The translations under genes were made by a program, and so were the position numbers. The notes beneath the pieces are model-generated. The model was not told the origin of the DNA, did not search any database, and was given only the letters and a program-made list of their open reading frames with translations. From assembly GCF_006716425.1 (NCBI RefSeq), contig NZ_VFOZ01000001.1:7241237-7273236 (forward strand): a stretch of DNA of 32,000 nucleotides, written 5' to 3'. Within the stretch, counting starts at the first letter, position 1. Each line of letters begins with the position of its first letter. The stretch is from Actinoallomurus bryophytorum. GTDB taxonomy: Bacteria; Actinomycetota; Actinomycetes; Streptosporangiales; Streptosporangiaceae. This document shows positions 1 through 32,000 of this stretch, in pieces.

Positions 1-3
1 CTA

Positions 4-210
4 GGGAGCCGCTCCCGGTTCGTGGTCGGCTTGCGGGCCGTCATCGCTCGTTGGGGACGGTCCCGGTTCATGACCGTGTCTGCGGGCCGCCGTCTCCCGC
101 TGGGGAGACCGTCTCGGTTCGTGGCCGGCCTGAGGTACGGCAGCCGTCCCCGCTGGGGAGCCGGTTCCGGCTCGTGGCCGGGCCCGACCAGCACGCGCGG
201 CCCTGCCCGT
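4..210. repeat. Tandem array of four degenerate ~50-nt units, each carrying a short GC hairpin
   Basis: Units lie at 4-52, 53-101, 102-154 and 155 to about 210 (periods 49/49/53 nt). Each opens with a different palindrome (GGGAGC-C-GCTCCC, GGGAC-G-GTCCC, GAGAC-C-GTCTC, GAGCCGG-TT-CCGGCTC) followed by GGTTCGTGG, GGTTCATGA or GGCTCGTGG. The array touches the window start and may continue upstream. Confidence 0.7.
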
Positions 211-313
211 ACGGCCGGGAGCGCGTTCCACCCCCCTGTCATTCACGTGAGGCCGATACCACCGTGGACACCAACGTCCAGAGTTTGCCGTAGCCAACCT
301 GCGCCGCCGCCCC

Positions 314-1015
314 GTGGTCGTCGAGGCCGGGGGCTTCGTCGCGGGGTTCGATCCCGGGACCACCAGCCCGTACATCAACTACGCGACGCCCATACCCGGC
401 GCCGAGCCGGCCCGCCGTGACGTCGCGGCACTGGTCGCCGAGTTCCGCACGCGGGGTCTGCGGCCCCGGCTCGAGTTCGCGCCCGGCGCCGCACCGGAGG
501 TGGAGCCGGCACTGCGCGCGGCCGGATTCACGGTCGAGGAGGTGCACGAGTACCTGGTCTGCACCCCGGCCACGCTGAGCTTCTCCGCCCGGACCCCCCT
601 TCTGGTCGAGACCCCGGTCTCGGACCAGGACTACGCCTCGATCGACGCCACCATGTCCGAGGCGTTCACCGGCGAGTACGTCTCCTCGCCGAACGGCGCG
701 GACCGGCTTCGCCGCGCCCAGGAGAACGGCGGATCGGTCCGGTTCGTCCGCGCACCCGACGGCGGCTGCGCCGGGGGAGCCTCGTGCTCCGTGCCGGCCG
801 TGGGCACCTCGGAACTGTCCGGCGTCGCCACCCGTCCCGCCTTCCGCGGTCGCGGCATCGCCACAGCGGTCACCGCCGCGCTGACCGAGGCCATGTTCGC
901 CCTGGGGACACGGTCGGTGTGGCTGGAATACTCGGGCGAGGGATCCCACCGCGTCTACGAACGCGTCGGCTACCGCCCCGAGGGCACCCGCCTGTACATG
1001 TCACTAGAAGGATGA
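314..1015 (+). CDS. GNAT family N-acetyltransferase
   Basis: 233-aa ORF. The acetyl-CoA binding motif A is visible (VATRPAFRGRGIATAV), followed by a C-terminal YERVGY. GTG 314 is the first in-frame start after the stop at 248-250. Confidence 0.8.
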   Translation: MVVEAGGFVAGFDPGTTSPYINYATPIPGAEPARRDVAALVAEFRTRGLRPRLEFAPGAAPEVEPALRAAGFTVEEVHEYLVCTPATLSFSARTPLLVETPVSDQDYASIDATMSEAFTGEYVSSPNGADRLRRAQENGGSVRFVRAPDGGCAGGASCSVPAVGTSELSGVATRPAFRGRGIATAVTAALTEAMFALGTRSVWLEYSGEGSHRVYERVGYRPEGTRLYMSLEG

Positions 1016-1194
1016 GCGCGGGTAGGGCGGCCCCAGGCCGCCCTACCTCGCGCGTCCGTGCTCGCGCCTCCCCGCCCACGGGCACGGGCCCGCGCTCCCT
1101 GCCTCGCCGCGTCCGGGCCCACCTCGCGAGCGCGGAATTCCCACCTTGCTCGGCCGGGTCTGCCCCACCTGCACTCGGCTGCGGCCGATTCCAC

Positions 1195-1402
1195 GAATGT
1201 GGAGCTATATACACATTAATGTGAAGTGTCACAATAGCGAATCTTAGATCATTTACTGCGGCCAATGATGCGACGTATTATCCCTACGTCCGACACAGGA
1301 TGACGCACACTTATTGCGCGCGGAAAATAGCGTACTAATAATTGAAAATCCCGCTATTTGACGGAGTCGCACCGCAGGGCTCCGGCGACATGGGGGTGGA
1401 TC
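1195..1402. promoter_or_regulatory. AT-rich intergenic island with palindromes upstream of the YbjN-like gene
   Basis: Local base composition drops sharply. It contains a perfect 12-bp palindrome CACATTAATGTG (1212-1223) and an inverted repeat AAATAGCG (1325-1332) / CGCTATTT (1352-1359). AATAGCG also occurs at about 1234. Confidence 0.5.
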
Positions 1403-1837
1403 ATGTCCGAGGTCACCGAGTCGCTACGAACGCAGTGCCACGCGTGGATGCGGGGCCGGTTCGAGGGCGTCTACACCAACCGCCACGGTGCCATCATCGT
1501 CCCGTTCGAGAAGACGGTGGTCTTCGTCGAGGTGACGGACGCGTTCCCTGACAAGGGACGGGTGAACGTCCGTGCTCCGGTGCTCGTCGACCTCGGGCTC
1601 ACCCCCGACGTGACCCGGCACGTCGCCGTGAACGGCGGCAACTTCCTCTTCGGCGCGCTGAGCTTCTTCGCGGAGGGTGAGGTGGACGCGGCGACACTCG
1701 AGTTCGACTACTCGCTGTTCGGCGAGACGGTGAACGAGACCGTCCTGGACGCGGCCGTCCGGCTGGTGGCGGGGAGCGCCACGAAGATCCAAGGGGAACT
1801 ACGCCCCCGTTTCGGTGGGAGATCCATCCACGAGTAA
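1403..1837 (+). CDS. YbjN / T3SS-chaperone-like (TY-Chap type) domain protein
   Basis: The ORF is 1358-1837. ATG 1403 (MSEVTESL...) follows a G-rich SD-like GGGGGTGGA. Size and pattern (VPFEKTVVFVEV...VNVRAPVLVDL...NGGNFLFGALSF) fit the YbjN-like fold family as I remember it. Confidence 0.55.
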   Translation: MSEVTESLRTQCHAWMRGRFEGVYTNRHGAIIVPFEKTVVFVEVTDAFPDKGRVNVRAPVLVDLGLTPDVTRHVAVNGGNFLFGALSFFAEGEVDAATLEFDYSLFGETVNETVLDAAVRLVAGSATKIQGELRPRFGGRSIHE

Positions 1838-2498
1838 CTCGGCCACTTGCGGTAGTACAGGCCGACCGGCGACGACGAAGGCGGCCGGTACGGCCGCAGG
1901 CGTCTGAACGCGGCGACGACCGGCGCACGCGTCATGACGACCGGCCCGGGGGTGCCGTCGACCTCGATCGTGCCGGTCAGTGCGGTGCCGAGAGCGTCTA
2001 TCGCGGTGGTGACCGACTGAGTGACCGCCCCTACTACGCGACGCCGAGGCGTCGCGACGGCGACGCCGACCCGCGAGGAGACTCTCGCGGGTCCTGGAGA
2101 CCCGTGACGACGACACCCTTGGGGCCGCCTCCCGGGCCCACCGCCACGCCCGGGTCGGGCCGAGGTGGTGGGCGCCCGCTCCTCACCGGCCGGGTTTCAT
2201 TGGTAGGGCCTGACGTGGCCGGCGTGCGTCTCGGCCGCGCGGTCCCGGCCGGTTCGCGACCGTGCTCGGCCCCGTCATGTTCCGGTGCGGGCCGTCCGCG
2301 CCGAGCTCGTCGCGTACGAGAGTCGCCACGATCCCCGAGCGAGCGCCGTTGGTCAGCCACGGCGCGACGGTGCCGTCCGACGACGAGCCGGTCGGCCTGG
2401 GTCGCGGCGAGGACCCCCGGCGCCCCACGGCGTCGAAGGGCAAAGCCGTAGCCGCCACATTATTTCGCGATATAACTTGTCTTCGCCGCCCGCCTCAT

Positions 2499-2522
2499 CG
2501 TATATTCGTCTACGAATATACG
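2499..2522. promoter_or_regulatory. Perfect inverted repeat, candidate PadR autoregulatory operator
   Basis: CGTATATTCG (2499-2508), spacer TCTA, CGAATATACG (2513-2522). The repeat lies about 23 nt upstream of the PadR start in an AT-rich patch (2461-2525). Confidence 0.6.
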
Positions 2523-2544
2523 CACCAGAGTGAGAGGTGGCGGC

Positions 2545-3228
2545 ATGGCCAGGCAGCGGAGGGTGACGACCCCGCTGGCGCTGTCCGTGCTGGCCACGCT
2601 CAGCGAAGCGCCGATGCACCCGTACGAGATCGCCCGGCTCCTCCGGCATCGCGGCAAGGACCAGTCGATCAAGATCCGGTACGGCTCCCTCTACACCGTC
2701 GTGCAGAGTCTGGAGAGTCAGGGCTTCGTGACGGCCGAGGGCACCGCGCGGGCCGGGCGTCGTCCCGAGCGGACCGTCTACCGGCTCACCGACGACGGGC
2801 GCGAGGAGCTCGAGGACCGGCTCCGTGAGCTGGTGAGCGAGCCCGCCAAGGAATACCCCCTCTTCGAGGCGGCGCTGTCGCTCGTCGGCGTGCTCGCGCC
2901 CGACGAGGTGATCGGCCTGCTCACCGAGCGGCTGCGGCTGCTGGAGGTCGACCTCGCCCGTACGCGGGCGGCCCTGCACGAGCTGACCGCCGAGCAGCGC
3001 CTGCCCAGGCTGTTCCTCATCGAGTCCGAGTACGGCCTGGCCATGAAGCAGGCCGAGACCGACTGGGTACGCGGTCTGATCCGCGAGCTGACCGACGGCA
3101 CTCTCGAGGGCGTCGACTACTGGCGTGCCTGGCACAAGACCGGGGAGTTCCCCCAGGAGTGGACCGAGCGCGACTGGGCCAAGGCCGACCGCGCCATGCG
3201 CGCCGAAAGCGAGGTCGAGGACAAATAG
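2545..3228 (+). CDS. PadR family transcriptional regulator
   Basis: Winged-helix PadR signature LSVLATLSEAPMHPYEIARLL...GSLYTVVQSLESQGFV...RTVYRLTDDGREEL, with a long C-terminal helical domain. ATG 2545 is preferred over GTG 2530 because GAGAGGTGG lies upstream. Confidence 0.85.
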   Translation: MARQRRVTTPLALSVLATLSEAPMHPYEIARLLRHRGKDQSIKIRYGSLYTVVQSLESQGFVTAEGTARAGRRPERTVYRLTDDGREELEDRLRELVSEPAKEYPLFEAALSLVGVLAPDEVIGLLTERLRLLEVDLARTRAALHELTAEQRLPRLFLIESEYGLAMKQAETDWVRGLIRELTDGTLEGVDYWRAWHKTGEFPQEWTERDWAKADRAMRAESEVEDK

Positions 3229-3391
3229 AGATACCCCGGCTTGGTGCACCCGTCCGCCACAGACCTGGAGCACCGCGCCGGGGCCGCTACACCATCGAAC
3301 CGATGCCGAGGTGCGGCGCGTCCCACCCTACTTGGGGGCGCCCTCCTCCGGTCGGTCGGTGAAACGACCACCGATAGGAGCTGGCACGACC

Positions 3392-4411
3392 ATGCCCGAG
3401 AACGCCATCGAGGCACGTGGCCTCGTCAAGATCTACCCCCTCCGAGGCAGGCCGGAGGGGATCCGTGCCCTCGACGGTCTCGACATCACCGTACGGAGCG
3501 GCACCGTCTTCGGGCTGCTCGGCCCGAACGGGGCCGGCAAGTCCACCGCGGTCAAGATCCTCACCACGCTGGCCCGGCCCGACCAGGGCACCGCCACGGT
3601 CGACGGCATCGACGTGCTCGGCCGGCCCGACCGCGTACGGCGCGCGATCGGGGTCGTCGCGCAGCGGTCCGGCAGCGACCCGATGGCCACGGGCCGGGAG
3701 AACCTCATCCTCCAGGGACGGCTGTACGGGCTGGGCGGCCAGGCCAGGCGCCGCGCCGACGAGCTGCTCGCACGCTTCGACCTGACCGAGGCGGCCGGCC
3801 GTCTCGTCAAGACCTACTCCGGCGGCATGCAGCGCCGGCTCGACGTCGCGCTCGGGCTGACGCACCGGCCGCGGGTGCTGTTCCTCGACGAGCCGACGAC
3901 CGGCCTGGACCCGGAGGCGCGCGCGGCGATGTGGCAGGAGATCTCGCGCCTCGCCGGCGACGAGGGGCTGACCGTGCTGCTGACCACCCACTACCTGGAG
4001 GAGGCGGACCGGCTCGCCGGTGAGCTCGCCATCGTCGACCACGGGCGGGTCGTCGCCCAGGGCACGCCGGACGGGCTCAAGGGCGAGCTGCACGGCGACG
4101 CCGTGCACCTGGAGCTCGCCGAGCGGGCCGACCCCGAGGTGGCCCGGGGGGTGGTGGCCGGGCTGACCGGCGTACGGGAGGTGCTGGTCGCCGGGCGGAA
4201 CATCAGTGCGCGCAGCGACGACGGCGCCGCGGCGGTACCGGGCATCCTGGCCGCGCTCCAGAATGCCGGCGCGCCGGCCGCGTCCGTGACCGTCGCCCGG
4301 CCGTCGCTCGACGACGTCTACCTGCGGCACACCGGACGCCGCTACAGCGAGACGGAGACCGGGACACCGGCGACACAGGACGCGACGGACCTCGAAGGAG
4401 CGAACCGCTGA
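3392..4411 (+). CDS. ABC transporter ATP-binding protein (DrrA / ABC-2 subfamily)
   Basis: Walker A GPNGAGKST, signature YSGGMQRRL, Walker B VLFLDEPTTGLD and H-loop TTHY are all present. ATG 3392 follows AGGAG (3376-3380). The longer ORF from 3125 has an Arg/Pro-rich, non-protein-like N-terminus. Confidence 0.9.
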   Translation: MPENAIEARGLVKIYPLRGRPEGIRALDGLDITVRSGTVFGLLGPNGAGKSTAVKILTTLARPDQGTATVDGIDVLGRPDRVRRAIGVVAQRSGSDPMATGRENLILQGRLYGLGGQARRRADELLARFDLTEAAGRLVKTYSGGMQRRLDVALGLTHRPRVLFLDEPTTGLDPEARAAMWQEISRLAGDEGLTVLLTTHYLEEADRLAGELAIVDHGRVVAQGTPDGLKGELHGDAVHLELAERADPEVARGVVAGLTGVREVLVAGRNISARSDDGAAAVPGILAALQNAGAPAASVTVARPSLDDVYLRHTGRRYSETETGTPATQDATDLEGANR

Positions 4412-5199
4412 TGGCCACCGTGAACACCACGCTCAACCACACCTGGCACCTGACCGGGCGGCGGCTGCACGCCGTCCTGCGCCAGCCCGCGTTCGTCGGT
4501 ATCAGCCTGATCCAGCCCGTGATCTGGCTGTTCCTGTTCGGGCAGCTGTTCCGCCGGGTCATCGACATTCCCGGGTTCGGCGGCGGCGGCTCCTACCTGG
4601 ACTACCTGATCCCCGGCATCGTCGCCATGAACGCCATGTCCGCGAACATGTGGGCCGGGATGGGCGCGATGGAGGAGATCGAGCGCGGCACCCTCAACCG
4701 GTTCCTGGTCTCACCGGCGAGCCGGGTGGCGCTGATGAACGCCAACGTCGTGGAGCAGGCCGTCAGCACCACGGTCCAGACGCTGATCATCCTGCTGCTG
4801 GGGTGGCTCGGTGGCGCTCACTATCCGGGTGGGATCGCCGGGCCGGTCGTGGTCATCGTCGCCTCCATCCTGGTCGGAACCGTGTTCGGCTCGCTGTCGA
4901 ACGCCTGCGGCATGCTCGTACGGCAGCGCGAAGCGATCATCGGGATCAACACCTTCTTGTTGCTGCCGCTGACGTTCCTGTCCTCGGCCTTCATGGCGCC
5001 GGCGTTGATGCCGGGCTGGATGCGGAAGATCGCGGCGTGCAACCCGCTCAACTGGGCGGTGCAGGCGGGCCGTTCGGCGCTGAACGCCGACCCCGACTGG
5101 GGCGCCATCGCGATCCGGTGCGGCGGGCTGCTCGCTCTCGCGGTGGTCTGCGTGGCGGTGTCGGTCGCGACGTTCCGCTCCTACCAGAAGAGCGTGTGA
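4411..5199 (+). CDS. ABC-2 type transporter permease
   Basis: 262-aa polytopic hydrophobic protein. Its start overlaps the ATPase stop (cTGATGg), which is typical of DrrA/DrrB-like pairs. Confidence 0.85.
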   Translation: MATVNTTLNHTWHLTGRRLHAVLRQPAFVGISLIQPVIWLFLFGQLFRRVIDIPGFGGGGSYLDYLIPGIVAMNAMSANMWAGMGAMEEIERGTLNRFLVSPASRVALMNANVVEQAVSTTVQTLIILLLGWLGGAHYPGGIAGPVVVIVASILVGTVFGSLSNACGMLVRQREAIIGINTFLLLPLTFLSSAFMAPALMPGWMRKIAACNPLNWAVQAGRSALNADPDWGAIAIRCGGLLALAVVCVAVSVATFRSYQKSV

Positions 5200-5223
5200 C
5201 GTTACGCTCCAGGAGTGAACGAC

Positions 5224-5436
5224 ATGAAATGCACATATTGCGGTGCAATTGGCCTCGAACCCGGCTTCATCATGGACGCAGGTGAGGGCCGGGGGTACGC
5301 AAAGTGGGTTCAGGGCGCCCTCGAACGCGGCCCCCTCGGCGGTGCCAAGCTGGTAAAAAGACCGAAGTGGCAGATCGAGGTCTTTCGGTGCCTGCGGTGT
5401 GCGCACCTGGAGATGTTCGCCGCCAACCGGGTCTGA
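5224..5436 (+). CDS. Small zinc-ribbon protein (two CxxC pairs)
   Basis: MKCTYCG...FRCLRCAHLEMFA. The CxxC ... CxxC layout with GFI.D and W..G resembles a recurrent small zinc-ribbon family. AGGAG (5211-5215) lies 8 nt before ATG 5224. Confidence 0.6.
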   Translation: MKCTYCGAIGLEPGFIMDAGEGRGYAKWVQGALERGPLGGAKLVKRPKWQIEVFRCLRCAHLEMFAANRV

Positions 5437-5461
5437 CCCGGTAGGAGTACGAAGCGGCGGA

Positions 5462-5497
5462 GAGAGGCGCCCGCCCATGGCCGGGCGGGCGCCTCTC
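5462..5497 (+). terminator. GC-rich hairpin, probable intrinsic terminator of the PadR-ABC-zinc ribbon unit
   Basis: GAGAGGCGCCCGCCC (5462-5476), loop ATGGCC, GGGCGGGCGCCTCTC (5483-5497). The 15-bp stem is perfect. There is no U-tract, which is common in actinomycetes. Confidence 0.65.
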
Positions 5498-5869
5498 AGT
5501 GGGATTCCGCGCGGTCGCGGCATAGTGGCCCCTTACCAGGACGAAGAGGCCACCGTTTTCGGGCTCCTCAAAGACGCTTGAGGAGTCCATGACGAAGTCT
5601 AGACGTAAGCAAATACTTCTTAAATGACTTCCCTCGAAGAATGCCTGAGTGCCCTTTGGTTTGGGGTGAATAACACCAATCATTCGGGTTAACGGGTCGG
5701 CCGTTATTAGTGGGGCCATAGGTTTTTGACGCGCCCGCACGGTACGCCCGAGGCTCATGGGTCTCGGCGCTGGATCGCGCGTACGGGCTCGCGGTGTTCC
5801 TCGGCACCCCGTCCGGCCCACCGCGGGGTGCTCGGCATCGGCCCGGCAGAGTCGCCTTGGTGTCAGCCG

Positions 5870-6424
5870 CTACCTGAACCCGCGGGCGACCAGCGCGAGG
5901 AGCCGGTCGAGGAGGTGTTGGTCCTCGGGGGCCTGCTCGCTGGCCCACGCGGCGGCGTTGACGAGCGTGAGGAGATCGGCGATGCCGGTCTCCTCGTTCG
6001 CCTCACCCGCCCGCCGGGCGCGGTCGAGCAGGGCGTTCCCGGTGGCCAGGATCGCGTCGTGGCAGGCGGCCAGGGTGCCGTCGGCCGCCTTCGTGTCCGC
6101 GGTCTGTGCCGCCATGCGGGTCGCCACCAGTCCGCGCATCGCGGTGGCGTGTACGGCCACCGCGCGCAGCCAGGTGGTCAGGGCCTCACCGGGCGACGGA
6201 CGGTCCAGCAGCCCGCGGCCGCGTTCGCAGAGTGCCTCGACGTCGGCACCGATGATCGCGACCAGAAGCGCGTCGAGCGTGGGAAAGTGCCGGTAGAGCG
6301 TGCCCGCGCCGACGCCCGCACGTTGGGCGATCTTGTTGAGGGACGCGCGCGGCCCGTCCTCGGCGAAGGCGGCCCTGGCCGCCCGCAACACCCGCTCACG
6401 GTTGTCACGAGCGTCCGCCCGCAT
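5870..6424 (-). CDS. TetR/AcrR family transcriptional regulator
   Basis: N-terminal HTH RERVLRAARAAFAEDGPRASLNKIAQRAGVGAGTLYRHFPT. Start is ATG 6424 (MRADARDN), with GTG 6457 as an alternative. The gene is divergent from the LLM oxidoreductase. Confidence 0.85.
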   Translation of the reverse strand: MRADARDNRERVLRAARAAFAEDGPRASLNKIAQRAGVGAGTLYRHFPTLDALLVAIIGADVEALCERGRGLLDRPSPGEALTTWLRAVAVHATAMRGLVATRMAAQTADTKAADGTLAACHDAILATGNALLDRARRAGEANEETGIADLLTLVNAAAWASEQAPEDQHLLDRLLALVARGFR

Positions 6425-6482
6425 CCGCCGCGGGCCGTCCGCCTCATCGGTCCTCACCTGATGTGCCTCCGCGTTGCCAAAG

Positions 6483-6532
6483 TGGAGAAGTTCTCCATAT
6501 CCTAGCCGGACCGTAAGCGGAGAAGGTCTCCG
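6483..6532. promoter_or_regulatory. Two related palindromes, candidate TetR operators in the divergent promoter
   Basis: TGGAGAA-G-TTCTCCA (6483-6497) and CGGAGA-AGG-TCTCCG (6518-6532). They share a GGAGAAG(T/G)TCTCC core with centres 35 bp apart, between the TetR start (6424) and the LLM start (6553). Confidence 0.6.
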
Positions 6533-6552
6533 TCTACGTGAGGAGACGACGG

Positions 6553-7458
6553 ATGCGAATCGGAATCGCGGTGGGCGACCTGCGGGGACCGGCGACGCTG
6601 GAGGAGGTCGTCGGGCAGGCGCGGACGGCCGCCGGCGCGGGCCTGCACACGGCGTGGTCATCTCAGGCCTTCGGCTGGGACGCCCTCACCACACTCGCGG
6701 TGGCCGGTACGGCCGTGCCCGGGATCGAGCTGGGTACGGCCGTGCTCCCGGTGCCCCAGCGTCACCCGCTCGTGCTCGCGAGCCACGCGCTGACCGTCCA
6801 GGCGGCGACCGGCGGGCGCCTGACCCTGGGCATCGGGGCGGGCGTCGCCATGATGACCGGAGCGATGTTCGGCCTTCCGGACGACCGGCCCGTACGCCGC
6901 ATGCGCGAGTACCTGCCGGTCCTGCGCGCCCTGCTGCACGGCGAGAGCGTCGCGCATGAGGGGGAGACGCTCACGGCCGCCGGCGCGGTCGACGCACCGG
7001 GCGCGCCCCCGCCGCCCGTCCTGCTCGCCGCGCTCGGCCCGGCGATGCTCCGCGCCGCCGGGGAGCTCGCCGATGGCGCGGTGACCTGGATGACCGGCCC
7101 GAGAACCCTCGCGGACCACATCGTCCCTTCGGTGACGAAGGCCGCCGAGGCCGCGGACCGCGCCCGCCCCCGGGTGGTCGCCGGCCTGCTGGTGTGCGTG
7201 ACCGCGGACGAGGCCGGGGTACGGGACCGCGTCGCCGGACGCTTCGCCCTGGCCGGCCAGGTGCCCGAGTACCGGGCCACCCTCGACCGCGAGGGCGCGG
7301 CAGGACCTCAGGACGTCGCCGTCGTGGGAGACGAGGACGCCGTCGCCCGCCAGGTGCGCCGCCTCGCCGAGGCGGGTGTCACGGATTTCCTCGCCGCGCC
7401 CTTCGGCGACCCCGAGGAACAGGACCGCACTCTCGGCGTGCTCGCCGGACTGGCCTGA
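6553..7458 (+). CDS. LLM-class (luciferase-like) F420-dependent oxidoreductase
   Basis: MRIGIAV...GWDALTTLA...GIELGTAVLPVPQRHPLVLA...RLTLGIGAG is typical of the luciferase-like monooxygenase fold. GAGGAG lies 7 nt before ATG 6553. Confidence 0.8.
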   Translation: MRIGIAVGDLRGPATLEEVVGQARTAAGAGLHTAWSSQAFGWDALTTLAVAGTAVPGIELGTAVLPVPQRHPLVLASHALTVQAATGGRLTLGIGAGVAMMTGAMFGLPDDRPVRRMREYLPVLRALLHGESVAHEGETLTAAGAVDAPGAPPPPVLLAALGPAMLRAAGELADGAVTWMTGPRTLADHIVPSVTKAAEAADRARPRVVAGLLVCVTADEAGVRDRVAGRFALAGQVPEYRATLDREGAAGPQDVAVVGDEDAVARQVRRLAEAGVTDFLAAPFGDPEEQDRTLGVLAGLA

Positions 7459-7507
7459 CCGCTCAGCCCGGCGACCCCGCCCCCCGGCTCCCGGCGGCCG
7501 GGGCGAC

Positions 7508-7617
7508 CCGGCCCCGCGGCCCCCCGGCCCCGCGGCCCCCCGGCCCCGCGGTGGCCCGGCCCCGCGGTGGCCCGGTGGCCCGGTGGCCCGGCGGACGGCG
7601 GACGGCGGACGGCGGAC
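7508..7617. repeat. Nested microsatellite array
   Basis: (CCGGCCCCGCGGCCCC)x2 at 7508-7539, (CCGGCCCCGCGGTGGC)x2 at 7540-7571, (CCGGTGGC)x2 at 7572-7587 and (GGCGGAC)x4 at 7590-7617. The array lies in the convergent intergenic gap after the LLM stop. Confidence 0.9.
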
Positions 7618-7880
7618 GTGAAGTACACCGGCACGACGAGCAACCGTCGGCCTGAACGGCGGCCGGGCCTGCTTCAGCGCCGGCCCGACCACGACCACAC
7701 TGCCCGACGACCGGGTCCGTGCCCGGCTGCACGAACGGGACCTCCGCCACCCGGGACCTCGGCGGATGCTCGTCCACGCGATGAGTCCCACCGGCAACGC
7801 GGACGGCCCGGCGACCCCGTACATGGTGAGGATCGCCGCCGCGACCTTCGATCCCGGGCCGGTGGAGGGATGGCCCGCGC

Positions 7881-8993
7881 TCACAGGCCGAAAACGCCGC
7901 GGAGCTCGGTGAAGAGCGCCTCGTAACCGTCGCGGCCGAAGGCGGCAGTGGCCGCGGAGAGCGCGTCGAGGGCGGCCCGCAGCGGCTCGTCCCTCACGGC
8001 GGCGAACAGCGCCGGAACGGCCATCGCCTGCTGTGAGGCGTTGCGCGTGCCGGTCCCGATCGAGGTCACGGTCGTCCGCCGTACGCGAGGGTCGGCGAAG
8101 AGCGTCTCCCACACCCGGGCCCGGTCCTCGAACGGCGGCGGGAGGTCTCGTCCCTGGTCGAGTGCGTCCAGCGCGGGCGTGACCCAGTCGAGGTCGGTGA
8201 GCCCGGCCTCGGCGTACGCACGGTGCGCGGCCCAGCGTGCGATGGCACGCTGCGTCACGGGATCGGCCGCGGCGATCGCCTCGGCCAGGTCACGGTCGAG
8301 CCTCGCCACCGCGCCGGCGTTACCCGTCACTCCGCTTAGCCGCTCGCTCGGCGGCCGTCCGCCCCAGGTGCGCAGTTCACGGGCACGGCGCCGCTCCTCC
8401 TCCTGGCGCTTCTGCTCCCGCCGCCGCTGGAGTTCGGCCTCGGCAAGCTCCTGGGGTGTGGGAGGCGGCGGCGGTGGAGGAATATCGCGGGCGACTCCGT
8501 GCCAGTACGCCGCGGACTCGCTGGTCTGCCGTACGACGCGATCCGGCTCCGGCGCCGCGGGCCAGAACTGCAGGAGGTAACGGTCGATCTCCGGCTCGTC
8601 CTCCCTCCGGGTGTCCGCCGAGTGCGCCGCGTCCATCCCGAGGGCGCAGTAGCGCACCCGGTACGAGGTCCGCGCGAGGTCGAGGTCCCAGGTCGCCTCG
8701 TCACCCCACTCGACGAGCGCGACCCGCGCCGACGCGGGCGTGAAGGACGCCTCCACGACCTCCTCCCAGACCTCGTCGAGCGGCGGCGGGCCCTCGTGCA
8801 GCTCGACCGTGAAACCGATGCTCCCCGTGTGCAGACCGGTGGTGAGGAACAGCGCGCCGGGGGACGCCGCCCCGCAGAGGCCGTTCGACTGGCCGGCGAA
8901 GCATGCCTTCAGCTCGGGGTAGTCCTCGCCGCTCTCGACGTAGATCTGCCGGTAGTGAACGTGCACCTGACCGCTGACGAACGTACGCACCAT
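7881..8993 (-). CDS. Hypothetical two-domain protein (N-terminal beta-rich domain, poly-Pro plus charged helix, C-terminal helical domain)
   Basis: ATG 8993 (MVRTFVSGQVHVHY...) is preceded by GGGAGGA. GC3 is high. A central PPPPPPPTPQELAEAELQRRREQKRQEEERRRARE linker is visible. I recognised no family. Confidence 0.6.
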   Translation of the reverse strand: MVRTFVSGQVHVHYRQIYVESGEDYPELKACFAGQSNGLCGAASPGALFLTTGLHTGSIGFTVELHEGPPPLDEVWEEVVEASFTPASARVALVEWGDEATWDLDLARTSYRVRYCALGMDAAHSADTRREDEPEIDRYLLQFWPAAPEPDRVVRQTSESAAYWHGVARDIPPPPPPPTPQELAEAELQRRREQKRQEEERRRARELRTWGGRPPSERLSGVTGNAGAVARLDRDLAEAIAAADPVTQRAIARWAAHRAYAEAGLTDLDWVTPALDALDQGRDLPPPFEDRARVWETLFADPRVRRTTVTSIGTGTRNASQQAMAVPALFAAVRDEPLRAALDALSAATAAFGRDGYEALFTELRGVFGL

Positions 8994-9227
8994 GCCGTCC
9001 TCCCGCCCGCAGAGCCTGCCACCGGGCACCGACAGATCGGCGCGCGGCCTGACGCGCCATCCGCGGCGGTGCCGCGCTGGCGTACCGCGTCGCTCTTTCG
9101 ACGGCCTCGGTTTCGCGAAGGGCAGGAGATCCGGCCAGAACGGCGCTGCGGGCCCAGTGATCACACGCAGGTCTTGCGATGATGCGAATCCGGAGGTCTT
9201 CGCGCTAACCGGTTCTCGAGGAGCGTC

Positions 9228-9821
9228 ATGTGGCACGACATGCTGTCCGTCCAGATCCCCATCGTGGAGAAGGTGCTGCGGACCGTCGCGGTCTACGTGC
9301 TCATCGTGCTGCTGTTCCGCGTGGCGGGAAAACGGGGCCTGGCGAACCTCAACACCTTCGACTTCGTGGTGATCTTCCTGCTGTCCAACGTGGTGCAGAA
9401 CGCGATCATCGGTAGCGACAACAGCCTGCTCGGCGGGGTCATCGGCGCCGTGACCCTCGTCGCCATCAACGCGCTGCTGAACAGATGGCTGGCCGTCGAC
9501 GAACGCGCCGTACGCCTGCTGGAAGGGACACCGACCACCGTCATCGACGACGGTCTGCTGCTCACCCGGCCGCTCAAACGGCTCGGGCTACGGCCGGGGG
9601 AGGTCGAGCACGCGATCCGTGTCCAGAACGGCGAGACCACGGGCGACGTCGCCCTGGGGCGGCTGGATCCCGACGGCCAGTTCATCATCGTGCTCAAGTC
9701 GTCCGCACAGAACGCCACCCGCGGTGACGTCGCCGAGCTCGAGACCCGCCTGGCCGCCATCGAGGAGCTGCTGAGCACGCTGGCCGGCCGTCGGCCCGGC
9801 GCCCCCCGATCACCCGAGTGA
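9228..9821 (+). CDS. DUF421 (YetF-like) membrane protein
   Basis: The N-terminal transmembrane segments, RVAGKRGLANLNTFDFVVIFLLSNVVQNAI and the soluble C-terminal domain fit DUF421. GAGGAG lies 4 nt before the ATG. Confidence 0.75.
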   Translation: MWHDMLSVQIPIVEKVLRTVAVYVLIVLLFRVAGKRGLANLNTFDFVVIFLLSNVVQNAIIGSDNSLLGGVIGAVTLVAINALLNRWLAVDERAVRLLEGTPTTVIDDGLLLTRPLKRLGLRPGEVEHAIRVQNGETTGDVALGRLDPDGQFIIVLKSSAQNATRGDVAELETRLAAIEELLSTLAGRRPGAPRSPE

Positions 9822-9840
9822 ACGAACGGCGACAGGACTT

Positions 9841-10293
9841 TCACGCACGGTCGGTGTCTTCCGGCCAGGTCCATCGCGGGACCTCACGTAGGGGATGGAG
9901 GTCGGCATCGGTTTCGGCGTGGGAGTTCTGCCAGGCGACCTGCGAGCCGAACTCGACGTGGGAGCGGACCGCTTCGCGGAACGGCTCGTCGTCGGGCAGT
10001 CCGGCCTCGTCGAGCGCCTCCAGGTACAGCGCCACGAAACGCCTTCGCTGCTCCTCGGTGATCTCCATGTGCCGGTGCGCCTGGATGATGTGGCCGAAGC
10101 CCAGCTCCCGGGTGAACCGGTCGGGCCCGCCGAAGGACTCCGCCGTGAACCAGGTCAGGTGTTCGACATGGTGGGGCCGGCGCTCGGGGAACAACGGCTG
10201 GAGAACCGGGTCGGCGAGGACCTTCGTGTAGAAGAGCTCTTCCAGCCGGTGCAGTCCGTCATCACCCCCGGCGTGGGTGTAGAGGCTCGGCAT
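9841..10293 (-). CDS. Truncated (2-on-2) hemoglobin family protein
   Basis: GGDDGLHRLEELFYTKVLADPVLQPLFP...FGGPDRFT...HRHMEITEEQRRRFVALYLEALDEAG matches the trHb pattern. ATG 10293 follows GGAGG. Confidence 0.7.
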   Translation of the reverse strand: MPSLYTHAGGDDGLHRLEELFYTKVLADPVLQPLFPERRPHHVEHLTWFTAESFGGPDRFTRELGFGHIIQAHRHMEITEEQRRRFVALYLEALDEAGLPDDEPFREAVRSHVEFGSQVAWQNSHAETDADLHPLREVPRWTWPEDTDRA

Positions 10294-10418
10294 TGCAGGA
10301 CCTCCGTGGCCGCGTGACGACCCGGCCGATGACATTGAACCGTGCACAGTAACTCACGGCACGGGCCGGCGGCGCTACGGCCGTGGGGAAACGGCCGCCT
10401 CGATACACTTGCGGGATC

Positions 10419-11057
10419 ATGGACACCACCTCGGCGGAGCAGGGCCGCGCCCGGGGCCGCAACCCGCGTGGCCAGGGTGAACGCCTGCGTGAGGACATCA
10501 TCGCCGCGGCTCTCCGGCTGCTGGAGGAGCTCGCCGACGACCAGGCGCTGTCGCTGCGCGCCGTGGCGCGCGACATCGGCATCGCCGCGACCTCGGTCTA
10601 CATCCACTTCGCCGACCGGGACGCCCTCGTGCTCGCCGCCCTGAAGCGCTGTCACGACGATCTCATGCACGACGTCGACCGGGCCGAGGCCACCTCCGCC
10701 GACCCGGTGGCCCAGCTGCGCGCCCGTACTCTCCTGCACGGCGAGTGGGCCCACCGGCACCCCGGCCTGTACAAGGTGCTGCACGAGAGCACGCTCAACC
10801 AGCGGACCGGTATGCCCTTCAAGAGTGAGCTCGGTGACCGCACCACCGCGATGATCCAGCGGTGCATGGACGCAGGCCTCGCCCCGGCCGGCGACGCCGC
10901 GGCCGTCTCGCTGGACCTGCGAGCGGCCGTGCACGGCAGCGTCTCCATGCGTGTCAACCAGCCTGACCTGTCCTGGCCGCCGCTGGACGAACAGGTCGAC
11001 CGGTTCCTCACCAAACTGGTCGGTGTCACGCTCCCGCCGCCGGCGCTCAGCCCTTGA
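10419..11057 (+). CDS. TetR/AcrR family transcriptional regulator
   Basis: HTH REDIIAAALRLLEELADDQALSLRAVARDIGIAATSVYIHFADRD. The gene is divergent from the hemoglobin gene, and its 3' end overlaps the convergent permease gene by 11 bp. The start is uncertain (ATG 10419 or GTG 10383). Confidence 0.8.
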   Translation: MDTTSAEQGRARGRNPRGQGERLREDIIAAALRLLEELADDQALSLRAVARDIGIAATSVYIHFADRDALVLAALKRCHDDLMHDVDRAEATSADPVAQLRARTLLHGEWAHRHPGLYKVLHESTLNQRTGMPFKSELGDRTTAMIQRCMDAGLAPAGDAAAVSLDLRAAVHGSVSMRVNQPDLSWPPLDEQVDRFLTKLVGVTLPPPALSP

Positions 11058-11862
11058 CCGCGCCGGAGAGCATCCCCCGGATGAACTGCCGCTGGAAGAA
11101 CACATAGAGGCCGACGACCGGCACCGAGATCAGCAGCGCCGCAGCGGCGAGCAAATTGATCTTCACCAGGAAGCGGCCGGAGAACGCGCCGAGCCCGAGT
11201 GTCAGCGGCTGGTGCGCGGGGTCGGACACGAGGATCAGGGAGAGGAAGTAGTCGTTCCAGGTCCACATGAAGCTCAGCAGGATCAGCGTCGTGATCGCCG
11301 GCCGGGAGATCGGCAGATAGATGCGCCACAGCCTCGTCCAGGAGTTCGCGCCGTCCATCGCGGCCGACTCGCCGATGCCGGCCGGGACGGTACGGAAGGC
11401 CGCGCGCATCCAGAAGGTGCCGAAGCCCACCGACATGCCGACGTGGGCGAGGATGATGCCCTGGTAGGTGTCGGTGAGGTGGAACGACAGGAAGTCGTAG
11501 TACAGCGGGACGACGATCGACTCCATGGGGATCATGATCCCGAGCAGGATGAGCGGGAACAGCGCCTTCTCGCCCACCACCCCGAGCACGCCGAAGGCGT
11601 AGCCGCTCATCACCGCGAGCACCGTGGAGACGACCACGACGCAGCCCGTGATGATCAGGCTCGACTTGAGATAGTGGGTGAAGCCCGCCTGGGTCCAGGC
11701 GGTGACGAAGTTCGACCACTGGGCGTGGCCGAGGTCGAGCGTGCCCGTGGTGTTGGGGCTGATCGCGACCCCGAAGATCCACACGATGGGGAACAGCACG
11801 CTGACGGCGAGAAGCGTCAGCAGCGTGTAGTTGAAGATCTTTTCTCGCCTGGTGATCGTCAT
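11047..11862 (-). CDS. Carbohydrate ABC transporter permease (MalG/BPD type)
   Basis: 271 aa with six hydrophobic segments and an EAA-like loop GESAAMDGANSWTRLWRIYLPISRPA. An ATGA overlap links it to the upstream permease fragment. Confidence 0.85.
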   Translation of the reverse strand: MTITRREKIFNYTLLTLLAVSVLFPIVWIFGVAISPNTTGTLDLGHAQWSNFVTAWTQAGFTHYLKSSLIITGCVVVVSTVLAVMSGYAFGVLGVVGEKALFPLILLGIMIPMESIVVPLYYDFLSFHLTDTYQGIILAHVGMSVGFGTFWMRAAFRTVPAGIGESAAMDGANSWTRLWRIYLPISRPAITTLILLSFMWTWNDYFLSLILVSDPAHQPLTLGLGAFSGRFLVKINLLAAAALLISVPVVGLYVFFQRQFIRGMLSGAVKG

Positions 11863-12197
11863 TTGTCATCCTCGGAGAGCCTGACCACGACCAGCGCGAC
11901 GATCAGGGAGACGATCGCGAGCACGACCCCGATGGCGGCCGCGGCGCCGACGTCGGGGTTGGCGAAGGCGCGCTGGTAGAGCACGATCGTGGGGGTGATG
12001 GTGGAGGTGCCCGGCCCGCCGCGGGTGGTGAGCCAGACGATGTCGAACACCCGGATCGCGCCCAGCACCGTAAGGGTCACCACGACGGCGACCTGGCCGC
12101 GCAGCCCCGGCAGGGTGACGGCGAAGAACTCACGAAGCGGCCCGGCGCCGTCCACGCGGGCCGCGTCGTACAGCTCCGACGGGATGGACTGCCCCGG
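11859..12197 (-). pseudogene. 5'-truncated carbohydrate ABC permease (MalF type), C-terminal ~110 aa only
   Basis: The reading frame gives ...PGQSIPSELYDAARVDGAGPLREFFAVTLPGLR... (EAA loop onward). Family members are about 300 aa. Recognisable sequence stops at about 12197, where the opposite-strand acylase fragment begins. Confidence 0.7.
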
Positions 12198-12199
12198 CC

Positions 12200-13765
12200 A
12201 TGCCCTGGCTCTGGTACCAGGAGGGACTGCACTGCCGCGTCGGCGCGAGCGGTGCGCTCACCGCGGCCTGCCCGTACGACGTCAGCGGCTTCACCTTCTC
12301 CGGCGTGCCGGGCGTCGTGATCGGGCACAACCAGCGGATCGCCTGGGGCTTCACCAACCTCGGGCCGGACGTGAGCGACCTGTACCTGGAGCGCGTCAGC
12401 GGCGGCACCTATGAGTACAAGGGAAAGCGGGAACCGCTCCAGACCCGGACCGAGCGGATCGCGGTCGCCGGCGCCAAGCCGGTGACCATCACCGTACGGG
12501 CGACACGGCACGGCCCGCTGCTGTCCGACGCGATGGACGAGGCGCGCAGGGCCGGCAACGGGCTCGCCGTCGCGCTCCGTTGGACCGCGCTGGACCCCGG
12601 CCGAACCGCCGACGCGATCGGGCTGTTGAACGGCGCGCGGAACTGGCCGGAGTTCCGCACCGCCGCGGCGTCCTTCGAGGTGCCCGCGCAGAACCTCGTC
12701 TACGCCGACGTGGACGGGAACATCGGCTACCAGGCGCCCGGCCGGATACCGATACGTACGAAGGGGGACGGGACGTCGCCGGCCGAGGGCTGGACCGGGA
12801 AGCTGGAGTGGAAGGGTTTCATCCCGTTCGCCGACCTGCCCTCCGCGTACGACCCGAAGCAGGGCTACATCGTCACCGCCAACAACGCCGCCACCGGGCC
12901 GGGCTACCCGAACCTGCTGACCAAGGACTGGGCGTACGGGTACCGCGCGGCGCGCATCGAGGAGCTGATCCGGCAGACACCCCGGATGGACGTCGCGGGG
13001 ATGGGCCGGATCCAGCTGGATGACCGCAACGGGTTCGCGCCGACGCTGGTGCCGCACCTGCTGCGGGTGGGATCCGGCCCGGCGGCGGGGCTGCTGCGCG
13101 GCTGGGACTTCACCCAGGGTGCGGACTCCGCGCCGGCGGCGTACTACGACGCGGTCTACCGGCACGTGCTGCTGCGGACGTTCGACGACGAGCTGCCCGA
13201 CGGCGCCCGCCCCGATGGCGGCGACCGATGGTTCGAGGTGTTGCGGAACCTGCTGGACCGGCCGGACGACCCCTGGTGGGACGACGTGGGCACGGCCGGG
13301 GTCAAGGAGACCCGCGACGACATCCTGCGGCTCGCGATGAAGGATGCCGACGGTGAACTGCGCCACCGGCTGGGCGACGACCCGGCGAAGTGGAAGTGGG
13401 GCGACCTGCACCGGCTCGAGTTGAGGAACGAGACGTTCGGGGACTCGGGCATCGGGCCGATCGAGTGGCTGTTCAACCGCGGCCCGCTCGAACTGGCCGG
13501 GGGCGACTCGCTGGTGGACGCGACCGGCTCGGACGTCCAGACCGGGTACGGGGTCGACTGGGTGCCCTCGATGCGCATGATCGTCGATCTCGCCGACACG
13601 GACCGGTCGCGGTGGGTGAACCTCACCGGCGCCTCGGGCCACGCCTTCGATGACCACTACTGGGACCAGGCGAAACTCTGGGCGCGTGGCGAGACCACGC
13701 CGATGCGCTCGGCGCCGGAGACGATCCGGCGGGAGGCACGCGAGACGCTCACGCTGACCCCCTGA
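12200..13765 (+). pseudogene. 5'-truncated penicillin amidase / acylase (Ntn hydrolase) family gene
   Basis: 521 aa starting MPWLWYQEGLH...GVPGVVIGHNQRIAWGFTNLGPDVSDLYLE...HGPLL...GNIGYQAPG...VTANN are conserved mid and C-terminal blocks of PF01804-type acylases. Full-length members are about 800 aa or more. The alpha chain and the beta-chain N-terminal Ser nucleophile region are absent. Confidence 0.7.
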
Positions 13766-13859
13766 CCATGGGCCGTGCACGACCGCCACGCCAAACCCCG
13801 TGTGACGGAAAGAACACGGTCCGACGCGGGAGTGCCGTTATCCTGCGCAAGGGACTGCT

Positions 13860-13906
13860 GGGGGGCAGGGGGGTGCGTCATCACCGATCTGGGGGGATCC
13901 GGGGGG
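13860..13906 (+). other. Canonical G-quadruplex motif (four G6 runs)
   Basis: G6 runs lie at 13860-13865, 13868-13873, 13891-13896 and 13901-13906, directly 5' of the preferred PP2C start at 13916. Confidence 0.6.
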
Positions 13907-13915
13907 CCAGGACCG

Positions 13916-14938
13916 ATGCTGCGGTGGCTGCCGTTCGTCGCGATGGGCGCGGTCGGTCTTTGCGACATGCTGGCCGGTCCGGACGTGAGGTTCCGGCCGT
14001 TGCTCGCGCTCGGCCCGGCGTTCGCGGCGCTGTGGTGCGGAATGCGGCGTACCGCGCTGGTGGGGACGGCGGCGATTCTTCTGAGCGTGCTGCTCAGTTC
14101 TTACCATCACGCGCTCGGCAGGCGGCAGAACACTCTGGGCCTCGCGATGCTGGCCGGCATCACGGTCGCGAGCGTCTTCGCCAGCTCCGGACGGCAGAAG
14201 CGCGAGCGCGTGCTCGCCGACGTGCGGTCCGTGGCGGAGGTGGCGCAGCAGGTCCTGCTGCGCCCGGTGCCGCGCCGCGTGGGCACGGTGCACGTCGCGG
14301 TCAGCTACACCTCCGCGACGGCCGAGGCCCGGATCGGCGGTGACCTGTACGAGGTCGCCTCGACCCGGTCCGGGGTCCGCGTCATCGTCGGCGACGTCCA
14401 GGGCAAGGGGCTGGAAGCGGTGGAGACGGCGGCGGCCGTGCTCGGCGCCTTCCGCGAGGCCGCCTACGACGAGCCCGAGCTCACCGGCGTCGTGGCACGG
14501 ATCGAGACGGCGCTGAGCCGTCAGCTGTCCGGTGAGAAGTTCGTGACCGCGGTCCTGGCCGAGTTCGACGACAATGCCACCGTGACGCTGCTCAACTGCG
14601 GACATCCATCACCACTGGTCCTCAGCCAAAGTGGCATCGGGGTCTTCGCCGAGCCGGCCGACGTCGCGCCGCCCCTGGGCCTGACCGAGCTGGTGGACGC
14701 TCGGCCCTGTCCGTACACCGTGGAGTTCGCGCCCGGTGACCGGATGCTGTTCTACACCGACGGGGTGGTCGAGGCCCGTGACGGCGAGGGCCGGTTCTAT
14801 CCGCTGGCCGATCGTTCCGGCCTGCTGAAGGCGGCCGACCCGGAACACGCGCTGGCGGAGCTGCGCTCCGACGTCCTGCGGCATGTGGGCGGGCGTATCA
14901 CCGACGACGCGGCGATGCTGCTCGTACGCCGCCGGTGA
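13916..14938 (+). CDS. PP2C-family (SpoIIE-type) serine phosphatase with N-terminal membrane segments
   Basis: Hydrophobic N-terminus followed by GGDLYEV...VIVGDVQGKGLEAV...TAVLAEFD...LLNCGHPSPL...FYTDGVVEAR...DDAAMLLV, all SpoIIE/PP2C motifs. The start is uncertain; the ORF is open from 13775. Confidence 0.8.
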   Translation: MLRWLPFVAMGAVGLCDMLAGPDVRFRPLLALGPAFAALWCGMRRTALVGTAAILLSVLLSSYHHALGRRQNTLGLAMLAGITVASVFASSGRQKRERVLADVRSVAEVAQQVLLRPVPRRVGTVHVAVSYTSATAEARIGGDLYEVASTRSGVRVIVGDVQGKGLEAVETAAAVLGAFREAAYDEPELTGVVARIETALSRQLSGEKFVTAVLAEFDDNATVTLLNCGHPSPLVLSQSGIGVFAEPADVAPPLGLTELVDARPCPYTVEFAPGDRMLFYTDGVVEARDGEGRFYPLADRSGLLKAADPEHALAELRSDVLRHVGGRITDDAAMLLVRRR

Positions 14939-15023
14939 GCACTCCTGGTGCTCGTGTGAACGGTGATGTCTCCTGGAGGGAAGTGCGCTCGACCCGCTTC
15001 GCTACTCCTCATGCATGGCAAAG

Positions 15024-15048
15024 AGCCCACTACTAAGAGTAGTGGGCT
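15024..15048 (+). terminator. Perfect hairpin after the PP2C gene
   Basis: AGCCCACTACT (15024-15034), loop AAG, AGTAGTGGGCT (15038-15048), in a lower-GC spacer. Confidence 0.55.
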
Positions 15049-15362
15049 ACTGAAAGTAATCAGCGCTGGTCATCGGGGGCGTCGAAGAGACTCGCCCCCG
15101 GTCCGCCATGCCATTCGATAGGAGCGCGAATGTCGGGGAGAGTACGCGACCATCTTGTCCGGGAGGGGCCGCCGGCGCCCATGATGACGCGATGTCGCCG
15201 GGGCGCGCCGGCCGCGAGACCGGCGCCCTCGTCCACGACGCGGCCGGCGAAGCCGGGGTTACCGCCGGGGGCGCGTCCGGGTGACCGGACGGGGGGCGCC
15301 CCCGCACGGTCACCGATCCACGCGATGGGCCGGTGGTCCAGGCCCAGGTGTGGAGGTGCCGC

Positions 15363-16613
15363 ATGATCGCCACACTGCGGCAGTTCAGGTCCTTCGGCCG
15401 GCCGGCCCAGATCCTGTTCGTCAACGAGATCGGCGTGTCCATCGCCCTTCTCATGCTTGTGCCCTACCTCGCCGACCACCTGGTGCACGGCATCGGGGTC
15501 GCCGTATGGATCGTCGGCATCGTGATGAGCCTGCGGCACTTCAGCGAGGGACTCTTCGTGATCGGCGGCACGCTCGCCGACCGCATCGGCTACAAACCTA
15601 TGATCGTCGCCGGCTGCCTGCTCAAGGCCGGCGGATGCGGGATGTTCGCCATATTCACGAGCCTGCCGTGGCTGATCGCCGCCTCGGTGATCACGGGCAT
15701 CTCCAGCGCGCTCTTCATTCCCGCGAACCGCGCCTACCTCGCGCACGAGGAGAGCGAGCGGATCGTCGACGCGTTCGCGGTCTTCAGCGTCTGCCGCCGT
15801 CTCGGGGTCCTGGTCGGACCGCTCGTCGGCATTCCGCTGGTTCACTTCGGGTTCCGCGCGGTGAGCCTGACCGCGGTCGTGATCCTGGTCGCGCTCGCGG
15901 TGGCGCAGTGGCGCCTGCTGCCCGCCGTCGTCGGACCGGAGACCGGTTCGTCCCGGCCCATCTGGGCGGACTGGCGCGAGGCGCTGAGCAACCGGCCGTT
16001 CCTGGCGTTCGCCGCGACGATGTTCGCCTCGTACGCGCTCCACTTCCAGGTCACCTTCGGCCTGCCATTGGAGATCCGGCGCATCTCGGGCGGGCACGCC
16101 GGCATGACGGCCCTGTTCGTGATCTCCGCCGTGCTCGGCCTGGCTCTGCAGGTACGCCTCATCACCTGGTGTGAGAGGCGATGGACACCGGGACAGGCCA
16201 TGGTCCGCGGGCTGATCGTCATGGGTGTGGCGTTCGTCCCGATGATGCTGCCGGCGTTGCACGGCCCGACCGTCGTCCGGCTGATGCCGATCCTGCTGTG
16301 CGCCGCGACGCTGAGCATCGGGTCGATGATGCTGCATCCGTTCGAGATGGCCACGATCGCCAACCTCGCCGACGGCCGGGTGATCGGCACGTACTACAGC
16401 GTGAACAACCTGCTGTCGGGCTTCGGCGGGGTCTTCGGCAACCTGGTCAGCGCGGCCGCGATCAGTCTGTCCCAGACGACGGGGATCGCGAGCCTGCCGT
16501 GGCTGGGCCTGCTGCTCCTCGGGCTGTCCTCGGCCGCCTGCCTGAGGCTCGTCGACCGCGGCGACCGGCTGACGCCGCGTCGTCTGCAGCCACAGAACGC
16601 GGCGGCGCCGTGA
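15363..16613 (+). CDS. MFS transporter
   Basis: About 416 aa with roughly 12 hydrophobic segments and the GGTLADRIGYKP loop motif between TM2 and TM3. GGAGG (15352-15356) lies 6 nt before ATG 15363. Confidence 0.8.
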   Translation: MIATLRQFRSFGRPAQILFVNEIGVSIALLMLVPYLADHLVHGIGVAVWIVGIVMSLRHFSEGLFVIGGTLADRIGYKPMIVAGCLLKAGGCGMFAIFTSLPWLIAASVITGISSALFIPANRAYLAHEESERIVDAFAVFSVCRRLGVLVGPLVGIPLVHFGFRAVSLTAVVILVALAVAQWRLLPAVVGPETGSSRPIWADWREALSNRPFLAFAATMFASYALHFQVTFGLPLEIRRISGGHAGMTALFVISAVLGLALQVRLITWCERRWTPGQAMVRGLIVMGVAFVPMMLPALHGPTVVRLMPILLCAATLSIGSMMLHPFEMATIANLADGRVIGTYYSVNNLLSGFGGVFGNLVSAAAISLSQTTGIASLPWLGLLLLGLSSAACLRLVDRGDRLTPRRLQPQNAAAP

Positions 16614-16655
16614 GCGTGCGCGTCGCGCGGGCGTGACGGTGGCACCGCCACTCGT

Positions 16656-17228
16656 TCACCCCTGCGCGGCGCGCCCGTCCGGGGCCGGCGTGAACGGCGC
16701 GCCGTGACCGGGGATGATGAGGCCGGGGCGCAGCGCGAGCAGGCGCTCGCGGGAGACACGCAGCTCGTCCAGGTCCTCGGCGCGCGGGTCCACCTCCGGC
16801 CCGTCCGCGGTCCACCACAGATGGGTGGCGGCGACCAGGCCGGTGCCGGTCTCGGCGAGCGTCGTGATGTCCTCGCTCGTGTGCCCGGGCGTGCGCATGA
16901 GGTGCACGGACTCCGACAGCGCGAATCCGTCGGCGTCCCGGTCCTCCCACAGGTCACCGGAGTAGATCGCCCAGTGGTCGTGGAACCGCGCCGCCGGGAA
17001 CAGCGCGGCGTTGAGCGTGTGGTCCGGATGGTGATGGGAGAACACCACGTCGGTGACGTCCCCGACGGCGAAGCCGAGCTCGGCGAGCGGGTCCAGGATC
17101 AGTCGCCGGTCCGCCACCATGCCCGGGTCCACGACGGCCACCAGGTCGCCGTCGTGGATCAGCGTGACCGTACCGGCGACGCGGTCACCGGCATAGCCGC
17201 AGGTCAGAACGTGAACCGTAGCCGTCAT
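16656..17228 (-). CDS. MBL-fold metallo-hydrolase
   Basis: The HxHxDH motif (SHHHPDH), TPGHT and PGHG are present. ATG 17228 follows GAGGGGGA. Confidence 0.85.
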   Translation of the reverse strand: MTATVHVLTCGYAGDRVAGTVTLIHDGDLVAVVDPGMVADRRLILDPLAELGFAVGDVTDVVFSHHHPDHTLNAALFPAARFHDHWAIYSGDLWEDRDADGFALSESVHLMRTPGHTSEDITTLAETGTGLVAATHLWWTADGPEVDPRAEDLDELRVSRERLLALRPGLIIPGHGAPFTPAPDGRAAQG

Positions 17229-17303
17229 GGCGTCCCCCTCAACCCGATTGACCGAACCCGTGGTCCCTTGATGACCACCACGGGTTCCATTGTCGCGGGA
17301 CGC

Positions 17304-18581
17304 TCAGCTGTGCGCGGGGGTGGGGGAGCCGCTCGGGGCGGTCGGCGTGGTCGGCGTGGTGGTGGCCCCTCCGGTCGCGACGGTCGTCACGGGCTTCTTG
17401 AGGGCACCGCCCTTGACCCAGGTCTTCCAGGGCATCTGGTAGTAGCCCCAGCCGTTGTTCCACTCCAGCTTCCGCGTCGTCCCGGTGATGTTGATGACGT
17501 CGCCGCGCTGGCTGAGTTTGTAGAACCACAGGGCGCCGGCCACCGTCTGCCGGACACAGCCGTGGCTGCAGTTCCGGTTACCGAGGCAATCCCACTCGCC
17601 GGGGCTCCGGTGGAGGTACTCACCGCTGTTGCTGATCTGTACGTCGTTCAGCACCAGCTCGTGGTAGTAGCCCGGCTCGTTCTTCTTGATATTGGGCGAG
17701 GTCATCCAGACCTCGGGCATTTTGCCCATGGCGAGGTGGACGCCGCTGGTGGTGCGGAAGTCGTTGCCGTGCGAGTCGGCGCCGCCCATTCCGCCGCTGA
17801 CCGAAATGGTCTTGGCGAGCTTGCCGTCGACGTAGACCTTGCTCTTGTCGGTCTTGAGGCTGACCTTCGCGACGTGCGAGGCGCCGATCTTGAAGGTGCG
17901 GGTGAAGTCCTTGGTGCCGTATACCTTGGCGGCCGCGCGTACGCCGGACATGTGGGCCACCAGTGACACCGAGGTGTGCGCGGGCCAGTAGCTCTTGGTG
18001 CGGAAGATGACCTGCTGGGAGGTGATCCAGCGCCACGCGCCCTCGACCGGCTTGGTGGAGCGCACCTCCAGGGCCTTCTCGACGGCGCTCTTGTTGGCGA
18101 CCGGGCTGTCGAAGTTGATCGTGATCGGCATTCCGATGCCGACCGTCTCCCGCGCCGAGGGGATCACGTCGCTGACCTTGACGGACGACGGGGCCTTCAT
18201 CGTGGTGAACTTGCTCGTCGAGGTCGTGATCTTGCCGCCCGCGTTCTTCGCGGTCGCCGTCACCGTGTAGGTCGCGCCGGGCTTGAGCGTCCACTTGCTC
18301 GTCCAGCTCTTCTTGTCCGGCGAGAGCGTGCCCTCGACCTTGCGCCCGCCACCCTGCACGGTCACCTGGTCCAGCACACCGTTGGCGGCCGCGACCTGCA
18401 CACCCTTGTCCGGGCGTACCTTCTTGACGCCGTTCGCCGGAGTGATCGTCGCAGCGGCGTCGGGTGCCTTGGCGGCCGACTGGCTGGCCGCGCTGCCATC
18501 GGAGGAACAAGCCGCTATGGGCATGAGAAGCATCCCGGCCGCGACAGGAGCGACCCAACGAATCGATCGTGTGACATTCAT
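17304..18581 (-). CDS. L,D-transpeptidase lipoprotein (Ig-like domains plus YkuD catalytic domain)
   Basis: Signal/lipobox MLLMPIAAC, bacterial Ig-like repeats, the YkuD active-site block HRSPGEWDCLGNRNCSHGCVR and a Thr/Pro-rich tail. Start is ATG 18581 (MNVTRS). Confidence 0.85.
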   Translation of the reverse strand: MNVTRSIRWVAPVAAGMLLMPIAACSSDGSAASQSAAKAPDAAATITPANGVKKVRPDKGVQVAAANGVLDQVTVQGGGRKVEGTLSPDKKSWTSKWTLKPGATYTVTATAKNAGGKITTSTSKFTTMKAPSSVKVSDVIPSARETVGIGMPITINFDSPVANKSAVEKALEVRSTKPVEGAWRWITSQQVIFRTKSYWPAHTSVSLVAHMSGVRAAAKVYGTKDFTRTFKIGASHVAKVSLKTDKSKVYVDGKLAKTISVSGGMGGADSHGNDFRTTSGVHLAMGKMPEVWMTSPNIKKNEPGYYHELVLNDVQISNSGEYLHRSPGEWDCLGNRNCSHGCVRQTVAGALWFYKLSQRGDVINITGTTRKLEWNNGWGYYQMPWKTWVKGGALKKPVTTVATGGATTTPTTPTAPSGSPTPAHS

Positions 18582-18792
18582 CCTGCGCTGCACCCTGAGA
18601 TCCCAACTCTGCTGCGACCATGTCGGCTCACCTGGAGAACCTCCGAGCCGTACATGGGATCGACCCCGCACAATCCGGGCATCATACTATCGATCACTGA
18701 ATGCCGTGCTTAGGGTTTTCTGAGGACACGGAGGGCCATTTCAGCCTCATGTGATACCTCCGGCGATTACCCGCGGTGACGATTCGCGGCCG

Positions 18793-20448
18793 TCACTTTC
18801 CGTCGCGGAGTTGGGTGATGGTGCGCCACACCGAGATCTGTTCCGGATCGGTGCGGATCTCGATGACGGACGGGCGGTCCTGGGTCAGCGCCTCGCGCAG
18901 CGCCGCCGGGAATTCGGCGTCGGCGGTGACCCGCGCGCCGAAGGCGCCGAACGATCCGGCGAGCGCGACCAGATCGGGGTTGCCGAGATCGGTGCCGATG
19001 GTGCGGGCCGGGTATCGGCGTTCCTGGTGCATGCGGATCGTGCCGTACATGTTGTTGTTGAAGACGAGAGAGATGATCGGCAGCCGGAGGCGTACGGCGG
19101 TCTCCAGCTCCTGCACGGTCATCAGGAACCCTCCGTCACCGGACAGGGAGACGACGGTCCGGTCCGGATGGGCGAGCTTGGCGCCGATCGCCGCGGGCAG
19201 GCCGTACCCCATCGCGCCCGAGGCCGCGCCGACATACGTGTGCGGCTCGCGGAACGGGAAGAACGCGTGCAGCCAGCCCGAGAAGTTGCCGGCGTCGTTG
19301 GTGATCACGGCGTCGCCGGGCAGTGCCTCGCGCAGCATTCTGATGATCTGCCGGTTGTCGACCCGGTCGTCGTGCTGTCCGGGCGGCACGAAGGCGGCCC
19401 GCTCGCAGGCGGCGCGGCGCTCGCGTGCCCATGCCGACGGCTCGCGGCGCGGGGGCCCGGCAGCGAGCAGGGCGCCGAGCGCCTCGGTGAGGTCGGCGAC
19501 GATGCCGAGCTCCACCGGGTAGGCCTTGCCGACCATGGCAGGCTCGATGTCGACCTGCGCGATGCGCTGGGACGGCGCGATCGCGGTGTAGCGCTGCGAG
19601 GTGATCTCCCCGAGCCGGGTGCCGAGCGCGAGCAGGACGTCGGCCTCGCGCACGGTCGCCACGATCTCGGGATGCGCGCCGAGCTGCAGGTGGCCGACGT
19701 AGAGCGGATGGTCGTTCGGGAACACGTCGTGGCGCCGCCAGGCGGCGACCACCGGAACACCCCACCGCTCGGCGAACTCCAGGAGCCGTCCTTCGGCGCC
19801 GCTCAGGCGCACCCCCGCTCCCGCGATGACCAGCGGGCGCTCGGCGGAGGAGAGCAGGTCGTGGAAGGCCTCGACCTCGGAGTCCGACGGGCGCGGGCGG
19901 GGGACACGCACGGGCCGGGACGGTGTCTCGTCGACCTCACCGGCGAACACGTCCTCGGGCAGCGACAGCACGACGGGCCCGGGACGCCCGGTGACCGCGA
20001 GCCCCAGCGCACGTGACACCGCCTCGGGCACCCGCAGCGGGTCGGCCTCCTCAACGGCGTGCTTGGCCAGCGGGCGGAGGAAGTCGGCGAGCGCGGCCTC
20101 CTGGAACGCCTCGCGGCCGCGGTGCCGTGAGGTCACCTGGCCGACGAGGATGAGCAGCGGCGTGGAGTTCTCCCGCGCGGTGTGCACGCCGATCGCGAGG
20201 TTGGACGCGCCGACCGCCCGGCCGCCGAGGACGGCGCCGATGCCACCGCTCGCCGCGGCGTACGCCTCGGCCATGAACGCCGCGCCGCCCTCCTGGCGTG
20301 CCGCGACGAACTCCATGCCGGGCTCGTCGAGCAGCGCGTCCATGAACATCGTGAAGCTCTCGGACGGAACCCCGAACACGCGGCGCACGCCGTGCTCACG
20401 CAGACTGCCGGCGAGGTACGCGGCGACGGTCGTTCCCACAGGTCGCAT
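18793..20448 (-). CDS. Thiamine-pyrophosphate-dependent enzyme (acetolactate synthase large-subunit-like)
   Basis: The N-terminal TPP-Pyr domain (GVRRVFGVPSESF...ARQEGGAAFMAEAYA), middle domain and C-terminal GAMGYGLPAAIGA...SGDGGFLM...NN TPP motif are all present. Start is ATG 20448 or GTG 20439. Confidence 0.85.
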   Translation of the reverse strand: MRPVGTTVAAYLAGSLREHGVRRVFGVPSESFTMFMDALLDEPGMEFVAARQEGGAAFMAEAYAAASGGIGAVLGGRAVGASNLAIGVHTARENSTPLLILVGQVTSRHRGREAFQEAALADFLRPLAKHAVEEADPLRVPEAVSRALGLAVTGRPGPVVLSLPEDVFAGEVDETPSRPVRVPRPRPSDSEVEAFHDLLSSAERPLVIAGAGVRLSGAEGRLLEFAERWGVPVVAAWRRHDVFPNDHPLYVGHLQLGAHPEIVATVREADVLLALGTRLGEITSQRYTAIAPSQRIAQVDIEPAMVGKAYPVELGIVADLTEALGALLAAGPPRREPSAWARERRAACERAAFVPPGQHDDRVDNRQIIRMLREALPGDAVITNDAGNFSGWLHAFFPFREPHTYVGAASGAMGYGLPAAIGAKLAHPDRTVVSLSGDGGFLMTVQELETAVRLRLPIISLVFNNNMYGTIRMHQERRYPARTIGTDLGNPDLVALAGSFGAFGARVTADAEFPAALREALTQDRPSVIEIRTDPEQISVWRTITQLRDGK

Positions 20449-20721
20449 CTCCTCCCGGGCCGGTCGACTCCGCCGGCCCACCACTCCCATGACTATCAGC
20501 ACGGCCCGCGCCGCAGAACCCCCGCCGCCGGGTTGTGGACACCGCTTCCGACTCGATCCCGGCCATCTCATCCCTACCGAAATAGGGGATATGGCTGGCC
20601 AATAAGCTGACGTCCGCCGCACGGAAACCGGTGTCCATAGTCAGGGTGAAAGGCCCCTGATGCGTCGTCTGTACTTTTTGGCGATGGGTGGCGTCGCACG
20701 ATATGAGAGGGGCGTTGAAGG

Positions 20722-23700
20722 TTGGGTTCTCCGAAGCTCGTCGCAGCGGTGTCGCGGTCGGGAATTTTCGCTGCCGCGAAGGGTCTGTTCCGGAGCCCTG
20801 CCGTTCGGGTGGCCGCCCTCGCCTCTCGTGTGGGAAACCTGGTCGGCAGGGGTGCGCTTCGTACCGGTCTCAGCGGTCTGCGCAGATCACCGAGTTATCT
20901 GTCCCGGTCCATGACCAAGGACCCGATCGATGTTGCCAGTGGCGAGGTGGTGCTGCGCCAGGTCGACGTGGAGCTGGCCGGCGTTCTGCCGTTGTCGCTG
21001 GAGCGTACGCACGTGTCGTCCTATCGTGCCGGTCGCCTGTTCGGCACCTCGTGGGCGTCGACCCTGGATCAACGGCTGGAGTTCGACGCGGAGGGCGTGT
21101 GTTTCGCCGCGGCGGACGGAATGGTGCTCGCCTATCCGCCGGTGCGTCTGCCGGAGACCCCTGTCCTGCCGTTCGCGGGCCCGCAGTGGGCACTCGCGGT
21201 CGACCAGGACGGTGGCCATTCCGTCACGGACTCACAGGCCGGCCGCACGCTGCATTTCGCTTCCGCGGGCGGCGGGCCGGGCGTCCTGCCTCTTTCGGCG
21301 ATCAGCGACCGCAACGGTAACCGGATCGACCTTCTTCATGACGACAGTGGGACCCTCGTCGAGGTCCGGCATTCGGGCGGGTATCGAATCGGTGTCGAGA
21401 CCGATGCGACCCAGCGTGTGACGGCTTTGCGGCTGATCTCCGACGGCGAGGGCGGCGGGCGGGAACTGGTCCGTTACCGCTATGACGACAACGGGCGGCT
21501 GGCCGGGGTGCTGAACTCATCGGGCAGGCCGCTGCGATTCGAGTACGACCCGCACGACCGGCTGACCGCCTGGATCGACCGCAACGGCCATTGGTACCGG
21601 TACGAGTACGACGAGCTGGGCCGCGGTGTCCGCGGTCACGGGTCGGATGGCTTCTTGGACGTGGCTCTCGCCTTCGAGGACGGGCTCACCGTCGTGACCG
21701 ACGCGCTCGGGCACCGGACGGACTATCACCTGAACGAGATGGGCCAGGTGGTCCGCCAGGTCGACCCCCTGGGACGTGCGACGACCTCGGAGTGGGATCG
21801 CCACGACCGGCTGCTGTCCCGCACCGATCCGCTCGGGCGTAAGACGCGGTATTCCTATGACGAGGCGGGCGACGTCACCGCCATCACGAGGCCCGACGGC
21901 CGGCAGATCACGGCCGCGTACAACGCGCTCGGCCGGCCGGTCCGGACGGCCGACGCCGCCGGCCGGGTCTGGCGGCAGGCCTATGACGACCGCGGCAATG
22001 TCATCGCGGTGACCGATCCGGCCGGAGTCACCGTGCGGTACGAGTACGACGAGCGGGGTGCTCTGTCAGCGATCGTCGACCCGCTCGGGGCGGTGACCCG
22101 GTTCGTCAACGACGGCGCGGGCCTGCCGGTCACCGTCGTGGATCCGCTGGAGGGCGTCCACGGCTGCGTCCGCGACCGGTTCGGCCGTATATCGGAGATC
22201 GTGGATCCGCTTGGCGGGATCACTCGCATCGGCTGGACGCTGGAGGGCAGACCTGCCTCACAGGTGCTGCCGGATGGGGCCACCGAACGCTGGTCATACG
22301 ACGCCGAGGGAAACCTCGTCGAATACACCGACACCATGGGCCTGGTCAGCAGGACGGAATACGCGGCTTTCGATGTGCCCGCCGTCCGGATCGCGCCGGA
22401 CGGCACACGGCTGGAGTTCGCCTATGACGCCGAGCTGCGGTTGACGGCGGTCACCAATCCGCAGGAACTCGTGTGGCGCTATACCTATGACGCGGCGGGT
22501 GACCTGGTCCAGGAGACGGACTTCAACGGCCGGGCCATCCGCTATGCCTACGATGCGGCGGGACAACTCGCGGAGCGTGCTGTCGGCGCCGGTCAAACGA
22601 CCCGTTACTCGCACGACCTGCTCGGGAACGTCGTCAGGCAGGTTTCCGGTGACGGCCTCGCGACCTTCGCCTTCGACGTCACGGGCCGCCTGGTCCGAGC
22701 GGTGAACGCGGACGCCGACGTGCGGTTCGACTACGACGAGCTCGGCAGGGTGGTGGCCGAGGAGTGCAACGGCCGCAGGCTCACCGTCGGTTATGACGCC
22801 CTGGGGCGCCGCGTACGGCGCCGAACCCCCTCCGGCGCCGAGGCCGATTGGGACTATGACATCGCAGGGCGTCCGGCCGTACTCCACACCGCGGGCCAGA
22901 CGATTCGGTTCGAACACGACCTGGCCGGCCGGCAGGTCCGCCGTCATGTCGGGGACGCCGCGACCCTGGACCAGGAGTGGGACCTGCGTGACCGGCTGAG
23001 CCGCCAGACGTTGCGGGGCGTCCCCTCGGCCACCGGCGATCCTGCGTACGCGCCGCACCGCGCCGACTCCGCCGAGCCGGGGAGCCCGCTTCAGCGGCGC
23101 GCGTACTCCTACCGGCCCGACGGCGGTGTCGCCCGGATCATCGACCAGAGCCTGGGAGACCGAACCGTCGAGCTCGACGCGGCCGGGAGGGTGACCGGAG
23201 TCCATGCGGCGGGCTGGGACGAACGCTACGTCTATGACCCGGCGGGGAATCCGGTCCACGCCACCTGGCCGGAGACCGCGACCGGCGGGTCCTGGGACGC
23301 CGGCGCCGCCGGCGGGCGCGACTACACGGGGACCCTGGTCCGCTCGGCGGGCGATGTCCGCTACGAGTACGACGGCCGAGGCCGTGTCGTAGTCCGGCAG
23401 CAGAGACGTCTCTCGTCCAAGCCCAGGACCTGGCGATACGCCTGGAATGACGACGATCGCCTCGTCGCCGTCACCACCCCCGGCGGACAGCGGTGGCGCT
23501 ATCTGTACGACGCTCTGGGACGCCGCGTCGCCAAACAACGGCTACGGCCGGACGGTCACTCCGTCGCCGAACAGACCGACTTCACCTGGGATGACGTCGT
23601 ACTGGCAGAGCAGACGCATTCCGTCATGGAGGACGCCGGCGCCGTGACGCGCACGACCGCGTGGGACTACGAGCCCGGCGGCTTCCGGCCGATCGCCCAG

Positions 23701-24462
23701 ACCGAACGCGTCCTGAGCGGCGAGAGCCCCCAGGACGCGATCGACGAGAGGTTCTACGGCATCGTCACCGACCTGACCGGATCTCCCTCCGAGATGGTCG
23801 ACTCAACCGGCGACCTGGTCTGGCAGAGCGTCTCCAGCGCATGGGGGATCGGGGCGCCGCGAGGATCGGCGGCCTGCCCGCTGAGGTTCCCCGGCCAGTA
23901 CCACGACGCCGAAACCGGGCTTCACTACAACTTCCAGCGCTTCTACGACCCTTACACCGCGCGATACCAGAGCCCGGACCCGCTCGGCCTGTCGCCACAG
24001 CCTGACCCTCACGCCTACGTCCATGACCCGATGAACTGGGCCGACCCGCTCGGCCTGGCGCCATATGCTCTGTTCGTCAGCAGAATGGCCTTTGTGCTCC
24101 GTCACCTGAACGAGCCATCCCGGCTCAAAGCCATCAAGCTGGCCGTGCATGACAACCGCGAGATGTTCAACAGGCTCGGTGGAAAGGCCCCCCAGTCCAA
24201 CGCGACCATCCGTGACCTGCTGAAGCTCAAGGAGGGGAACCCTTCTTGGAAAGCGAGAGCGGCGAGCGCGAGTAGCCGATCGGACGCCGAACTGTTGCAG
24301 TCGGTCTTCCAGCCCATGGACGGTCAGTACATGGCTGTTCATCCCCTCTATCCGGGCATGATATTGCAAGGCAACCACAGGCGCAGGGAACTCCTCAACC
24401 GCGTAGATGATTTGAATTCAGGCATCTCACTGGAGACGCCCATCTTCATCAACAACTTCTAG
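20722..24462 (+). CDS. RHS/YD-repeat polymorphic toxin with a variable C-terminal module
   Basis: 1246 aa. An N-terminal DPIDVASGEVVL...LERTHVSSY block (DUF6531-like) is followed by about 20 YD repeats (YRYDDNGRL, YEYDELGR, YSYDEAGDV, YTYDAAGDL ...). The RHS core ends FPGQYHDAETGLHYNFQRFYDPYTARYQSPDPLGL...DPMNWADPLGL (24025-24057), followed by a 134-aa tail. The start is uncertain (TTG 20722 or ATG 20911). Confidence 0.9.
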   Translation: MGSPKLVAAVSRSGIFAAAKGLFRSPAVRVAALASRVGNLVGRGALRTGLSGLRRSPSYLSRSMTKDPIDVASGEVVLRQVDVELAGVLPLSLERTHVSSYRAGRLFGTSWASTLDQRLEFDAEGVCFAAADGMVLAYPPVRLPETPVLPFAGPQWALAVDQDGGHSVTDSQAGRTLHFASAGGGPGVLPLSAISDRNGNRIDLLHDDSGTLVEVRHSGGYRIGVETDATQRVTALRLISDGEGGGRELVRYRYDDNGRLAGVLNSSGRPLRFEYDPHDRLTAWIDRNGHWYRYEYDELGRGVRGHGSDGFLDVALAFEDGLTVVTDALGHRTDYHLNEMGQVVRQVDPLGRATTSEWDRHDRLLSRTDPLGRKTRYSYDEAGDVTAITRPDGRQITAAYNALGRPVRTADAAGRVWRQAYDDRGNVIAVTDPAGVTVRYEYDERGALSAIVDPLGAVTRFVNDGAGLPVTVVDPLEGVHGCVRDRFGRISEIVDPLGGITRIGWTLEGRPASQVLPDGATERWSYDAEGNLVEYTDTMGLVSRTEYAAFDVPAVRIAPDGTRLEFAYDAELRLTAVTNPQELVWRYTYDAAGDLVQETDFNGRAIRYAYDAAGQLAERAVGAGQTTRYSHDLLGNVVRQVSGDGLATFAFDVTGRLVRAVNADADVRFDYDELGRVVAEECNGRRLTVGYDALGRRVRRRTPSGAEADWDYDIAGRPAVLHTAGQTIRFEHDLAGRQVRRHVGDAATLDQEWDLRDRLSRQTLRGVPSATGDPAYAPHRADSAEPGSPLQRRAYSYRPDGGVARIIDQSLGDRTVELDAAGRVTGVHAAGWDERYVYDPAGNPVHATWPETATGGSWDAGAAGGRDYTGTLVRSAGDVRYEYDGRGRVVVRQQRRLSSKPRTWRYAWNDDDRLVAVTTPGGQRWRYLYDALGRRVAKQRLRPDGHSVAEQTDFTWDDVVLAEQTHSVMEDAGAVTRTTAWDYEPGGFRPIAQTERVLSGESPQDAIDERFYGIVTDLTGSPSEMVDSTGDLVWQSVSSAWGIGAPRGSAACPLRFPGQYHDAETGLHYNFQRFYDPYTARYQSPDPLGLSPQPDPHAYVHDPMNWADPLGLAPYALFVSRMAFVLRHLNEPSRLKAIKLAVHDNREMFNRLGGKAPQSNATIRDLLKLKEGNPSWKARAASASSRSDAELLQSVFQPMDGQYMAVHPLYPGMILQGNHRRRELLNRVDDLNSGISLETPIFINNF

Positions 24463-24471
24463 GATCTTTGA

Positions 24472-24885
24472 ATGCGATTCACCAAGGGCGATCGTCACGG
24501 CAGAAGCTGGCCGACCGTCGATCTCTACACGACAGCGGGACGAGGAGACATCAAGACGATGTCTCCTCCCGCCCTCGAACGCCTTATGACGGTGGCACGC
24601 GAAAAGGAGTGGAGCGCCGTCGGCCGCCCGGCATGGTGGGGCGCGCACAAAGACCGCGTCCGATCCCTGTGGATGGTCGTCTTCGGCCCGGAAGGGACCA
24701 CGCTGCTTCGGTGCATCGTGATCGCCGCTCTCGACGACGGCTCCGGGGGGAGTTTCACCCTCGACGTTCACCCCGCCGACTTCGACCGCCTGCCGGACGC
24801 GACACCGGAAGAACTGACCATGCTGGCCCACGCGTATCTCGCGCGGTTCCCGCCGCTCGAACTCGATCTCGACCAGCGGGAATGA
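24472..24885 (+). CDS. Candidate cognate immunity protein of the RHS C-terminal toxin
   Basis: 137-aa ORF beginning 9 nt after the RHS stop, on the same strand, with its 5' part in the same lower-GC patch. I recognised no family. The call rests on the canonical toxin-immunity gene order. Confidence 0.55.
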   Translation: MRFTKGDRHGRSWPTVDLYTTAGRGDIKTMSPPALERLMTVAREKEWSAVGRPAWWGAHKDRVRSLWMVVFGPEGTTLLRCIVIAALDDGSGGSFTLDVHPADFDRLPDATPEELTMLAHAYLARFPPLELDLDQRE

Positions 24886-24897
24886 GGGAGCGGGACG

Positions 24898-25188
24898 TTA
24901 CACGCCGGGCGGCTCGCGGAAGGTGGTCAGCTCCAGGTCGATGAAGGCGGCGATCATCGCCCGGTACGTACGCTCGGTCACGTCCGGTGAGGCACCGGCC
25001 TCCGTGGCCAGGGCGCGCGCCTTGGCCACGACCTGCTCCACGCGGCCGGGAGCCCGTACGGCATCGGTGTCGGCCTTCAGCCGCCCGGCCCTGCGCACGA
25101 GGCCCTCGCGTTCGGCGAGCAGGGTCACGAGCCGCCGGTCGAGGCGGTCGATCTCGGCACGGATCTCGTCGAGGGGATTGTCGCTCAT
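24898..25188 (-). CDS. Chorismate mutase (AroQ class)
   Basis: 96 aa. LDEIRAEIDRLDRRLVTLLAEREGLVRRAGRLK...R..QV is the classic CM type 2 helix pattern. AGAGGA lies before ATG 25188. Confidence 0.85.
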   Translation of the reverse strand: MSDNPLDEIRAEIDRLDRRLVTLLAEREGLVRRAGRLKADTDAVRAPGRVEQVVAKARALATEAGASPDVTERTYRAMIAAFIDLELTTFREPPGV

Positions 25189-25349
25189 GAGTCGTCCTCT
25201 GGTCGGCTCCCGGGCTCACGGCCCGGCACGACCAGCCCAGACCGGCTACGGGAGCGGCGGTCTGGAAGCGTGAAACGACAGTCCGCCTAAGGGCGGCGCC
25301 ACCATGATGCGGAGCGAGTCGTCACCCGCAGAACGTACCAGCCGGCGGC

Positions 25350-27062
25350 TCAGTGCGACTCGCGCCGTACCTCGCTCCCGCTGGAGCCCGTCAGGAAGTC
25401 CAGGTCGGCACCCTTGTCGGCCTGCAGCACGTGGTCGATGTAGAGGCGTTCCCAGCCACGGACCGGAGCGGCGTGGGCGGCGCCGGACGCGGGCTCGCGT
25501 GCCTCCAGCTCGCCCTCGGGCAGGTCGACGTCCAGGCGCCGCGCCGCCACGTCCAGGACGATCATGTCCCCGGTCCGTACCTTCCCGAGCGGGCCGCCGG
25601 CGGCCGACTCCGGGGCCGTGTGCAGGACGACCGTGCCGTACGCGGTGCCGCTCATGCGGGCGTCGCTGATCCGCACCATGTCGCGGACGCCCCTGGCGAG
25701 CAGCTTCGCCGGCAGCGGCATGTTGCCCACCTCCGGCATCCCCGGGTATCCCTTCGGCCCGCAGCCGCGGAGCACCAGCACGCTGTCCTCGTCGACGTCC
25801 AGGTCCGGGTCGTCCAGGGCCGCTCGCATGTCCTCGATGCTGTCGAAGACCACGGCGCGGCCGCGGTGGCGCAACAGCGACGGTGACGCGGCGGCGGGCT
25901 TGACGACCGCGCCGTCGGGGCAGAGGTTGCCGCGCAGGACGGCGATGCCCGCCTCCTCCTGCAGGGGCGAGGTACGGCGGCGGATGACGGTCTCGTCGTG
26001 GATCTCGGCCTCGGCCAGGCCCTCGCCGATGGGCCGCCCGGTCACCATCAGGGCCGAGCCGTCGAGCAGGTCGGCCACCTCGGCCAGCACCGCACGCAGG
26101 CCGCCGGCCCGGTGGAAGTCCTCCATCAGGTGCGCCCCGGCCGGTTGCAGGTCGACGAGCAGCGGCACCTTCGCGCCGGCGTGGTCGAAGTCGTCCAGGG
26201 TCAGCGGGATGCCCGCGCGCCCGGCGATCGCCAGCAGGTGGACGACCGCGTTGGTGGAGCCGCCGATCGCGGCCAGCGCCACGATCGCGTTCAGGAACGA
26301 GCCGCGCGACAGGACCGTGCTCGGACGCCGGTCCTCCGCGACCATCTCCATGATCGCGGTTCCGGCCTCGTGGGCGCGTTCGAGCAGGCGGCTGTCCGGC
26401 GCCGGGATGCCGGCCACGCCGGGCAGCGTCATGCCCAGCGCCTCGGCGACGCAGGCCATCGTCGAGGCGGTGCCCATCGTGTTGCAGTGGCCGCGGCTGC
26501 GGATCATCGAGGACTCGGCCTCCAGGAACCGGTCCTGCGACAGCGTGCCCGCGCGCACCTCCTCGCTGAGCCGCCACACGTCGGTGCCGCACCCCAGCGG
26601 CGTGCCGCGGAAGTGACCGGTCAGCATCGGGCCGCCCGGCACGACGAGCGCCGGCAGGTCGACCGAGGCGGCGGCCATCAGCAGCGCGGGGATCGTCTTG
26701 TCGCAGCCGCCGAGCAGCACCACGCCGTCCACCGGGTTGGCGCGGATCATCTCCTCGGCCGCCATCGCCGCCAGGTTGCGGAACAGCATCGCCGTCGGGC
26801 GCAGCTGCGTCTCGCCCAGCGAGGGCACCGGCAGCTCCAGCGGGATGCCGCCGGCCGCCCAGACGCCGGCCTTGACGCTCGCGGCGACCTCGCCGAGGTG
26901 GCTGTTGCAGGGCGACAGGTCCGAGGCGGTGTTGGCGATCGCGATGTGGGGCCGCCCGTCGAAGGCGTCCGAGGGGAGACCGCGCCGCATCCAGGCCCGG
27001 TGGATGAAGGCGTTCCGATCGGTGCCCGAATACCAGTCCTGACTGCGGGGTGTACCGGCCAT
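25350..27062 (-). CDS. IlvD/Edd family dehydratase
   Basis: Family blocks are present: CDKTIPALLMAA, PGGPMLTG, RSRGHCNTMGTASTM, GGSTNAVVHLLAIA, GPKGYPGMPE and RMSGTAYG. ATG 27062 follows GAGGAGG. Substrate specificity (dihydroxy-acid versus sugar-acid) cannot be called from sequence alone. Confidence 0.9.
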   Translation of the reverse strand: MAGTPRSQDWYSGTDRNAFIHRAWMRRGLPSDAFDGRPHIAIANTASDLSPCNSHLGEVAASVKAGVWAAGGIPLELPVPSLGETQLRPTAMLFRNLAAMAAEEMIRANPVDGVVLLGGCDKTIPALLMAAASVDLPALVVPGGPMLTGHFRGTPLGCGTDVWRLSEEVRAGTLSQDRFLEAESSMIRSRGHCNTMGTASTMACVAEALGMTLPGVAGIPAPDSRLLERAHEAGTAIMEMVAEDRRPSTVLSRGSFLNAIVALAAIGGSTNAVVHLLAIAGRAGIPLTLDDFDHAGAKVPLLVDLQPAGAHLMEDFHRAGGLRAVLAEVADLLDGSALMVTGRPIGEGLAEAEIHDETVIRRRTSPLQEEAGIAVLRGNLCPDGAVVKPAAASPSLLRHRGRAVVFDSIEDMRAALDDPDLDVDEDSVLVLRGCGPKGYPGMPEVGNMPLPAKLLARGVRDMVRISDARMSGTAYGTVVLHTAPESAAGGPLGKVRTGDMIVLDVAARRLDVDLPEGELEAREPASGAAHAAPVRGWERLYIDHVLQADKGADLDFLTGSSGSEVRRESH

Positions 27063-27156
27063 GAGCCTGCCTCCTCGATCGCTGCGCCTTCTCCGCCCAT
27101 ACTGCGACCTGCGGCGCCACATTGCGACCGGGCGGTGATCAGGAGAGTGTGGGCCC

Positions 27157-27816
27157 ATGACAGACCAGGAAGCGCTCAGTACCTCCTACCGCGACGTCGT
27201 GGCCGCCCTGCGCAACATCGGCGCCGAGGAGGAGTGGCTGCCGACCGGATGCGCGGGCTGGACGGTGCGTGACCTGCTCTTCCACCTGCGCGGCGACGCG
27301 CAACGGGCGCTGGTGGCGCTCGCCAGCCCGGCCGGTACGGCGCCCGACACCGACGCCGTGTCCTACTGGAGGCGCTGGCGGCCGGGTACGGACGCCGCGC
27401 GGGCGAGCCTGCGGATGGTACGGATCAGCGCGAGCGTCTATCCGGGTCTGCGCCCGATCCTGGACAGCTACGCCGAGACCGCCGAGGCGGTCGTGTACGC
27501 CGCGGTGCACACCGATCCCGAGCTTCCGGTACGTACCCAGGGCCGTGTGCTGCGCGCCGGCGACCTCGTACGGACCCTGGTGGTCGAGGCGGCGGTCCAC
27601 CATCTCGACCTCGTCGTCGCGCTGGACCGGCCCCTGCCGTCGGCCGGGCCGCTGCGGGTGGTCAGGGAGACGCTCGACGGGCTGCTCGGTGAGCCGTTGC
27701 CGCTGTCCTGGGACGACGTGACCTACGCCCGCACCGGAACCGGCCGCGCCGGCGTGTCCGAGCAGGACCGGATCGCCCTGGGACCGCTGGCCGATCGCCT
27801 CCCGCTGTTCGGCTGA
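27157..27816 (+). CDS. DinB / maleylpyruvate isomerase N-terminal domain (mycothiol-dependent type) protein
   Basis: The CAGWTVRDLLFHL motif and a four-helix DinB-like N-terminal pattern are present. The protein is 219 aa. Confidence 0.65.
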   Translation: MTDQEALSTSYRDVVAALRNIGAEEEWLPTGCAGWTVRDLLFHLRGDAQRALVALASPAGTAPDTDAVSYWRRWRPGTDAARASLRMVRISASVYPGLRPILDSYAETAEAVVYAAVHTDPELPVRTQGRVLRAGDLVRTLVVEAAVHHLDLVVALDRPLPSAGPLRVVRETLDGLLGEPLPLSWDDVTYARTGTGRAGVSEQDRIALGPLADRLPLFG

Positions 27817-27819
27817 GAG

Positions 27820-29661
27820 TCACGACCGCACGTCGTCACGGTAACCGGACGCCTGGAGCTCGAAGAGCCCGGCGTAGATGCCGCCTGCGGCAAGGAGGTC
27901 GTCGTGGCCGCCCTGTTCGGCCACGACGCCGCCGGACAGCACCACGATCGCCTCGGCGTCCCGTACCGTGCTGAGCCGATGCGAGATCAGCAGGCTCGTA
28001 CGGCCGGCGCGGTGCTCGCGGAGCCGTCGGTGCACCTCGGATTCGGCCTCGGCGTCGAGACCGGCGCTCGGCTCGTCGAGGATGAGCAGGTCGGTGTCGT
28101 CCCGCAGCAGGGCGCGGGCGATGGCGACCCGCTGCCACTGGCCACCGGACAGGATCACTCCGCTGCCGGGATCGTCGTACTCCGTGGACTCGAAGGCCCG
28201 CGACAACATCGTGTCGTAACCGCGCGGCAGCGCCTCCAGGGCCGGGTCGCACCCGGCGCGGCGGGCGGCGGCCACGATGCGCTCACGGTCGGCCATCGCG
28301 TCCAGGTTCCCCACGCCGATGTTGTCGGCGGCGCTGAGGTCGTAGGCCATGTAGTCCTGGAAGACGGTGCCGATGCGGCGGCGCAGGACGTCGACGGGCA
28401 GCTCCCGGATGTCGACGCCGTCCCACAGCACGGCGCCGCGGGTGGGGTCGTAGAAGCGGCAGAGCAGCTTCACCAGGGTGCTCTTGCCGGCGCCGTTCGG
28501 TCCGACCAGCGCGGTCGCGTGGCCGGCCGGAATGGTCATCGTGACACCGCGCAGGATCCACGGGAGGTCGTCGCCGTAGCGGAACCAGACGTCGCGCAGT
28601 TCGATGCCGGTCCGCAGCGGGCGCACCGGCCGGCCGGCTCCGCCGTCCGGCGGGCCGGGCAGGTCCGGGCCGGCGCCGACGACGTGCCGGTAGTGCCCGA
28701 ACAGGATCATCGCCTCGTGCATCCGCCCGGTGCTGCTGATCACGATGGTCAGGCCGGTCTGCACCCCGGCGACCGCCGCGATGAAGACCGAGACGTCCCC
28801 GACGGTGAGCCGGCCGGCCCGCGCCGCGTTCACCGCCCACACCAGCCCGGCGCCCGCGACGAGCGCGCCGAGGAACGCGTACGTGCCCTGAACGGCGAGC
28901 TCACGGCGGCCCATCCGGCTGCGCTGGGCGTTGATGTGCGCCAGTTCGGTGAGCATGCGCGTGCCGAAGAGCCCGCCCAGCCCGTACAGGCGCACCTCCT
29001 TGGCCGCGCTCATGCTGGTCAGCAGCTGCGCGTAGAAGAACTCGCGGCGGGTGGAGGTACCGAGCCGCCAGATCGTGCGGGCCCGGTAGCGGCTCAGCCG
29101 GATCTCCCCGCGCAGTGCGACGGCCGCGGCCAACGTCACGGGCAGGAGCATCCACGGGCTGAGAACGGCCAGCGTGCCGACGAACCCGGCGAGCATGAGC
29201 GCGCCCTGGGCGCCGCCGAGCCCGCCGCTGATGACCTCCGACGGGCCGGACGGCCCGGTGTCGGCGGCCAGCGAGAGACGGTCGTGGAACCTCGGGTCCT
29301 CGAAGCGGCGCAGGCCCGGGATCCTGCCGATCGCGGCGTAGAGGCGTTCACGTGCGGTCAGGTCGATCGCGCGTTTCATCTCCGCCTCCGCGAACTGCAC
29401 GGCCTGGGGCAGGACGGCGGCGGCCACACCGGTCAGGGCCAGCAGGAGCACCGGGAGCAGCACGGGCCGGCCGGCCGTGGCGGTCAGGCGGTCGAGCACG
29501 GTCTTGGTCAGCCACGCCGCCGTCACCGGCACGACACTGGCCACGACGGCGAGGGCGACCCGGAGCAGCAACCGTCCGGGGCCGGACGCCCAGGCCATCG
29601 CCAGCGAGGCGCCGACCGAGGCCAGGGCGGAGTGGGTCGTGTCGTCGTCCGGACCGGTCAT
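27820..29661 (-). CDS. Fused ABC exporter (transmembrane domain plus ATPase), last gene of the ATP-grasp operon
   Basis: Six N-terminal hydrophobic segments are followed by Walker A GPNGAGKST, signature LSGGQWQR and Walker B LLILDEPSAGLD. ATG 29661 overlaps the stop of the upstream redoxin gene (ATGA). Confidence 0.85.
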   Translation of the reverse strand: MTGPDDDTTHSALASVGASLAMAWASGPGRLLLRVALAVVASVVPVTAAWLTKTVLDRLTATAGRPVLLPVLLLALTGVAAAVLPQAVQFAEAEMKRAIDLTARERLYAAIGRIPGLRRFEDPRFHDRLSLAADTGPSGPSEVISGGLGGAQGALMLAGFVGTLAVLSPWMLLPVTLAAAVALRGEIRLSRYRARTIWRLGTSTRREFFYAQLLTSMSAAKEVRLYGLGGLFGTRMLTELAHINAQRSRMGRRELAVQGTYAFLGALVAGAGLVWAVNAARAGRLTVGDVSVFIAAVAGVQTGLTIVISSTGRMHEAMILFGHYRHVVGAGPDLPGPPDGGAGRPVRPLRTGIELRDVWFRYGDDLPWILRGVTMTIPAGHATALVGPNGAGKSTLVKLLCRFYDPTRGAVLWDGVDIRELPVDVLRRRIGTVFQDYMAYDLSAADNIGVGNLDAMADRERIVAAARRAGCDPALEALPRGYDTMLSRAFESTEYDDPGSGVILSGGQWQRVAIARALLRDDTDLLILDEPSAGLDAEAESEVHRRLREHRAGRTSLLISHRLSTVRDAEAIVVLSGGVVAEQGGHDDLLAAGGIYAGLFELQASGYRDDVRS

Positions 29662-30188
29662 ACCGGCGCGGTATCCGGAATGCGCTCGGCGGTCGCGTAG
29701 CTCGCCACCATCGTGTCGCCGGACAGCAGCGCGAACGCCGGCAGGGCGCCGACACCGAAGGCCGTGACGAGGGGACCGCCCTCCTCCGTCTCGGTCAGGA
29801 CCCGGGCCACCGGTCTGAGCTGGTCGCACAGCTCACCGGCCCCCGGCGACGAGCCGAGGACGATGGCCAGGACCTGGTGACGGCCGCCCGCGGCGGCCTC
29901 GGCACGGCTGATGAAGTCCGGGAGGCCGGCCTCGCAGGACGGGCATCCGGGCGCCAGGAACCCGATCAGCGTGGATCCGTTCAGGTCCGCCCTCGACACC
30001 GGTTCGCCGTCCACGGCCGTCACCGTGAAGTCGCCCACCCGCTCGCCCGGCGGCACGCCGAGCGGCGCGGGCTCGGCCCGGCCAGGGGCCTTCTCCGCCA
30101 GCATCCGGGAATGGTCGTTCAGGCGGCGGATGACGCCGAGCATCAGGGCGATGTTGATCAGGCACAGGACACCGACGACCGCCGTCAT
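29658..30188 (-). CDS. Membrane-anchored thioredoxin-fold thiol:disulfide oxidoreductase (TlpA/MauD-like)
   Basis: The N-terminal transmembrane helix MTAVVGVLCLINIALMLGVI is followed by FLAPGCPSCEA (CPSC active site) and a thioredoxin-fold length. An ATGA overlap links it to the upstream MauE-like gene. Confidence 0.75.
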   Translation of the reverse strand: MTAVVGVLCLINIALMLGVIRRLNDHSRMLAEKAPGRAEPAPLGVPPGERVGDFTVTAVDGEPVSRADLNGSTLIGFLAPGCPSCEAGLPDFISRAEAAAGGRHQVLAIVLGSSPGAGELCDQLRPVARVLTETEEGGPLVTAFGVGALPAFALLSGDTMVASYATAERIPDTAPV

Positions 30189-30766
30189 GGGGTCTCCTCA
30201 CGGGCCCGTGGCCGCGGGCCCGTGCTCACGGGCCGGGCCAGCGTGATGATCTCTTCCAGGTTGATCAGCAGCAGGGCGCCCGCGACGCCCGCGGTGGCCG
30301 CGAGGACCCACGCGGAGCCGAACGGCGCGGGTCCGGCCGAGGTGGTGGTCATGACGAGGCCGCCGGCCGCGGCCACGAGCAGGGTCAGGTTGCGGGCGAG
30401 GTGTGCCGTACCGGGCGGGTGGCGGCCGGCGCCGAAGCAGCGGCACGGCACCCTGACCCGCCGGCGGATCATCGACTGGACGCTCGCGGTGAGGACGATG
30501 AGCAGCACCGTCGCCACCATGAACCCGGCCGGGACGAGCGGGGGGACCACCATGGCCACCGCCGTCGCGGCCTCGGCGGCCACGGCCACGACCGCGACCG
30601 CAGGCGCCAGACGCGAGGGGACTCCAGCACTGGCCGACAGCCAGTGCTGGAAGTCCGCGTACGCGGCCCGGCCGGTGACCTTGGCGGCCGTCGAGGTGCC
30701 GAACGCCACCACGATGACCGCCTGACAGCCCACCGTAAGTGAGGACGTCACATCGGACACGCGCAC
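30185..30766 (-). CDS. MauE / DoxX-like integral membrane protein
   Basis: 193 aa with four or five hydrophobic helices and the RVPCRCFG motif typical of the MauE family (PF07291), as I recall it. The GTG start is preceded by GAGGAG. Confidence 0.65.
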   Translation of the reverse strand: MRVSDVTSSLTVGCQAVIVVAFGTSTAAKVTGRAAYADFQHWLSASAGVPSRLAPAVAVVAVAAEAATAVAMVVPPLVPAGFMVATVLLIVLTASVQSMIRRRVRVPCRCFGAGRHPPGTAHLARNLTLLVAAAGGLVMTTTSAGPAPFGSAWVLAATAGVAGALLLINLEEIITLARPVSTGPRPRAREETP

Positions 30767-30781
30767 TCCTCGTCCGGACCG

Positions 30782-31807
30782 TCAGTACCCGACCTGGGTC
30801 ACCTCGCCTCGCTCGAACGGGCCGCCCCGCATGAGGAGCTCAGCCATGCACTCGCCCATCTCCAGGCCGAGGTCGAAGTGCATCCACATGAACTGACCCG
30901 CCGGGTTGACCTCCAGGAAGATGTACTCCCCGTCCGGCGTGACGATGAAGTCCACCGCGCCGTAGACCGCGCCGAGCTCGGCGAACAACGCCTGGGTCTT
31001 CTTGATGATCTCGTCGGGCAGTGGCTGGTAGTCGCCGTAGGGCAGGGAGGCCTGCTCGCCCGCCTGACCGCGCCAGTCCACCTTCGTCGTGTCCATGTCC
31101 TGGGATTTGATCGTCACCGGGAAGTAGGTGTTCCCGATCACGGTGAGCCGCACCTCGTAGGCCTTGTCGACGTACTCCTGGAACATGCACATCGTGTGGC
31201 CGACGCGGTCGAGGTGCTCGCGGATCTCGTCCCCGACCACCGTCGTCAGCAACCCACCGGGGAACGCGCCCGGATAGTGGATCACTCCGCCGGTGAACGA
31301 CTTGTAGACGATGGGCCGGTCGGCACTGTCGAGCAGCGCACTGACCTCCTGCGGATCGTTGGTCAGCAACGTCCTCGGCACGCGGAACCCGAGCCGCTTC
31401 GCCAGCTCCAGCTGGTACGGCTTCAGCTCCCCGATCGCGTCGATGTCCGGCCGGTTGACCCACAGGCAGTTGGTCGCGCGCAGGATGCCGCCGATGCCCT
31501 GCATCGCCTCTTTGCGTGCGTAGATCCTCTCTGGTTCGCCCATCTCGGGGCCGAAGTCGAACCCGGTCGGGCGGCGGTACCAAACGCCCGCGAGCCGATC
31601 GAGATCGACCTCACGGTCGCGGTCGCGCAACAACCGCCGCCTGTCGTCGAAGTCGGAGGTCGTGAAGCTCAACCGTCGCGGAAAGTAGCTCAGGTCGACG
31701 CGTACGACCTCGGCGCCCCGCTCCGAGAGAGTCCGGATGACGGGGTCGACGGTCGGATCGAATTCCTGGGTCAGGATGAGGACGCAGGGCGTCGGCGACG
31801 AGGTCAT
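30782..31807 (-). CDS. MvdC/MvdD-type ATP-grasp peptide ligase (RiPP maturase-like)
   Basis: 341 aa. The pre-ATP-grasp N-terminus CVLILTQEFDPTVDPVIRTLSERGAEVVRVD is followed by KPYQLELAKRLGFRVPRTLLTND, IVYKS, CMFQEYVDKAYEVRLTVIG and AVDFIVTPDGEYIFLEVNPAGQF. This layout fits microviridin-type ATP-grasp ligases rather than RimK or GshB. Confidence 0.75.
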   Translation of the reverse strand: MTSSPTPCVLILTQEFDPTVDPVIRTLSERGAEVVRVDLSYFPRRLSFTTSDFDDRRRLLRDRDREVDLDRLAGVWYRRPTGFDFGPEMGEPERIYARKEAMQGIGGILRATNCLWVNRPDIDAIGELKPYQLELAKRLGFRVPRTLLTNDPQEVSALLDSADRPIVYKSFTGGVIHYPGAFPGGLLTTVVGDEIREHLDRVGHTMCMFQEYVDKAYEVRLTVIGNTYFPVTIKSQDMDTTKVDWRGQAGEQASLPYGDYQPLPDEIIKKTQALFAELGAVYGAVDFIVTPDGEYIFLEVNPAGQFMWMHFDLGLEMGECMAELLMRGGPFERGEVTQVGY

Positions 31808-31810
31808 CGA

Positions 31811-32000
31811 TCAGGCGCACACGTCGTCTCTGCAGGTGTCACTGCCCGCATAGCAACTGGTCGAGGTGTTCGTGGAGATGCCGGCGGTGGTGGTGCCGGG
31901 CGGGAACGTCCAGGTCTGCGTGTCCTGGTCGTAGTGGCCGCCCATGGGCTCGGACACCTGGCCGTCCCACTCGGCGTACAGGTAGGCGAGCGGCTGCTCG
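31811..32000 (-). CDS. Partial small ORF: candidate ATP-grasp-modified RiPP precursor (N-terminus outside the window)
   Basis: My hand translation of the minus strand gives ...EQPLAYLYAEWDGQVSEPMGGHYDQDTQTWTFPPGTTTAGISTNTSTSCYAGSDTCRDDVCA, then TGA at 31813-31811. That stop is separated by 3 nt from the ATP-grasp ATG (31807). GC3 is high. The ORF is absent from the supplied track because no start lies inside the window. Confidence 0.6.
   Translation of the reverse strand, partial: EQPLAYLYAEWDGQVSEPMGGHYDQDTQTWTFPPGTTTAGISTNTSTSCYAGSDTCRDDVCA

Follow-up and report, generated by a model that had tools for sequence, protein, structure and literature searches.

Known and predicted toxins of the ParB type

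ParB-fold toxin domains were predicted in 2012 (PMC3482391), and the first to be characterised was ToxB, in 2026 (bioRxiv 10.64898/2026.05.05.722872). The 2012 survey (Zhang et al., PMC3482391) describes Tox-ParB as a set of predicted ParB-fold toxins on RHS and HINT carriers, with Actinobacteria among the listed hosts, a DGHHR motif, and Imm20, Imm27 and Imm-SuFu as immunity partners. The same text favours a nuclease role for Tox-ParB, and attributes the nuclease label of ParB to an erroneous study. The Tox-ParBL1 toxins (Neisseria MafB NGK_2271 type) are described there (PMC3482391) as divergent ParB-related domains on polymorphic-toxin carriers, with a motif [NT][RT][RT], usually x-R-R, a conserved N-terminal Ser, and SUKH and Imm44 as partners.

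ToxB and its immunity protein iToxB are known from Erwinia, Providencia, Klebsiella and Proteus (Kaljevic et al., bioRxiv 10.64898/2026.05.05.722872, the source of all statements on ToxB in this paragraph). ToxB, the C-terminal toxin of CdiA, is a contact-dependent ATPase toxin with the ParB-CTPase fold. In its crystal structure the P-motif G105-N106-H107-R108 contacts the phosphates of ATP, D75 binds adenine N6 and Y81 stacks on the adenine. ToxB binds and hydrolyses ATP, whereas its R108A variant neither binds ATP nor is toxic. Box III and a dimerisation domain are absent from ToxB, which causes neither DNA damage nor SOS induction and does not bind DNA; its site is occluded by iToxB. CdiA-ToxB was found with PF02195 and reported in 52 of 68,709 species, mainly Enterobacterales.

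The locus described here belongs to the Gram-positive actinomycete Actinoallomurus bryophytorum and lies within a stretch of 32,000 nt that was analysed whole (the window; all positions are in its coordinates). It probably encodes an NTP-binding ParB-fold toxin, as the C-terminal domain (CT) of an RHS protein, together with its immunity protein; toxicity and nucleotide binding are inferred by analogy with ToxB.

The carrier and the toxin family

The features of the locus are collected in Table 1. The preliminary description had ended the RHS core at DPMNWADPLGL and placed a 134-aa CT and a 137-aa ORF beyond it, and all of these coordinates are confirmed. The string that it quoted from the CT, GQYMAVHPLYPGMILQGNHRRRELLNRV, begins at aa 1201 (nt 24322).

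Table 1. Features of the RHS toxin locus, in window coordinates
Feature	Positions	Strand	Description
RHS ORF	20722..24462	+	1246 aa, intact
RHS carrier part	20722..24057	+	N-terminal region, DUF6531, ~20 RHS/YD repeats, RHS core domain
DPMNWADPLGL	24025..24057	+	aa 1102-1112; second DPxGL motif; closes RHS core, marks predicted self-cleavage boundary
CT	24058..24459	+	aa 1113-1246; 134 aa
CT residues 1-40	24058..24177	+	variable, basic two-helix linker before core
CT residues 41-134	24178..24459	+	conserved toxin core; ParB/sulfiredoxin-like fold predicted
D76 (aa 1188)	24283..24285	+	conserved acidic residue, start of SDxELLxSVFxP helix; candidate base-/Mg-contacting
G105-N106-H107-R108 (aa 1217-1220)	24370..24381	+	putative phosphate-binding P-motif (GxxR, ParB Box II)
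AGGA, Shine-Dalgarno-like	24461..24464	+	overlaps toxin stop codon; 7 nt before immunity ATG; read from sequence
Candidate immunity gene	24472..24885	+	137 aa; 9 nt 3' of RHS ORF
Right-hand recombination (divergence) breakpoint vs L035	24498..24511	.	~36 nt into immunity gene

The carrier matches RHS_repeat PF05593 (E 6e-92, 20 stretches), DUF6531 (aa 67-138) and RHS PF03527 (aa 1014-1042). RHS cores self-cleave at the DPxGL boundary, and the RHS shell encapsulates and delivers the toxin. The pair SPDPLGL...DPMNWADPLGL is kept at the homologous loci L002-L005, L032 and L035, whereas the sequence past the DPLGL boundary varies among carriers; cleavage would be expected after DPLGL here as well. 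The 32 kb window contains no secretion system genes. Orthology to the RHS proteins of L002-L005 (Nonomuraea and Actinoallomurus oryzae) covers the full length of the protein, at 56-69% identity.

The preliminary description could not assign the toxin to a named family, and none fits: the CT gave no match in searches of Pfam, NCBIfam and PDB sequences. An exhaustive profile search with the CT recovered 82 relatives at E<=1e-3, most of them matching positions ~32-132; these are representatives at 50% identity. The match is almost always C-terminal in host proteins of 100 to 3702 aa, on carriers with RHS repeats, PT-HINT or SpvB (SpvB-RHS). Because almost all relatives hold this position on RHS, PT-HINT or SpvB carriers, the CT family is considered a genuine polymorphic-toxin family. 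Its hosts are Actinomycetota and at least one Chloroflexota MAG. A word-indexed protein search yielded two relatives of the CT, five of the immunity protein and no more, the same kind of search with the family profile gave nine matches, none bearing a Pfam domain, and tblastn of the CT against plasmids gave no match. Judged by these searches, the family is missed by present domain libraries.

Conservation was read from an alignment of 58 sequences (A3). G105 and R108 are invariant, at least 90% of the sequences agree at N106, H107, D76, L79 and P86, and the consensus of the family motif is [QEDN]-G-N-H-R. Conservation is concentrated in the core, which is 56-68% identical in L002-L005, compared with 26-32% for CT residues 1-31; the linker region does not align in most family members.

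With Tox-ParB, as the 2012 survey (PMC3482391) presents it, the CT family has in common RHS and HINT carriers, actinobacterial hosts and an xGxHR motif with invariant Arg. By comparison of the motif descriptions, the DGHHR of Tox-ParB differs from the xGNHR of the CT family, in which the Asp varies (Q/E/D/N) and the first His is replaced by Asn. The immunity proteins or downstream genes of the CT family have no Pfam match and are therefore not Imm20, Imm27 or Imm-SuFu, the Tox-ParB partners named in that text. Assignment of the CT to Tox-ParBL1, as characterised in the same text, was considered and rejected: the motif of the CT family is N-H-R with the His at least 90% conserved, and SUKH and Imm44 partners were not found.

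Fold and possible activity of the C-terminal domain

An AlphaFold2 model built from the 58-sequence alignment had a pLDDT of 92.3 and a pTM of 0.80, compared with a pLDDT of 51 when the alignment held three sequences. The linker is modelled as helices 2-15 and 21-40 (pLDDT 77-91), and the core as a strand, helices, two strands, a helix and a strand; GNHR falls where strand 98-104 passes into helix 106-116. The same order of secondary structure elements is predicted for the CT and for the canonical ParB/Spo0J CTPase domain (PF02195; PDB 1vz0 and 7bm8), although the CT is without Box III, the DNA-binding and dimerisation domains and the ParA-binding motif of canonical ParB. The CT is a toxin domain predicted to be secreted, whereas canonical ParB acts in chromosome segregation and sulfiredoxin in repair. 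Sulfiredoxin has G-C-H-R at the position of GNHR, and the pattern G-x-H-R is common to both.

The preliminary description had seen a ParB/sulfiredoxin clue in the quoted string and had proposed a Foldseek search with a predicted model. ParB/sulfiredoxin is indeed the best available fold assignment, and GNHR, to which that description had drawn attention, is the key motif, but every test of it falls short of significance. The first-ranking Foldseek match in the PDB is ParB itself, Thermus Spo0J/ParB 1vz0, aligned over 77 columns at 23% identity, with non-significant scores (E 2.0, probability 0.06, TM 0.22). Against BFVD there were 26 matches, none significant (best E 0.14, TM 0.28-0.40); seven of the 12 with descriptive names are ParB, sulfiredoxin, ParB-like nuclease or Spo0J, and a Spo0J-like match occurs in just 163 of 50,697 phage records. 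For profile comparison, 16 ParB N-domain sequences were taken from real phage records (15 phage loci), because a scan of viral contigs for ParB gave one locus. Against this profile the CT family scored 16.5-16.6 in hhalign (P 0.02-0.03, probability 1.6%), a score matched by three of 200 column shuffles. The alignment sets GNHR on ParB GERR, and sets S82 rather than D76 at the Box I serine, so the register of Box I, as aligned, is ambiguous between D76 and S82. PF02195 (ParBc) failed to match any of the 58 sequences at a cut-off as loose as E 10, whereas ddrB-ParB (PF18763) gave weak matches, below the cut-off, to two of the 58 (best E 0.025) and to the Pantoea ToxB fragment (E 0.043). A PDB sequence search with the 58-sequence profile gave no match. 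Taken singly, none of these comparisons of fold or profile attains conventional significance; the core nevertheless probably has a ParB/sulfiredoxin-type fold.

The CT and ToxB carry the same four residues G-N-H-R as P-motif, both form the C-terminus of a polymorphic toxin with a small immunity gene directly 3', and both are about 130-150 aa long. Like ToxB, the CT has no Box III, helix-turn-helix or dimerisation domain, and each domain stops shortly beyond the motif, the CT 26 residues after GNHR. A conserved Asp precedes G105 in each, D76 by 29 residues in the CT and D75 by 30 residues in ToxB, the two being possible equivalents. The two differ in their carriers (the CT follows DPLGL on an RHS protein of a Gram-positive actinomycete, ToxB follows VENN on the CdiA of Enterobacterales), in that PF02195 detects ToxB and not the CT family, and in that neither Y81 nor the ToxB-specific W134 is conserved in the CT family. 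The candidate immunity protein shows no relationship to the iToxB-like Pantoea ORF (P 0.16).

The profile comparisons with ToxB drew on partial ToxB sequences and on one Pantoea soli plasmid fragment that supplies the C-terminal part. In hhalign, the CT family and the partial ToxB sequences matched with P 3-7e-4 and a probability of 27-30%, below conventional significance, and none of 150 column shuffles scored as high. Shuffles that held GNHR fixed and permuted the other columns averaged 21.3, compared with an observed score of 26.8, and five of 100 reached the observed value; the similarity to ToxB is therefore mostly that of the four-residue motif, and outside the motif it appears marginal. 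A Pantoea dispersa match was dropped as a ToxB relative, as it shares the CdiA entry region only.

That the core is not a ParB fold at all, but an unrelated or new alpha/beta fold with another activity in which GNHR arose by chance or convergence, is unlikely, although it would account for the sub-significance of all the ParB evidence, for TM-scores of 0.2-0.4, for a ToxB similarity that is mostly motif and for the constant failure of PF02195. Against it stand five independent weak signals that point to one superfamily in the same register: the best PDB match, the enrichment among BFVD matches, hhalign, the Pfam ddrB-ParB matches, and the position of the motif between a strand and a helix. Among the Foldseek matches in the PDB and BFVD, ParB is the only fold that recurs. 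As a positive control, ToxB, whose ParB fold is proven, was compared by hhalign with the same ParB profile and gave P 5.5e-4 over 21 columns, equal to the P of the CT against ToxB and counted as no better, and a composite ToxB sequence found no ParB in the PDB with phmmer. Weak scores are thus to be expected at such divergence.

A ParB-like fold would also suit a metal-dependent nuclease (DNase or RNase), with a motif of the GNHR/DGHHR type as the metal site for phosphodiester cleavage. This role, favoured in PMC3482391 for the RHS- and HINT-borne Tox-ParB toxins with DGHHR in Actinobacteria, is echoed by several Foldseek matches annotated 'ParB-like nuclease domain' and by the strongly basic character of the CT (pI 10.1). 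However, the same text itself supplies the correction of the nuclease label noted above, and the sole characterised toxin with GNHR, ToxB, hydrolyses ATP with no DNA damage, SOS induction or DNA binding. The core alone is only mildly basic, with a charge of +1.9, since the variable linker carries most of the charge. Nuclease activity accordingly seems improbable.

For the NTP-binding toxin, the following sequence of events may be envisaged. The RHS protein would enclose its last 134 residues and, from RHS biology, cut them off after DPLGL, releasing a basic helical linker (residues 1-40) joined to a compact alpha/beta core (residues 41-134) of a minimal ParB/sulfiredoxin type. The strand-helix junction at GNHR would hold the phosphates of an NTP with Mg2+, and toxicity, by analogy with ToxB, would come from nucleotide binding and slow hydrolysis in the cytoplasm of the target cell. 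ATP is a first guess only, because the CT family does not share the base-contacting residues of ToxB and has no conserved counterpart of Y81. Toxicity should be independent of DNA binding, since the domain has no Box III, helix-turn-helix or dimerisation domain and stops so soon after GNHR. The acidic 137-aa protein would be the cognate immunity protein and would most likely bind the toxin directly and so close off its active site, a mode of protection that is presumed here, as is the secretion route.

The chances are about even that the CT family is a second lineage of ParB-fold nucleotide-dependent toxins, invisible to PF02195, with at least 82 representatives and with immunity proteins unrelated to iToxB. 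If so, ParB-fold toxins would be far commoner and wider in distribution than the figure for CdiA-ToxB (52 of 68,709 species, mainly Enterobacterales) would indicate, and the lack of conservation of base-contacting residues would allow another nucleotide or another reaction, such as a sulfiredoxin-like phosphotransfer. In the CT family the phosphate-binding G-N-H-R of ToxB recurs on RHS and PT-HINT carriers of Gram-positive hosts, paired with another immunity protein. The locus could offer an independent and genetically tractable system, in Streptomyces-type hosts, for asking whether nucleotide binding is a common basis of toxicity, which nucleotide is bound, and in what way an unrelated immunity protein blocks the same pocket. 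No concept is changed by the locus; it is common for RHS toxin/immunity pairs to lack a family assignment.

The candidate immunity gene and the recombination tract

The 137-aa protein is acidic (pI 5.8), in contrast to the basic toxin (pI 10.1). It has no match in Pfam or NCBIfam, in agreement with the preliminary description, which recognised no motif in it, and its two matches among PDB sequences are insignificant (best E 0.029 over 16 residues). By these searches it resembles no known immunity family. Five homologues (P0003-P0007) are 73-100% identical to it; the ORF directly after the toxin in Nonomuraea is 60% identical, and homologues are also present at L003-L005. A distant homologue (E 3.8e-6) lies behind a 34%-identical toxin in Actinomadura (L009). 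Counting this distant pair, five genera have the ORF directly behind the toxin, Nonomuraea, Actinoallomurus and Actinomadura among them. Overlap between the stop codon of the toxin and the start codon of the immunity gene at L002, L004 and L005 points to translational coupling. The 137-aa start is backed by conservation of residues 1-29 and by metagenome gene calls of 137-138 aa. Non-coding status of the low-GC start of the ORF was considered and rejected, since residues 1-29 are conserved and purifying selection is evident. The NCBI annotation of the downstream gene uses another start and gives 108 aa.

The dN/dS of the immunity gene is 0.17-0.55, and comparison of the homologous loci demonstrates both toxin-immunity linkage and purifying selection. 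The preliminary reading of the two genes as a toxin/immunity module is borne out by a CT family that is C-terminal on RHS, PT-HINT and SpvB-RHS carriers and by a downstream ORF that co-occurs with it; family, modular carriers, conserved motif and linkage together support, at the level of sequence, a two-gene polymorphic-toxin module. That the locus is instead a decaying remnant, its CT inactive and the downstream ORF an unrelated hypothetical gene there by chance, is very improbable: the lack of an encoded secretion system in the 32 kb window, the different NCBI start of the downstream gene (108 aa) and the existence of degenerate relatives such as the P0025 fusion speak for decay, but the RHS ORF is unbroken over 1246 aa, with orthologues of similar length in four other species, the GNHR motif is intact, dN/dS is 0.23 in the CT core and 0.17-0.55 in the immunity gene, and the toxin and downstream ORF co-occur down to 34% toxin identity.

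The lower G+C content reported for the CT and the first ~100 nt downstream holds: it is 0.573 in the CT, compared with 0.693 in the RHS core and 0.7035 in the window, and 0.60 in the first 100 nt of the downstream ORF, compared with 0.675 in the remainder. The CT value is 3.1 SD under the mean of all 405-nt windows, 0.7% of which are equally low, and there is one other equally low region in the window, near 1119-1590. GC3 is lower as well, at 0.76 in the CT compared with 0.84 in the core. Since the drop from core to CT recurs at the homologous loci L002, L004, L005, L007 and L009, it is a property of the toxin family beyond this one genome.

A near-identical metagenome contig, L035, is a close syntenic relative and served as the reference for a tract of divergence. 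The maximum-likelihood single breakpoint relative to L035 is at 24508 (log-likelihood gain 50.8), with a mismatch rate of 0.28 to its left and 0.068 to its right. Divergence extends over the RHS tail and the CT but ends ~12 codons into the immunity gene; the remainder of that gene is ~95% identical to L035, like the flank. The toxin alleles of L035 and L032 show 63-66% identity. In keeping with this, dS is 0.59-0.75 in the RHS tail and CT, 0.089 in immunity codons 13-137 and 0.15 in the chorismate mutase gene, and the immunity protein is ~92% identical although the adjoining toxin core is 26% different. The idea of a swapped-in toxin/immunity cassette therefore needs correction, since the immunity gene past ~12 codons lies outside the divergent tract; and with respect to Nonomuraea and Actinoallomurus oryzae it is the whole RHS protein, not the CT alone, that is orthologous. 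A breakpoint within the immunity gene represents a concrete case of toxin-allele exchange without replacement of the immunity gene. Within the tract, the CT linker (residues 1-40) is nearly unconstrained, with dN 0.56 and dS 0.70 relative to L035, whereas the CT core, with a dN/dS of 0.23 in the same comparison, shows purifying selection in its codons.

The C-terminal toxin family and its carrier

The RHS protein contains 20 stretches of RHS repeat (Pfam, E 6e-92), a DUF6531 domain (aa 67-138) and an RHS core domain (aa 1014-1042). The arrangement reported in the preliminary description, with the RHS core ending at a DPMNWADPLGL motif and followed by a C-terminal domain (CT) and a small ORF, was verified.

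Coordinates of the RHS toxin module and the breakpoint in its candidate immunity gene
Feature	Position (nt)	Strand	Remarks
RHS protein ORF	20722..24462	+	1246 aa
DPMNWADPLGL motif	24025-24057	+	aa 1102-1112 of RHS protein
CT	24058-24459	+	last 134 aa of RHS protein
Downstream ORF, candidate immunity gene	24472..24885	+	137 aa
Sharp recombination breakpoint	24498-24511		~36 nt inside immunity gene; comparison with metagenome contig L035

The lower G+C content noted earlier for the CT and for the first ~100 nt of the downstream ORF was borne out: it is 0.573 in the CT, versus 0.693 in the RHS core and 0.7035 in the window, and 0.60 in the first 100 nt of the ORF, versus 0.675 in its remainder. 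The CT lies 3.1 SD under the mean of all 405-nt windows, 0.7% of which are equally low. The sole other region with such low G+C content, 1119-1590 (minimum 0.56, in the 405-nt window from 1186), takes in the gap separating ORF 314-1015 from ORF 1358-1837, together with the first part of the second ORF.

The CT has no match in Pfam, NCBIfam or PDB sequence searches, in agreement with the earlier failure to assign it to a named family. Word-indexed protein search found two near relatives, 66% and 59% identical, each the tail of an RHS protein. An exhaustive search of 1.84 billion representatives with a profile built from the CT and these two sequences matched 82 proteins at E<=1e-3, 38 of them at E<=1e-10. 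Apart from P0039 and P0080, repeat proteins that look like false positives, nearly all of these proteins (100 to 3702 aa) carry the match at their very C-terminal end. The long carriers bear RHS repeats, PT-HINT or SpvB domains, and in them no Pfam domain covers the CT region itself. Such C-terminal placement on varied carriers is the architecture of a polymorphic-toxin warhead, and the CT belongs to a real, uncatalogued toxin family. Members are present in three species of Nonomuraea, Actinoallomurus oryzae, Pseudonocardia, Streptomyces, Actinomadura, a Limnocylindrales MAG, and also Kitasatospora. The conserved core spans residues ~41-134 (numbered from the cleavage site), and residues 1-40 are variable. 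In an alignment of 58 family sequences, L54, G105 and R108 are invariant, and N48, V51, D53, D76, L79, P86, N106, H107, L112, R115, I123 and T127 are at least 90% conserved.

Predicted fold and comparison with ToxB

The AlphaFold model of the CT reached pLDDT 92.3 and pTM 0.80 when built from the 58-sequence alignment, versus pLDDT 51 from three sequences. It consists of N-terminal helices (2-15 and 21-40), short strands, helices 65-72 and 76-84, strands 93-95 and 98-104, helix 106-116 and a last strand, with the GNHR motif placed precisely where strand 98-104 meets helix 106-116. The preliminary description had seen a resemblance to ParB/sulfiredoxin-fold domains, and this lead stands, although Foldseek gave it no significant match. 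The top PDB match of the model is a ParB, Thermus Spo0J/ParB 1vz0, yet at E 2.0 (77 aligned columns, 23% identity); among viral protein structures (BFVD) the best match has E 0.14, and seven of the 12 matches with descriptive names are called ParB/Sulfiredoxin, ParB-like nuclease domain, Spo0J or ParB. Phage records with a Spo0J-like match are rare (163 of 50,697), and no second fold recurs among the Foldseek matches. When the family alignment was compared by hhalign with an alignment of ParB N-domains (a Thermus Spo0J fragment, checked residue for residue against 1vz0, and 15 phage loci), SDAELLQSVF...GNHR was paired with SLKELADSIR...GERR at a score of 16.5-16.6 (P 0.02-0.03), which 3 of 200 column shuffles equalled. 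Sub-threshold matches to ddrB-ParB (Pfam) occur in two of the 58 family members, in the same region as this alignment. The CT probably has a ParB/sulfiredoxin fold.

ParB-fold polymorphic toxins were predicted in 2012 (PMC3482391), and the first was characterised in 2026: ToxB, the C-terminal toxin of some CdiA proteins (bioRxiv 10.64898/2026.05.05.722872). The crystal structure of ToxB with its immunity protein (2.4 A) revealed a ParB-CTPase fold with ATP or ADP, in which G105, N106, H107 and R108, equivalent to G101, E102, R103 and R104 of Caulobacter ParB, contact phosphate and D75 contacts adenine; with R108A, ATP was neither bound nor hydrolysed and toxicity was lost; ToxB has no Box III and no dimerisation domain, and its immunity protein occludes the active site (bioRxiv 10.64898/2026.05.05.722872). 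The CT family has the same four residues, G-N-H-R, the matching numbering from the cleavage site being a coincidence. Its conserved Asp precedes the motif by 29 residues, compared with 30 in ToxB, and as in ToxB the protein ends shortly past the motif.

The ToxB sequences available for comparison comprised residues 1-112 from supplementary gBlocks and a C-terminal part from an orphan fragment encoded by a plasmid of Pantoea soli. By hhalign the family alignment matched them with P 3-7e-4, and none of 150 column shuffles scored as high. Shuffles with GNHR held fixed retained most of the score (mean 21.3 versus 26.8 observed, reached by 5 of 100), so most of the similarity comes from the motif. 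ToxB itself, used as a positive control, matched the same ParB profile with P 5.5e-4 over just 21 columns; phmmer found no ParB for it in the PDB, and the Pantoea fragment has a weak ddrB-ParB match, as do the two family members. Weak scores are thus expected of a genuine ParB-fold toxin with these tools. Two registers for Box I compete. In one, backed by spacing and a D-x7-F-x-P-x-[DE]-G pattern, D76 would correspond to ToxB D75; in the other, backed by aligning the family directly with ParB, the Box I serine would be S82.

We regard the module as a new sequence family, probably one of the ParB-fold polymorphic toxins, accompanied by a new putative immunity family. Toxicity and protection are the functions that we infer for it, and the fuller explanation, that the CT is a nucleotide-dependent toxin like ToxB, is somewhat favoured.

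The Pantoea soli fragment (NZ_CP032703.1; L025 877-1485; …YISEGNHRMVAAQEIYKKTG…QNGSW…) is annotated as hypothetical. The 108-aa ORF after it, annotated as a zinc ABC transporter substrate-binding protein, is by position more likely an iToxB-type immunity gene, and a SymE toxin gene adjoins the pair.

The candidate immunity gene and export

The downstream ORF begins 9 nt past the toxin stop codon, with AGGA 7 nt upstream. Its 137-aa product is acidic (pI 5.8) versus the basic toxin (pI 10.1), and is as devoid of recognised motifs as first described, with no Pfam or NCBIfam match and only insignificant matches among PDB sequences (best E 0.029); nor is it similar to the iToxB-like ORF of Pantoea (P 0.16). 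Homologues 73-100% identical were found, and the gene has dN/dS of 0.17-0.55. In Nonomuraea an ORF overlapping the toxin stop encodes a 60% identical protein, homologues are likewise present at loci L003-L005, and in Actinomadura a distant homologue (E 3.8e-6) comes after a PT-HINT toxin that is only 34% identical to the CT. Loci L006-L008 have no homologue, which indicates that other immunity types exist.

The NCBI annotation of this gene (P0005, Actinoallomurus bryophytorum, 108 aa, starting at Met30) is 100% identical to residues 30-137, but its start is too late: residues 1-29 (KWPxxDLYxxGGRGDIK; 24472-24558) show conservation between genera and purifying selection (dN/dS 0.2-0.5), metagenome gene calls include them, and an AGGA precedes them. 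The start that gives 137 aa is more likely correct. In an orphan toxin copy, P0025 (L031 1377-1982), the final ~23 residues match the immunity family's C-terminal end (E 3.5e-4), apparently through a deletion that joined the two genes; a fragment of a DDE transposase and another orphan PT-HINT module lie beside it.

Neighbouring genes in the window encode a TPP-dependent enzyme, chorismate mutase, dihydroxy-acid dehydratase, L,D-transpeptidase, MFS transporter and ABC ATPase, and no secretion system is encoded within its 32,000 nt. Just downstream of the Nonomuraea toxin-immunity pair (L001 7168-9484) are YbaB-domain genes and weak WXG100/EspC-family matches that hint at type VII secretion; nothing comparable is present in the window. 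One Streptomyces carrier has a weak N-terminal match to a type VII secretion signal (E 0.019). Export of the window's RHS protein by a type VII system is possible.

Recombination and history of the module

Metagenome contig L035 (1-1736) is syntenic with 23991-25745, including the opposite-strand chorismate mutase gene. DNA identity falls from ~95% on the right of ~24508 to 57-81% on its left; a single-breakpoint likelihood scan placed the change at 24508 (mismatch 0.28 left, 0.068 right; log-likelihood gain 50.8).

Divergence between the window and L035
Segment	dS	dN
Last 21 codons of RHS core	0.59	0.088
CT residues 1-40	0.70	0.56
CT residues 41-134	0.745	0.169
Immunity codons 13-137	0.089	0.037
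Chorismate mutase	0.15	0.055

With the first ~12 immunity codons counted alongside the RHS tail and the CT, dS on the left is 0.6-0.75, against 0.09-0.15 for the remaining immunity codons and chorismate mutase. These shifts indicate an allele exchange over the RHS tail, the CT and ~12 immunity codons, its right end inside the immunity gene, roughly where the G+C dip ends, and its left end beyond the contig. The proposed swapped-in toxin/immunity cassette is to be corrected accordingly: the divergent tract includes the RHS tail and few of the immunity codons. Because the immunity proteins differ by 8% and the toxin cores by 26%, the immunity protein is suggested to recognise a conserved toxin surface, which by analogy with ToxB may plausibly be the nucleotide pocket.

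In Nonomuraea and A. oryzae orthology extends over the complete RHS protein (56-69% identity); the unit is therefore old in the window's lineage, and its modularity shows only when the wider family is compared. The same RHS-toxin-immunity unit (CT 66%, immunity 82% identical) occurs beside a MarR regulator, in a different neighbourhood, on two metagenome contigs (L032 650-5417 and L033 103-4882), so either the whole three-part unit moved or its flanks changed. Of two Nonomuraea antimicrobica assemblies (L001 5003-6609 and L002 797-4420), one has an intact RHS gene (1207 aa), and the other has it broken over different reading frames, with just a 202-aa fragment annotated, through either a frameshift or an assembly error.

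Follow-up and report, generated by a model that had tools for sequence, protein, structure and literature searches.

A predicted graspetide operon of Actinoallomurus bryophytorum joined to a MauE–redoxin–ABC cassette

The grouping of graspetide clusters that distinguishes group 9 reportedly goes back to Lee et al. 2020 and Ramesh et al. 2021. According to Carter et al. 2026 (PMC13097080), the secondary tailoring of graspetides is understudied, and the modifications cited there are only acetylation, aspartate methylation/aspartimide formation and, recently, the conversion of aspartate to aminomalonate. In Table S4 of the same work the tabulated neighbours of group 9 include MauE (29.6%), AhpC/TSA (39.9%) and MsbA-like ABC proteins (68.8% plus 22.1%), and 55.7% of the group have a PF01972 ClpP-like SDH-type protease. 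No other graspetide group of that table has PF07291 MauE neighbours, which are tabulated there without comment, and Table S3 has no group 9 member among the characterised graspetides (PMC13097080 SI). We found no discussion in the literature of a MauE–redoxin pair in the company of a graspetide synthetase, and Makarova et al. 2022 make no mention of MauE, DoxX, thioredoxin or disulfide.

Comparable pairs of proteins occur in class I lasso peptide clusters, where the DoxX/thioredoxin pair is not needed for disulfides and affects export and yield (PMC9266682): upon deletion of sviF fully oxidised sviceucin is still made, but is retained in the mycelium, and deletions of mslE and mslF merely lower the yield. 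A stand-alone MauE/MauD candidate class has also been flagged by decRiPPter (PMC7794033). On the sequence evidence, the locus described here is a conserved but uncharacterised actinobacterial graspetide cluster joined to a predicted membrane thiol-redox and export cassette.

Organization of the operon and its predicted products

The window (the whole stretch of DNA analysed, 32,000 nucleotides from Actinoallomurus bryophytorum) holds the distal part of an operon, with five genes, all on the minus strand, and with spacers of 3–21 nt or ATGA stop/start overlaps (Table 1). The first-pass annotation had described a tightly packed, co-directional set in this very order, and the coordinates and HMM-based identities confirm it, the gap between the ATP-grasp and MauE genes being 21 nt, or 15 nt if MauE begins at an alternative GTG at 30766 (193 aa). 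A GAGGAG stands 5' of the MauE start, and no internal terminator-like or sigma-70-like sites were found within the five-gene unit. The expectation that more of the cluster lies past 32000 held for the 5' end of preA, a leader-sharing paralogue (preB) and TetR and SARP regulators, but not for a protease; the order on the full contig reads SARP … preB–preA–ATP-grasp–MauE–redoxin–ABC. For the ABC gene an ORF finder had given a 669-aa frame, which is longer than, and different from, the called 613-aa gene and was set aside. A convergent gene of the MDMPI_N/DinB type (27157..27816) lies 3 nt beyond the distal end of the operon; this gene and the TetR and SDR genes, all downstream, were rejected as cluster members, being absent from all other loci.

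Table 1. Features of the operon, in window coordinates unless another frame is given
Feature	Position	Strand	Remarks
preA, 3' part	31811..32000	-	62 codons plus stop; stop at 31811, frame open to window end at 32000
preA, full gene	window-equivalent 31811..32092; L001 9716..9997	-	93 codons, on the full contig
Predicted ATP-grasp graspetide synthetase, MvdC/MvdD-type	30782..31807	-	341 aa; starts 3 nt past the preA stop
MauE/DoxX-family membrane protein	30185..30760	-	191 aa; five predicted helices
Redoxin, membrane-anchored thioredoxin-fold protein with C-P-S-C	29658..30188	-	176 aa; MauD/TlpA/ResA-like; ATGA overlap with MauE stop
ABC exporter, fused permease/ATPase	27820..29661	-	613 aa; ATGA overlap with redoxin stop

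The ATP-grasp protein is matched by TIGR04187 (285 bits, E = 5e-85, below the trusted cut-off of 350 bits of that model), by the equivalogs for MvdD (TIGR04184, 188 bits) and MvdC (TIGR04185, 165 bits), as against 43 bits for RimK. It also carries the MvdD pre-ATP-grasp domain PF21068 (E = 2e-13), the leader-binding module which, together with an ATP-grasp of the MvdC/MvdD type, marks a graspetide ligase. Its best PDB relatives are CdnC (7mgv), MdnC (5ig9) and MdnB (5ig8), with E-values of 1e-34 to 4e-37 versus 1e-4 for RimK. Judged by these scores it is a homologue of RiPP macrocyclases, as proposed at first reading, and not a RimK/GshB-type ligase. About 90 homologue clusters of the enzyme, at 60% identity or more, occur in Thermomonosporaceae, Micromonosporaceae and Pseudonocardiaceae.

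The Ser/Thr/Asp/Cys-rich ORF upstream of the ligase, which is cut by the end of the window, had been taken for a precursor, and this too stands: on the exact contig preA is a complete ORF of 93 aa with an AGGAGGA ribosome-binding site (WP_141960973.1, annotated as hypothetical), rather than the C-terminus of a large protein. An alignment of 14 members shows P34, Y37, G52, D55, Q59, W61, G71, T76, T78, D85, D89, D90 and C92 to be invariant. The leader has a P-h-h-x-h-type motif, PLAYLY, as well as GHYD..Q.W, and the C-terminal core, which ends in ...GISTNTSTSCYAGSDTCRDDVCA, contains the invariant pattern [S/T]74-x-T76-x-T78 … D85-x3-D89-D90-x-C92. Leader motifs of this kind and conserved core donors and acceptors, encoded next to the ligase, are the features of a graspetide precursor, and the placement of Thr before Asp would be compatible with a stem-loop of omega-esters. 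The precursor-like paralogue preB lies upstream and shares only the leader motifs with preA, the two profiles aligning by HHalign in the leader region only (probability 95.5%, E = 1.4e-8); preB may serve the synthetase as a partner in trans and not as its substrate. Neither preA nor preB matched any NCBIfam or Pfam model, even at E <= 1–10, so that they do not belong with the TIGR04186 or Strep_pep-type precursors; the TIGR04186 match that had been suggested as a check thus failed to appear.

The initial assignments of the three remaining products were upheld by HMM searches and, for the redoxin, also by its PDB relatives. MauE belongs to PF07291 (E = 7e-21; 75.3 bits, cut-off 27), with C108/C110, K29, E65, R125 and N126 (193-aa numbering) conserved, and the motif C-x-C-F-G invariant, in 32 of 32 sequences. 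Its AlphaFold2 model (pLDDT 91) has the CxC in the loop joining helices 3 and 4; a fold search with MauE against the PDB gave no significant match. The redoxin scores at about the gathering threshold with both AhpC-TSA and Redoxin of Pfam and only weakly with MauD (TIGR02661; 22 bits, cut-off 188.6), and its PDB relatives are TlpA, ResA, Etrx and DsbE- and DsbF-type proteins. The mycobacterial DsbE and DsbF are oxidases. All 32 redoxins compared share C82xxC85 and the cis-proline P150, and the motif reads C-[PQ]-x-C across the actinobacterial clade, features of a predicted thioredoxin-fold thiol-disulfide oxidoreductase of the TlpA/ResA/DsbE-like kind. A positive-inside count puts both the CxC loop of MauE and the thioredoxin domain on the cytoplasmic side, and active sites so predicted do not fit the common view that oxidation takes place outside the cytoplasm. 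The ABC protein matches ABC_tran, MsbA-like and NHLM_ABC1 models; its match to NHLM_micro_ABC1 (TIGR03796) starts at model position 156, past the peptidase domain, and no Peptidase_C39 match of Pfam is present, i.e. it is not a peptidase-containing ABC transporter (PCAT).

Distribution of the cassette and of the core cysteines

Among 46 related species-level actinobacterial loci the MauE–redoxin pair is present in 30, which come from at least 10 genera and have an identical gene order. All of these 30 have at least three Cys among the 26 C-terminal residues of preA, and a single core Cys is seen in 14 of the 15 pair-less loci with a scorable precursor. Counted from the precursor side, the cassette is present in 30 of the 31 loci whose core bears an extra Cys pair, the exception being L020, which has cores with 3–4 Cys and an ABC of the cassette type, but lacks MauE–redoxin within 17 kb. 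The spacing of the core Cys pair varies from C-x2-C to C-x6-C, and the penultimate core Cys is conserved also in loci without the cassette. MauE–redoxin–ABC is a co-inherited cassette. In a neighbour-joining tree of the ATP-grasp proteins the pair-less loci form one clade, with L024 placed separately, which gives two transitions that agree with the Cys correlation. The correlation rests on few independent evolutionary events. Sister clades with and without the pair provide natural built-in controls.

No protease is conserved across the 46 actinobacterial loci; PF01972 was seen only in two distant loci (L055 and L068), which also have MauE–redoxin and Cys-containing precursors with a related leader. 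The combination of ATP-grasp and MauE–redoxin is found in distant Anaerolineae and Pseudoduganella loci. The first-pass annotation had weighed whether such a combination might be already common and characterised: common it is, in view of 30 of the 46 loci, the distant ones and the group 9 table, but the characterised graspetides of Table S3 include no group 9 product.

Proposed pathway and its alternatives

These comparisons lead us to favour, as the probable reading, a graspetide operon in which the ATP-grasp enzyme closes Thr/Ser–Asp omega-esters and MauE–redoxin performs thiol–disulfide chemistry on the extra Cys, coupled with the ABC protein. The cytoplasmic ATP-grasp enzyme would bind the shared leader, phosphorylate three Asp side chains and form as many as three omega-ester rings between Thr/Ser and Asp, with a probable hairpin (stem-loop) topology like that of the nearest HMM family, the SAV_5884/graspimiditide type. 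MauE (CxC) and the redoxin (CxxC) would act on the two extra core Cys flanking Asp85, the simplest outcome being one disulfide closed across the loop, and this step would be physically or functionally coupled to the ABC exporter that belongs to the cassette. A protease encoded elsewhere would cleave off the leader. Three Cys being an odd number, a single disulfide leaves one thiol unaccounted for; the invariant penultimate Cys would have a separate, cassette-independent role, and may natively act as a fourth nucleophile, in a thioester (thiolactone) with Asp. The number and topology of the esters, like the disulfide, are predicted features of this scheme. That the product contains both esters and disulfides is what we infer, with the Cys-count correlation supporting it and the dispensability of the lasso pair weakening it; because that analogous DoxX/thioredoxin pair is dispensable for disulfides, a disulfide role is here proposed rather than asserted.

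It is scarcely credible that the genes are adjacent by chance or that the ATP-grasp protein is a housekeeping RimK/GshB-type ligase, as its public annotation ('glutathione synthase/RimK-type ligase', with the small ORFs as 'hypothetical') would have it. The RiPP-maturase HMMs reach 165–285 bits where RimK reaches 43, the PDB matches are graspetide synthetases, stop and start codons overlap, and the order is kept in 30 genomes across families. With 30 species-level genomes sharing this order, the arrangement is not due to chance, and the reading in which the genes are not one functional unit is effectively refuted. A more serious contender, though still an unlikely one, is that the cluster does make a graspetide but that MauE–redoxin, instead of catalysing a disulfide, assists the ABC protein in export, quality control or immunity; any disulfide would then form once the peptide is exported, on its own or with the help of housekeeping oxidoreductases. 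The retention of oxidised sviceucin in the mycelium on sviF deletion and the lowered yields of the mslE/mslF knock-outs would agree with such a role, as would the fact that MauE–redoxin is always accompanied by its own ABC as one cassette, and L020 retains Cys-rich cores without the pair. However, the pair tracks the extra core Cys and not mere export, since the sister clade that exports through an ABC has neither, and the redox-active Cys are invariant in both MauE and the redoxin.

It is also conceivable, but quite improbable, that the core Cys are kept reduced or used otherwise, for instance in a Cys3 metal site like that of Zn-binding cysimiditides or as a thioester nucleophile, the CxxC protein then being a reductase or isomerase like TlpA or ResA. 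The odd Cys number and the acidic neighbours would fit this, and precedents are found in the non-native thioesters that graspetide synthetases can form, as described in two reports (PMC13097080; PMC12291112), and in the Zn-binding Cys-rich RiPPs outlined in a preprint (bioRxiv 2024.10.02.616296). Against it, loci without the cassette keep the penultimate Cys too, whereas what the cassette correlates with is a pair of Cys, whose variable spacing is of the kind usual for a disulfide in a loop. Among solved structures the nearest to the redoxin do include the reductant-type TlpA and ResA, but its PDB matches also take in the oxidases DsbE and DsbF.

A bolder extension of the favoured omega-ester and thiol–disulfide pathway is a new structural subclass, in which a three-ester hairpin receives an enzyme-made disulfide from a MauE/MauD-type module with active sites facing the cytoplasm, and the peptide is handed directly to the dedicated exporter; this we regard as rather doubtful. 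If true, graspetides would have their first dedicated system for thiol-redox tailoring, and the long-enigmatic MauE family a small and tractable peptide substrate. The scaffold that resulted would be bicyclic or tetracyclic, with esters plus a disulfide, and a redox/export cassette tied to a core Cys pair would add a new tailoring logic to graspetides. The MauE/DoxX–thioredoxin pair, the mechanism of which is unsettled in both methylamine dehydrogenase (MADH) maturation and lasso peptides, would likewise gain a genetically simple substrate.

Comparison with known systems

The best-scoring HMM family of the ligase is the SAV_5884/graspimiditide type (TIGR04187; group 13, with fuscimiditide ThfB, amycolimiditide and albusimiditide), whose members are likewise actinobacterial, have a single ATP-grasp and a C-terminal core in which the Thr donors precede the Asp acceptors. 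In contrast to these, the present ligase scores below the family cut-off and no methyltransferase (of the PIMT-type O-methyltransferase kind) occurs among the conserved neighbours, which places the locus outside the graspimiditide subfamily, and there is no TIGR04186 precursor; its core instead has a Cys pair and an invariant penultimate Cys, and its cluster has MauE–redoxin–ABC. The microviridin/chryseoviridin synthetases (MdnC, MdnB and CdnC; group 1) are homologous over the full length, including the pre-ATP-grasp leader-binding domain, and their leader motif PFFARFL is, like PLAYLY, of the P-h-h-x-h type, but here there is one ligase instead of two, no conserved Lys donor in the core, and a different core motif and set of accessory genes. 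To group 9, of which the present clade may be a part, the likeness lies in the tabulated neighbourhood, with ABC, AhpC/TSA and MauE present, whereas none of the 46 actinobacterial loci has the PF01972 protease, which L055 and L068 do have.

The class I lasso clusters (sviceucin, siamycin I/MS-271, aborycin and humidimycin) resemble the locus as actinobacterial RiPP clusters in which a DoxX/MauE-clan membrane protein and a CXXC thioredoxin-fold protein (SviE/SviF, MslE/MslF) go with a peptide containing extra Cys and with adjoining ABC genes; they differ in RiPP class, and SviE is annotated as DoxX, not MauE. MauE/MauD of the methylamine dehydrogenase (mau) clusters share the Pfam MauE family, the C-x-C motif and a membrane-anchored CxxC thioredoxin-fold partner, but the substrate here would be a small RiPP and not the MADH beta subunit; no mauA, mauB or mauG lies within 10 kb on either side of the operon, which is thus no MADH maturation system. 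The cassette itself has relatives in stand-alone MauE–redoxin–ABC loci (L080–L082), with a homologous trio (ABC 53–55%, redoxin 34–37% and MauE 35–37% identical), redoxins with the same N-terminal anchor followed by RR, and SARP/BTAD regulators nearby in two of the three (L080 and L082). Unlike the present operon they have no ATP-grasp, encode a type I signal peptidase (S26), and adjoin peptides with an unrelated leader and 7, 9 and 9 Cys. As the ABC protein is closer to these than to its counterpart in the sister graspetide clade (38%, over a partial alignment), the operon has the look of a graspetide module to which a redox and export cassette for Cys peptides has been fused, and would, in evolutionary terms, be a clean case of modular fusion of two RiPP-type systems.

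The operon, its precursor genes and its flanks

The first-pass annotation had described five co-directional genes at one end of the window, and their coordinates, short gaps and ATGA overlaps were confirmed (see table). The window has a high-GC, actinobacterial base composition, and a convergent gene terminates 3 nt past the final stop codon of the operon, that of the ABC gene. The top HMM match of the ATP-grasp protein is TIGR04187 ("ATP-grasp ribosomal peptide maturase"; 285 bits, E = 5e-85, which is below the 350-bit cut-off), followed by MvdD (188 bits), MvdC (165) and RimK (43), and the MvdD pre-ATP-grasp domain PF21068 was also detected. Its solved relatives in the PDB are the graspetide synthetases CdnC, MdnC, MdnB, 9bou and AMdnB (E = 4e-37 to 4e-31), with RimK at just 1e-4. 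The enzyme thus sides with RiPP maturases over RimK, as had been proposed, and is therefore a RiPP macrocyclase. The third of the five genes encodes a MauE protein (PF07291, E = 7e-21), and the fourth a redoxin, a CPSC thioredoxin-fold protein that matches AhpC-TSA and Redoxin, and weakly MauD, with PDB relatives of the TlpA, ResA, Etrx, DsbE and DsbF type. The fifth product is a fused MsbA-like ABC exporter, whose match to peptidase-containing exporters begins past the peptidase domain. We consider it very likely that the locus is a graspetide biosynthetic gene cluster.

Features of the operon, its flanks and selected comparison loci (L-numbers denote survey loci; L001 is the source contig of the window)
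Feature	Location	Strand	Remarks
preA, 3' part (small ORF)	window, stop at 31811	-	frame open to window end; ORF reading
Codon of preA Cys92	window 31814..31816		penultimate residue
ATP-grasp, 341 aa	window 30782..31807	-	starts 3 nt downstream of the small ORF stop
MauE, 191 aa (or 193 aa)	window 30185..30760 (or 30766)	-	gap 21 or 15 nt; GAGGAG ribosome-binding site ahead
Redoxin, 176 aa	window 29658..30188	-	ATGA overlap with preceding gene
ABC exporter, 613 aa	window 27820..29661	-	ATGA overlap with preceding gene
preA, complete, 93 aa	L001 9716..9997		AGGAGGA ribosome-binding site
preB, 122 aa, WP_141960974.1	L001 9378..9746 (window-equivalent 32062..32430)		directly upstream of preA, overlaps its start
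Direct repeats	L001 9326..9358		upstream of preB
RHS/YD-repeat gene region	window 20722..24885		1246-aa protein
DUF2397/DUF2398/SbcC_Walker_B operon	L001 1..5138		outside window
L020 cluster	L020 7375..10768		Catelliglobosispora koreensis
L055 cluster	L055 193..3714		Anaerolineae MAG
L068 cluster	L068 7725..12634		Pseudoduganella MAG

An identical ATP-grasp protein is encoded on a 64.9-kb contig of Actinoallomurus bryophytorum (L001; window coordinate = 41808 − L001 coordinate), where the precursor gene preA, cut by the window end, is complete. As the full product has only 93 aa, the reading of the small ORF as the C-terminus of a large protein fails. The adjacent preB shares the motifs PLAYLYE and AGHYD..LVW.F with preA, and the homology is confined to the leader region (profile–profile probability 95.5%, E = 1.4e-8). 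Specific to preB are a conserved N-terminus (FLRFDxPEL…VVRAVPA) and a conserved tail, W.FSGEVTGIxGITEP, which ends as …SGEVTGIxG[IL]T[EQ]P and does not possess the Ser/Thr/Asp/Cys-rich core of preA. No acidic residue is invariant in the C-terminal part of preB, where Gln replaces the candidate Glu in several members, which argues mildly against a classical core; preB may be either a substrate or a trans-acting partner.

The expectation that more of the cluster lies past position 32000 was borne out in part: beyond preB the contig carries a TetR gene, an SDR gene and an 808-aa SARP-type regulator (Trans_reg_C, BTAD and NB-ARC domains), but no protease gene was found in the neighbourhood of the operon. 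Upstream of preB there are up to three direct repeats of TGAGAGCGNNC with 11-bp spacing, present in one to three exact copies per locus and at the same position in L002 and L004–L018. They lie just upstream of a −10-like hexamer and 6–7 nt from the preB GTG, suggesting a leaderless mRNA. The pattern is seen in 16 loci, at this position alone, and is absent from the rest of the 79 loci; 20 loci have a SARP (BTAD) gene directly upstream. The repeats are likely to be SARP boxes.

Two further regions were noted in passing. The window encodes an RHS/YD-repeat protein (DUF6531, TEN_YD-shell, RHS_repeat). A 137-aa ORF follows after 10 nt, and the two could form a toxin and immunity pair; this region has no relation to the RiPP operon. 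At the start of the contig an operon combines DUF2397, DUF2398 and an SbcC_Walker_B ATPase, a set that we take to resemble the Wadjet-type (JetABC) anti-plasmid system.

Core cysteines and the MauE–redoxin pair

One genome per species was scanned with an ATP-grasp alignment, yielding 78 loci, of which 46 (L001 included) encode an ATP-grasp protein at least 63% identical and form the related set; neighbours were collected by tblastn and ORF extraction. The order preB–preA–ATP-grasp is found in nearly all 46, and preB is kept in 45 irrespective of the MauE–redoxin pair. In 30 loci MauE–redoxin–ABC continues the operon as in the window; these belong to Actinomadura, Spirillospora, Thermomonospora, Actinoplanes, Plantactinospora, Catellatospora, Micromonospora, Actinophytocola, Pseudonocardia and an Acidimicrobiales MAG. 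The remaining 16 have no pair, and in 14 of them an ABC gene of only about 35% identity follows; no ABC match was detected in the pair-less L046.

The presence of the pair tracks the cysteines of the core. Three Cys occur in the last 26 residues of preA in all 30 loci with the pair (e.g. TSTSCYAGSDTCRDDVCA and TRTSGSNCGDCVTDDACA), versus one, the invariant penultimate Cys, in 14 of the 15 loci that have no pair but a scorable preA (e.g. GYSSYTKTGIGSTDRVLDDLCA); the nominal Fisher p is 9e-11, although the loci are not phylogenetically independent. In a neighbour-joining tree the pair-less loci form a single clade, with L024 placed apart, which gives two independent transitions in favour of the correlation. 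The counter-example is L020: its two tandem preA copies have 3–4 Cys in the core and its ABC is of the cassette type (57% identity), yet no MauE–redoxin was found within 17 kb. Both cluster versions coexist in Thermomonospora echinospora (L002, L024) and Actinomadura kijaniata (L005, L039, L046), and in Actinomadura vinacea they stand tail to tail within about 9 kb of one contig (L010, L029).

Across both clades P34, Y37 (PLAYLY), G52, D55 (GHYD), Q59, W61, G71, T76, T78, D85, D89, D90 and C92 of preA are invariant, and position 74 is Ser or Thr. The core thus holds three invariant hydroxyl donors and three invariant Asp. D85 is always bracketed by the extra Cys pair (C-x2-C to C-x6-C), L031 being the sole variant. 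The penultimate Cys (DDxC-x C-terminus) is invariant in all preA homologues, even in the clade that does not have MauE–redoxin, and what it does is therefore not tied to the cassette; it could form a native thioester, mediate dimerisation or bind metal. Non-native thioesters can be made by graspetide synthetases (Carter et al. 2026, PMC13097080).

Ancestry and possible action of the cassette

More distant MauE homologues lie in loci with no ATP-grasp gene, which hold a small Cys-rich ORF with MauE, redoxin, ABC and an S26 signal peptidase: L080 (Streptomyces cocklensis), L081 (Actinoallomurus sp. NPDC050550) and L082 (Streptosporangium soli). Their small ORFs contain 7, 9 and 9 Cys (e.g. MMRLIDRIIEKAAPKATASACSGTYFCNAAGHPGYWYRFCCPQTGCEWSKVRSSC); the genes are contiguous in L081 and vary in order and orientation in L080 and L082, the two that have SARP/BTAD regulators nearby. 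These stand-alone cassettes probably correspond to candidate RiPPs flagged by decRiPPter (PMC7794033), MauE/MauD families whose precursors have at least 8 Cys. The window ABC shares 53–55% full-length identity with those of the stand-alone cassettes, versus only 38%, in a partial alignment, with its counterpart in the sister graspetide clade. MauE, redoxin and ABC are therefore inherited together as one unit, and on these comparisons the best reading of the operon is that a graspetide module has been fused to this unit.

Among 32 homologous sequences C-x-C-F-G, K29, E65, R125 and N126 are kept in MauE, as are CxxC and the cis-Pro in redoxin. AlphaFold2 models MauE (pLDDT 91) as five long helices, the CxC falling in the loop that joins helices 3 and 4; a Foldseek search with this model recovered no solved homologue. 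Over the 32 homologues, Lys and Arg average 4.4 in loop 1 and 6.3 in loop 3, the CxC loop, whereas the N-terminus, loop 2 and loop 4 come to about 0.1, and the single anchor helix of redoxin has an uncharged N-flank and is followed by a conserved RR. By the positive-inside rule both the CxC loop and the thioredoxin domain would lie on the cytoplasmic side, an unexpected prediction that conflicts with the common view that disulfides form outside the cytoplasm.

In the reading that we favour, the leader would guide closure of a hairpin by up to three Thr/Ser–Asp esters, MauE (CxC) and redoxin (CxxC) would then carry out thiol–disulfide chemistry on the core Cys pair, coupled to export through the ABC of the cassette, and an unlinked protease would cut off the leader. 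On balance we favour, with some reserve, an action of the cassette on the Cys pair; it may be either the obligatory catalyst of the disulfide or a helper in export and quality control.

Relation to known systems

The initial interpretation is thus upheld, and the finding is real. To it we add the correlation between Cys and cassette, the separate ancestry of the cassette, and natural sister clades with and without the pair. The caveat that the gene combination might already be common and characterised holds in its first half: it occurs widely and has been catalogued statistically, but the literature holds no discussion or characterisation of it. In Table S4 of Carter et al. 2026 (PMC13097080) the 253 clusters of graspetide group 9 show MsbA-like ABC (68.8% and 22.1%), PF01972 (55.7%), AhpC/TSA (39.9%) and MauE (29.6%), PF07291 being entered in that supplement for group 9 only; the text on this group mentions the proteinase alone, Table S3 has no characterised member, and the introduction calls secondary tailoring of graspetides nearly unexplored. 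We found no graspetide linked to MauE or dedicated disulfide enzymes in the open-access literature, an absence that is not proof.

The published group 9 profile is fitted better by L055 and L068 than by the actinobacterial clade: both have the architecture precursor–ATP-grasp–PF01972 ClpP-like protease–MauE–redoxin–transporter, and Cys-containing precursors (8 Cys in L055) with a related LFAF..AE leader motif, to which L055 adds G.YD..Q.W. In class I lasso peptide clusters a DoxX (SviE) and thioredoxin (SviF) pair likewise adjoins transporters; on deletion of sviF, sviceucin is still made oxidised, yet is retained in the mycelium, and deletions of mslE and mslF lower the yield (PMC9266682).

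What the first reader, a model, noticed from the sequence alone, without database searches (positions are those of the whole stretch)
31811..32000. Unlisted edge ORF encoding a Thr/Ser/Asp/Cys-rich peptide directly upstream of the ATP-grasp gene
The six-frame track omits it. The minus strand reads through the window edge as ...EQPLAYLYAEWDGQVSEPMGGHYDQDTQTWTFPPGTTTAGISTNTSTSCYAGSDTCRDDVCA-stop, ending 3 nt before the ATP-grasp ATG. The last ~40 residues carry about 15 Ser/Thr hydroxyl donors, 6 Asp acceptors and 3 Cys, which is the composition expected for an ATP-grasp-crosslinked core. The helical-looking PLAYLYAEW stretch could be the leader recognition element, analogous to PFFARFL in microviridins. 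From memory, HYDQDTQ resembles the D-P-x-T-Q motif I recall in actinobacterial putative ATP-grasp-modified RiPP precursors. That recollection needs checking.
Basis: partly seen in the sequence, partly recalled or inferred. Interest (0 to 1): 0.8.

Follow-up and report, generated by a model that had tools for sequence, protein, structure and literature searches.

The report
Group 9 graspetide precursor peptide gene
The ORF cut by the window edge is the 3' end of a real 93-codon gene for a ribosomal peptide that the adjacent ATP-grasp enzyme most likely cross-links; it belongs to a family already catalogued by genome mining ("Group 9" graspetides), for which I found no characterised product.

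Summary
The minus strand reads exactly as quoted, and the stop codon lies 3 nt before the ATP-grasp ATG. On the parent contig the gene is 93 codons long, with a GAGGAGGA ribosome-binding site and GC3 of 0.89.

Orthologues from Actinomadura kijaniata and Catelliglobosispora koreensis are already labelled "Lee 2020 group 9" in Makarova 2022. It is not TIGR04186: there is no HMM hit and no methyltransferase gene.

- **Core.** Across 18-38 homologues the invariant or near-invariant residues are T74-x-T76-x-T78, D85, D89-D90 and C92. That gives three hydroxyl donors and three acid acceptors.
- **Leader.** P34 and Y37 (PLAYLY), and G52, Q59 and W61 (GHYDxxTQTW), are invariant.
- **Operon.** It runs precursor, ATP-grasp, MauE (CxCFG), membrane-anchored CxxC redoxin, ABC exporter. 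The oxidoreductase pair is present in 24 of 26 loci with multi-Cys cores and in 0 of 3 loci whose core keeps only C92. This points to an extracytoplasmic C80-C87 disulfide.

Two features lie just outside the window. One is a leader-only paralogue ("A") in all 27 loci where the upstream DNA could be read. The other is a triple 11-nt repeat upstream of A, next to a SARP regulator gene.

Verdict: new member of a known kind, moderate interest.

The parts
31811..32000 (-). 3' part (62 codons plus stop) of the 93-codon precursor gene 'B'. The remaining 31 codons lie beyond the window edge (L001 9716-9807).
   Evidence: GC3 0.89 and RBS; orthologues
31976..31993 (-). Leader motif P34-L-A-Y37-L-Y, the 'Phhx(1,2)h' graspetide leader element. 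P34 and Y37 are invariant.
   Evidence: alignments A1 and A3; Makarova Table S3 flag; also shared with paralogue A (hhalign)
31910..31939 (-). Second leader motif G52-H-Y-D-x-x-T-Q59-T-W61. G52, Q59 and W61 are invariant and D55 nearly so. It is homologous to the DPxTQT motif of group-8/TIGR04186-type leaders.
31814..31882 (-). Predicted core G71-ISTNTSTSCYAGSDTCRDDVCA93. Donors are T74, T76 and T78; acceptors are D85, D89 and D90; cysteines are C80, C87 and the invariant C92.
   Evidence: Cys covariation with MauE/redoxin
30782..31807 (-). ATP-grasp peptide maturase (graspetide synthetase), 341 aa, starting 3 nt after the precursor stop codon.
   Evidence: TIGR04187 at 285 bits (below its 350 cutoff), MvdD/MvdC at 188/165 bits, PF21068 MvdD pre-ATP-grasp domain; 81% identical to the A. 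kijaniata enzyme labelled gr_09
30185..30760 (-). MauE-family polytopic membrane protein with an invariant C(R/H/K)CFG motif.
   Evidence: PF07291 E=6.8e-21; gene call; motif conserved in 24 loci
29658..30188 (-). MauD-like thioredoxin-fold oxidoreductase with an N-terminal membrane anchor and a CPSC (CxxC) motif. It overlaps MauE by 4 nt.
   Evidence: Redoxin/AhpC-TSA and a weak MauD match; CxxC invariant in 24 loci; fused to MauE in Micromonospora L029
27820..29661 (-). MsbA-like ABC exporter (613 aa as called) with no peptidase domain. It overlaps the redoxin gene by 4 nt.
   Evidence: conserved downstream in 24 related loci; MsbA_rel is the top co-occurring protein of Group 9

Best explanation
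The edge ORF is the C-terminal two-thirds of a 93-aa Group 9 graspetide precursor.

**Shown.**
- It is a conserved, translated gene directly upstream of an MvdD-type ATP-grasp gene, 3 nt away.
- It has a leader of about 70 aa carrying three conserved blocks: MSDTLTRxPL, PLAYLY and GHYDxxTQTW.
- It has a core of about 23 aa whose conserved residues are T74-x-T76-x-T78, D85, D89-D90 and C92.

**Inferred.**
- In the cytoplasm the ATP-grasp binds the leader, phosphorylates the three Asp side chains with ATP, and lets the three Thr hydroxyls attack. This gives three omega-ester macrolactones and a mass loss of 54 Da, probably in a hairpin or nested arrangement.
- The MsbA-like ABC transporter exports the peptide.
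- Outside the reducing cytoplasm, the membrane MauE (CxC) and the anchored CxxC redoxin act as a DsbB/DsbA-like relay that closes a C80-C87 disulfide around D85.
- C92 is invariant even where no oxidoreductase is encoded, so it has another role that remains unknown.
- Leader removal is by a protease not encoded in this operon.
- A leader-only paralogue (A) encoded just upstream probably acts with the enzyme rather than being a product.
- The operon is probably driven by a SARP regulator through three 11-nt direct repeats.
For: - **Gene reality and length:**
- **Enzyme type:**
- **Family assignment:** the A. kijaniata orthologue pair (precursor gi 1903134356, ATP-grasp gi 1903134355) and the C. 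koreensis and V. maris precursors are labelled '2020_Lee gr_09' in Makarova 2022 Tables S1/S3. My L005 and L020 are those same loci.
- **Conserved donors, acceptors and leader:** alignments A1 and A3.
- **Operon:** the order A-B-ATP-grasp-MauE-redoxin-ABC, with 4-nt overlaps in L001, holds in 23 genome loci plus L029, where MauE and the redoxin are fused.
- **Published co-occurrence for Group 9:** MsbA_rel 68.8%, AhpC/TSA 39.9%, MauE 29.6% of 253 BGCs (Carter 2026 Table S4).
- **Cys/oxidoreductase covariation:** all 24 loci with MauE+redoxin have cores with at least 3 Cys. The 3 loci whose core keeps only C92, with Tyr/Trp in place of C80/C87, have neither gene (L022, L027, L028).
- **Redox motifs:** both are invariant.
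- **Weak structural hint:** AF2 pairs strand 72-76 with strand 87-91.
Against: - No chemistry was observed. The ester bonds, their number and topology, and the disulfide are all inferred.
- Two loci (L020 C. koreensis, L030 metagenome) have Cys-rich CxC-type cores and an ABC exporter but no MauE/redoxin nearby, so the link is not absolute.
- Three Cys is an odd number, and the role of C92 is unexplained.
- The ATP-grasp scores below the TIGR04187 curated cutoff (285 against 350 bits).
- The AF2 models are low-confidence (pLDDT 58-60).
- The covariation counts are not phylogenetically independent.
- I could not read Lee 2020 or Ramesh 2021, so the published Group 9 motif was not checked directly.
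Confidence: 0.85

Rival explanations
1. It is a TIGR04186 / graspimiditide-type precursor (fuscimiditide-like). On this reading, the ester cross-links are followed by Asp O-methylation and aspartimide formation.
For: The ATP-grasp's best NCBIfam match is TIGR04187, the partner enzyme of TIGR04186. A YD(P)xTQ leader motif is shared, and Makarova's 'cluster 2' merges groups 8, 9 and 11 on the basis of leader similarity.
Against: The full-length peptide gives no TIGR04186, PF14404 or PF14408 hit at E<=10, while the control KPI31284.1 scores 46 bits and 124 bits. The TIGR04187 score is below its cutoff. No methyltransferase is encoded in the 21 kb around the gene. In Makarova's tables TIGR04186 maps to gr_08, whereas this family maps to gr_09.
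Confidence: 0.03
2. The cysteines are not disulfide partners. One or more might be ATP-grasp nucleophiles forming thiolactone (omega-thioester) rings, or they might bind a metal or form an intermolecular dimer. MauE/redoxin would then serve as a reductant or isomerase, or act on another substrate.
For: - C92 is invariant in every homologue, including loci with no oxidoreductase or exporter.
- The number of Cys is odd.
- Graspetide synthetases can make non-native thioesters (Carter 2026 introduction).
- L020 and L030 have CxC-rich cores without MauE.
Against: C80 and C87 are lost together and replaced by aromatic residues exactly where MauE/redoxin are absent. That is the pattern expected for a disulfide pair served by that machinery. 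The three invariant Asp are already matched by three conserved Thr. The redoxin has an N-terminal membrane anchor (read from its sequence), consistent with an extracytoplasmic domain, away from the ATP-dependent enzyme.
Confidence: 0.15
3. The upstream paralogue A, not B, is the main product, or A and B are two precursors of a two-peptide system. B alone would then be an incomplete description.
For: A is present in all 27 loci where the upstream DNA could be read and is the first gene of the operon. It shares the PLAYLY...GHYD..W leader module with B (hhalign 93%, E=2.5e-7). It has conserved Ser/Thr in W-x-F-S-G-E-V-T-G-I-x-G-I-T-E-P.
Against: The acidic positions of A's C-terminal block are not conserved as acids across the loci: Q replaces E in L001, L002, L016, L021 and L030. 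A lacks the Asp/Cys-rich tail. A is more conserved than B, with 59-62% against 39-49% identity at the largest distances, which is atypical for a diversifying product.
Confidence: 0.12
4. The edge ORF is a chance open frame in high-GC DNA, or the tail of a larger ordinary protein.
For: High-GC actinomycete DNA has many long spurious ORFs, and the window shows dozens. The stop-to-stop frame is 209 codons long in L001.
Against: - GC3 is 0.89 in this frame against about 0.58 in the others.
- An RBS precedes the ATG, and the N-terminus MSDTLTRxPL is conserved across genera.
- 43 database homologues are 79-108 aa long.
- The family is already in published precursor lists.
Confidence: 0.01

Closest known systems
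Group 9 graspetides / omega-ester-containing peptides (Lee et al. 2020 JACS; Ramesh 2021; Makarova 2022 'cluster 2, gr_09'; Carter 2026 Table S4)
   Same: The precursor and ATP-grasp are orthologous. The ATP-grasp is 81% identical to the A. kijaniata enzyme and 71% to the C. koreensis enzyme, both labelled gr_09. The leader motif (Phhx1-2h) is the same, as is the TxTxT...D...DD-C core. The co-occurring MsbA-like ABC, AhpC/TSA-fold redoxin and MauE are also the same.
   Different: Nothing essential; this is a new orthologue. I did not find three features mentioned in the literature I could read: the universal leader-only paralogue A, the Cys/MauE-redoxin covariation, and the SARP-type repeats. 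The PF01972 serine proteinase, present in 55.7% of Group 9 BGCs, is absent here.
TIGR04186/PF14404-PF14408 precursors with TIGR04187 ATP-grasp (groups 8, 11, 13; fuscimiditide, albusimiditide, prunipeptin)
   Same: Both are actinobacterial, with related ATP-grasp enzymes. They share a YD(P)xTQT leader element and Thr-rich/Asp-rich C-terminal cores.
   Different: There is no HMM match, no PIMT-type O-methyltransferase and no Cys in those cores. The ATP-grasp here is below the TIGR04187 cutoff.
Microviridins (Group 1; MdnA/MdnB/MdnC)
   Same: The logic is the same: leader-guided ATP-grasp macrocyclisation of Thr/Ser onto Asp/Glu, with an ABC exporter in the cluster. The enzyme hits the MvdD and MvdC models and the MvdD pre-ATP-grasp domain.
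   Different: There is a single ATP-grasp, no Lys and so no lactam, a different leader motif (PLAYLY rather than PFFARFL), no GNAT, and added Cys with a MauE/redoxin pair.
MauE/MauD of methylamine dehydrogenase maturation, and MauE/MauD-containing Cys-rich candidate RiPP clusters (decRiPPter, Kloosterman 2020)
   Same: A membrane MauE plus a thioredoxin-fold MauD-like protein sit next to a Cys-containing secreted substrate, and the proposed role is disulfide formation.
   Different: There are no other mau genes. The substrate is an ATP-grasp-modified peptide with only 3 Cys, whereas the decRiPPter candidates have at least 8 Cys and were not linked to ATP-grasp enzymes.
Partner-protein-dependent graspetide synthesis (rosaritide MirB/MirC; Carter 2026)
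   Same: A strictly co-occurring extra protein sits next to the synthetase. Here it is protein A, present in all 27 loci where the upstream DNA could be read.
   Different: MirC is a 315-aa SurA/PpiC-like folded protein. A is a peptide-like protein of about 100-120 aa, homologous to the precursor's own leader and predicted to have little stable fold. No functional test has been done.

Membership tests
Graspetide (RiPP class) | A short precursor gene adjacent to, and co-directional with, an MvdD/RimK-type ATP-grasp peptide maturase | tested here: met
   A 93-aa gene ends 3 nt before a 341-aa ATP-grasp that hits TIGR04187, TIGR04184, TIGR04185 and PF21068
Graspetide (RiPP class) | Conserved donor (Ser/Thr/Lys) and acceptor (Asp/Glu) residues in a C-terminal core | tested here: met
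   T76, D85, D89 and D90 are invariant; T74 and T78 are conserved in at least 90% of sequences in A1. In A3, T76, D89 and D90 are invariant
Graspetide (RiPP class) | Side-chain ester or amide macrocycles actually installed by the enzyme | not testable with these tools
   Needs co-expression and MS/MS
Group 9 graspetides (Lee 2020) | The ATP-grasp and precursor cluster with sequences assigned to group 9 | tested here: met
   L005 (A. kijaniata BCQR01000007.1) and L020 (C. koreensis KB903249.1) are the loci labelled gr_09 in Makarova Tables S1/S3. The window's ATP-grasp is 81% and 71% identical to theirs, and the precursors align end to end
Group 9 graspetides (Lee 2020) | An exact match to the published group 9 core consensus motif | not tested
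   Lee 2020 and Ramesh 2021 are not in the held library. The motif was derived here independently as TxTxT-x6-7-D-x3-DD-x-C-x
TIGR04186 (GRASP_targ) / graspimiditides | A match to the TIGR04186 HMM (cutoff 25 bits) or to PF14404/PF14408 | tested here: not met
   No hit at E<=10 for the full-length peptide. Control KPI31284.1 scores 46.2 bits on TIGR04186 and 123.9 bits on PF14404
TIGR04186 (GRASP_targ) / graspimiditides | A neighbouring PIMT-type O-methyltransferase (TIGR04188) | tested here: not met
   No methyltransferase among the called genes in the 21 kb around the precursor
TIGR04187 (GRASP_SAV_5884) ATP-grasp subfamily | A score at or above the curated cutoff of 350 bits | tested here: not met
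   285.3 bits. This is the best-scoring model, but the score is below its cutoff
Microviridin (Group 1) | A PFFARFL leader helix, a TxKxPSDx(E/D)(D/E) core and two ATP-grasp ligases | tested here: not met
   The leader is PLAYLY, the core has no Lys, and there is a single ATP-grasp. MvdD and MvdC scores of 188 and 165 bits are far below their cutoffs of 475 and 425

The most novel reading that the evidence does not exclude
Group 9 graspetide synthesis may be a three-part system that has not been described.

1. A leader-only paralogue (A) is encoded first in the operon. It is homologous to the precursor's own leader, has little predicted fold, and is more conserved than the precursor. It would act in trans on the ATP-grasp as a natural 'split leader' or peptide-type partner, needed to activate the enzyme or to set ring order.
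2. The tri-lactone peptide is exported.
3. A dedicated MauE/MauD-like relay adds a disulfide outside the cell.

The product would be the first graspetide combining ester rings with an enzymatically installed disulfide, and it would carry an invariant free Cys next to the C-terminus.
Probability: 0.25. Interest if true: 0.65.

Novelty: new member of a known kind. Interest (0 to 1): 0.4.

Why it matters
For the finding itself, the value is a confirmation.

Biologically, Group 9 is one of the graspetide groups for which I found no characterised product. It has 253 BGCs in the 2026 survey. The alignments here give a concrete prediction that can be tested directly:
- three Thr-to-Asp esters;
- one disulfide made by a MauE/redoxin pair;
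- an invariant C-terminal Cys.

They also flag a strictly co-occurring, unannotated leader-like protein. HMM-based co-occurrence surveys cannot see it because it matches no Pfam or TIGRFAM model. If that protein is required, it would extend the recently discovered idea of partner-dependent graspetide synthesis to a peptide-type partner.

Tried and rejected
- **HMM scans of the peptide.** Pfam and NCBIfam scans of the 62-aa fragment and of full-length B and A gave no hits. TIGR04186 membership was rejected using a positive control.
- **Rfam.** A scan of the window and L001 at gathering thresholds found nothing, so the conserved DNA upstream of A is not a known RNA family.
- **AlphaFold2.** Models of A and B from 37-38-sequence alignments were low-confidence (pLDDT 59.7 and 58.3). 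No fold search was attempted because the matches would be meaningless.
- **First homologue search.** The search with B alone found only 4 proteins because of the word index. It was repeated with an 18-sequence alignment and found 43.
- **Profile search with A.** Against 1.84 billion representative proteins it found only 21 hits, so there is no link to any larger family.
- **Literature not held.** Ramesh 2021 (PMC8688276) is not held, and Lee 2020 carries no PMC id in the reference list, so neither could be read. The published Group 9 motif and any notes on these clusters could not be read.
- **Literature searches.** 'graspetide + MauE' returned 0 papers. 'graspetide + group 9' returned only Carter 2026.
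- **Search for A in Makarova's supplements.** WSFSG and FLRFD found nothing, but the files were truncated when stored, so absence is not proven.
- **A as a second cross-linked core.** I consider this less likely because its acidic positions tolerate Gln.
- **Conserved 'ERTESELRAVIGDDA' as an N-terminal extension of A.** I rejected this reading. It follows a stop codon and contains no start codon, and it is explained by the DNA repeats. The conserved GTG/ATG start lies downstream of it.
Full report

Yes. The TGA stop at 31813-31811 is followed by three bases and then the ATG of a 341-aa ORF (30782-31807, minus strand).

The ORF listing shows only a 48-aa GTG-started fragment, because ORFs that run off the window are not listed. 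That explains why the first-stage six-frame track omitted it.

The composition claim is slightly high. The last 40 residues contain 14 Ser/Thr, 5 Asp and 3 Cys.

**2. Recovering the missing 5' end.**

An exact-sequence look-up of the ATP-grasp protein found the parent contig, GCA_054781975.1 BAAGTJ010000088.1 (locus L001). Window coordinate w maps to L001 coordinate 41808 - w.

In L001 the gene is called at 9716-9997, which is 93 aa:
MSDTLTREPLNTSLSFLAGHHVELAPPADPREQPLAYLYAEWDGQVSEPMGGHYDQDTQTWTFPPGTTTAGISTNTSTSCYAGSDTCRDDVCA.

Several results support this gene model:
- GAGGAGGA lies 7 nt before the ATG.
- GC3 is 0.89 in frame against 0.59 and 0.57 out of frame.
- Orthologues in other genera start with the same M-S/T-x-T-L-T-R-x-P-L.

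The gene is well under 120 codons.

**3. What surrounds it.**

The downstream genes on the same strand are as follows:

| Gene | Window coordinates | Evidence |
|---|---|---|
| ATP-grasp | 30782-31807 | TIGR04187 at 285 bits (cutoff 350); MvdD 188 and MvdC 165 bits; PF21068 MvdD pre-ATP-grasp domain |
| MauE-family membrane protein | 30185-30760 | PF07291, E = 6.8e-21 |
| Thioredoxin-fold redoxin | 29658-30188 | Weak MauD match; N-terminal membrane anchor; CPSC motif |
| MsbA-like ABC exporter | 27820-29661 | No peptidase domain |

The last three genes overlap by 4 nt, which indicates a translationally coupled operon. No methyltransferase and no protease is encoded in the 21 kb around the precursor.

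**4. Related loci.**

A scan of one genome per species returned 25 loci (L002-L026). They come from Actinomadura, Spirillospora, Thermomonospora, Actinoplanes, Plantactinospora, Catellatospora, Catelliglobosispora, Pseudonocardia and Virgisporangium, with ATP-grasp identity of 66-82%. Every intact locus has a B-type precursor ending just before the ATP-grasp gene.

An 18-sequence alignment (A1) gives these conserved positions:
- Invariant: M1, L5, P9, L10, P34, Y37, G52, Q59, W61, G71, T76, D85, D89, D90, C92.
- Nearly invariant: P64, T74, T78.

A 38-sequence alignment of database homologues (A3) keeps P34, Y37, G52, Q59, W61, G71, T76, D89, D90 and C92 invariant.

The conserved chemistry is therefore three hydroxyl donors (T-x-T-x-T), three carboxylate acceptors (D...DD) and one cysteine next to the C-terminus.

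**5. Family assignment from the literature.**

Makarova et al. 2022 (PMC8939145) list several of these sequences in their supplementary tables and FASTA files:
- The A. kijaniata orthologue: BCQR01000007.1 gene_100, ...QPLAYLYSEWDG...TYTNTSCYMGSDRCRDDTCA, which is my L005.
- The two C. koreensis precursors on KB903249.1, which is my L020.
- The Verrucosispora maris precursor, whose adjacent ATP-grasp (gi 1004813249) carries the gr_09 label in Table S1.

The A. kijaniata and C. koreensis precursors are placed in precursor 'cluster 2' and labelled '2020_Lee gr_09' with leader motif 'Phhx[1-2]h'. The adjacent ATP-grasp enzymes of all three species carry the same gr_09 label.

Carter et al. 2026 (PMC13097080, Table S4) count 253 Group 9 BGCs. 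The co-occurring proteins are:

| Protein | Share of Group 9 BGCs |
|---|---|
| MsbA_rel ABC transporter | 68.8% |
| PF01972 serine proteinase | 55.7% |
| AhpC/TSA | 39.9% |
| MauE | 29.6% |

The finding is therefore a new orthologue of an already catalogued family.

I found no report of a characterised Group 9 product:
- Carter 2026 adds groups 15 and 21.
- Full-text searches for Group 9 returned only the Carter paper.
- Lee 2020 and Ramesh 2021 were not available to read.

**6. The TIGR04186 suggestion.**

This was tested and not met.
- Full-length B gives no NCBIfam or Pfam hit at E<=10.
- The control peptide KPI31284.1 scores 46.2 bits on TIGR04186 and 123.9 bits on PF14404.
- In Makarova's tables TIGR04186 corresponds to group 8.

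Group 9 relatives read GHYDPVTQTW (L022, P0077), and group-8 type leaders read (L/I)DPVTQTG. This is the reason Makarova's sensitive clustering merges groups 8, 9 and 11 on their leaders.

**7. Cysteines and the MauE/redoxin pair.**

MauE and the redoxin follow the ATP-grasp in 24 loci: L001-L019, L021, L023-L025 and L029. In L029 they are fused into one 340-aa protein.

Their redox motifs are invariant in all 24: C(R/H/K)CFG in MauE and CxxC in the redoxin.

All 24 of these loci have cores with at least 3 Cys. The three loci whose core retains only C92 have Tyr or Trp in place of C80 and C87, and they encode neither protein nor the exporter next to the ATP-grasp. Those three loci are:
- L022, the second locus of T. 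echinospora.
- L027, A. kijaniata BCQR01000159.1.
- L028, Actinomadura sp. DSM 109109.

Counting loci naively, 0 of 3 against 24 of 26 has a hypergeometric probability of about 0.003. This is my own arithmetic on those counts, and the loci are not phylogenetically independent.

Two exceptions, L020 and L030, have CxC-rich cores and an exporter but no MauE.

The pattern fits a C80-C87 disulfide installed after export by a DsbB/DsbA-like relay. That is an inference. Kloosterman 2020 made the same suggestion for other MauE/MauD RiPP candidates. The invariance of C92 remains unexplained.

**8. Mechanism.**

*Shown:* gene, operon, conserved residues and covariation.

*Inferred, from established graspetide enzymology as summarised in Carter 2026:*
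- The leader binds the ATP-grasp.
- The enzyme phosphorylates D85, D89 and D90 with ATP.
- T74, T76 and T78 attack the acyl phosphates, giving three macrolactones.
- The peptide is exported and then oxidised.

AF2 weakly pairs strand 72-76 with strand 87-91 (pLDDT below 50 in that region). That is compatible with a hairpin or nested topology but is not evidence for one.

**9. Things found just outside the window.**

*(a) A second, paralogous gene, 'A'.* It lies at L001 9378-9746 and encodes up to 122 aa.
- It precedes B in all 27 loci where the upstream DNA could be read.
- It shares the PLAYLYE...AGH(Y/F)DE..LVW module with B (hhalign 93.4%, E = 2.5e-7).
- It ends in W-x-F-S-G-E-V-T-G-I-x-G-I-T-E-P followed by a variable Pro-rich tail, with no Asp/Cys-rich core.
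- Its acidic positions tolerate Gln.
- It has no Pfam or NCBIfam match.
- Its family is small: 38 near homologues, all annotated 'hypothetical', and 21 representatives among 1.84 billion proteins.
- It is predicted to lack a stable fold (pLDDT 59.7).
- It is more conserved than B. Mean identity to L001 is 68% against 61%, and at the largest distances it is 59-62% against 39-49%.

I read it as a leader-like accessory rather than a product, but this is untested.

*(b) A conserved repeat element.* Immediately upstream of A's conserved GTG/ATG lie three 11-nt direct repeats (TGAGAGCGnnn). They are followed by a -10-like hexamer about 7 nt before the start codon. An exact pattern search finds the element once per locus in 15 loci, and more degenerate copies, including L001's, are visible in the alignment.

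A BTAD/SARP regulator gene lies just upstream in L001-L020 and L030.

From general knowledge of SARP boxes, which are heptamer repeats at 11-bp spacing abutting the -10 element, this looks like a SARP-activated promoter that may give a leaderless transcript. No Rfam family matches the region.

**10. Verdict.**

- Observation: confirmed.
- Interpretation: supported, with the family corrected from TIGR04186 to Group 9.
- Novelty: new member of a known, bioinformatically defined kind.
- Interest: moderate (0.4). This reflects the apparent lack of a characterised Group 9 product and the testable additions of the disulfide relay, the invariant C92 and the leader-only paralogue.

Noticed in passing
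L001 9378-9746 (+), equivalent to window 32062-32430 on the minus strand, just beyond the window edge: A paralogous gene 'A' of at most 122 aa lies upstream of the precursor. It carries the same PLAYLY...GHYD..W leader module but no Asp/Cys-rich core. It is present in all 27 loci where the upstream DNA could be read, has no Pfam or NCBIfam match, and is more conserved than the precursor.
   Followed up: yes
L001 about 9328-9377, and the same position in the other loci (15 of them found by an exact pattern search), e.g. L006 5217-5246: Three 11-nt direct repeats (TGAGAGCGnnn) are followed by a -10-like hexamer about 7 nt before A's conserved GTG/ATG start. This looks like a SARP-box promoter that may give a leaderless mRNA. 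There is no Rfam match.
   Followed up: partly
L001 5305-7731 (+); L002-L020 about 2900-5350; L030 4873-6281: A large BTAD/SARP-family regulator gene lies directly upstream of the operon in most loci. In the window's genome it is separated from the operon by an inserted SDR gene (L001 7779-8552, minus strand) and a TetR gene (8635-9285, plus strand).
   Followed up: partly
L029 8319-9341: In Micromonospora, MauE and the CxxC redoxin are fused into one 340-aa protein. This supports the view that they work together.
   Followed up: partly
L022, L027 and L028 (precursors P0066, P0070, P0077): A Group 9 sub-type has a core that keeps only the C-terminal Cys, with Tyr/Trp replacing the other two. 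These loci lack MauE, the redoxin and the ABC exporter next to the ATP-grasp. T. echinospora and A. kijaniata each carry both sub-types.
   Followed up: yes
L020 5375-5973; L030 6706-7270: These loci have two tandem B-type precursors with CxC/CxCxC-rich cores, and in L030 a conserved C-D-H in the leader. They have an exporter but no MauE/redoxin. The Cys chemistry may differ here, possibly metal binding or vicinal disulfides.
   Followed up: no
L005 5317-5730: The A. kijaniata copy of A has degraded leader motifs (PLGHLDE and GRYGQD in place of PLAYLYE and GHYDE) but keeps the C-terminal WDFSGEVTGIAGITEP block.
   Followed up: no
L026 6001-6402: Virgisporangium aurantiacum retains only the C-terminal 138 residues of the ATP-grasp, with no precursor upstream. 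This is a decayed remnant of the cluster.
   Followed up: no
window 20722-24462 (+) and 24472-24885 (+): A 1246-aa RHS/YD-repeat protein (DUF6531, RHS repeats, variable C-terminus) is followed by a small 137-aa ORF. This looks like a polymorphic toxin with an immunity gene, about 3 kb from the graspetide operon and unrelated to it.
   Followed up: no
window 24898-25188 (-), 25350-27158 (-; called product 570 aa), 27157-27816 (+): Housekeeping-type genes lie between the RHS locus and the operon: a chorismate mutase (CM_2), a dihydroxy-acid dehydratase (ILVD_EDD) and an MDMPI_N/DinB-like protein. These annotations come from the precomputed Pfam hits.
   Followed up: no
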